Program-made: the position numbers and the translations under genes | The notes under the pieces: generated by a model | Databases searched by the model: none | What the model was told of the DNA's origin: nothing | The model's input: the letters and a program-made list of their open reading frames with translations, nothing else | Shown: one piece after another, positions 1 to 37,286 of the stretch | How positions within the stretch are numbered: position 1 is the first letter of the stretch | How the letters are laid out: the number at the start of each line of letters is the position of its first letter | Source of the DNA: a virus | Taxonomy: Duplodnaviria; Caudoviricetes | DNA: 37,286 nt | Virus record (IMG/VR): IMGVR_UViG_3300028588_000054 | Location: 1 to 37,286 of that record | Strand: one strand, 5' to 3'

Positions 1-124
1 TAACTCGCTGGTACACAGGGTGCACATCCCCGTTGTGCCGGTTAAATTAAATGATAGTGCTAAGTATGTAGAACTGTCTGTAGAGTGCTTGCGGACGAGG
101 GTTCGATTCCCTCCGCCTCCACCA
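1..124 (+). ncRNA. ssrA: tmRNA, 3' portion (truncated by window start)
   Basis: Ends in a T-arm and acceptor strand, GGACGAGGGTTCGATTCCCTCCGCCTCCACCA. It is preceded by TAAGTATGTAGAACTG-type sequence typical of betaproteobacterial tmRNA, with no anticodon/D-arm of a standard tRNA upstream. Confidence 0.85.
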
Positions 125-127
125 GTA
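93..127 (+). repeat. attL core (35-bp direct repeat)
   Basis: GGACGAGGGTTCGATTCCCTCCGCCTCCACCAGTA, identical to 37179-37213. Confidence 0.95.
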
Positions 128-137
128 CACTGTTAGA

Positions 138-160
138 AATCAAGCACTTACGTGCTTGAT
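138..160. promoter_or_regulatory. IHF-consensus site within a 9-bp inverted repeat in the attL arm
   Basis: AATCAAGCACTTA (138-150) matches WATCAANNNNTTR. ATCAAGCAC-TTAC-GTGCTTGAT forms a palindrome. Confidence 0.55.
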
Positions 161-201
161 GGAGTCATAAGTTGGGGTTGTTTGGGGCTGAATTAGCCCC
201 G

Positions 202-222
202 CAATGACAACAGAATGACAGC
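202..222 (+). promoter_or_regulatory. Putative integrase arm-type binding sites (tandem, 11-bp period)
   Basis: CAATGACAAC (202-211) and GAATGACAGC (213-222). The second 10-mer recurs exactly at 37126-37135 next to attR. Confidence 0.6.
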
Positions 223-226
223 ATGA

Positions 227-1417
227 TCAGGGCGCCCCGAGTAACTTCGCGGCGCCCTTTTTCTTTCCGTACACTTCTTCGGCGCGGGCGCCGGCATTCT
301 GGTCGGCGTCCGGCATCCACCGGCCGTAGCGCCGGATGATCATAGACCAGTCCGCATGCCCCATCTGCTGCGCGACCCACATCGGGTGCTCGCCAGATGA
401 CAGCATCATACTCGCATATGTATGGCGAGTTTGATAAGGGTAGCGATAGCGCACCTTTGCCCGCTTCAGGGCCCATTGCCACAGCGTCTTGCGGATCGGC
501 TGGTCGCCGATCCAGCGCTCCAGGGTACGCGGGTTCTGGAACACTTCTTCCCCCTTGAGGTATGTGTGGGCTTTCTGCGCCACCAGCGCCTCGGTCGCCA
601 TCGCCAACAATTTCACGTCGCGCCGCCCGGCATCCGTCTTCGGGACCTCCGGACCCTCGGAAAACTGGGTCTGCGCCTTCGACACGCGCACCGTGCCGCG
701 CAGAAAATCGATATCGTTCCAGTCGAGTGCCACCAGCTCGGACGTGCGCAGCCCGGTCCAGAAGGCGAACTGGATCAGGTTGCGCCCCTGCCCTTCCAAC
801 GCCGCCAGGATGGCCGACTGCTCGACGCGGTCGAACGGGTCGATTTCGTCTTCAGCCACCTGGACCACCTTTTTCTTCTTGTAGGTGTATCCGGACAGCG
901 GGTTGACCTCGATCAGCTCGGCGTCGACGGCGGCCTCGAGCGCAGCGCGCATCACGCTCTGGATATTGCTGAGCGTCTTATTGCCGGCCGGGTACCCGAT
1001 CAGTTTGTCACGCATGTGCTTGCGCTTGAATTCCGACAGAGGCATCTTGCCGAACCACGGGTCGAGCTTGCCCATCACGATCTTGCGGTAGGTCTCGTAG
1101 CTGCTGGACTTACGCTCGATCTTTTGCTCGTCCAGCCATTTGTCCAGCCAGTCGCCGATGAGCATCCGCTCGCCCGGTTCCGCCTCCGCTTCCTGGAAGC
1201 GGGCCGCGATCTTCGATTCCGGGAACGAGCCCCGGTAATCGAAGGTGCCGGCAGCGATCGCGTGCAGGATCGCCGCGCGGTGCTGCGCCGCCCGATTCAG
1301 GTTAGCGGCGGTGGGCTTGAGGGGGACCCTTTCCCGACACCGGACGCCCTTATACATAAAGCTGATTTCGATACTGCTTTCCGACGCAGCTTTAACACCC
1401 CGCCCGTCTCTACCCAT
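227..1417 (-). CDS. int: Phage integrase (tyrosine recombinase with N-terminal arm-binding domain)
   Basis: Motifs TGLRTSEL, PKT, YQTRHTYAS, QMGH, RRYG. Lies next to attL. Confidence 0.95.
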   Translation of the reverse strand: MGRDGRGVKAASESSIEISFMYKGVRCRERVPLKPTAANLNRAAQHRAAILHAIAAGTFDYRGSFPESKIAARFQEAEAEPGERMLIGDWLDKWLDEQKIERKSSSYETYRKIVMGKLDPWFGKMPLSEFKRKHMRDKLIGYPAGNKTLSNIQSVMRAALEAAVDAELIEVNPLSGYTYKKKKVVQVAEDEIDPFDRVEQSAILAALEGQGRNLIQFAFWTGLRTSELVALDWNDIDFLRGTVRVSKAQTQFSEGPEVPKTDAGRRDVKLLAMATEALVAQKAHTYLKGEEVFQNPRTLERWIGDQPIRKTLWQWALKRAKVRYRYPYQTRHTYASMMLSSGEHPMWVAQQMGHADWSMIIRRYGRWMPDADQNAGARAEEVYGKKKGAAKLLGAP

Positions 1418-1575
1418 TTCTCATACCCTTCTGTACTGATCAGGATCCGGCCATCGGGGGCCTTGATCCATATTTTGCTTTCCGGCCAGATGCCGTCGCG
1501 GATCTTGGTCCGGATGGCGTCTTCGGTATAGCCGGACTCGGCCGAAAATTTCGGAATTGTCACATAGCGCAGCAT
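1297..1575 (-). CDS. xis: Excisionase
   Basis: Small basic wHTH-like protein (YVTIPKFSAESGYTEDAIRTKIRDGIW...APDGRILI) overlapping the int 5' end. RBS GGAGG. Confidence 0.8.
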   Translation of the reverse strand: MLRYVTIPKFSAESGYTEDAIRTKIRDGIWPESKIWIKAPDGRILISTEGYEKWVETGGVLKLRRKAVSKSALCIRASGVGKGSPSSPPPLT

Positions 1576-1596
1576 TTCACCTCCCTATTCCATCCG

Positions 1597-1941
1597 TCAG
1601 CGAAAGCCGGCCGGATCCGCGCCCGGCAGCGCCGACGCATTCCGCCAACCTTCCAGCCGCATGGCCACCTGCTCGATCGTGACGTCGCCCATCAAGAATT
1701 CCTGCATCATCTGGCGGAAGCGCGAGTCGTCCGCCAAGCTGCTGGTGCTGGCGCCGACCTGGTCGATCTCCAGCAACTTGGCCACCGTCGCGGCCGTGCC
1801 CACCGTCACGTAGCGCTGCGGCGCCGTGCCCGGGATCGGAATTACCGCGCTATCGGTCCCCTCATACCTCATCAGCTCCAGCGCCGTGGCGAGCAGGCGG
1901 ATTCGCTTCGCCTCCCGGAGCGCTTCAATCATTTCGTTCAC
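1597..1941 (-). CDS. Hypothetical protein (early left operon)
   Basis: 114-aa ORF with a 4-nt overlap to the upstream gene. Confidence 0.6.
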   Translation of the reverse strand: MNEMIEALREAKRIRLLATALELMRYEGTDSAVIPIPGTAPQRYVTVGTAATVAKLLEIDQVGASTSSLADDSRFRQMMQEFLMGDVTIEQVAMRLEGWRNASALPGADPAGFR

Positions 1942-2207
1942 GATCCAATTTCCTTTTCATCTGCGGCCATGGCCTGGCGCAAGTAGCCGGCCTTGCGGTA
2001 TCCGGACAAGAGCGACTCAATCTCCGGAGAAAATTCGCCGCTCGACTGCCCTGTCGCTCGCGGGTCACGCCGTGGCGCAAGGCGGGCGCGCAGTTCAGCA
2101 ATCTCTGCCTCCATCGCGCGCTCCACATCAGTCGGCGCGTGCAGCGGGAAGTCCGCGCCCACGCCGATCCGTTCGCGCCAGGTCCTGATCCTGTTTTTAT
2201 TCGCCAT
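1938..2207 (-). CDS. Hypothetical phage protein (MANKNRIRTWRERIG...)
   Basis: ATG at 2207 with AAGGA RBS, coiled-coil segment, tightly packed in the operon. Confidence 0.6.
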   Translation of the reverse strand: MANKNRIRTWRERIGVGADFPLHAPTDVERAMEAEIAELRARLAPRRDPRATGQSSGEFSPEIESLLSGYRKAGYLRQAMAADEKEIGS

Positions 2208-2397
2208 GCCGTTCCTTTGCCCTTCCGGGCGTCCTATTCGATTTGTATTCCAGCTGCAGCTTGTCCTCGGCGCGCCGGCGCAGCGCCTGCTGCAGCTCCA
2301 GGTCAAGGCGCATGATCGTCACCTGCTCGAACAGCGCTCGAGCCATCTGCTCGTCGCTGCCGTACATGGCGCGGGTCTGTTCGAAGGTTGCGCTCAT
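2197..2397 (-). CDS. Hypothetical coiled-coil protein
   Basis: 66-aa ORF with an ATGA overlap to the upstream gene. Confidence 0.55.
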   Translation of the reverse strand: MSATFEQTRAMYGSDEQMARALFEQVTIMRLDLELQQALRRRAEDKLQLEYKSNRTPGRAKERHGE

Positions 2398-3623
2398 AAT
2401 TCAGCTTCCGAAAATAGGCGCGGCTGTACTGCGCCGTTCTGGTAGACGGTGTCCATGATCGTAGTTGCGATCGGCTCGTCGCCCTCCCAGCCCTGCGGCC
2501 AGGTGCCGGCCGCGATCAGCTCGCGGATCCGCGCCTCTTCTTCGCCATTGATTAAGTCGATCTCAGGGCGCCCCAGCGCCCGCGCCGCAGCGTTGATCTT
2601 GGTCTGGATCGTCAGCACCCGGTCGAGGCCCATCTGGCGCGCCTCCAGCGTGATCGGCCCCATGCGTTGCGGGTTCTTGGCGATGCTGCCGTCCTTCAGT
2701 AGCTCGGCGCCCGCCTTCCGCAGGCGGTGCTGTGGCTCGCGCAGTTCGCGCCACAACGGTCGCAGGCCCTTGAGCGGCGCCAGGTAGCTCCAGGCCGGCA
2801 GAAGCAACACGCTATCGAGCGCCTTGTCCTCCTGGGCCAGCGCACAGCCGATGCAGCCGGTGCGGGCGTTGATCTCCTCGGCCTCGTCGCCGCCGTACGC
2901 GTCCGCGATCATGGCGGTCGACCAGTCGCCAAATTCGACCGCCGGCGCCCAATGCTTCAGCCATTCCCATACGTGGCAAACGCGCCAGTGCAACAGCGGC
3001 GCCAGGGTGGCCAGTCGGCCACGCAGGCCCTTCGCGTTCGGCAGGACCTGCTGATACCAGCCCTGGCCGCACTCGGCCCCATCCTTTCCGCAGCTCATCT
3101 CGATGCGGCGGTCGCGGATCGCGCTCTCTCCCTGGCGCACGCCGGTGATCATCAGGATCTGGCCATCCAATTGGTCGAGGCGGTCACGCAGCGCCTGCTC
3201 CATCGGGTCGATCTTGATCTGGCGCGTGCACCACCGTAGAGTGTTGTTGTTCGGCGGCGGCACGCCGCGGCCCAGGATGTAGACCATGAAGCGCTTGTCC
3301 ATCGGTGCAGTCACCACCTCGACGCGGATACCGCGCTCTTCTAGTTCGTCCATGATGTGGCGCGCGGCGATCGCCAGCGGCGGCAGCTCCTGGCGCGTAT
3401 CGGCGTAGAACACCGTCAGCGTCTTCGGACGCCGAATCTTGCCGGTGTCCAGCAGGTACATGATCAGGGTCAGCGTGGCCGAGCTGTCCTTGCCGCCCGA
3501 CCAGGCGATACCCCAGTGATCATGGTCGGCGCCGTAGGCCTGCAGCGATTGGATCGTCAGCTCGATCGATTCTGTCATCTGCAGGCGGCGCGCGCTGGCG
3601 CCGAAGATGTCGATTTGGCTCAT
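2394..3623 (-). CDS. PAPS-reductase family / DndC-like PP-loop Fe-S protein
   Basis: SGGKDS PP-loop, ADTRQE, LGRGVPPP..LRWCT..IKIDP, TGVRQGES..R, RTGCIGC. Confidence 0.85.
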   Translation of the reverse strand: MSQIDIFGASARRLQMTESIELTIQSLQAYGADHDHWGIAWSGGKDSSATLTLIMYLLDTGKIRRPKTLTVFYADTRQELPPLAIAARHIMDELEERGIRVEVVTAPMDKRFMVYILGRGVPPPNNNTLRWCTRQIKIDPMEQALRDRLDQLDGQILMITGVRQGESAIRDRRIEMSCGKDGAECGQGWYQQVLPNAKGLRGRLATLAPLLHWRVCHVWEWLKHWAPAVEFGDWSTAMIADAYGGDEAEEINARTGCIGCALAQEDKALDSVLLLPAWSYLAPLKGLRPLWRELREPQHRLRKAGAELLKDGSIAKNPQRMGPITLEARQMGLDRVLTIQTKINAAARALGRPEIDLINGEEEARIRELIAAGTWPQGWEGDEPIATTIMDTVYQNGAVQPRLFSEAEL

Positions 3624-3880
3624 GCCGTTGCTCCCTTCTGCGGCCCGTCCGCCAATATCTCGATTTCTGAACTATCGATGCCACCGGAAATACCGCTCAG
3701 GTAGACGGTCATGGTCTGCTCGCCACCATCCCGATACAGCGTCAGGGTGTGGATGAACTTCTTGACGCCGCCATACAGCACTGGCCTGCAGCAGTGGGCC
3801 GATTTCAGCAGCAGCAGGTGGTGCTTATAGACTTCCGGATCGAGCGGCTCGGATTGGTCGCCCGTTACGAGAATCGACAT
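3620..3880 (-). CDS. Hypothetical protein (MSILVTGDQSEP...)
   Basis: ATG at 3880 with GGAG RBS. Overlaps the RT stop and has an ATGA overlap with the DndC-like gene. Confidence 0.6.
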   Translation of the reverse strand: MSILVTGDQSEPLDPEVYKHHLLLLKSAHCCRPVLYGGVKKFIHTLTLYRDGGEQTMTVYLSGISGGIDSSEIEILADGPQKGATA

Positions 3881-5274
3881 GTTGTTCTCCGGTAGGTTTT
3901 GGTGAAGGCCTGGTTGACGCAGTGCCCGCGGCGCAGCACCGCGCGCGCCAAGTGCGCCCGATCGGCATGGCTGCTGTCCGCCTGGCGCAGCAGCCCGAAG
4001 TAGCTGTTGGCCACCTGGTGCACGTCGACCAGGTCCGCAGTGCGGATCCGCTCGACGGCCTGGCCCACAGTGCGCCGGCGCGTCCTGGTGTGCCAGGGCT
4101 TGATCACGTGGCCGACGAAGTCCACGCCCCGCGCCACTGGCTGCAGGATGGTCTTCGCCGGATTCAGGCGCGCGCCCAGCGTCGCCGGCAGGAAGGCGTC
4201 GATCCCGGCCAGTGCCGCATTCAGCCACTGGGGCGATTCGTGCAGCAGGATGAAGTCGTCGACGTAGCGCACGTAGTGGCGCGCACGTACCTGGTGCTTG
4301 GCGAACTGGTCGAGCGCGTTCAGGTAGATGTTGGCGAAGAACTGGCTGGACAGGTTCCCGATCGGCAGGCCCAGGTGGTCGGGCTGGCTGGCCAGGCGCT
4401 TGTGCGGCGGCACGCGCTCGAGCAGCTGCGGGTCGCCGCGCAACTCGAAGTCCAGGCGCGGATCGTGGAACAGGATCACGCCGGCGAGCCACAGCCACCA
4501 CGGTTCGGTGACGCGCGCGGCGATCTGCGTCCACAGCACGGATTTATCGATCGTCACGAAAAAGTTTGCGAGGTCGCACTTCAGGTACCACAACGGCCGG
4601 CTCCAGTTCTCGGATGCGCTACGGATCTTCGCCTCGAGGCGCCACGCCGCGTACAGCGTGCCGCGGCCCGGGATGCAGGCGCAGGTGTCGCTGATGAACG
4701 AGCGGTAGAAGCGCGGCGCGATGCGGTTGTACAGCAGGTGGTGCACGATCCGGTCGCGGAAGTCGGCCGCCCAGACTTCGCGCGCCTTCGGGCGCGTGAC
4801 GACGAAGCAGATCGACTGGCCGGGCCAGTAGGTGCCGTCCAGCAGCTCGTCGCGCAGGCGCGCCAGGTTGCGTTCCTGGTCCTGCTCGAAGGCGGCGGCG
4901 CTGGCCGAATTGCGTTTGGTCTTGCGGCAATCGAGGTAAGCCCGCACCAGGTCCTCGAAAGAAAAGTCAGCATGGTGGCGACCGGGATAATCTGCGGACC
5001 GCGCGGGCGCGGAGCTCGGCCGACTTGTTGTTGTTGTTCTGGTTGCCGTTGTTGAAGTTCTGGTTCCAGGCATAGTCATCGTTGGCAGCGTGCTGCGGTT
5101 ATTCGTGCTATCTACGTCGCCCCGCCGAAGGCCGCGGTGGCCGATCAGCAGGGAAACTGCGCCAGACCTGCCCGAACTATGTCGGGTGGTATCTGCGGTG
5201 CGCATGGCGGTGGCCTTTTGGGCCAGCGGCACGACCAGATTAAAAGTTCGCACAGTCATGGTGGCCGTGACCAT
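3865..5274 (-). CDS. DGR reverse transcriptase (start uncertain: 5274 coupled to avd; alternatives 5307, 5079, 5073)
   Basis: PKAREVWAADFRDRIVHH, KCDLANFF, GLPIGNLSSQFFAN (DGR-type GxxxSQ), YVRYVDDF, GVDFVG. Adjacent to TR and avd. Confidence 0.95.
   Translation of the reverse strand: MVTATMTVRTFNLVVPLAQKATAMRTADTTRHSSGRSGAVSLLIGHRGLRRGDVDSTNNRSTLPTMTMPGTRTSTTATRTTTTSRPSSAPARSADYPGRHHADFSFEDLVRAYLDCRKTKRNSASAAAFEQDQERNLARLRDELLDGTYWPGQSICFVVTRPKAREVWAADFRDRIVHHLLYNRIAPRFYRSFISDTCACIPGRGTLYAAWRLEAKIRSASENWSRPLWYLKCDLANFFVTIDKSVLWTQIAARVTEPWWLWLAGVILFHDPRLDFELRGDPQLLERVPPHKRLASQPDHLGLPIGNLSSQFFANIYLNALDQFAKHQVRARHYVRYVDDFILLHESPQWLNAALAGIDAFLPATLGARLNPAKTILQPVARGVDFVGHVIKPWHTRTRRRTVGQAVERIRTADLVDVHQVANSYFGLLRQADSSHADRAHLARAVLRRGHCVNQAFTKTYRRTTCRFS
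4988..5097 (-). repeat. DGR template repeat (TR)
   Basis: ~109 bp. In the target frame it reads QHAANDDYAWNQNFNNGNQNNNNKSAELRARAVRRL with 10 AAC codons, and it differs from both VRs only at adenines. Confidence 0.97.
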
Positions 5275-5627
5275 CACGAAGCGGGCGACGTTGCGGAGCG
5301 GCGCCATCCACTGGCCTGCTTGCCGATGCTGGTGGTCAGCTCGACCGCCCGGGCGTACTGCTTGACCGCGATCAGGCGCTTGTCGCGCGAGAGCCGCAGC
5401 AGCAGTTCCGCCACCTGCAGGCGCTCGATAAGCCCCTGCAGGTGCGGTGCCTTCTCCCGCGCCGTGTTGGCGCGGAATACCAGGACCGTGATCTCGACGA
5501 CTTCGTCGCGAATCTTCCCGCCGAGCGATGCCTTGAAATCGCGGGGCATGTTCTTGGCGAGGTCGGTGACGACGTCGAGGAGGTCATAGGCGGCCCTGTA
5601 GATCGGCAGCTGGGTGTGGAGTGCCAT
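5274..5627 (-). CDS. avd: DGR accessory variability determinant (Avd, four-helix bundle)
   Basis: 117-aa basic helical protein, LPIY..AYDL...MPRDFK.SLG...LLRLSRDKRLI....Y.......IGKQASGW, immediately upstream of the TR. Confidence 0.92.
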   Translation of the reverse strand: MALHTQLPIYRAAYDLLDVVTDLAKNMPRDFKASLGGKIRDEVVEITVLVFRANTAREKAPHLQGLIERLQVAELLLRLSRDKRLIAVKQYARAVELTTSIGKQASGWRRSATSPAS

Positions 5628-5644
5628 GCTGATAAAAAGCTAAA

Positions 5645-6124
5645 TTACTGAATGGTTAATCTGCGGACCGCGCGGGCGCGGAGCTCGGCCGACTTGATGT
5701 CGCTGTTCTGGTCGCCGTAGCCGAAGTCCTGGAGCCAGGCATAGTCATCGATGGCAGCGTGCTGCTCGCTGGACCAGTAGTAGCGCTCTTCGAACTGGCC
5801 CTTCAGATTCGCGAACAGCAGCGACTGCTCGCGCCGCGTCGGCAGCTCGCCGCCGGCTTTGGCGGCGAATTCCTTCGCCTTCGACCAGGTGACGTCGTCG
5901 ACGTCGCCGGGCAGCAGGATCAGGTGGTGCGACGGCGTGCCGTCTTCGTCCAGGACGATCCCGGCGTAGTGCTCGTCCGGGCGCAGCTCGATCTCGGTTT
6001 CCGCGATGCGCACGGCGCGCAGCGGCTGGGCCTTGAACGCCGCGATCATGTCGGTCAGCTCCTGGAACTCGCTGCCCAGTTTCTGGTGCGCGGCCTCGAT
6101 GGCCGCGAGGGTGGTAGGGGTCAT
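5645..6124 (-). CDS. DGR target protein 1 (DUF1566/Lcl-like CLec fold, C-terminal VR)
   Basis: W..A..FA...GGELPTRRE..LL, YWSS, AW...F..G......K.....RAVRR. No signal peptide. Confidence 0.9.
   Translation of the reverse strand: MTPTTLAAIEAAHQKLGSEFQELTDMIAAFKAQPLRAVRIAETEIELRPDEHYAGIVLDEDGTPSHHLILLPGDVDDVTWSKAKEFAAKAGGELPTRREQSLLFANLKGQFEERYYWSSEQHAAIDDYAWLQDFGYGDQNSDIKSAELRARAVRRLTIQ
5657..5765 (-). repeat. DGR variable repeat VR1
   Basis: 109-bp ungapped match to TR 4988-5096 with 11 mismatches, all at TR adenines. Confidence 0.97.
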
Positions 6125-6151
6125 GCTCGACTCCGAAAAATAGATGAAGGG

Positions 6152-6781
6152 TTAAATTGCGAATCTGCGGACCGCGCGGGCGCGGAGCTCGGCCGACTTG
6201 CCGTAGTAGCCCTGGTTGCCGTCGTCGAAGCCCTGGCCCCAGGCACAGTCATCGTAGGCAGCGTGCTGCGTGCTCGACCAGTACCATTCCGCCTCGAAGG
6301 CCTGCTCGCCGCCTTCGACGAAGCCCTCGACGGTGGTCTGCGCCGGCAGGTCGCGGCTGTAGGCGACGGTCGGCGGCACGGCCGACGCGTTCACGCCGTT
6401 GCGGCCGTACAGGTAGTTGGCGCGCTTCGTCGGCTTCAGGTTGCGGTACAGGATCTCGAGCTCGTCCTGGCTTGGGATGTACCAGTCGGTGTAGCCGTCG
6501 ATCTCCAGGCCCTGGGCCCAGGCGGCCAGATCGCTGCCGGCCGCGGCCATGGCCATCGTGTTTGCACGGCCGTCGCTGTAGCTGTCGGCGCTGACGACTC
6601 GCTCTTCCGAACCGAGCCAGGCGATGTCATCGCGCTCGCCCAGGGCTCTCGGGGCAACGACCAGGGCGTACGGCACGCCGCCCAGCATGATGCGGCCGGC
6701 CAAGAAGCCGCCGCCGATCTTGTCGCCGATATCGCCAGGCAGGGTGTCGGCCGCAGGTTGAATTTGCTGTTGCATGTCCAT
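6152..6781 (-). CDS. DGR target protein 2 (DUF1566/Lcl-like CLec fold, C-terminal VR); frame is open upstream to 7153/7156
   Basis: IGGGFLAG, DGRANT, GYTDWYIPSQDEL, WYWSSTQ, RARAVRR. ATG 6781 has a GAGGAG RBS. Confidence 0.88.
   Translation of the reverse strand: MDMQQQIQPAADTLPGDIGDKIGGGFLAGRIMLGGVPYALVVAPRALGERDDIAWLGSEERVVSADSYSDGRANTMAMAAAGSDLAAWAQGLEIDGYTDWYIPSQDELEILYRNLKPTKRANYLYGRNGVNASAVPPTVAYSRDLPAQTTVEGFVEGGEQAFEAEWYWSSTQHAAYDDCAWGQGFDDGNQGYYGKSAELRARAVRRFAI
6162..6270 (-). repeat. DGR variable repeat VR2
   Basis: 109-bp ungapped match to TR 4989-5097 with 14 mismatches, all at TR adenines. Confidence 0.97.
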
Positions 6782-7153
6782 CGTTTCTCCTCGTTGTGGT
6801 TGGTAGGCACCGGGGTGCCCGATTTCCGAAAGCCGGAAGCGGCTTCCGCTTTGCCCGACTGGGCAATATTCAAGATGCGACTCGTCCGGCAGCACCGCGC
6901 AGCCTGGGCAGCGGCCGTCGCGCCCCGGGCAGGCGCCGGCATGCGGCTCGCCCGGTTCGGCGCAGCAGCCCGGGCAGGCCAGGTCGACGGCCGGCAGCTG
7001 CTCGGCCAGCTGGCCGATAGCGCGCTCGGTGTCGATGCACAGCAGGCACAGGTGCGCGTGGTGCAGCTCGATCCGCTGGTGGTCGTCCTGCAGGCGGCGC
7101 AGCAGGCGGTGCAGGCTGACCAGGGCTTCGGGCGAGAATTTGGCGTTGTCCAT
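6782..7153 (-). CDS. Cys/His-rich coding region in frame with target 2 (N-terminal extension, or a gene that lost its stop)
   Basis: ATG 7153 overlaps the upstream stop (TGATG). Two CPGC-x7-H-x3-CP repeats and no stop before 6781. Confidence 0.55.
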
Positions 7154-7368
7154 CACCGGGCTCCCGTTTCGGCGCCGCCGGTGCTGCAGGGGCGGGCCAG
7201 CAGCTTGCGCAGCGCGCTTACCATCTGGTCTTCCCGATATGCCTCCAGCGAACCAGTAAGGAACGCGGCGAAGGTGCGCGCCCTGAAGTCGACGTCGTCC
7301 GGCACTTCCTTGACCGCATCGGTGGCGCAGGAAATGACCAGGTCGCGGATCTGCTTGGCGGTGGTCAT
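7153..7368 (-). CDS. Hypothetical protein
   Basis: 71-aa ORF with GAGGAG RBS, coupled at both ends. Confidence 0.6.
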   Translation of the reverse strand: MTTAKQIRDLVISCATDAVKEVPDDVDFRARTFAAFLTGSLEAYREDQMVSALRKLLARPCSTGGAETGAR

Positions 7369-7490
7369 GGCATCAGCTCCTCGAGCAGGCGGCCCAGCAG
7401 GAGAATCGCGCCCATGGCGGAAAACACGACACCCGGGTGCTCGTCGGTCCAGTCGATGCGGTACAGCAGCAGGAAGCGCAGCATGATCAC
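7365..7490 (-). CDS. Small hydrophobic protein (~40 aa, MLRFLLLYRIDWTDEHPGVVFSAMGAILLLGRLLEELMP)
   Basis: Translated by hand (below the ORF-track cutoff). GTGA and ATGA overlaps with both neighbours; one TM-like segment. Confidence 0.55.
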   Translation of the reverse strand: MIMLRFLLLYRIDWTDEHPGVVFSAMGAILLLGRLLEELMP

Positions 7491-7690
7491 CACTCCCGGA
7501 TCAGGTTGCGGCGGCCGATCAGCTGCACCTGGTGCTGGCGCTGCAGCTGAGCCGCGGCGCCGCGGGTGACGGTGGTGGCGCGCGAACGGCTACCGCGCAG
7601 CTGGCGCTCGATCCGCCACAAGGCGGCCGGCTTGGCCAGCTTGCGCGCCAGGCGGCGGGCGATGCGGCCGGTAATGAGGAAAGGCTTCAT
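7487..7690 (-). CDS. Arg-rich small protein, first gene of the pL operon
   Basis: ATG 7690 with GGAG RBS, directly downstream of pL. Confidence 0.55.
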   Translation of the reverse strand: MKPFLITGRIARRLARKLAKPAALWRIERQLRGSRSRATTVTRGAAAQLQRQHQVQLIGRRNLIREW

Positions 7691-7743
7691 GCAGGTCTCC
7701 AAAGTGGCGGCTCGGCGGATGCTGAGCTCGCTGCGATGGACTG

Positions 7744-7772
7744 ACTATACGATTACGTATTGTTGATGTCAA
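7744..7772 (-). promoter_or_regulatory. pL early leftward promoter
   Basis: Minus strand TTGACA-17 nt-TATAGT, overlapped by operators. Confidence 0.85.
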
Positions 7773-7816
7773 TGCGAAAACGCATAATTTTTTTGGCGGA
7801 CGATACAGAGATGTAT
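7747..7816. promoter_or_regulatory. OL operators (three)
   Basis: ATACG-ATTA-CGTAT (7747-7760), ATGCG-AAAA-CGCAT (7772-7785), ATACA-GAGA-TGTAT (7803-7816). Confidence 0.8.
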
Positions 7817-7837
7817 CGGCCGGGGGGGATGGACGTG

Positions 7838-7861
7838 AAAAAGCCCGCGCTATGACGGGCT
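7838..7861 (-). terminator. Intrinsic terminator of the cI operon
   Basis: Minus strand AGCCCG-loop-CGGGCT-TTTT. Confidence 0.65.
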
Positions 7862-7885
7862 CTGGGTGAGGCGAGCTGCGGCGGC

Positions 7886-8485
7886 CTAAGTGCCTGACAT
7901 CTCGTGCTGCATGCGTTCCGCCAGGCCTCCAAGGCACGACTCGATTGCTTGTTTGTCGTCAGCGCTTAAGGTTATTTTGAACGCGATTATCCTGTCATAT
8001 CGATCCGCTGGATAACGCAAAGAAATTTGCATGGGCTCGCCGTTTGTTATTGCCCAAATCATTTTTATGGCTGCCGGTACGTCTGCACCGCCAATCATAT
8101 AACCCGGATCATCGGATTTAATATATTTGGTCGGCTTTAGCGTTAAATTATCATCGCGCTTAGCCAGCCAGAATGAATCCGGGCCGGGAGTTTTTATTTT
8201 TAATTTCGAGATGTCCCAGCCCTTTTTCTTATCGAATGGAATCGATTGTTGGCCAGCCTTCATTAATGCGAAAGCATCCTTATACATTGTAACGCTGAAA
8301 TCATAAGCAAAAGAATTGGCGGCACCTTCCATGGCTACCGCGACGATTCGAATGCCGCAGGATGTAAAGCCTTTTTCGTCCCGATTAATGTTGGGTTGAG
8401 GCGAGGCCGCATCCGCATTGAACACGGTTTGTGCCATGGACGATCCGAAGGCGAATAGTAAAGAAGCAGCAAGCAAGATTTTCAT
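7886..8485 (-). CDS. Exported low-GC protein (lysogenic cargo, possible superinfection exclusion)
   Basis: N-terminal signal peptide MKILLAASLLFAFGSSMA, AT-rich codon usage, downstream of cI. Confidence 0.7.
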   Translation of the reverse strand: MKILLAASLLFAFGSSMAQTVFNADAASPQPNINRDEKGFTSCGIRIVAVAMEGAANSFAYDFSVTMYKDAFALMKAGQQSIPFDKKKGWDISKLKIKTPGPDSFWLAKRDDNLTLKPTKYIKSDDPGYMIGGADVPAAIKMIWAITNGEPMQISLRYPADRYDRIIAFKITLSADDKQAIESCLGGLAERMQHEMSGT

Positions 8486-8506
8486 AGGTTATTATTCAAT
8501 CCCGTC

Positions 8507-8767
8507 TCAATCAGGAAATATTTCCTCATTCCAATCCACATCGTAGATTGATAGCAGCTCAAGCAAATAAGGAAGTGCGTCGAATTCTGCCACCGCCCTC
8601 GCGCTATTCCAAGAATTGTCGTCACGCGCCACCAGCATTACCGGCAATCGAAATCTTGGCTGCAAATCTGCAATCAGCGGCCCCGCTATATCCCAGCTTA
8701 ATTGCCGAGGTTCCACCAGTACTACCGCCATGCGCATACCGCGTAGACGTTGAATCGTGTGCAGCAT
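8507..8767 (-). CDS. Hypothetical protein coupled to cI
   Basis: ATG 8767 overlaps the cI stop (TAATG); 86 aa. Confidence 0.6.
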   Translation of the reverse strand: MLHTIQRLRGMRMAVVLVEPRQLSWDIAGPLIADLQPRFRLPVMLVARDDNSWNSARAVAEFDALPYLLELLSIYDVDWNEEIFPD

Positions 8768-9480
8768 TAAAACCTTTCCGTTTCCTTCCGCACTACTCGG
8801 CCGATCGCAATGCAAGTCTCACCCCGGCAGCTTTTCTTGTGATACTTCCGCTGGTCAGCGTTATCTGACGTCAGCCACCACTGGCCGGCATCGCGCATCA
8901 GGCGCTTTACGACCGGCTCGCCCTCATAGTTGATCGCGAACACCGCGCCGTCGACCAGCTGCTTGTCAGCAGTGTTGATCACGACCAGGTCACCTTCGTA
9001 AAACGTCGGCTCCATGCTTTCGCCGCGGACCGTGATTGCAATCAGCTTGTCTCGGTGATATCCACGGCGCTCCATCCAGTCCGTCGGCACCGTTGTTGTA
9101 GATCCATCATACGGCTCCGGCTCGACCTCGAAACCACTCAGGCCGGCCGTTAGGCGCAAGCGCACCTTCGGGATAATCGTCAGGCGCGGGTCATCCTGGT
9201 CGGCCCCGTCCACCCGCATGTAACTGCCGGGCCGTAAGCCGGTCACGCCTTCTGCTGGAATGGATAGGTCACGATCCCGCATATCTGCCACTGTCACCTG
9301 AAAGTAGTCAGCCAGCGGCTGAAGCGTCTTCGTACGCGGGTCATTGCTCTCGCCCGTCAGGATCCGATGAATGGTTGGCTGCGGCACGCCGGTCACGCGC
9401 TGAAGCTCGTACGGGCTCGTCTTCCTCTGGGCTATCAGCCACTCGAGGTTCTTTCTCAGATGGGATTGAGTGTTGCTCAT
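8767..9480 (-). CDS. cI: CI-like repressor (HTH + S24 autopeptidase)
   Basis: N-terminal HTH (ELQRVTGVPQPTIHRILTG), AG cleavage site (LTAG), VRGESMEP catalytic Ser, VVKRL catalytic Lys. Confidence 0.93.
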   Translation of the reverse strand: MSNTQSHLRKNLEWLIAQRKTSPYELQRVTGVPQPTIHRILTGESNDPRTKTLQPLADYFQVTVADMRDRDLSIPAEGVTGLRPGSYMRVDGADQDDPRLTIIPKVRLRLTAGLSGFEVEPEPYDGSTTTVPTDWMERRGYHRDKLIAITVRGESMEPTFYEGDLVVINTADKQLVDGAVFAINYEGEPVVKRLMRDAGQWWLTSDNADQRKYHKKSCRGETCIAIGRVVRKETERF

Positions 9481-9486
9481 CTCGCA

Positions 9487-9515
9487 AATATGCGGCAACG
9501 CATACATTGGTGCAA
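9487..9515 (-). promoter_or_regulatory. Putative pRM promoter giving a leaderless cI mRNA
   Basis: Minus strand TTGCAC-17 nt-CATATT, then 6 nt, then the cI ATG. No RBS. Confidence 0.5.
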
Positions 9516-9557
9516 TCCTTTATGCGGTTTCGCATTGACAGCGATACGCTTTCGTAT
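9490..9557. promoter_or_regulatory. OR operators (three)
   Basis: ATGCG-GCAA-CGCAT (9490-9503), ATGCG-GTTT-CGCAT (9522-9535), ATACG-CTTT-CGTAT (9544-9557). Confidence 0.85.
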
Positions 9558-9562
9558 AGAAT
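9535..9562 (+). promoter_or_regulatory. pR early rightward promoter
   Basis: TTGACA-16 nt-TAGAAT overlapping two OR sites. Confidence 0.75.
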
Positions 9563-9590
9563 GATCGGAAACAACCCACCGATCACGACC

Positions 9591-9806
9591 ATGACCCTTC
9601 GTCCAGCTCAAGAGTGCGTCCAGCTCCTCGTCGCCGCCAAGATTTCTCAAGCTGCGATCGCCGAGCGCGCCGGCATCAAGCAGCCAACCGTCAGCCGCAT
9701 CCTGTCCGGGAAACACAAGGACCCGAAAGGTTCCGCGTTGATCAAGCTGAACGAGTTCGCGACCGAGGTTGAAGCAAAGTCCACTACCGAATCGCAGCCG
9801 CAGTAA
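9591..9806 (+). CDS. cro: Cro-like HTH regulator
   Basis: ISQAAIAERAGIKQPTVSRILSG HTH, divergent from cI. Its recognition helix resembles that of CI (QPTIHRI). Confidence 0.85.
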   Translation: MTLRPAQECVQLLVAAKISQAAIAERAGIKQPTVSRILSGKHKDPKGSALIKLNEFATEVEAKSTTESQPQ

Positions 9807-9820
9807 CCCTGCGGTTTTTT
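9797..9820 (+). terminator. tR1-like terminator
   Basis: GCCGCAG-TAACC-CTGCGGT followed by a T run at the end of cro. Confidence 0.6.
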
Positions 9821-9926
9821 CGTTGCCCAGAAAGTTGCAACAGGGCTTTTGCCCAGTACCACCAGCCGGCCACCAGGCCGCCCCAACCGAAGTCCTGAAC
9901 CACCGCACCAATAGGAGAAGCACCCC

Positions 9927-10193
9927 ATGAGCACCAAACCGAACCTGAAGCGCGAACACACGCTGAAGGTCCCGTTGAACGACGTCGAGCAGGACCAGCT
10001 GCGCAAATTCTGCCCCGGCCAGGTGGCGCCGTTCGTGCGCGATCTCGTCCTGGCCCACATCCGGGCTCAGGTGAATCGTACCGCGCCGCAGCGCAGCGGC
10101 GAATGGCCACGCCATGGCCATCAGCATGGCCGCGCGCAGCGCTTCCCGGGCCGCCCGGCGGTGGCAAGCGGCTTCAGGCGCCTGCATCTTTAA
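9927..10193 (+). CDS. Small regulator at the CII position (ribbon-helix-helix-like)
   Basis: AGGAG RBS; beta-strand/helix/helix pattern (HTLKVPLNDVEQDQL...APFVRDLVL). Confidence 0.55.
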   Translation: MSTKPNLKREHTLKVPLNDVEQDQLRKFCPGQVAPFVRDLVLAHIRAQVNRTAPQRSGEWPRHGHQHGRAQRFPGRPAVASGFRRLHL

Positions 10194-10252
10194 AGGGGAG
10201 TTCAAACCGCGTGCGCCTGGATGGGCATGCATCGACTAACGGAAGGATCCAC

Positions 10253-10441
10253 ATGCACGAACAGGAGGAAACCAGGGCGACGCCGGAGGAGAAGGTCGCC
10301 CACCGCGCCAGGCTCTGGCGGGCAAGCGACAAGGCGGCAATCGGCAGCAGCTGCAGCAAGGTCAAGCGCGCCGAGTACCTCGCCCGGCAGCAGCTGCGCG
10401 AAGCGGTCGACATGCTCGAGCAAAAAGCCCGCGGGCCGTAG
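10253..10441 (+). CDS. Hypothetical protein (MHEQEETRA...)
   Basis: ATG 10253 with GAAGGA RBS; 62 aa. Confidence 0.55.
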   Translation: MHEQEETRATPEEKVAHRARLWRASDKAAIGSSCSKVKRAEYLARQQLREAVDMLEQKARGP

Positions 10442-10448
10442 CAGCAAG

Positions 10449-10478
10449 AAAAAAGCCCGCGTGCAAGGCGGGCTTATT
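10449..10478. terminator. Terminator-like hairpin
   Basis: AAAAAAGCCCGC-GTGCAAG-GCGGGCTT; the better U-tract is on the minus strand. Confidence 0.5.
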
Positions 10479-10503
10479 CGAAACATTTTTAGGAAGCGAG
10501 AAC

Positions 10504-10698
10504 ATGACCATTGTATATCAGCGTAGCCGTCACGCGGCGCGAAGCGTTACGCCGGCACAACGCCGGGAATGCGGTACCGCAAGCCTCCCCTCCTCCATCG
10601 ACATCGAGCGCATGCTGCGCGCCGATCGCGTCCGCTCGACCCACTACCGCACTGTCGCATCGGGCTTGGCGGCCAGCTGGCGTGAGGTGTTGCGGTGA
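10504..10698 (+). CDS. Hypothetical protein
   Basis: 64-aa ORF, AGGA upstream, GTGA overlap with the next gene. Confidence 0.5.
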   Translation: MTIVYQRSRHAARSVTPAQRRECGTASLPSSIDIERMLRADRVRSTHYRTVASGLAASWREVLR

Positions 10699-10934
10699 CG
10701 GCCGGCACGTGGATCCGGGTGGAAGACGCCCTGCCCGACGACGAAACCCTGGTGCTGGTCGCACTGAACGATGACGACGTCTGGGTCGGCTTCCGGGATG
10801 GCGGCGCATGGCGCTACGTCGACGCGATGCCCATTTTCGTCGAGCGGGTCACGCACTGGATGCCGATGCCGGCGCACCCGGTGCTGGCCGCGACCGTTTC
10901 GCGCGCGAGCGCATCAACCGCAACACCCACCTGA
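10695..10934 (+). CDS. DUF551-like protein
   Basis: WIRVEDALPD...VLV...VTHWMPMP signature. Confidence 0.8.
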   Translation: MTAGTWIRVEDALPDDETLVLVALNDDDVWVGFRDGGAWRYVDAMPIFVERVTHWMPMPAHPVLAATVSRASASTATPT

Positions 10935-10945
10935 AAGGCAAGACC

Positions 10946-11575
10946 ATGAACGACCAAGCCATCGAGCAGGAAATCCAGGCCAAGGGCAAGACCGCGCCGC
11001 GCGTCACGCCGGCGGACATCGATGCGAACATCGCCAGCGCGCACTACTTCACTGCCAAGGACGGGGTGATCGGCGACCTGTTCACCTCGGGCCTGATCGA
11101 CGAACCGAATGGGCACAACCTGCCGCCGGCGCTGCCGCTGCTTACCTTCTGCGTGCTCACCCTGCGCAACGGCTTCACCGTCACCGGCGAAAGCGCGTGC
11201 GCCAGCCCCGAGAATTTCGACGCCGGGATCGGTCGCAAGATCGCGCGCGACAACGCCGTGCAGAAGATCTGGCCCCTGATGGGCTATGCACTCAAGCAGC
11301 AGATGCACCAGGCCGCGAACCTGCCGCCGGCGCTCGGTGCGGCGCATGTCGGCTACAGCACGCTGCAGCCGCACCAGCAGCGCGTGGTCGATGAGAAGGC
11401 GGCCCTCGACGACAAGCTGGCCAAACTGCAGCAGTTCGTCGATGGCGCAATCTTCGGCACTCTGGACGAAGCCGAGCAGTCGCGTCTCGGCATCCAGCTC
11501 GACGCCATGGCGGCTTATTCGGAGGTACTGGAGCATCGCATTGCCGCGTTCGAGCCGGCGAACCACCCGGTCTAG
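10946..11575 (+). CDS. Gp49/Sf6 gp66-family domain fused to a crAss001_48-like helical domain (putative dual immune-signal sponge)
   Basis: N-domain TAPRVTPADI...LTFCVLTLRNGFTVTGESACASPENFD..IGRKIA...IWPLMGY; C-domain PHQQRVVDEK..LDDKLAKL..F...EQ.RL..Q...M..YS.VL..RIAAF. Confidence 0.8.
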   Translation: MNDQAIEQEIQAKGKTAPRVTPADIDANIASAHYFTAKDGVIGDLFTSGLIDEPNGHNLPPALPLLTFCVLTLRNGFTVTGESACASPENFDAGIGRKIARDNAVQKIWPLMGYALKQQMHQAANLPPALGAAHVGYSTLQPHQQRVVDEKAALDDKLAKLQQFVDGAIFGTLDEAEQSRLGIQLDAMAAYSEVLEHRIAAFEPANHPV

Positions 11576-11699
11576 CCACCACCCACGCCCGGCCAGGCCG
11601 GGCGGTAATAAGAACGAGACAGCGCATGCAAACGATTACCCTCCCTTCACCCGGCCTATGCGCGCCGGGTAGCGCACCCGTCCTGCGGCGAGGTGCGTC

Positions 11700-11930
11700 A
11701 TGCTGACCCACACGGTGCGCGGCCCTGACGCGGCCGGCAAGTACGCGGTCGGCTACGCCACGCCCGGTACCTCCGCCTTTACCATCGTAGTCGACGGCTG
11801 CTCAGCCGATGCCGCTGGCGCCGAAGCGGCGCGCCTCAACCGCCAGCAGGCAGCCACCGAGCGCGAGATCCGGAGCGAACGCCAGGCCTGCGGCCTGCGC
11901 GACACGCATCCGCGGAAAGGCGGGCGCTGA
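11700..11930 (+). CDS. Hypothetical protein
   Basis: 76 aa, GAGG RBS, TGATG overlap with the replication gene. Confidence 0.6.
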   Translation: MLTHTVRGPDAAGKYAVGYATPGTSAFTIVVDGCSADAAGAEAARLNRQQAATEREIRSERQACGLRDTHPRKGGR

Positions 11931-12733
11931 TGGCCGGCGAATGGATCAAGATGCGCACCAACCTCTGGGATGACCCGCGCGTCGCCCAGCTCTGCGAACT
12001 GACCGACCAAGCCGAGGCGGCCGTTGTCGGCGGCCTGTACTGGCTGTGGGCCACGGCGGATGAACACTCGTCGGATGGCCTGCTGCCCGGCATGACCGTG
12101 CGCACCATCGACAGGAAGACCGGTGTCGCCGGCCTGGGCAAGGCGCTGGTAACGATCGGCTGGATCGCCGAGGGCGAAGACGGCGTTACCGTCACCCGCT
12201 TCGATGAGCACAACGGCGCGTCAGCGAAACAGCGCGCGCAGACCGCAAAACGGGTTTCGAACCACAAAGCTAACGCCAAGGTAACGCAGGGCGCGTTACC
12301 GAATCAGGACGAAGCCGTTACCGGTCCGTTACCTAGAGAAGAGAAGATAAGAGAAGAAGTAACTTCAAAACCTACTACCCCTGACGGGGTAGTCGTCGCC
12401 AGCCAGGCTGGCAACCTCTCCGGCGGCCGCCCGGTACTGGCGTCAAGACCCGAGTGCCCGCACCAGGAAATCATCGCGCTGTACCACGAGATCCTGCCCG
12501 AATGCCCCCAGGTGCGGGACTGGACGCCGGCCCGCCAGCAGCAGCTACGCACGCGCTGGAACGAAGACCCGCGCCGCCAGAACCTCGACTACTGGCGCGA
12601 GTTTTTCAAGTACGTGAAGCGTTGCGGGTTTCTCGTCGGCCGCGGCGACGGCGAGAGGCCATTCATTGCCGACCTCGAATGGATGACCAAGTCCAAAAAT
12701 TTCACAAAGATTCGCGAAGGAAAATATGAGTAA
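11930..12733 (+). CDS. Phage replication initiator (O-like)
   Basis: MAGEWIKMRTNL.DDPRV N-terminus and ADLEW....NF.KI.EGKY C-terminus. Contains internal iterons and lies upstream of dnaB. Confidence 0.8.
   Translation: MAGEWIKMRTNLWDDPRVAQLCELTDQAEAAVVGGLYWLWATADEHSSDGLLPGMTVRTIDRKTGVAGLGKALVTIGWIAEGEDGVTVTRFDEHNGASAKQRAQTAKRVSNHKANAKVTQGALPNQDEAVTGPLPREEKIREEVTSKPTTPDGVVVASQAGNLSGGRPVLASRPECPHQEIIALYHEILPECPQVRDWTPARQQQLRTRWNEDPRRQNLDYWREFFKYVKRCGFLVGRGDGERPFIADLEWMTKSKNFTKIREGKYE
12269..12393. other. Putative replication origin (iterons + purine-rich tract + hairpin)
   Basis: Clustered TAACG/CGTTACC repeats 12269-12333, A/G-rich run 12334-12360, ACTACCCC-TGAC-GGGGTAGT 12374-12393. Confidence 0.6.
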
Positions 12734-14084
12734 CGACATCAAGGCACCGCCCCACAGCGTCTCGGCCGAACAGGCCGTCATCGGCGCCCTGCTGCGCGAC
12801 AACGACGCGGTCGACCGTGTCGGTGACCTGCGCGCCGAGCACTTCTTCCTGGGCGACCATGCCGCGATCTTCGGGGAGCTAATGCGGCACCTGGCCGCCG
12901 GCCGCAGCTGCGACGTGATCTCGCTCGGTGTCGCCCTGCAGGGCAAGGTCGCCAACTGCCTGCCCTACCTGAACCAGATGGCGCAGAGCACGCCGTCGGC
13001 GTCCAACATCGGGCGCTATGCCGCGATCGTGCGCGACAAGGCGGTCAAGCGTGGCCTGATCCGCTTCGGCCGCGACGTCGCAGAGCTAGCCGCCAATTCG
13101 CCCGAGGAATCGGCGGCCATGGTCGACCAGGCGTCGTCCGAGCTGGAAAAGCTGGCTCTGGCCCGCACCAGGATCGAACCGGTGCGCGCGGCCGATGAGC
13201 TGAAAGCCCACGTCGAGGAGATCGAGCGCCGCATGGATGGCCAGAGCAAGGCGATATCGACCGGCTACCCGGCGCTGGACGAAAAGCTCAGCGGCGGCCT
13301 GCGCGGCGGCGACCTGATCGTACTTGCCGCGCGCCCGAAGATGGGCAAGACGGCGCTGGCCGTGAACATCGCCTGCAACGTGGCTGCCGACCACCCGGTG
13401 CTGGTGCAGTCGATGGAAATGCCGAAATCGCAGCTGCACGACCGCAACCTGGCCAGTCTCGGCCGGATCCCGCTGCCGCACCTGCTGGAGCCGTCGAAGA
13501 TGACGGACCAGGACTGGAGCGGCCTTACGCACGCGTCGATCAAGATCAGCGACATGCAGCTGTTCCTGGATGACCAGGGCGGCCTGCGCCTGATCGACGT
13601 GCGCATGAAGGCCAAGGGCGTGAAGCGCAAGCACGGCCTGAAGCTGATGGTCATCGACTACCTGCAGCTGATGGAAGGCGAAGGCGACAACCGCAACGCC
13701 CAGATCGAGGGCATCACGCGCGGCCTGAAGGCGCTGGCCAAGGAGCTGGACATGGCGATCATCCTGCTGTCGCAGCTAAACCGCAAGCTCGAGGAGCGCC
13801 CGAACAAGCGCCCGGTGCCCTCGGACCTGCGTGACTCGGGCTCGATCGAGCAGGACGCCGATGCCGTGATCTTCCTGTACCGCGACGAGGTGTACAACCC
13901 GGACACCATGGACGTTGGCATGTGCGAAGTCGACGTGGCGCTGTGCCGCCAGGGCGCCCCGGGGCGCGTGGCCCTGACCTACATCGGCGAGCAGGTACGG
14001 TTCGAATCGCTGAACCGCAGCTGGATGCCGGCGCCGAAGCAGGCAGCGAAGCGCGGCAGCCGCGGGTTCGCGGAGTGCCCATGA
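12726..14084 (+). CDS. dnaB: Replicative DNA helicase, DnaB family
   Basis: PPHSVSAEQAVIGALL, AARPKMGKT, SMEM, IDYLQLM, LSQLNR, SDLRDSGSIEQDAD. Confidence 0.96.
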   Translation: MSNDIKAPPHSVSAEQAVIGALLRDNDAVDRVGDLRAEHFFLGDHAAIFGELMRHLAAGRSCDVISLGVALQGKVANCLPYLNQMAQSTPSASNIGRYAAIVRDKAVKRGLIRFGRDVAELAANSPEESAAMVDQASSELEKLALARTRIEPVRAADELKAHVEEIERRMDGQSKAISTGYPALDEKLSGGLRGGDLIVLAARPKMGKTALAVNIACNVAADHPVLVQSMEMPKSQLHDRNLASLGRIPLPHLLEPSKMTDQDWSGLTHASIKISDMQLFLDDQGGLRLIDVRMKAKGVKRKHGLKLMVIDYLQLMEGEGDNRNAQIEGITRGLKALAKELDMAIILLSQLNRKLEERPNKRPVPSDLRDSGSIEQDADAVIFLYRDEVYNPDTMDVGMCEVDVALCRQGAPGRVALTYIGEQVRFESLNRSWMPAPKQAAKRGSRGFAECP

Positions 14085-15136
14085 GCGCGACCCTGTTCAA
14101 GAAGGGCCGGGTCTGGCACTACCGCTTCCAGGTGGGGAAGGTGCGCGTGCAGCGCAGTACCAGGTCGGGCAGCAAGACGGCCGCCGGCGACATCGCCAGG
14201 CGCGAACACGACGCGGCGGTGGTGCGCGCCAATGGCGGCCAGCCGGTGCCGACGCTGGACCAGCTGGCCGAGGCCTGGATCGTTGTCCACAGGCCGGTGG
14301 CCAGCAGCGCGCACGTCGGCAGCGTCGAGCGCTTCCGCCGGCTGCACATGTACGACCTGGCGCAGCTGCCGATCGGCGACATCGCCACCCAGCAGGTCGA
14401 GCTGGCGCGCATCGAGCACCTCAAGACGCACAAGCCGGCCAGCGCGAACCACTGGCTGCGGATCCTGAAGCTGCTCACACTGTGGGCGGTCAAGCGCAAG
14501 ATCCTGGTGGCGTCGCCGTGGAAGGTCTCGATGCTCAAGGTGCAGAAGCGCCCGCGCGCGATCCTGCCGCTGGACGTGGCCGCCGCCTGGTTCGCGGCCG
14601 TCGATGAGACCGCCGCCCGTGCCCCGGCGATCGCCACCGCGGTGCGGATGATGTTCGGCCTGGGCCTGCGCGAGGGCGAGTCCTTGAGCGCGCGCTGGGA
14701 ATGGATGGATTGGCAGCGGTCGACCTACACGCCCGGCATCACCAAGGGCCGTGAGGCTGAACCGATCCCGATCCCCACCTGGCTGCGCGAGCACCTCCAG
14801 CCGATGCGCCAGGCCGAGGGCTTGATTGTGGCCAAGCCGAACGGCGAGCCCTTCGCTCCCGGCTTCGCGCGCCAGGTACTGAAGCAGGCGAACAGGGCTT
14901 GCAAGATCAAGGGCATCACGCCGCACCGGCTGCGCGGCACCTTCGCCACGCTGCTGTCGGAAGCCGGCGTGCCGATCCAGACGATCCAGAAGGTGATGCG
15001 TCACAAGAACTTCGCCACCACGGTCGGTTACCTCGAGAAAAACCTCGACCTGGCAGTGCGCGCGGCGGATGTGATCGGTGAAAAAGCCGGTTTCGGTGGC
15101 GCGAAAGTGGCGCGCACTACGGAACACAGCCTTTAG
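14081..15136 (+). CDS. Second tyrosine recombinase/integrase
   Basis: N-terminal arm-like domain (KKGRVWHYRF...QRST) and catalytic GLREGE, TKG, HRLR, MRH, GYL. ATGA overlap with dnaB. Confidence 0.9.
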   Translation: MSATLFKKGRVWHYRFQVGKVRVQRSTRSGSKTAAGDIARREHDAAVVRANGGQPVPTLDQLAEAWIVVHRPVASSAHVGSVERFRRLHMYDLAQLPIGDIATQQVELARIEHLKTHKPASANHWLRILKLLTLWAVKRKILVASPWKVSMLKVQKRPRAILPLDVAAAWFAAVDETAARAPAIATAVRMMFGLGLREGESLSARWEWMDWQRSTYTPGITKGREAEPIPIPTWLREHLQPMRQAEGLIVAKPNGEPFAPGFARQVLKQANRACKIKGITPHRLRGTFATLLSEAGVPIQTIQKVMRHKNFATTVGYLEKNLDLAVRAADVIGEKAGFGGAKVARTTEHSL

Positions 15137-15192
15137 ATAAAGGCGATGCAAATGATTAATGATCATCGGAAATTTACCAAAACGGAGATGCA

Positions 15193-15351
15193 ATGAACGC
15201 CCTCGTCCTCATCATCGCCCTGCTGGGCATCGTCGTCTTGGTGTCCTGGCTGGCCGGCCGCATGGTGCGCATCCCGGCGCCGGCGTGCACGCAGCGCTGC
15301 CGCCAGGGTCGCGACTGCAGCTGCGGTATCGCCATGGAGCAGCAGCCTTGA
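15193..15351 (+). CDS. Small membrane-anchored Cys-rich protein (52 aa)
   Basis: Translated by hand: MNALVLIIALLGIVVLVSWLAG...CTQRCRQGRDCSC. GGAG RBS and TTGA overlap with the next gene. Confidence 0.65.
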   Translation: MNALVLIIALLGIVVLVSWLAGRMVRIPAPACTQRCRQGRDCSCGIAMEQQP

Positions 15352-15851
15352 CCGAACGCCGCACCACGATCAGCCTCAACTGGCGCCCGGCCGGGGAGCC
15401 GGCGCGCCGCCGCGACGACTTCGCCGAGGTGCCATATGCGCAGCCGCAACCGCAGCGCCGGCAGGATCCGGCGCACCCGGACGTCGGCGACATCGACCAG
15501 CGTCTCAAGAACTGGGGCCGCTGGGCGAACGCCGATTACCGCCGGATCAACCGCACGGCCACCGCTGCATTTTGCGATCGGCTGCGCCGCGAAGCCGGGC
15601 TGCACCAGGATCACAGCGACGAGCGTCGCCGGCTGGACGATGACGACGCCTACCGGATCGAACTCGGCCTGCACCTGCTGCGCGGCACCCAGAAGGGCAT
15701 CTTGCGCATGCACTACGTCGACGGCCGGGCCTGGCAGGCGATCTGCCGCGTGTTGCAGTTCCCGGTAAAGCGGGGACTGTTCGACAGCCTGCTGGTCAAC
15801 GCCCAGATCGCGATAGAATTCGTTGTCGAAAAGAATACGGAGAAGCAATGA
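15348..15851 (+). CDS. Late-gene antiterminator Q-like protein
   Basis: IDQRLKNWGRW...DA.RIE...ILRMHYV...ICR.L pattern, upstream of a pR'-like promoter. TTG start with GGAG RBS. Confidence 0.65.
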   Translation: MTERRTTISLNWRPAGEPARRRDDFAEVPYAQPQPQRRQDPAHPDVGDIDQRLKNWGRWANADYRRINRTATAAFCDRLRREAGLHQDHSDERRRLDDDDAYRIELGLHLLRGTQKGILRMHYVDGRAWQAICRVLQFPVKRGLFDSLLVNAQIAIEFVVEKNTEKQ

Positions 15852-16231
15852 ACCTGGACGATGACGATACCGTTGACGAGTTGCCGGCGCGCCCGCGCCA
15901 GGTAATCCCCGTCGCCGACCGCGAGCTGCTCGAGTTGGCGGCGCGCGCCCTGGGCGCTGTGCATGTCGAGGACGTTGAGGGCGAGGAGTGGCTGAATCTG
16001 CACTTCGCGGACGGATCGACCGTGAACCACTGGAACCCACTGGTGCACGGCGACGACACGTTCAACCTGAGCACCGACACACGAATGCAAATCACGCAGC
16101 GCGTGGACGAGGTGCGTATCGGTCACCGCTCGATCCCTGCGCTTTACGAGCCTGTCGGCGATGATCGCCGCGCCGCAACCCGTCGCGCTGTCACCCGCGC
16201 CGCCGCCGAGGTCGGCAAAGGGCGACAGTAA
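15848..16231 (+). CDS. Hypothetical phage protein (DRELLELAARA...WNPL..GDD type)
   Basis: 127 aa, GGAG RBS, ATGA overlap. Confidence 0.7.
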   Translation: MNLDDDDTVDELPARPRQVIPVADRELLELAARALGAVHVEDVEGEEWLNLHFADGSTVNHWNPLVHGDDTFNLSTDTRMQITQRVDEVRIGHRSIPALYEPVGDDRRAATRRAVTRAAAEVGKGRQ

Positions 16232-16323
16232 CGGCTCGCCCTCAATGGTCTCACGCCGGTACTGCTGTGCTAGCATGGTTTTCACGCGATAGGGATCGCG
16301 TATAACGAAAACTGGAGAGCAAA

Positions 16324-16659
16324 ATGGTGATAGTTGATGGTAAGGAAGTTCTGATTTCTGAATCGTTTGTCATGCTACCCGGGGAACGCGCTGTCGTTTC
16401 CGTTCCATCGGTCTATGAAGGTGGAATTTCTTTCCGCTGCGCGCAGGAACAGCGGCAGGAATCTGCGAGCGCGGCACATGGGTTCGGCGTTTCGGTGCCA
16501 CTTCTTCCTGCTGGCCAAAGTTTCCTGCTGGATTGGCCTGACTTAATAACGGTTCGTGAAGGCGAAATCACTGGACGCATCGTAGGTCACAGGGTCGATG
16601 CAGGCATGATGGTCTATGTGAACCTGTACATTGTCCGTCCATCGAAAAAAACCACGTGA
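16324..16659 (+). CDS. Hypothetical low-GC moron
   Basis: 111 aa, GGAG RBS, atypical codon usage, own promoter-like sequence upstream. Confidence 0.6.
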   Translation: MVIVDGKEVLISESFVMLPGERAVVSVPSVYEGGISFRCAQEQRQESASAAHGFGVSVPLLPAGQSFLLDWPDLITVREGEITGRIVGHRVDAGMMVYVNLYIVRPSKKTT

Positions 16660-16683
16660 ACAGATAAAATTTCTAATCGGAAC

Positions 16684-16712
16684 TTGACAGTAGGAAATCT
16701 CAGCAGTAAATT
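16684..16712 (+). promoter_or_regulatory. pR'-like late promoter
   Basis: TTGACA-17 nt-TAAATT upstream of a terminator and terS. Confidence 0.75.
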
Positions 16713-16788
16713 CCTATCCACAACTTATTTCCGTCCATAAAGACGCGTGCGGGTGCCTGATGGCAGCCCGCGGCGACTCTGGACTTAG

Positions 16789-16822
16789 AAGCCCCGCGAT
16801 CAGCAATGACGCGGGGCTTTTT
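16789..16822 (+). terminator. tR'-like terminator
   Basis: AAGCCCCGCG-loop-CGCGGGGCTT-TTT between the late promoter and terS. Confidence 0.8.
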
Positions 16823-16835
16823 CATTCCAGCCACC

Positions 16836-17363
16836 ATGAGCGAAAAGAAACCAGCCAAGACGCCACGCAAGCCGGCGACTAAGGCCCGGGCCAAACCGCT
16901 CGGGCGCCCCAGCAAGTACACGAAGAAAATTGCCGACCACATCTGCGCTCGCCTCGCCGCGGGTGTGCCACTGGCCGAGATTTGCCGCGCTGACAACATG
17001 CCAGCCGTGCGCACGGTCAGCGATTGGAAGAAGGCCAACGCCACCTTTTCCGCCGACTTCGCACGTGCACGCGACGAGGGCTTCGACCGAATCGCCGCCG
17101 ACTGCCTCCAGATCGCCGACGAAACCAGCAGCGACACACTGTCCACCGAACACGGCGACCGCCCGAACACTGAGTGGATCGCTCGCTCGAAGCTGCGCAT
17201 CGAGACGCGCCTGAAGCTTCTGGCGAAGTGGGATCCCAAGCGCTACGGCGACAAGGTCGACATCAACCACGGCGGCCAGGACGGCAACCCGATTAAAACC
17301 GAGTCGCACGTGCAGCTGTCGGCGGAGGAGTCTTACAAGAGGCTCATCGAGGGCGGCAACTGA
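16836..17363 (+). CDS. terS: Terminase small subunit (Sf6-like)
   Basis: GRPSKYT..IAD.IC.RLA.G..L.EICR...MP...TV..W and RSKLRIETR.KLLAKWDPKRYGDK. Confidence 0.9.
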   Translation: MSEKKPAKTPRKPATKARAKPLGRPSKYTKKIADHICARLAAGVPLAEICRADNMPAVRTVSDWKKANATFSADFARARDEGFDRIAADCLQIADETSSDTLSTEHGDRPNTEWIARSKLRIETRLKLLAKWDPKRYGDKVDINHGGQDGNPIKTESHVQLSAEESYKRLIEGGN

Positions 17364-17595
17364 TTTTGATGCACCGAAGCGCAGCGCGTCGGCACCGCTG
17401 CATCACATCCTGGTGAATGAATTTCTTTGAACAACCCTGCCATATGGGAGCTTCTGACAGGCCGGAACAGCACGGCCACCACACGAATGCGCTCCAGCAA
17501 GAACGCATCCGTGTGGTCAAGCGCTGATACGCGAGGCTGCTGGTCAGCCGCCACTACATGTCTCCAGCTCCAGGCTCCGCAGGGTCTGGGGCCTT

Positions 17596-17621
17596 GCCCG
17601 CCGCGTGCGGGCCTTTTTATT
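17596..17621 (+). terminator. Intrinsic terminator
   Basis: GCCCGC-CGCGT-GCGGGC-CTTTTTATT. Confidence 0.6.
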
Positions 17622-17633
17622 CGAAGGTGACCT

Positions 17634-18104
17634 ATGGCCGCTGGCCCAATCGTCGTGCCGAACAAGGCGCGGCTGAACCTGTTCAACGCCACCAACCTGC
17701 TGGGCGCCGATGCGTCCAAGTTCAAGCTGGCCCTGGTGGGCTCGGGCTGGACGCCAGACAACGGCGATACCGGCATCGAGGTCTGGGGCGACGTCTCCGC
17801 GAACGAAATCGCGAACGGCGGCGGCTACACGACCGGCGGCGTCGCACTGACCGGCGTGTCGCTGACCCAATCCGGCGGCACGGTGAAGTTCACCAGCGGC
17901 GCGGCCCAGTGGACGGCCACCGGCAGCGGCATCGCAGCCTGGCGCCGTGGCGTCATCTACTACGCCGGCACGCTGAACGGCAAGGTGAACCCGATCGTTG
18001 GCCACTTCCTGGGCGATGCAACGCCGGCGGACATCCCGGCCACCGCCGCACCCAACACGCTGACCGTTACCCCGAACGCTGCGGGGCTCTTCTCCGCGAG
18101 CTGA
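17634..18104 (+). CDS. Putative virion structural/appendage protein
   Basis: G/T/A-rich beta protein (FKLALV...NEIANGGGYTTGGVALT) seen in phage fibre modules. Confidence 0.65.
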   Translation: MAAGPIVVPNKARLNLFNATNLLGADASKFKLALVGSGWTPDNGDTGIEVWGDVSANEIANGGGYTTGGVALTGVSLTQSGGTVKFTSGAAQWTATGSGIAAWRRGVIYYAGTLNGKVNPIVGHFLGDATPADIPATAAPNTLTVTPNAAGLFSAS

Positions 18105-18106
18105 TC

Positions 18107-18535
18107 ATGCCGACGATCCGTGAACGCATCATCGGCCTGGCTGCCCTGATCCCGGCCCGGCTCAACCGCGACCTGGATGCGCTTGCCGCTGGTCTGAACG
18201 CGGCGCCGGCGAAGGTGCTGTCTACGCGCTACATCAACGCGCAGAACATCCTGTCGGAATGCGCGGATGGCGCCGACATCATCAGCCGCCTCAACGGCGC
18301 GGCGAGCACGAACAGCACCGTCAAGTACGCGATGCTGACCCTGGTGCAGGACAAGGGGCTGAACGTCGGCGATCCGACGATCCAGTCGCTCTTCGACAGC
18401 CTGACCGCTGGCCTGGTGCCGGTACTGACCGCATCCCAGGCAACGCAGCTGAAGAACCTGGCCATGCTGCCGCAGATGGTCACCCGCACCGACGTCGAGG
18501 CGGCAATGTACAACCCGAATGGAACCGAGAAATGA
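18107..18535 (+). CDS. Hypothetical protein (MPTIRERIIG...)
   Basis: Phage-like codon usage, tightly packed, ATGA overlap with the next gene. Confidence 0.65.
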   Translation: MPTIRERIIGLAALIPARLNRDLDALAAGLNAAPAKVLSTRYINAQNILSECADGADIISRLNGAASTNSTVKYAMLTLVQDKGLNVGDPTIQSLFDSLTAGLVPVLTASQATQLKNLAMLPQMVTRTDVEAAMYNPNGTEK

Positions 18536-18921
18536 CCGCACCGACCCGCTCTACCATCCCCATCCTCGCGTCGGTGAGCGTCCCGGCCGGCGGCAGCAAG
18601 GCTGCGCCGGCGGCCGGCGGTACCGGCGCATGGGTCGACGTGCGTGGTCAGAACGGCGGCCAGCTGGCGTACAGCGTCAAGAACGGCAGCATCGCACCGG
18701 GCGTTCAGGGTCAGTTCACCTTCCAGGTCGGCGACGGCAACGACACATCCACCGTTACGAACGTCACCGACCTGTGGACTGGCGGCGGCACCACCGTCGG
18801 CAGCGACGAAACCACCGGTCTCCTCGAACTGCCGGCTACCGCGTCGTTTGTCCGGATGCTCTGCTACGGCCACACCACGAACGCCGTGACGTTCCGAGGC
18901 ACCCTCTTCGCGAAGGCCTGA
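18532..18921 (+). CDS. Putative beta-sandwich virion protein (MTAPTRSTIP...)
   Basis: 129 aa, G/T-rich, coupled to its neighbours. Confidence 0.6.
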   Translation: MTAPTRSTIPILASVSVPAGGSKAAPAAGGTGAWVDVRGQNGGQLAYSVKNGSIAPGVQGQFTFQVGDGNDTSTVTNVTDLWTGGGTTVGSDETTGLLELPATASFVRMLCYGHTTNAVTFRGTLFAKA

Positions 18922-18922
18922 T

Positions 18923-20137
18923 ATGCGAGGCATGCGCTACCAGCCGCAAGGCAGCGCGCGGCTCAACACGAATAATCCCCTTGTGCGGGGCGCGTTCGTT
19001 TATCCACTCGCCGCTCATAACAGAATTCTGGGCGCTGCGTCCGGCACGCCAAGCGTGGAAGGCAATACAGCGAGACGAGGCGGCCCAACCGGCTTGTACT
19101 ACAGTCTCAGTAGCGCGCAGGCCGATGTAATCCGATTGGGCGCGAACGCGGCAATGCAGGCCGAAGCGTTCAGTACGCTGATCGTTGTCAAATTCGATGC
19201 GCTTCCCGCCAGCGGTACATCCTTTACGATCTTCCAGAGCGGCTCAGCTGCGGATCAAAGCTACCAAGCGAGTAATGGTAGTTTCCAGTTCAGGGTAGGA
19301 GATGCGGGTGACCTACAAGTAATCAAAGACAATACGGTTGCCGTATATTCCGGCCCTGCTGGTGTGATCGCCCCGGGTAAATGGACGGTCGTGTCGCTCG
19401 CGTTCGCATCTGGGGCGCCAGGTTATTTACGTCTCGCCGTCAATGGTCGAGTGGTCGGCCAGCACACTCCAAGCATCGACAGCTTCAAAGCCGGCAATTT
19501 CACCATCGGCACAAAAGACGGGACAACCAGTGAGAAGGGTCCGGTTGACGTCGCACTTTTCGGCTATTGGCCCCGCACGCAGGCGGAGCATGAACAGATC
19601 GCACTGAGCCGCAATCCTTGGCAGATGTTCCAAGCATCGCTTGAAGAGGATGCGGTTGCCCCGGTTGTCGCGACGATCGCCCCAAGCGCGGCGTCGCTGG
19701 TCATTACCGGCTTCGCACCCACCGTGGCGCGCGGCGTCACCACCAACGTGGTGCCCGGTGCCACAGGGTTGGCCCTGACCGGCTTCGCACCGAGCGTCAC
19801 CCAGGGCATGACGACGGGCGTGTCGCCGGCGCCGGTCGCGCTGACCCTGGCGGGCTACGCGCCGGCAGTGACCCAGACCGCGGCGCGCGGCGCAAACCCG
19901 GCACCGGCGACGCTGACGATCACAGGCTACGCCCCGACCGTGGCGCGCGGCGCAAGCTTGGCCGTCGCCGGCGGCGCGCCGGCCGCCATGACGCTGACCG
20001 GGTATGCGCCGACGGTCACCCAGGCCAACAACCTGGTGCCGCACTACCACGACGCCACGATCATGCGGCTGAGCGGCGTGCGTGGCGTGGCCAACCTCGG
20101 TCCGGACAGACTTCAACAGACAGCAGGCCTTCCATGA
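18923..20137 (+). CDS. LamG/ConA-like domain protein with five C-terminal ~23-aa repeats (fibre/adhesin-like)
   Basis: GKWTVVSL...LRLAVNG...FTIG lectin-like pattern, ALSRNPWQMF, repeats L.[IL].G[FY]AP.V. Confidence 0.7.
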   Translation: MRGMRYQPQGSARLNTNNPLVRGAFVYPLAAHNRILGAASGTPSVEGNTARRGGPTGLYYSLSSAQADVIRLGANAAMQAEAFSTLIVVKFDALPASGTSFTIFQSGSAADQSYQASNGSFQFRVGDAGDLQVIKDNTVAVYSGPAGVIAPGKWTVVSLAFASGAPGYLRLAVNGRVVGQHTPSIDSFKAGNFTIGTKDGTTSEKGPVDVALFGYWPRTQAEHEQIALSRNPWQMFQASLEEDAVAPVVATIAPSAASLVITGFAPTVARGVTTNVVPGATGLALTGFAPSVTQGMTTGVSPAPVALTLAGYAPAVTQTAARGANPAPATLTITGYAPTVARGASLAVAGGAPAAMTLTGYAPTVTQANNLVPHYHDATIMRLSGVRGVANLGPDRLQQTAGLP

Positions 20138-20442
20138 ACCCCAATGTTGGCGAATACGGCATCGCCTATGACGTAAACACGAACTACGACATGTCGGCGG
20201 CCACCTCGGTGGTGATGGACATCACCCGGCCGGACGGCAGCAAGATCGCCGCGCCGGCGGCCGTCGGCCTGGTCGACCTGGCCACCGCCGACATGGGCAC
20301 GTTCGCCGCGAAGAAGTACTGCACCTACGTGTTCAAGGACGGCGACCTGAACCAGCCTGGCGACTACCGCGTGCGCGTGGTCTACACCGACAGCACGAAG
20401 CGGCTGATTGCCGACCCTGTCGCCTTTACCGTGAACCCATAA
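20134..20442 (+). CDS. BppU-N-like small structural protein
   Basis: ITRPDGS...YVFKDGDLNQPGDY motif. Confidence 0.6.
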   Translation: MNPNVGEYGIAYDVNTNYDMSAATSVVMDITRPDGSKIAAPAAVGLVDLATADMGTFAAKKYCTYVFKDGDLNQPGDYRVRVVYTDSTKRLIADPVAFTVNP

Positions 20443-20451
20443 GGAAACACC

Positions 20452-20595
20452 ATGCACTTCCAGCTTACCCTCGACGACGAGCGCCGATGGGTGCTGGTCC
20501 TGCATCAGATCGAGCGCATGCGCATCGCGATCCTGAGCGACGCCGGCACGCCGCCACCAGCAGCACACGATAGGCCTGGCGATGGCCGCGCCTGA
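20452..20595 (+). CDS. Small hypothetical protein (47 aa)
   Basis: Translated by hand; AAGGA RBS; overlaps the terL start. Confidence 0.45.
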   Translation: MHFQLTLDDERRWVLVLHQIERMRIAILSDAGTPPPAAHDRPGDGRA

Positions 20596-22111
20596 GTGGT
20601 TCGACTTCCGCTCGCCCGACTACGACCGTCTGTACACGCTGCGCGCCGAACGCCTGGAACGGCTGCGTGCCGCGCCCGAGCTGGTGCCTGGCCTGAAAGA
20701 GCACTACAAGGCCAACCCGATCGACTTCATCAACGACTGGGGCATGACCTTTGACCCGCGTAACGCGGAGATCGGCCTGCCCACGGTGATCCCGTTCCTG
20801 CTGTTCCCGAAACAGGCCGAATTCGTCACCTGGGTGTTCGACCTGTGGCGCGGTCGCGAAGACGGCCTTGCCGAGAAGTCGCGCGACATGGGGATTTCCT
20901 GGCTGAGCGTGGGTATCGCGGTCTGGATGTGGACTTTCTACCCGGGCGTGGTGATTGGCTTCGGCAGCCGCAAAGAGGAATACGTCGACAAGCTGGGCGA
21001 CCCGAAGTCCCTGTTCTGGAAGGTGCGCCAGTTCGTCAAGATGCTGCCCGAGGAGTTCCGCCCAGCCGGCTACGTCGAGAACAAGCACGCGCTGCACATG
21101 CGCATCATCAACCCTGAGACCGGATCGGCGATCGTGGGCGAGGCCGGCGACAACATCGGCCGCGGTAACCGCACCTCGATCTACTTCAAGGACGAATCGG
21201 CGTTCTACGAGCGCCCGGAAGCGATCGACGCCGCGCTGTCGCAGACGTCGAACTGCAAGATCGACCTCTCGACCGTGAACGGCAACGGCAACCCGTTCTA
21301 CAAGAAGCGGCACGGCGGCAAGGTGAAGGTCTTCACCTTCCACTGGCGCCAGGATCCGCGCAAGGACGACGCCTGGTACCAGAAGCAGTGCAACACGCTC
21401 GACCCCGTGATCGTGGCCCAGGAAATCGACATCGACTACAACGCGTCGACGACCGACAGCTGGATCGATGGCGTGTCGGTGTCGGATGCGCAGCGCAACG
21501 GCCCGGCCGACGTCGAGGCGATCGGTGAATGGGTGCTCGGTGTCGACGCCGCGCACTACGGCGACGACGAGAGCGTCATCCACAAGCGCCGCGGCCGACT
21601 CAACCTGCCGCAGGTTACCCGCCGCAAGCTGGACGGGCCTGGCCTGGCTGCCGTGGTCGAGGCTGAATGCGACGACTTGGTCGAGGCCGGCGGATCCATC
21701 GGCGGCATCGTCATCGAGCTCGACGGCCCGGGCGTCTCCTGCTACGACCAGCTCAAGCTGGGCCGGTACAAGGACAAGATGGTCGGCGTCCACACTGGCG
21801 CCAGACTGTCCGATGGCAAGAACTACAACGTGCGCGCCAAGATGTGGCGCGACGCACGCGACTACCTGGCGGCCGGCCCCGTGTCGCTGCCGGTCGACGG
21901 CGAGCTGAAGTCCCAGGTGTCGTCGGTCAAGTACCGCTATAAGGACGGCCTGCTGCTGATGCAGTCCAAGAAGGAATACAAGGCCGAGTTCGGCAAGTCG
22001 CCGGACCGCGCCGACGCCTTCGTGCTGTCGTTTGTTCCGGTCAAGCAACGCAAGGCCTCCGAGCGGCCGAAACTGAAATCAACACCGAGCCCGAATGGCT
22101 GGATGGGATAA
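20582..22111 (+). CDS. terL: Terminase large subunit
   Basis: EKSRDMGISW (Walker A-like), YFKDESA (Walker B), GVDAA nuclease motif, KSPDRADA. Confidence 0.92.
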   Translation: MAAPEWFDFRSPDYDRLYTLRAERLERLRAAPELVPGLKEHYKANPIDFINDWGMTFDPRNAEIGLPTVIPFLLFPKQAEFVTWVFDLWRGREDGLAEKSRDMGISWLSVGIAVWMWTFYPGVVIGFGSRKEEYVDKLGDPKSLFWKVRQFVKMLPEEFRPAGYVENKHALHMRIINPETGSAIVGEAGDNIGRGNRTSIYFKDESAFYERPEAIDAALSQTSNCKIDLSTVNGNGNPFYKKRHGGKVKVFTFHWRQDPRKDDAWYQKQCNTLDPVIVAQEIDIDYNASTTDSWIDGVSVSDAQRNGPADVEAIGEWVLGVDAAHYGDDESVIHKRRGRLNLPQVTRRKLDGPGLAAVVEAECDDLVEAGGSIGGIVIELDGPGVSCYDQLKLGRYKDKMVGVHTGARLSDGKNYNVRAKMWRDARDYLAAGPVSLPVDGELKSQVSSVKYRYKDGLLLMQSKKEYKAEFGKSPDRADAFVLSFVPVKQRKASERPKLKSTPSPNGWMG

Positions 22112-24211
22112 ATGGCAACTACCGACAACACCGCAGACGAGAAGATCGTTCTAGAGGCCAAGAAGCGCTTCCAGCGCTGCGAGGACTTCGAGTCCGACAC
22201 GCGGCCGCTGTGGAAGGCCGACGTCCGCTTTGCCAATGGCGACCCGGACAACGGCTGGCAGTGGGACGACATGATGCGCAAGGGCCGCCAGCTGGACAAG
22301 CGCCCTTGCCTGACGATCAACAAGACGAAGCAGCACAACCGCCAGATCACGAACGACCAGCGGCAGAACAAGCCCAGCATTCGCGTGTATCCGGTGGATA
22401 GCGGCGCCGACAAGAAGACCGCCGAGATGTTCAACGGCGTGATCCGGCACATCGAGCAGAACAGCAACGCCGACGTGGCCTACGACACCGCGGCCGAACA
22501 CCAGGTCGACGGCGGCCTGGGCTACTGGCGCGTCATCACCGACTACGCCAGCGACGACAGCTTCGATCAGGAAATCTTCATCAAGCGCGTCAAGAACCCG
22601 CTGAACGTGTACCTCGACCCAGACATCCAGGAAGCGGACGGCAGCGATGCCCGCTTCGGCTTTGTGTTCGAGGACATCGCGCGCGAGGAATTCGAGGCGC
22701 GCTACCCGAACGTCGACGCGGTCACCTGGCCGCTCGACGGCGGCGACACGTGGCTCAGCAAGGATACGGTGCGGATCTGCGAGTACTTCCGCCGGGTCGA
22801 CCTGAACGACAAGCTGTTCGTCGACACCCAGGGCAACGTGCTCAAGGCGTCCGAGATGGACAAGGACGCACTGGTTGCGGCGGCGTCGGCCGGCTGGCGA
22901 TCGCGCCCGGTGAAGCGGCAGCAGGTCGAGTGGCACCTGCTCGCCGGCGACGTGGTGGTCGAGAAGAAGGAATGGCTGGGCCGCTACATCCCGATCGTGC
23001 GCGTTGTCGGCGACGAGATCGAGATCGACGGCAAGCTCGACCGCAAGGGCCACACGCGCCAGATGAAAGATGCGCAGCGCATGTACAACTACAACTCGTC
23101 GGCGAGTGTGGAATACGGCGCGCTGCAGACCAAGACGCCGATCATGGCCGCTGCCGAGGCGATCGAGGGCTACGAGGAACACTGGGACAACGCCAACACC
23201 CAGAACAAACCTTACCTGCCCTACAACCACGTCGATGCCAACGGCAACCTGATCCCGGAACCACACCGTATTCAGGCGCCGACGCCGGCCACCCTCTTCC
23301 TGGACGGCATGCGCGTCGCGTCGGACGAGATGAAGATGGCCAGCGGCCAGTATGACGCCAGCATGGGCGCCAAGTCGAACGAGACCAGCGGCCGCGCGAT
23401 CATGGCCCGCCAGCGTGAAGGCGACACGGCGACGTTCCACTTCATCGACAACATCGCACGGGCCATCAAGTACACCGGCAAGATCCTGATCGACCTTATC
23501 CCGAAGGTCTACGACACGCCGCGGCTGATCCGGATCCTGGGCGAAGACGGCAAGGAAAGTCATGCGCAGATCGATCCAACCCAGAAGCAGGCCTACGTGC
23601 AGCAGCAGGCCCCTGGTGGCGAGACACAGGATTTCTACAACCCGAGCGTCGGGCGCTATGACGTGGTGGTGGCCGTCGGCCCGAGCTACAGCACGAAACG
23701 GCAGGAAGCATTCCAGGCGCTGACCGAGATGGCCAGCCGCAGCCCGGACATCCTGGCGCGCGCCGGCGACCTGGTCATGCGCGCGGCCGACTTCCCGATG
23801 GCCGAGGAGCTGGCCGAACGCTTGACGCCCCCGGACGTGGCCGCCGCCAAGGAAAAAGGCGCGTCGCCCGAGGCGCAGCAGATGCAGCAGCAGCTCCAGC
23901 AGATGCAGGGGCAACTCCAGACCCTCGGCCAGGAATACAACCAGCTGCACGACGAGAAGGACGGCGAGCGGCAGCAGCGCCTGCTGGACCGCTACCGCGC
24001 CGAGACCGACCGCCTGAAGATCATTTACCCGACGATGCCGCAGCAGATCGCGCAGGTGATTGCCCAGGAATTCGGCCTCGAGCTGGTGAACGAGCCGCCG
24101 CTGGCCGAGGCCGGCGCCGACCCGGGCGCACCGCCTGGCCTGCCGCCGGCAGCACCGCAACCCGAAGAAGACCCGCCGAGTGCGGGTTTTTCTTTGCCCG
24201 AATCGCAGTAA
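22112..24211 (+). CDS. Portal protein (P22-like)
   Basis: 699 aa, RPCLTIN, SGRAIMARQ, GRYDVVV.VGPSYSTKRQE, Gln-rich C-terminal barrel. Confidence 0.93.
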   Translation: MATTDNTADEKIVLEAKKRFQRCEDFESDTRPLWKADVRFANGDPDNGWQWDDMMRKGRQLDKRPCLTINKTKQHNRQITNDQRQNKPSIRVYPVDSGADKKTAEMFNGVIRHIEQNSNADVAYDTAAEHQVDGGLGYWRVITDYASDDSFDQEIFIKRVKNPLNVYLDPDIQEADGSDARFGFVFEDIAREEFEARYPNVDAVTWPLDGGDTWLSKDTVRICEYFRRVDLNDKLFVDTQGNVLKASEMDKDALVAAASAGWRSRPVKRQQVEWHLLAGDVVVEKKEWLGRYIPIVRVVGDEIEIDGKLDRKGHTRQMKDAQRMYNYNSSASVEYGALQTKTPIMAAAEAIEGYEEHWDNANTQNKPYLPYNHVDANGNLIPEPHRIQAPTPATLFLDGMRVASDEMKMASGQYDASMGAKSNETSGRAIMARQREGDTATFHFIDNIARAIKYTGKILIDLIPKVYDTPRLIRILGEDGKESHAQIDPTQKQAYVQQQAPGGETQDFYNPSVGRYDVVVAVGPSYSTKRQEAFQALTEMASRSPDILARAGDLVMRAADFPMAEELAERLTPPDVAAAKEKGASPEAQQMQQQLQQMQGQLQTLGQEYNQLHDEKDGERQQRLLDRYRAETDRLKIIYPTMPQQIAQVIAQEFGLELVNEPPLAEAGADPGAPPGLPPAAPQPEEDPPSAGFSLPESQ

Positions 24212-24259
24212 AACCCGTACCCGTCCGGCAAGACGGGGCCTCAATCATCTTGGGAAACC

Positions 24260-25039
24260 ATGAGCACTGAAAACACCGAAAGCGGCCTCCCGTCGCAGGC
24301 GCCTGGCGCCGAACAGGGTGCAACCAACCAGGTCGAGCAGCACACCAGCACGGAAGCGACCGCCGGGCAACCGCAACAGGAAGGCCAGCAGCAGGGCCAG
24401 GAAGGCGATCAGCAGGAACCGAAGCGCACGCCCTGGTTCCAGACGCGTATCGACGAACTGACCCGCGCGCGCCACGAAGAACGCCGCCGGGCCGACGAGG
24501 CCCAGCAGCAGGCGCTGCGCTTCCAGCAGCAGCTCACCGCGCTCCAGCAGGGCTATCAGCCGGACCAGCAGCAACCGCAGCACCAGGGGCAGGAAGTCGA
24601 CGTCCACACCCTGGCGCAGCAGGAAGCAACCCGCATGGTAGCCGACCAGCGCTTCAACGAGCAGTGCAACAAGGTGTACCGCGACGGCATGGCGGCGTTC
24701 CCCGACTTCGGCCAGTCCGTCGCCAATCTTCAGATGCTGGGCGCCGGCCGGGAGTTCCTGGAACTGGCGACCTCATCCGATGCCGGAGCGAAGCTGCTCC
24801 ACCACCTGGGCACCGACCTCGACGAAACCGCGCGCCTGCTGATGTTGCCTCCTGTGCAGATGGCGCGCGAGCTGACCCGCCTGGAATTCAAGCTGGGCCA
24901 GCCTGCCGCACCGAAACCCATCAGCAAAGCCCCTGCGCCGATCACTCCGCTCGGCTCGTCCGCGTCCACCGACGTCGGCGACACGTCGCGCATGAGCGAC
25001 AGCGAGTGGTACACGCACCGCCAGAAAACCCGCAAATAG
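24260..25039 (+). CDS. Scaffolding protein
   Basis: Between portal and coat; Q/E-rich coiled coil with RIDELT and C-terminal SKAPAPI. Confidence 0.8.
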   Translation: MSTENTESGLPSQAPGAEQGATNQVEQHTSTEATAGQPQQEGQQQGQEGDQQEPKRTPWFQTRIDELTRARHEERRRADEAQQQALRFQQQLTALQQGYQPDQQQPQHQGQEVDVHTLAQQEATRMVADQRFNEQCNKVYRDGMAAFPDFGQSVANLQMLGAGREFLELATSSDAGAKLLHHLGTDLDETARLLMLPPVQMARELTRLEFKLGQPAAPKPISKAPAPITPLGSSASTDVGDTSRMSDSEWYTHRQKTRK

Positions 25040-25049
25040 GACATAAGCC

Positions 25050-26267
25050 ATGCCTACCCAAAACCAAATCCTGACCCACCAGATGCTGGCGCGCGAAGCC
25101 GCCGCCATGCTGTCCGAGGAAATGAATTTCCTCTCCAACATCAACCGCGGCCGCGAATCCGAGTTCAAGGACCAGCCGAACGGCTACAAGAAAGGCGACA
25201 AGGTCGACATCGGCATCCCGCCGGTACCGACCGTGTTCGACGGTCCGACCTTCGCTGGCGGCGGCGACGCCCCGGGCCAGAACGAGCAGAAGGTCACGTT
25301 GCAGCTGACCACCCAGAAACACGTGCCGCTGACCTTCACCGCCAAGGAAAAGGCGCTGTCGATCAGCGACTTCAAGGAACGCTTCCTGAAGCCGGCCATG
25401 AATTCGATCGGCTCCGTCGTCCAGGCCGACCTGATCAACCGCGCCGTCGTGGCCACCCCCAACGTGGTCGGCACCCCCGGCAGCCTGCCGAACACCTTCA
25501 AGGTGTACGGCCAGGCGCGCGGCATGATGGAGCGCTTCATGGCGCCCGAGGGCGACCGCACCGGGCTGCTGAGCTCGGACGCCAGCAACGAGCTGGCCGA
25601 CGCCATCAAGAACCAGCAGAACCCGGGCGACACCGTGAACAAGTCGTTCCTGCAGGGTTACATCACCCGCGCGCAGGGCATGGGCCTGTTCGAAAACCAG
25701 TCGCTGCCGATGCTGGCCCTGGGCACCGCGACCGGCTTCACCGTGAACGGCGCCAACCAGACCGGCGCCGCGCTGAACATCGGCAACCTGACCGCCGGCC
25801 AGACCATCCTGAAGGGCACGGTCTTCACCATCCCGGGCATCTTCGCCGTGCACCCGATCCTGGGCGTCTCGAACGGCAAGCTGCGCCAGTTCGTCGTGAC
25901 CGGCGACTTCACCGCCGGCGGCACCACTGGCACGATCGGCATCTTCCCGGCGCTGGCCGTCACCACCACCGCGGTGGTCGGCACCGTGTCGGCGCTGCCG
26001 GGCAACGGTCAGCCCGTGTCGCTGGTCGGCTCGCCGTCGACTGCCTACCGCCAGCAGCTGGCGTTCCACAAGAATGCCTTCACCGCGGCGTTCGCGCCGC
26101 TGCCGATCCTGGCGTCGTGCGAGGGCTACACCGCCTCGGTGAACGGCTTCTCGGTGCGCGTCATGACCTTCGGTAACGGCCAGACCGACACCGAGTCGAC
26201 CCGTATCGACGTCCTGTACGGCTTCGCGGCCGTCCGTCCGGACCACGCCTGCCGCATCACCGAGTAA
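25050..26267 (+). CDS. Major capsid protein (P22 gp5-like)
   Basis: N.ILT.QM.ARE, K.GD.V.I..P, FKERFLKPAM, LAFHKNAFT, RIDVLYG. Confidence 0.92.
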   Translation: MPTQNQILTHQMLAREAAAMLSEEMNFLSNINRGRESEFKDQPNGYKKGDKVDIGIPPVPTVFDGPTFAGGGDAPGQNEQKVTLQLTTQKHVPLTFTAKEKALSISDFKERFLKPAMNSIGSVVQADLINRAVVATPNVVGTPGSLPNTFKVYGQARGMMERFMAPEGDRTGLLSSDASNELADAIKNQQNPGDTVNKSFLQGYITRAQGMGLFENQSLPMLALGTATGFTVNGANQTGAALNIGNLTAGQTILKGTVFTIPGIFAVHPILGVSNGKLRQFVVTGDFTAGGTTGTIGIFPALAVTTTAVVGTVSALPGNGQPVSLVGSPSTAYRQQLAFHKNAFTAAFAPLPILASCEGYTASVNGFSVRVMTFGNGQTDTESTRIDVLYGFAAVRPDHACRITE

Positions 26268-26319
26268 TCAACCACCCTGCCCGCTCCGCTGTCGCGGGGC
26301 GGGCGCACCGGAGAACAAC

Positions 26320-26469
26320 ATGGAATTCCAGGAATACCCGAAAGCCCTGTACAAGGGCGGCGACCAGGCCGCCGAGTGGGTCATGGTCAGCGACAAGGAC
26401 GAAGAAGCGGCAAAGCGCAAGGCCGGCTTCAAGATGCTGGGCGAAACCAAGGCCAAGGCCGCTGAATGA
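26320..26469 (+). CDS. Small protein after coat gene (MEFQEYPKALYK..., 49 aa)
   Basis: Translated by hand; GGAG RBS; ATGA overlap with the next gene. Confidence 0.65.
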   Translation: MEFQEYPKALYKGGDQAAEWVMVSDKDEEAAKRKAGFKMLGETKAKAAE

Positions 26470-26879
26470 CCACCGCCGGCGACATCATCAACCGCGCGCT
26501 GAAGGACGCCGGCGTGATCGCGGCCGGCGAGACGGCGCCGGCCGAGGATCTCGTCGACACGCTGACAGCGCTGAACAACATCATCGTGCAGTGGATGGCG
26601 ATCCCGGCATGCGTGCCGAAAACGCCGCACGTGCTCGCGCCCTTCGGCAGCCAGGCCGACCTGCTGCAGCTGCCGCCGATCTACGAACCTGCGCTGCAGT
26701 ACTCGCTCGCCGAGGTGCTGCCGGCGACGTTCTCGCTGCCCGCGCGCCCGGACCTCATCCGCCTGGCATTCCAAGCGCGCAAGGTGCTCAAGCGCGCGAA
26801 CCTGGTCATTCCCAATGCCGAGCTGCCCGGGGCGCTGCAGTTCGGGCGCCGCTTCGGGGTGTGCTGCGGCGATGAATGA
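26466..26879 (+). CDS. Head-tail adaptor (P22 gp4-like)
   Basis: TTAGDIINRALKDAGV.A.GE...LPPIYE.AL.YSLA. Confidence 0.75.
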   Translation: MTTAGDIINRALKDAGVIAAGETAPAEDLVDTLTALNNIIVQWMAIPACVPKTPHVLAPFGSQADLLQLPPIYEPALQYSLAEVLPATFSLPARPDLIRLAFQARKVLKRANLVIPNAELPGALQFGRRFGVCCGDE

Positions 26880-27246
26880 CCCGCTGCGTGCGGCTTATGC
26901 CTCGCTTACGGGTCGGGCCGATGCCACATTCGAACAGTTCCGGTCCGCCGTCGCAGCTTGGGACGTCGTGCCGGTGACCGTCACCGGCAAGCTGGCCGGC
27001 GCGGTGCTGATCAACGGCGCCGAGCTGCATGCCTGCATCCTGCCGGCATTTTTCGGGCGCTGGCTGACGCGCGCGGTGCTGCGCCAGACGCTCCACCAAG
27101 TGCTGGCCCACCATGGCCACGCGATCACGCGAACGACCAGCGGCAACGATGCCGGGCACGCTTTCGTCGCGCGGCTCGGCTTTCACAAGATTTGCGACGC
27201 CGACGGCGTGGCCACATACAGACTTGAGGCGAAACGTGGGAATTGA
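26872..27246 (+). CDS. GNAT-fold virion assembly protein (P22 gp14-like position)
   Basis: ELHACILP...GRW...N..G..FV.RLGF. Confidence 0.6.
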   Translation: MNDPLRAAYASLTGRADATFEQFRSAVAAWDVVPVTVTGKLAGAVLINGAELHACILPAFFGRWLTRAVLRQTLHQVLAHHGHAITRTTSGNDAGHAFVARLGFHKICDADGVATYRLEAKRGN

Positions 27247-28048
27247 AACAATCATCGGCGGCGGGCTGGCACTCGGCGGCGCCCTGCTGAACAAGAAATC
27301 GTCCGACAAAGCAGTGAGCGCCCAGCAGCAGTCGTCGGATGCGGCCACCGCTGAAGCACGCCGCGAGTACGACATCACACGCCAGGACCAGCTGAATCTG
27401 CTGACCCAGCAGCGCGCGGACCAGCAACCCTGGCTCGACGCCGGCCACAACGCGCTGACGCAGCTGGCGAGCGGCACTGGTGCCGGCGGCCAGTTCACGA
27501 AGACGTTCACCGGCGCCGACCTCGCGTCCGACCCGGGCTACCAATTCCGCCTCGACCAGGGCAATCAGGCGATCGAACGCTCAGCGGCCGCGCGCGGCGG
27601 CCTGCTGTCGGGCGCGGCCGCGAAGGCACTGACCCGGTATAGCCAAGGCGTGGCATCGGACGAATACGGCAATGCGTATAACCGCTTTAACAACGACCAG
27701 TCGACCCAGTACAACCGCCTGGCGTCGCTCGCCGGCGTCGGCCAGGCCGCTACCAACCAGGTGGGCCAGGCTGGCCAGAACGCCTACGGCACGATCGCCA
27801 ACGCAGGCCAGAACACGTCGAACGCCGCCCAGAACAACCTGACCGGCGCCGGCAACGCGCGCGCGTCCGGCTACGTGGCCGGCGCGAACGCGCTGACCGG
27901 CGCGATCGGCCAGGGCGTCAACTGGTACCAGAACAACCAGTTGCTGAACCAACTCGGCGGTGGTGGGACGAGCAAACTCTTCAGCGGTGCGTCGTATGGC
28001 AGCCTGAAAGATTTGGCCGGCTTCGACATGAGCTTCGGCAGTTTATAG
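27236..28048 (+). CDS. DNA ejection/pilot protein (gp7-like)
   Basis: GTG start with GAGG RBS; DPGYQFRL.QG..AIERSAAARGGLLSG. Confidence 0.8.
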   Translation: MGIETIIGGGLALGGALLNKKSSDKAVSAQQQSSDAATAEARREYDITRQDQLNLLTQQRADQQPWLDAGHNALTQLASGTGAGGQFTKTFTGADLASDPGYQFRLDQGNQAIERSAAARGGLLSGAAAKALTRYSQGVASDEYGNAYNRFNNDQSTQYNRLASLAGVGQAATNQVGQAGQNAYGTIANAGQNTSNAAQNNLTGAGNARASGYVAGANALTGAIGQGVNWYQNNQLLNQLGGGGTSKLFSGASYGSLKDLAGFDMSFGSL

Positions 28049-28056
28049 GATAAAAA

Positions 28057-29490
28057 ATGCCCATCGATCCATCCATCGCCCTGAACGTCAAGCAACTGCA
28101 GCTGCCCAACCCGCTCGAGCAGTACGGCCAGTTCCAGCAGGCCCAGGCGGCCATGAGCCAGAATCGGCTGGCCGACCTGGTGCTGGGCGAGAAGCGCCGC
28201 GAGGCAGCCGAAACCGCCCAGGTAAACATGCTCTACAAGGGCGCGACCGGCGAGAACGGCGCGCTCGACCGCAACAAGCTGCTGGGCAGCGTTGCGGCCG
28301 CCGGCCTGGGATCCAAGTACCAGGCGCTGCAGAAAGGCTTCCTCGATCTGGACAAGGGGCAGGCCGACGTCGCCAAGACCCAGGCGGACACGGCAAAGGC
28401 GCAGGCCGATGCCCTAACCAAGAAGCTGGACATCGCCGGGCAGGCCTTCGGGCACGTGCGCGCGAACCCGACGCTGGAAAATGCGAACGCCACGCTTGAC
28501 TTCCTGGTAGGCAACGGCACGTACACGGCTGAGCAGGGTGCGCAATATAAAGCGCTGGTTGCGTCCGACCCGACCCAGATCGCCGCGCTGGCCGACCAGG
28601 CCTTCCGCTCGGCGCTGTCGGCCAAGGACCAGCTGGCGACCTACCAGACCCGCAACACCGGAGCTACTACGGACACGCTGGCGATCGACCCGGTGACCGG
28701 CAAGGTTACGGTGGCCAGCTCGGTCAAGAACACGGTGTCGCCAGATGCGCAGCTGCAGGCGAACATCTCGCGCGCCAATAATGCAGCAACGGTGGCGGCA
28801 ACCGAGCGCGGCCAGAACATGACCGACGCGCGCGCCCGCGAGCAAGTGGCCGCAGGCAAGGTGCCGTCCGGCTACCGCCAGGCCGGCGACGGCACCCTCG
28901 TGCCGATCCCCGGCGGCCCAGCCGATCCGAAGAACAAGCCGCCGACCGAGTTTCAGGGCAAGTCAGCAGCCTTCGGCGCGCGTGCCGAAGAGGCGGACAG
29001 GCTCCTGACGGGCCTGCAAGGCCAGTACAGCCCGGCAGGCATCAATGCGAAGAACACGGCGTCGGATATCTGGGGCGTGGGTGGCGCGCTCGGCACGCTC
29101 GGGAACAACGCTCTGAGCGATGCCAGCCAGCGCGCCGACCAGGCGCAGCGCGACTTCGTCAATGCGGTGCTGCGCCAGGAATCCGGCGCCGCGATCGGCG
29201 CAAGCGAATTCGACAACGCACGCAAGCAGTACTTCCCGCAGCCGGGCGACAGCGCCGCCGTGATCCAGCAGAAGGCGGCCAACCGAAAACTGGCTGTTCA
29301 GGGTCTCAAGACCAACGCTGGGCCTGCGGCGTTTTCCGCACCACAACCAGGTGCGCCGGCGGCGGCACCCCCGGGCAAGCCGGCCGGGCCGCCGCCGAAA
29401 AATGCCAAGGGCTGGACGCTCCACGTCGACGCCGGCGGCAACCGCGCGTACGTGAGCCCGGACGGCAAACAATATGAAGAGGTGCATTGA
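28057..29490 (+). CDS. DNA ejection protein (gp20-like position)
   Basis: Ala/Gln-rich 477 aa with IPGGPADP and LRQESGAAIG.SE motifs. Confidence 0.7.
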   Translation: MPIDPSIALNVKQLQLPNPLEQYGQFQQAQAAMSQNRLADLVLGEKRREAAETAQVNMLYKGATGENGALDRNKLLGSVAAAGLGSKYQALQKGFLDLDKGQADVAKTQADTAKAQADALTKKLDIAGQAFGHVRANPTLENANATLDFLVGNGTYTAEQGAQYKALVASDPTQIAALADQAFRSALSAKDQLATYQTRNTGATTDTLAIDPVTGKVTVASSVKNTVSPDAQLQANISRANNAATVAATERGQNMTDARAREQVAAGKVPSGYRQAGDGTLVPIPGGPADPKNKPPTEFQGKSAAFGARAEEADRLLTGLQGQYSPAGINAKNTASDIWGVGGALGTLGNNALSDASQRADQAQRDFVNAVLRQESGAAIGASEFDNARKQYFPQPGDSAAVIQQKAANRKLAVQGLKTNAGPAAFSAPQPGAPAAAPPGKPAGPPPKNAKGWTLHVDAGGNRAYVSPDGKQYEEVH

Positions 29491-31517
29491 TGCCATTCGA
29501 TCTCGCAAGCGCGAAGCCCGCGCAGGGAAAGTTTGACCTGGCCAGCGCGAAGCCGGCTGCAGCCGCAGCGCCGGCCGGCAGCGCCGACTACCAGCGCGGC
29601 CGTGCCGCGCCGGCATTCCAGCAAGGCGTGGTCGCTGGCACGAACGGCCTCCTGATGGGCTTCGCCGACGAGCTGGGCGGCGCGCTGGGCGCAGCCTGGG
29701 ACAAGCTGAAGAGCCCGTCGTCCGACCTGCAGGCCAACTACATCGCCAACCGCGACGCGCTGCGCGGGATGGAGGATGCGCAGCGCGAACGCAGCCCGAT
29801 CCAGACCGCAGTGACGCAAGGCCTCGCCACGATCCCGCTGGCGATTGCCACCGGCGGCGCCGGCGCGGCAAGCATGCTGCCAGGTGCGGCGCGCGCGGCC
29901 GCCGCTCCGGCGGTGGCTGGTCTCGGTGCGCGCACCGCCCGCGCGGCCATGGTCGGCGCCGCCTACGGCGCAGTGGGCGGTGCTGGCCACTCGACGGCCG
30001 ACTCGGTCGAAGGCGTGGTGCAGGATGCCGGCAAGGCCGCCGCCACCAGCGCGGCCTTCGGCCTCGGCGCGACACCCGTCGCCGCCGGCATCACCGCGGT
30101 CGGCCGCAACGCCGCGCAGCGCCTGTCCGGCACCGCGGCCGCCGAGTTCGCCCGGCAGAAGATCGCCCAGGCGCTGGCGAACGATGCGCGCGGCGCCCAG
30201 TTCACTGGCGGCTATGCCAACCCGTTCGGCCAGATCGCTGCCCGCTTCGGCAAGCTCGGCGACGAGGCGGTGCTGGCCGACGCCGGCGGCCAGAACACGA
30301 ATCAGCTGCTGGACACGCTGGCCACCCTGCCCGGCCGCACGAAGGAAGCCGTGGCCAACGTCCAGCGGCAGCGCACCGCCGGCGTCGGCGACAGGATGCG
30401 CGACGCCGCCGAAAGCGCGCTCGGCACGCAGGGCCAGCGCCTGGACACCACCGTCGACGCGCTGATCACGCGCCGCCAGCGGGATGCGGGACCTCTGTAC
30501 AACCAGCTTCGCCAGATCGATATCAGCCCGAGCGCCGCGCTGGCCGACATCGTGCGGCACGCCGACGAACTGGGCGCGGTCCGGCTGGGCCGGGAAATCG
30601 CGACAGCACGCCGGACGCCATTCAGCCTCGACGCGGCGCAGCCGGCGCGCTGGAACATGGGCGACCTCGACCATGTGAAGCAGGGCCTCGACCAAATGCT
30701 GGCCAGCAGCAAGGCCGTCAATCCGGATGGCACGCTCAAACCGCTCGGCAACGCCTACCTCACGCTGAAAAACGACTTGGTGGATGCGCTCGATACGGCA
30801 ACCACGGCGCGCCAGACCGGCACCTCGCTCTACCGCCAAGCCCGGGAGGCGTTCGCCACGCCGTCCGCCCTGATCGATGCCGCGCGCGCCGGCCAGCTGG
30901 CGATCAACCGCGACGAATCGAACATCCTGAGCACTATCCGCGGCATGTCGGACAACGAGCAGCAGGCGTTCCGGATCGGCGCGTTCGAGGGCCTGCGCAA
31001 CAAGCTGGGCACCCAGGGCGGCCAGACCAACGTCATGAACATGTGGAAGGAACCGTCGATGCAGGAAAAGCTGCGCGCCATCTTCGGCACCGAGCGCGCC
31101 TACCGCGAGTTCGCCGTCAGCGTCGGCCGCGAGGGACAGCTCAAGGGGCTGCAGAGCGTCGGCCGCGGCTCGCAGACCGCTGCGCGCCTGGCGGGCGTGG
31201 AAGACCTGGGCATGTCGGCGATGTCGGACGTCGGCACCGCCGTCGGCGCCGCCAAGACCGGCAACCTTCTGACGATGCTGGCCGCAGGCAAGAAAGGCTG
31301 GGACCGCATCGCGGTACCGCAGACCGTGCGCGACCAGATGGGCAACATGCTGCTGTCCCGCGGCGCGAACGGGGCCCGGGAGCTGAACAGCCTGGCGCCG
31401 CTGATCCAGAGCATCAACACCCGCAACATGCTGCTGTCGAACGGCGTCGGTGTGCTGGGCGCCGAGCTGGGCGCCGGCCTGGCGGTGTCGCCCCCAGTCC
31501 AGCAGATCCCGCGGTAA
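29487..31517 (+). CDS. DNA ejection protein (gp16-like position)
   Basis: Ala/Gly-rich 676 aa with GFADEL motif and hydrophobic glycine-zipper segments. Confidence 0.7.
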   Translation: MMPFDLASAKPAQGKFDLASAKPAAAAAPAGSADYQRGRAAPAFQQGVVAGTNGLLMGFADELGGALGAAWDKLKSPSSDLQANYIANRDALRGMEDAQRERSPIQTAVTQGLATIPLAIATGGAGAASMLPGAARAAAAPAVAGLGARTARAAMVGAAYGAVGGAGHSTADSVEGVVQDAGKAAATSAAFGLGATPVAAGITAVGRNAAQRLSGTAAAEFARQKIAQALANDARGAQFTGGYANPFGQIAARFGKLGDEAVLADAGGQNTNQLLDTLATLPGRTKEAVANVQRQRTAGVGDRMRDAAESALGTQGQRLDTTVDALITRRQRDAGPLYNQLRQIDISPSAALADIVRHADELGAVRLGREIATARRTPFSLDAAQPARWNMGDLDHVKQGLDQMLASSKAVNPDGTLKPLGNAYLTLKNDLVDALDTATTARQTGTSLYRQAREAFATPSALIDAARAGQLAINRDESNILSTIRGMSDNEQQAFRIGAFEGLRNKLGTQGGQTNVMNMWKEPSMQEKLRAIFGTERAYREFAVSVGREGQLKGLQSVGRGSQTAARLAGVEDLGMSAMSDVGTAVGAAKTGNLLTMLAAGKKGWDRIAVPQTVRDQMGNMLLSRGANGARELNSLAPLIQSINTRNMLLSNGVGVLGAELGAGLAVSPPVQQIPR

Positions 31518-31539
31518 CAGTACTTCACGCTCCACCACC

Positions 31540-31562
31540 AGCCTGCATCCGCGGGCTTTTTT
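31540..31562 (+). terminator. Intrinsic terminator
   Basis: AGCCTGC-ATCC-GCGGGCT-TTTTT. Confidence 0.6.
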
Positions 31563-31573
31563 ACGACCACACC

Positions 31574-32998
31574 ATGCAAATTCCATTCGTAGGCGGCGCC
31601 TATGCCCTGCGCTCGCGCGGCATGGACGCCCAGCGCAGCATCAACCTGTTCCCGGTGGTCGACCAGAGCGGCGGCGCGCGCACGGTGACGGCCATGTACG
31701 GCACGCCCGGGCTGCGCCTGCTGCTGGCCCTGCCCGGCGCCGGCGGCATCCGCGGCGAGCACCGGCCAGCGTCCGGCGCCCCGATCGTCGTGCGCGGCGC
31801 GTCGGTCTACCGCGTCAACGCGGCCTGGCAGGCGACGCTGGTTGGCACGCTGGCCACGTCGACCGGCCCGGTGTCGATCGCCGACAACGGCAAGGTGGCG
31901 ATGATCGTCGACGGCGCGAACGGCTACAGCGTGAACCTGGCCGACAACACGCTGACGCAGATCGTCGACGAGGCCTTCTATGGCGCCGACTGGGTCACGT
32001 ACCTGGACGGCTATTTCATCTTCAACAAGCCGGGCACCGCCCAGTTCTACATTTCCGGCCTGTTCGCGGTGACCTTCGACGCCCTGGACTTCGCCAGCGT
32101 CGAGGGCACGGCCGACGCGATCGTGCGCCACATCGTCGACCACCGCGAGATCTGGTTCTTCAAGCGCAACAACATCGAGATCTGGGTAAACAGCGGCGAC
32201 GCCGACTTCCCATTGACACGCACGTCGACGTCGATCCAGGTCGGCTGCTCGGCGCCGTGGTCGGTGGCGCGCATGGACAACAGCCTGATCTGGCTCGGCG
32301 CCGACGACACCGGCTCGCTGGCGGTCTACCGGGCCCAGGGCTACCAGCCGGCGCGGATCTCGACCGAGGCGATCGATTACGCGATCGCGCAATACCCGAC
32401 CGTCAGCGACGCCATCGCCTATGCCTACGAGCATGAGGGGCACACCTTCTACGTGCTGTCCTTCCCGAGCGCGAACGCGACCTGGGTTTTCGACGCCGCC
32501 ACCAGCCAGTGGCACGAGCGCCTGTGGCGCAGCCCGGCCAGCGGCCAGCTGAACCGCCACCGGACCTGCCACCACATGGCGTTCCGCAGCGAGCATGTGG
32601 TCGGCGACTGGGAGAACGGCAACCTGTACGCCCTGGACATGGACTGCTACACCGACAACGGCGCGCCGCTGCCGCGGATCCGGGTCACGGGCTACGTGGC
32701 CAACCCGGAATCGCACCACATGCACTTCGACGCGGTGCAGGTCGAGTTCGAAGCTGGCGTCGGCCTGCAGTTCGGCCAGGGCAGCGAGCCGCAGGCGGTG
32801 CTGGAATGGTCGGACAAGGCCAAGGTCTGGAGCCACCAGCACGCGCGCTCGATCGGCTCGGTCGGCAATTACAACGCGCGCGCGATCTGGCGCCGGCTGG
32901 GCCGCAGCCGCAGCCGGGTGTTCCGGCTGACTATCTCGGACCCGGTCAAGGTGGTGATCCTGGGCGGATCCGGCCAGGTGCGGATGGCGGCATCGTGA
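31574..32998 (+). CDS. Tail hub / packaged-DNA stabilisation protein (P22 gp10-like)
   Basis: MQIPFVGGAY..RS....AQRSINLFP, TPGL, YLDGYFIF, GHTFYVLSFP, WRRLG..R.RVFR. Confidence 0.85.
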   Translation: MQIPFVGGAYALRSRGMDAQRSINLFPVVDQSGGARTVTAMYGTPGLRLLLALPGAGGIRGEHRPASGAPIVVRGASVYRVNAAWQATLVGTLATSTGPVSIADNGKVAMIVDGANGYSVNLADNTLTQIVDEAFYGADWVTYLDGYFIFNKPGTAQFYISGLFAVTFDALDFASVEGTADAIVRHIVDHREIWFFKRNNIEIWVNSGDADFPLTRTSTSIQVGCSAPWSVARMDNSLIWLGADDTGSLAVYRAQGYQPARISTEAIDYAIAQYPTVSDAIAYAYEHEGHTFYVLSFPSANATWVFDAATSQWHERLWRSPASGQLNRHRTCHHMAFRSEHVVGDWENGNLYALDMDCYTDNGAPLPRIRVTGYVANPESHHMHFDAVQVEFEAGVGLQFGQGSEPQAVLEWSDKAKVWSHQHARSIGSVGNYNARAIWRRLGRSRSRVFRLTISDPVKVVILGGSGQVRMAAS

Positions 32999-33432
32999 AG
33001 CTGACGCCGCCTTCATCGCGCGAGCCGGCGGTTGACCCGCGCACCGGAGCATTTTCCCGCACCTGGTTCAACTACTTCCAGCAGCTGTTCGACCGCGTGG
33101 GCGGCATGACCGCGGAGCTGCTGGGACTGGCCGACTTCACCGGCGAGAACCAGCTGCTGAAGCCCGACGGCTTCCAGCGCCTCCCAGGGGGATTGATCCG
33201 GCAATGGGGCGTGGCCGCAACCGATGAGGTCGGCGAAGTCACGATCCAGTTTCTCAAGCCGTTCAAGCGGCAGTGCGTCACCTTCAAGTGCGAAGAGACC
33301 GGGGTCAGCCAGGCGAGCGGGATCACGTTCGCGCATGGCGAGCTCGGCCTCGACCAGGTAACGATCTACAGCTCGGGCGCGGGCACCACGAACGCAGCCA
33401 AGCGCTTCACCTGGGAAGCGATCGGATATTGA
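32995..33432 (+). CDS. Tail needle-like protein with C-terminal gp53-like (LPGGLI.QWG) domain
   Basis: PP.REP.VD.RTG.FSR.WF.YF N-terminus; GFQRLPGGLIRQWG...WEAIGY C-terminus. Confidence 0.65.
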   Translation: MKLTPPSSREPAVDPRTGAFSRTWFNYFQQLFDRVGGMTAELLGLADFTGENQLLKPDGFQRLPGGLIRQWGVAATDEVGEVTIQFLKPFKRQCVTFKCEETGVSQASGITFAHGELGLDQVTIYSSGAGTTNAAKRFTWEAIGY

Positions 33433-33450
33433 AACATCAACCGCACTACG

Positions 33451-33472
33451 GCCGCCTCCGGGCGGCTTTTTT
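33451..33472 (+). terminator. Intrinsic terminator
   Basis: GCCGCC-TCCG-GGCGGC-TTTTTT. Confidence 0.65.
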
Positions 33473-33485
33473 CATGGAGTAGCCG

Positions 33486-35552
33486 ATGCCCAGCATCATG
33501 CCGACAGGCAAACAGCAGTACACGAATAACGCCGGCGTGCCGCTCGCCGGCGGCAAGGTCTTCACCTTCGAGGCCGGCACTACCACACCCAAAGCAACCT
33601 ACTTGGACGCTGCTGGCACAACCGAGAACCAGAACCCGGTGCCGCTGGATGCGCGCGGCGAAGCTCTCATCTTCTGGCACGGCGCCTATGACGTGAAGGT
33701 AACCGACGTAAACGGCCTCACCATCTACACCGTGAAGGGCTTCCAGGTCCCATTGATGCCTGGCGAACTGAGCGACGTCGGCGGCACAGATCTGATCAAG
33801 GGGACGTGGTTCGGCGGCGTCACAGCCAATGTCAGCGCGTTGGGTGCAGAGGACGGCCCTTCCCTTCTCGGCTTCATCCAAGGAGGTGTCGGCGCCGTGG
33901 CGCGTCCGGCCCTGGACAAGCTGCGAGAAGCGGCAGTGACCCTGGACGACTTCAAGTTGGCCGTCGAGACAGATTGGGCGAACGCGGCGAATCGCGCGTG
34001 CACCTACTGCTACCAGACGGGCGCAACGCTGCGGCTCAAAGGGCAGGCATATCCAGGCGCGCGCATCGAGGTGCACGGCACTTTCAATGTCGAAGGCAAC
34101 GGCGCTACCGTCGATTTCCTCGGTGTCGGCTACACCATCATTGCGGGCCTCGGAGCAGGCACCGATGCGATTCCAAGCGCATGGGGCACGGATGGCTCGA
34201 TCGAGAACGCGGCCGCATACATTCCGGCGATGTACCGTATTGCGTCCGCGGTGGCAGTTGGCGACGACTCGATCGGTTTCGCAGATGTGGCTGGCCTGAA
34301 CGCCGGCGACGTCCTGTTTTTGGCTGGCAACCCGACGTCGGCCAGCTCGAGCGGCAACTACATCCCGGCGTCGTTCGAATTCGCGCAGGTCCAGAGCATC
34401 GCCGGCAATGTCGTGACGCTGAATGGCAAGACGCGCAATACCTATACTACCAGCGGCGCCGCTTTTAAGACGCCTGGGCTGGCTCGCGGCTGCCGGATTT
34501 CCAATCTTAGACTGAAATCTACTGGCTCCGAAGCGTACCAGCTGACCATCCGCTCTGCGCTGAACGTCGTAATCGATAACGTCGAGTTCGCCGGCCGCGA
34601 CACTCTCGGTTCAGCCACCTTCGTGGAGGGCTTGGCGCTGCGCAACTTCCGCTCGAGCGGGACTGGTGGCAACTGGAGCTTTGCACGCGGCACCGTGGCT
34701 GCACTACTGGACAGCTTGGTATTCCAGTACCGCAGCGGCATGACGGCTGATACAAACGGCATTTTCATCGAAGAGAGCTGCTACGACATCAGCATCCGCA
34801 GCGTGCGCGGCTATGGCGCGTCTTTCTCGGTGCGCCAGATGGACATGACTGGAGCGGTCATCCGCAGGGCAATCACCGTCATCGATAGCACTTTCGACAC
34901 GGCCCATGCGCCAGGCGGGGCGGCTTCACCAATGCAATGCGGCACGGCCGCGGGCGTGGACCTCGAATTCGTCAACTGCACGTTCGCCGGCGCCGTCGTT
35001 GTGCCGAATGCCGGCACGTATCCCGGTGTGAACGGCGCCGCCTTGTGCTGGATCACCGGGAACCAGACCTTCGACAAGCTGAAGTTCTCCGCATGCCACT
35101 TCAAGTCGGCCACGCTGGGTGCCAGCTTCAAGGCTGGCGGTGGCGCGCTCGGCATGGTCCTTTTCGACGACCTTTGCACGTATGAGGGATGCGACTCACC
35201 CGCTTCGCAATACACGCCGCGCGGGGCTTGGGTGCCATTCGCGCTGTCCGGAGCTTTCACGCCGATCAACGGATACGGTGCACCTGCGTACCGCATCAAA
35301 AACAACCAGGTGTTTCTTGCCGGAGCGGTCCAGGTCAACGCGGCCGCGTCGGGCGACACCCTTGCAACGCTGCCTGCCCCACTTCGCCCGTTGGCAAACA
35401 AACTGCTTCCCGCCGGCTCTGCGCAGACCGGTGCCGGCGCTGCGGGGAGCGTTGCGTTCGGGTTGGATACGGCCGGCGCTCTTGTGGCGCGCTGGTCACC
35501 CGGCGTCGCCTATTTCGGCCTTGAAGGCCTGTCCTATGCACTCGACGCTTGA
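33486..35552 (+). CDS. Tailspike / receptor-binding protein
   Basis: Conserved N-terminal virion-binding domain (G.PLAGGKV.T..AGTTTPKATY...NPV.LDARGEA), central beta-helix-like region, C-terminal beta domain (LATLPAPLRP). Confidence 0.85.
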   Translation: MPSIMPTGKQQYTNNAGVPLAGGKVFTFEAGTTTPKATYLDAAGTTENQNPVPLDARGEALIFWHGAYDVKVTDVNGLTIYTVKGFQVPLMPGELSDVGGTDLIKGTWFGGVTANVSALGAEDGPSLLGFIQGGVGAVARPALDKLREAAVTLDDFKLAVETDWANAANRACTYCYQTGATLRLKGQAYPGARIEVHGTFNVEGNGATVDFLGVGYTIIAGLGAGTDAIPSAWGTDGSIENAAAYIPAMYRIASAVAVGDDSIGFADVAGLNAGDVLFLAGNPTSASSSGNYIPASFEFAQVQSIAGNVVTLNGKTRNTYTTSGAAFKTPGLARGCRISNLRLKSTGSEAYQLTIRSALNVVIDNVEFAGRDTLGSATFVEGLALRNFRSSGTGGNWSFARGTVAALLDSLVFQYRSGMTADTNGIFIEESCYDISIRSVRGYGASFSVRQMDMTGAVIRRAITVIDSTFDTAHAPGGAASPMQCGTAAGVDLEFVNCTFAGAVVVPNAGTYPGVNGAALCWITGNQTFDKLKFSACHFKSATLGASFKAGGGALGMVLFDDLCTYEGCDSPASQYTPRGAWVPFALSGAFTPINGYGAPAYRIKNNQVFLAGAVQVNAAASGDTLATLPAPLRPLANKLLPAGSAQTGAGAAGSVAFGLDTAGALVARWSPGVAYFGLEGLSYALDA

Positions 35553-35585
35553 TTGCATTCACGACAACAAATGAAAGCCCAAAAC

Positions 35586-35831
35586 ATGAACGAACAACTC
35601 AACATGCACTCGGTGCTGGAGGCGGCGGCCAGCAACCCGAAGGTGGCCGCCGTAACCGCTGCAGCAACGGGCGCCACTGGCGCGGCGAACTACCTGCAGG
35701 TGATCGACGGCTTCCTGGCGCGGGCCAGCATGGTTGTCGCGCTGGCCACCGCCATCGTCGTCTTCGGCGTCCAGCTGATCCGCTTCGAACAAGCCTGGCG
35801 CGAACGCCGCCAGCATAACAAGGAAGGTTGA
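35586..35831 (+). CDS. Holin/antiholin-like membrane protein
   Basis: Hydrophobic segments and a charged C-terminus, upstream of the endolysin. Confidence 0.6.
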   Translation: MNEQLNMHSVLEAAASNPKVAAVTAAATGATGAANYLQVIDGFLARASMVVALATAIVVFGVQLIRFEQAWRERRQHNKEG

Positions 35832-35832
35832 A

Positions 35833-36069
35833 ATGAAAAAACTGAAACAGTACTTGCACGCCGTCGACAAGGAGATCAGCGCCGTGCTGGCAGTACTGAT
35901 CGCCCTGGTGATCGATAACGCCGACAGCGTGATGCAGGCGGCGGTCGATCACCTGCCCGAGCTGGCGACGTACCTGTCGGCCACCGCTGTGCGCTGGGTG
36001 GCCGTGCTGGCATTCACGCTCAAGATCGTCCTGGCTGCCCGTAAGGCACGCTCGAAGGGAGCTGCATAA
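35833..36069 (+). CDS. Holin-like membrane protein
   Basis: Two TM-like segments and a basic C-terminus; TAATG coupled to the endolysin. Confidence 0.6.
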   Translation: MKKLKQYLHAVDKEISAVLAVLIALVIDNADSVMQAAVDHLPELATYLSATAVRWVAVLAFTLKIVLAARKARSKGAA

Positions 36070-36524
36070 TGCCGCCCAGCTCATTCATCGGCATGCTGGC
36101 CGGCGCCGCACAGGATTGCCAGCGCAAGACCGGGATCCCGGCATCCATCACCCTGGCACAGGCCGCGCTCGAATCCAGCTGGGGCGCGCGCGCGATCGGC
36201 AACAACCTGTTCGGCATCAAGGCGGACAAGTCGTGGACTGGCCCGACCGTCACTTTCCAGACCACCGAGCACCTGGCCGGCAAGGACGTGAAGATGCCGG
36301 ACCGCTTCCGACGCTACGACAGCTGGCTGGCCAGCATGGTCGACCACGCGCAGTTCCTGCTGAAGAACCCGCGGTACCGGGATTGCTTCAAGCAGATCGA
36401 CGGCGTCGGCTGGGCGCGCGCGCTGCAGGCCGCCGGCTACGCCACGGACCCCGCCTACGCGGACAAGCTGATCGCCATCATGCGCGGCCGGAACCTGGGC
36501 TTCTACGACCAGGTGAAGCCGTGA
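36069..36524 (+). CDS. Endolysin, GH73 (FlgJ-like) family
   Basis: LAQAALESSWG, NNLFGIKA, FRRYDS, AGYATDPAY. Confidence 0.92.
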   Translation: MPPSSFIGMLAGAAQDCQRKTGIPASITLAQAALESSWGARAIGNNLFGIKADKSWTGPTVTFQTTEHLAGKDVKMPDRFRRYDSWLASMVDHAQFLLKNPRYRDCFKQIDGVGWARALQAAGYATDPAYADKLIAIMRGRNLGFYDQVKP

Positions 36525-37009
36525 GCGCGCTCGAACGCTGGCTGTCGGGCGCCCTGGTGCTGGCCGGCCTGCTGGTGCTGGTGGCGCTGGGGATCCACCA
36601 CTACGGCGCCGAGCAGTACGACGCCGGCTACAACGCTGCCGTCGACGCGCGCGCCAAAGCCGATGCCAAGGCCGTGGCCAAGCGCATCGACGACAACACC
36701 TCGGTGGCCGCCCACCAGGCCACCAGCAACGCAACCATTACGGAGAAAACGCATGAAGAGCTTCAGCCTGTTCGCGAGCGCATTGTTACTCAGCGCGTGT
36801 ACGTCGGTTCCGCAGTTTGTGGCAACGGACCTGCCGGCGGCGCCGAAGCGGAAAGCGCCGGTAGCAGCAACGAAACCGATCCACCCCGCAGGCTGGTTCG
36901 ATCAGACGTTGAGCGAGATCTTGTCGCGCTGAAGCTGGCTGTCGAGGAGGATCTGGCCACTGGCCGAGCCTGCCAGGGCGTGCTGCAGGATGAAGGCATG
37001 GTGCAGTGA
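36521..37009 (+). CDS. i-spanin (Rz-like)
   Basis: GTG start, N-terminal TM, Ala-rich coiled coil, two Cys. Confidence 0.8.
   Translation: MSALERWLSGALVLAGLLVLVALGIHHYGAEQYDAGYNAAVDARAKADAKAVAKRIDDNTSVAAHQATSNATITEKTHEELQPVRERIVTQRVYVGSAVCGNGPAGGAEAESAGSSNETDPPRRLVRSDVERDLVALKLAVEEDLATGRACQGVLQDEGMVQ
36753..36932 (+). CDS. o-spanin (Rz1-like lipoprotein) embedded in the i-spanin gene
   Basis: GGAG RBS, lipobox LLSAC, Pro-rich, in a different frame inside Rz. Confidence 0.8.
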   Translation: MKSFSLFASALLLSACTSVPQFVATDLPAAPKRKAPVAATKPIHPAGWFDQTLSEILSR

Positions 37010-37131
37010 TGGACTTCCATATCCTCACGCCCGCTGGACCGGAGCACATCTGCAGCCTGGTCGACGGCCAGGTTGTGATCGCGCCCCCGCCCGTTCAATT
37101 GGAGCCCGAAAGGGACGACCCGGCTGAATGA
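37009..37131 (+). CDS. Small hypothetical protein (40 aa)
   Basis: Translated by hand; TGATG overlap with the spanin stop. Confidence 0.35.
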   Translation: MDFHILTPAGPEHICSLVDGQVVIAPPPVQLEPERDDPAE

Positions 37132-37178
37132 CAGCTTTCCGCCAACATGTGTGCTCAAACCCGCATGGCTGCTGTGCT

Positions 37179-37213
37179 GGACGAGGGTTCGATTCCCTCC
37201 GCCTCCACCAGTA
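37179..37213 (+). repeat. attR core (duplicated ssrA 3' end)
   Basis: Identical to 93-127. Confidence 0.95.
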
Positions 37214-37268
37214 TTCAAAAACAAAGCCCCGCTGGCGCAAGCCAGCGGGGCTTTGTTTTTGAATACTG
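37209..37268 (+). terminator. Host ssrA terminator, perfect 28-bp inverted repeat with GCAA loop
   Basis: CAGTATTCAAAAACAAAGCCCCGCTGGC-GCAA-GCCAGCGGGGCTTTGTTTTTGAATACTG. Confidence 0.85.
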
Positions 37269-37286
37269 CCGTTCCGGCGAAGGGAA

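What the first reader, a model, noticed from the sequence alone, without database searches (positions are those of the whole stretch)
3865..6781. Intact DGR in the early (pL) operon that diversifies non-virion proteins, not the tail
Seen: RT, TR, avd and two VR-bearing genes form one minus-strand unit downstream of the operator-controlled pL promoter, ~27 kb from the tailspike. The targets are small (159 and 209 aa) stand-alone DUF1566/CLec-like domains with no signal peptide or virion-anchoring domain. By eye I found no TR-like repeat in the tailspike, needle or LamG genes. Established: the Bordetella BPP-1 DGR diversifies the tail-fibre tropism protein Mtd. Inference: this phage makes a hypervariable intracellular binder library early in infection or induction, for example to bind host defence proteins or competing phage components. 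Ten AAC codons allow up to 15^10 (~5.8e11) variants per target. I know of no established function for such targets.
Basis: partly seen in the sequence, partly recalled or inferred. Interest (0 to 1): 0.9.

Follow-up and report, generated by a model that had tools for sequence, protein, structure and literature searches.

The report
Phage hypermutates early non-tail binder proteins
A dormant bacterial virus carries a complete targeted-mutation cassette aimed at the tips of two small lectin-fold proteins encoded among its predicted early genes rather than its tail genes, a layout shared by many related phages, and it likely uses them inside the infected cell as a changing set of binders against variable host defences.

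Summary
Confirmed. The window is a P22-like prophage integrated in tmRNA, with an intact DGR: target 1, target 2, avd, RT-15 RNA, TR, RT. All 25 VR-TR mismatches fall on TR adenines, no other VR exists in the window, and operator palindromes overlap the upstream promoter. Both targets model as Lcl-type C-type-lectin folds.

The layout is not new. It is published for Burkholderia phage Magia, 73 of 102 dereplicated related loci carry the RT, and this scan has already reported it on other DNA (13 findings matched the word search). Near-identical relatives differ almost only at TR adenines, so the family is active.

Jumbo phage PA5oct gp104 lies in an early-transcribed block and is absent from a 93-protein virion proteome. 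Nine RT-less jumbo phages carry this orphan at one site with four different VR tips. That favours "early, non-virion, tip under selection". Against it, the same domain caps tail fibres in other phages.

The ligand is unknown. Anti-defence or host-takeover binding is my best guess (0.5). Verdict: new member of a known kind, with an open and testable function.

The parts
7744..7785 (-). pL-like promoter (7772-7744) with two operator-like palindromes (7747-7760, 7772-7785)
   Evidence: same palindromes at 9490-9557 beside cI; repressor control inferred
6782..7153 (-). Cys-rich ORF in frame with target 1, no stop between them; possible 333-aa fused form
   Evidence: fused also in L001, matched as a separate upstream stretch in L002 and L006
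6152..6781 (-). Target 1, 209 aa, Lcl_C/DUF1566 C-type-lectin fold
   Evidence: PF07603 47 bits (cut-off 34.9); model pLDDT 79.5, best match Lcl C-terminal domain Z 10.5, rmsd 3.9, 123 aligned
6166..6269 (-). VR1
   Evidence: 14 of 14 mismatches at TR adenines
5645..6124 (-). Target 2, 159 aa, N-terminal helix (6-32) plus compact C-type-lectin domain
   Evidence: PF07603 26.4 bits, below cut-off; model pLDDT 93.2, Lcl Z 13.1, rmsd 3.7, 112 aligned
5662..5765 (-). VR2
   Evidence: 11 of 11 mismatches at TR adenines
5274..5627 (-). avd, 117 aa
   Evidence: PF22296 E 3e-12, phrog_3206 E 2e-33
5096..5290 (-). RT-15 structured RNA, directly 5' of the TR
   Evidence: Rfam RF03018, 184 bits against gathering score 82, full model
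4993..5096 (-). Template repeat, 10 AAC codons, GC-rich 3' end identical to both VRs
3865..5073 (-). DGR reverse transcriptase, about 402 aa; start codon inferred inside the TR (5073 or 5079); YVDD at 4266
8767..9507 (-). cI-like repressor (context)
   Evidence: HTH plus peptidase S24
227..1417 (-). Integrase at the end of the same arm (context)
93..127 (+). attL in the tmRNA 3' end; 35-bp perfect repeat with 37179-37213 (context)

Best explanation
This is a complete DGR in the predicted repressor-controlled early leftward operon of a temperate phage, and it likely rewrites the binding loops of two small lectin-fold proteins that likely stay in the cytoplasm and would bind variable host proteins, most probably defence factors. 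Shown: the cassette, the adenine-only VR-TR differences, the position between cI and integrase, and the same position in most relatives. Predicted: the fold. From established DGR biology (recalled): TR RNA is copied by RT-Avd with errors at adenines and the cDNA replaces the VR. Inferred: transcription starts when cI leaves pL at induction or infection, so mutagenesis and target expression coincide with phage replication; progeny differ in their tips; tips that jam or divert a host factor restricting the phage are selected. The domain is related to tail-fibre tip domains, so it is probably a receptor-binding tip reused without its fibre.
For: Cassette and promoter. Context: 82 of 85 dereplicated loci have an early, recombination or regulatory marker within 5 kb; none of 126 shared neighbour families has a head, tail or connector family as best hit (two are lysis families), and 2 of 136 long singletons hit a tail family, both on the opposite strand. 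The same anchorless cassette sits in phages of different build: this P22-like phage, the predicted myophage Magia, the D3-like phPA-G and a locus with Mu-type transposase genes. Activity in relatives: L037/L038 differ at 14 VR sites, all TR adenines, and 0 of 4,218 sites outside; L088/L077 at 37 (36 at adenines) against 3 of 4,447. Experimental homologue: PA5oct gp104 (hhalign probability 99.5, 37% identity, 150 columns; inside the early-target group of a quick tree) lies in the gp34-gp105 block described as early and is not among 93 virion proteins, a list that includes 8.6-17 kDa proteins (PMC7318152). Selection: dN/dS outside the VR 0.34-0.73 for the ten closest target-1 pairs and 0.22-0.90 for target 2; nine RT-less jumbo phages keep an orphan target with four VR types. 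Neighbours include Lar-like, Gam-like and methyltransferase genes.
Against: No ligand, interaction or phenotype is known, so anti-defence is guilt by association. The same domain is fused to tail-collar fibre (P0134) and tail (P0143) domains and lies in the PMBT3 late module; its closest solved folds are extracellular adhesins. Roux 2021 found viral DGR targets mostly annotated as tail proteins. PA5oct gp104 is a distant orphan in another phage, its own transcript counts were not seen, and absence from mass spectrometry can be a false negative. The context survey was seeded with target 1, so it describes this clade only. dN/dS values are moderate, and several relatives have frameshifts or stops in a VR (L001, L005, L028, L116, L059, L120), so the genes are dispensable or the assemblies err. 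Activity and expression of this particular copy were not shown.
Confidence: 0.5

Rival explanations
1. The proteins are early cytoplasmic binders aimed at other phages or mobile elements (capsid, tail or replication proteins), giving superinfection exclusion or interference during co-infection.
For: Shares all the early, non-virion evidence. Cytoplasmic DGR-diversified CLec domains are proposed as antigen sensors in cellular conflict systems (PMC10907252, passages).
Against: The promoter carries repressor-type operators, so it should be off in the lysogen, when exclusion is most useful. No effector domain is fused or conserved beside the cassette. Neither target hits a PADLOC family.
Confidence: 0.18
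2. The cassette is a largely selfish or near-neutral passenger that spreads by recombination in the variable early arm; the targets do little.
For: Moderate dN/dS; broken VRs in several relatives; RT missing or partial in 11 of 84 judgeable clusters; orphans without RT in Medea1 and D3.
Against: Frames intact in most of about 200 VR entries; both structural Gln codons unchanged in 152 of 152 VRs (though RT context bias could contribute); a lytic jumbo-phage genus keeps an orphan intact in nine isolates with four tips.
Confidence: 0.13
3. The targets are small accessory virion adhesins, or head-packaged proteins, that are made early and change host range: ordinary tropism switching with an unusual gene position.
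For: Homologous domains cap tail proteins at 41-42% identity (P0134, P0143) and sit in the PMBT3 late module; fold matches are adhesins; the Magia paper itself suggests host range as one possibility.
Against: No fibre or anchor domain; conserved early position; present in phages with different tails; PA5oct homologue not in the virion proteome; early-type and most long fused forms fall on different sides of the quick tree.
Confidence: 0.12
4. The proteins accumulate in the cell and act after lysis as free lectins that mask receptors on neighbouring cells or bind biofilm glycans.
For: Closest folds are Legionella Lcl and a Bdellovibrio fibre tip.
Against: Early rather than late position; no direct support.
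Confidence: 0.07

Closest known systems
Burkholderia cenocepacia phage Magia DGR (MT701587; PMC7883833, main text read)
   Same: RT 64.9% identical; order small target(s), avd, TR, RT in the arm between repressor and integrase; targets annotated as short lectin-fold proteins.
   Different: Magia has three short targets of the target-2 type, one of them remote, and a predicted contractile tail; here two adjacent targets, one of the longer target-1 type, in a P22-like phage. The paper offers no function beyond adaptation or host range.
Wu et al. 2018 target category 'd' (DUF1566; includes all CLec2 VRs; Legionella LdtA type) (PMC5758913, passages)
   Same: DUF1566/Lcl_C domain over a C-terminal VR; about half of the class are short single-domain proteins; two targets occur in 13% of DGRs.
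   Different: LdtA is a surface lipoprotein; these targets have no lipobox or clear hydrophobic leader and are phage early-arm genes.
Bordetella phage BPP-1 DGR (mtd-avd-TR-brt; details recalled, role as in PMC8144416 section 9)
   Same: Gene order, Avd, adenine-specific VR, CLec-fold target.
   Different: Mtd is a virion tropism protein of another CLec class (structural match only Z 4.7); here there is no VR in any virion gene, and BPP-1-type RTs are not among the 11 records above 60% identity.
Pseudomonas jumbo phage PA5oct gp104 and D3 orf68 (orphan targets)
   Same: Homologous stand-alone domain with a DGR-type tip (15 of 16 mismatches to the Haboob TR at adenines).
   Different: No RT of this clade in those records; lacks the 39-residue insertion of target 1.
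DGR-diversified CLec antigen sensors of multicellular bacteria (PMC10907252, passages)
   Same: Predicted cytoplasmic, hypervariable CLec domains in a conflict setting.
   Different: Those are chromosomal and tied to NTPase or ternary conflict systems; these are phage genes with no effector.

Membership tests
Diversity-generating retroelement | DGR-type RT with intact catalytic motif | tested here: met
   phrog_1423 E 5e-118, open frame, YVDD at 4266
Diversity-generating retroelement | TR-VR pair differing only at TR adenines | tested here: met
   14 of 14 and 11 of 11
Diversity-generating retroelement | Accessory Avd gene | tested here: met
   PF22296 above cut-off
Diversity-generating retroelement | VR at the C-terminus of a CLec- or Ig-fold target | tested here: met
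   (predicted models)
Diversity-generating retroelement | GC-rich IMH plus a hairpin 3' of the VR (recalled from BPP-1) | tested here: inconclusive
   GC-rich 3' end shared by TR and VRs; no strong hairpin in the 60 nt after either VR
Diversity-generating retroelement | RT-dependent mutagenic homing of this copy | not testable with these tools
   only contigs were available; shown indirectly for relatives
BPP-1-type tropism-switching DGR | Target is a virion tail-fibre or receptor-binding protein | tested here: inconclusive
   No fibre domain, no VR in tail genes, early position; homologue absent from a virion proteome; this phage's virions were not examined
Wu 2018 category 'd' (DUF1566/CLec2) | VR overlaps a DUF1566 (Lcl_C) domain | tested here: met
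   target 1 above cut-off, target 2 weak (E 9e-6)
Wu 2018 category 'd' (DUF1566/CLec2) | VR aligns with the published CLec2 profile | not tested
   figure and supplements of PMC5758913 not seen
Magia-type early-arm phage DGR | Close RT clade with short stand-alone lectin targets upstream of avd in the early arm | tested here: met
Phage anti-defence proteins | Inhibits a named host defence system | not testable with these tools
   no ligand or phenotype data found
Phage anti-defence proteins | Small, early-expressed, non-virion | tested here: inconclusive
   size and position fit; experimental support only from the homologue

The most novel reading that the evidence does not exclude
A widespread clade of proteobacterial temperate phages runs an antibody-like, self-mutating library of intracellular counter-defence binders, and RT-less lytic jumbo phages tap it: they captured one target and keep renewing its tip from prophages, by recombination or by retrohoming in trans.
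Probability: 0.3. Interest if true: 0.9.

Novelty: new member of a known kind. Interest (0 to 1): 0.55.

Why it matters
Phage DGRs are read almost entirely as host-receptor switches. If this clade diversifies cytoplasmic early proteins, targeted hypermutation also serves the conflict inside the cell, and could supply new inhibitors faster than gene capture. This instance is one of many and its layout is already in print. Its value is that the question can now be tested in cultured systems: PA5oct and D3 on P. aeruginosa PAO1 carry natural tip alleles, and Haboob, phPA-G and Magia carry the full cassette.

Tried and rejected
Remote VRs in the host: not testable, the laid genome is the window alone.

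Expression: no RNA holder listed. Read-level VR variation: only contigs were available; they mix TR, both VRs and related strains, so they say nothing on within-population diversity.

Target 2 as a trimer: no answer (score 0.20, mark 0.42), not evidence either way. PDB sequence search with target 1: no hit at E 10. ESM Atlas gave only unnamed or Lcl_C clusters.

The ATG at 4973 was rejected as RT start: it is out of frame, and the RT frame is open through the TR in 70 of 71 loci. A first target-extraction script picked wrong frames and was replaced. The careful tree did not finish; the quick tree is quoted and no root or origin is claimed.

The Tyr/Asp/Asn/Ser/Gly-rich make-up of mutated AAC codons (24/16/14/13/12% of 1,341 codons in 158 VRs; Cys 14 against 99 expected under independence) is not used as proof of selection, because RT context bias could produce it. 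The pooled 2,572 adenine to 49 other mismatches (91 of 96 RT loci, not dereplicated) is inflated by a score that penalises non-adenine mismatches.

Passage searches in the Medea1, PMBT3, Cruim01/Aurca01, Haboob and jumbo-phage review papers found no virion proteomics or DGR discussion of these genes. Ten library searches found no paper assigning a function to early-arm phage DGR targets; subscription journals are mostly not covered, and the supplements of Wu 2018 and Roux 2021, which I did not open, may list this clade.
Full report
Setting. The window is a whole prophage: a perfect 35-bp repeat at 93-127 and 37179-37213 matches the tmRNA 3' end. It has an integrase, cI, O/DnaB replication genes, Q, and P22-type portal, coat and ejection genes. 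The best named homologues of target 1 come from Massilia, so the host is probably an Oxalobacteraceae member (inference).

Observation. The minus strand reads target 1 (6152-6781), target 2 (5645-6124), avd (5274-5627), RT-15 RNA (5096-5290, 184 bits), TR (4993-5096) and RT (to 3865). Over 104 nt, VR1 differs from the TR at 14 sites and VR2 at 11, all TR adenines. The TR holds ten AAC codons, and no other VR exists on either strand. A near-consensus promoter at 7772-7744 overlaps two palindromes that recur three times around the divergent promoter next to cI, which is the anatomy of a repressor-controlled pL; control itself is inferred. The RT frame is open through the TR here and in 70 of 71 loci examined, 65 of which have a start codon inside the TR. 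Target 1 is in frame with an upstream Cys-rich ORF, as in L001, so a 333-aa form cannot be excluded.

The targets. Models match the Legionella Lcl C-terminal domain best: target 1 Z 10.5 (VR loops poorly predicted), target 2 Z 13.1, tied with a Bdellovibrio fibre tip at 13.0. Target 2 has an N-terminal helix with 7-residue indels among relatives, which suggests a coiled coil. Neither target has a clear hydrophobic leader or a lipobox. Outside the VR, dN/dS is below 1 in all ten closest pairs for each target, but only moderately so.

Distribution. Target 1 has 905 hits of similar length. Of 121 fetched loci with a near-full target-1 match, 102 remain after dereplication: 73 carry a full RT nearby, 11 lack one or have it partial or distant, and 18 are too short to judge. 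Named hosts are mostly Oxalobacteraceae, Rhodocyclaceae and Gallionellaceae. Eleven phage records hold RTs at 62-70% identity, and the next fall to about 35%. The seven of these phages that I opened (Cruim01, LPPA56, E192a, Magia, Haboob, QDWS, phPA-G) have the cassette among recombination, regulatory, methyltransferase or integrase genes. In 85 dereplicated loci with enough flank, 82 have an early marker within 5 kb. None of 126 shared neighbour families has a head, tail or connector best hit, and 2 of 136 long singletons hit tail families; shorter singletons were not scanned, and ORFs were called by a simple script.

Activity. Among near-identical relatives, L037/L038 differ at 14 VR positions, all TR adenines, with 0 of 4,218 differences outside. 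L088/L077 differ at 37 (36 at adenines) against 3 of 4,447, and L005/L003 at 27 (26) against 19 of 4,476. Six other pairs or trios with assignable VRs showed no VR difference. The family is therefore active; this copy could not be tested because only contigs are held.

Experimental handle. A distant hit led to lytic jumbo phages of the PA5oct group, which carry a stand-alone homologue. PA5oct gp104 aligns to the target-1 family at probability 99.5 over 150 columns and falls among the early-type targets in a quick tree (26-row group, SH-aLRT 92). PMC7318152 (passages and supplement file 2, parts 1, 3, 4) describes most of gp34-gp105 as highly transcribed early, and its table of 93 virion proteins does not include EST35_0104, although it lists proteins down to 8.6 kDa. 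I saw no per-gene counts for gp104. The gene is 56% GC in a genome the paper gives as 33% GC, and its body is 91% identical to the target of prophage Haboob. The five jumbo copies I aligned share one insertion site. All nine carry one of four tip types, whose differences from the Haboob TR are enriched at adenines (PA5oct 15 of 16; the others 14-20 of 19-33). No jumbo record appears among the RT hits listed. One capture followed by repeated tip replacement is the simplest reading (inference), and it suggests that the tip matters.

Evidence the other way. Among 36 longer homologues, the domain is fused to a tail-collar fibre N-terminus (P0134), to phage-tail domains (P0143) and to Ig-like or LamG domains. 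PMBT3 has two copies in its late module. Roux 2021 (passages, section 9) found viral targets mostly annotated as tail proteins. Several relatives have frameshifts or stops in a VR. Nothing here identifies a ligand.

Mechanism. Most likely, cI release starts one early transcript; RT-Avd copies the TR with errors at adenines and overwrites either VR (established for DGRs, recalled); progeny carry different tips; and the small cytoplasmic proteins bind a variable host factor, probably a defence protein, so that some progeny replicate where the parent fails. I put early and non-virion at about 0.8 and the full anti-defence reading at 0.5. The rivals are phage-phage interference (0.18), near-neutral passenger (0.13), virion adhesin (0.12) and free lectin after lysis (0.07).

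Known versus new. It is a DGR by every feature testable here, apart from an inconclusive 3' hairpin. The layout is published for phage Magia, with short lectin-fold targets and no function assigned (PMC7883833, main text). Short DUF1566-only targets and two-target cassettes are catalogued (PMC5758913, passages). Cytoplasmic diversified CLec domains have been proposed in cellular conflict systems (PMC10907252, passages). My ten literature searches found no function for early-arm phage targets. The scan has reported this kind before on other genomes; a word search for the jumbo-phage orphans returned nothing. Verdict: real, intact, a new member of a known kind, interest 0.55; the novel case has probability 0.3 and interest 0.9.

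Noticed in passing
L134-L142 (PA5oct-group jumbo phages), e.g. L135:3001-3492: RT-less lytic jumbo phages carry an orphan DGR target in a high-GC patch, with four tip types that differ from a prophage TR mainly at adenines; D3 orf68 is a similar orphan.
   Followed up: partly
window 4993-5079: The TR doubles as the probable 5' coding region of the RT (Thr-rich frame), open in 70 of 71 loci.
   Followed up: yes
window 6782-7153: Cys-rich ORF with repeated CPGC motifs in frame with target 1; a possible metal-binding fusion.
   Followed up: partly
window 7886-8815: Low-GC (about 50%) cargo between cI and pL: a 199-aa ORF with a signal-peptide-like start and a small ORF, no Pfam or PHROG hit; perhaps exclusion genes; the 199-aa ORF also occurs in L001.
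   Followed up: no
window 2394-3623: PAPS-reductase-family gene downstream of the RT, best PADLOC hit DndC (E 2e-37); a possible DNA-modification gene.
   Followed up: no
window 13922-15136: A second tyrosine recombinase directly after dnaB in the rightward operon, also in L001 and L017.
   Followed up: no
window 17363-20582: About 3.2 kb of unassigned ORFs between the small and large terminase genes, with 72-bp-spaced repeats at 19689-20027.
   Followed up: no
L034-L036, L042, L045, L051, L115, L117-L121, L125: Additional VR-bearing targets 2-9 kb from the RT, on the opposite strand in L034-L036 and L120.
   Followed up: partly
L114, between TR and RT core (about 11740-11836): An in-frame insertion that looks tRNA-like by eye; not checked with a tRNA finder.
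   Followed up: no
L092:5361-6287: BstA abortive-infection gene between cI and the cassette.
   Followed up: no
L026:1976-2488 and 6986-7639 (phage PMBT3): Two target-1 homologues in the late module of a whiskered siphovirus whose whisker genes were not identified.
   Followed up: partly
window 37209-37268: Perfect 28-bp inverted repeat just past attR, terminator-like.
   Followed up: no
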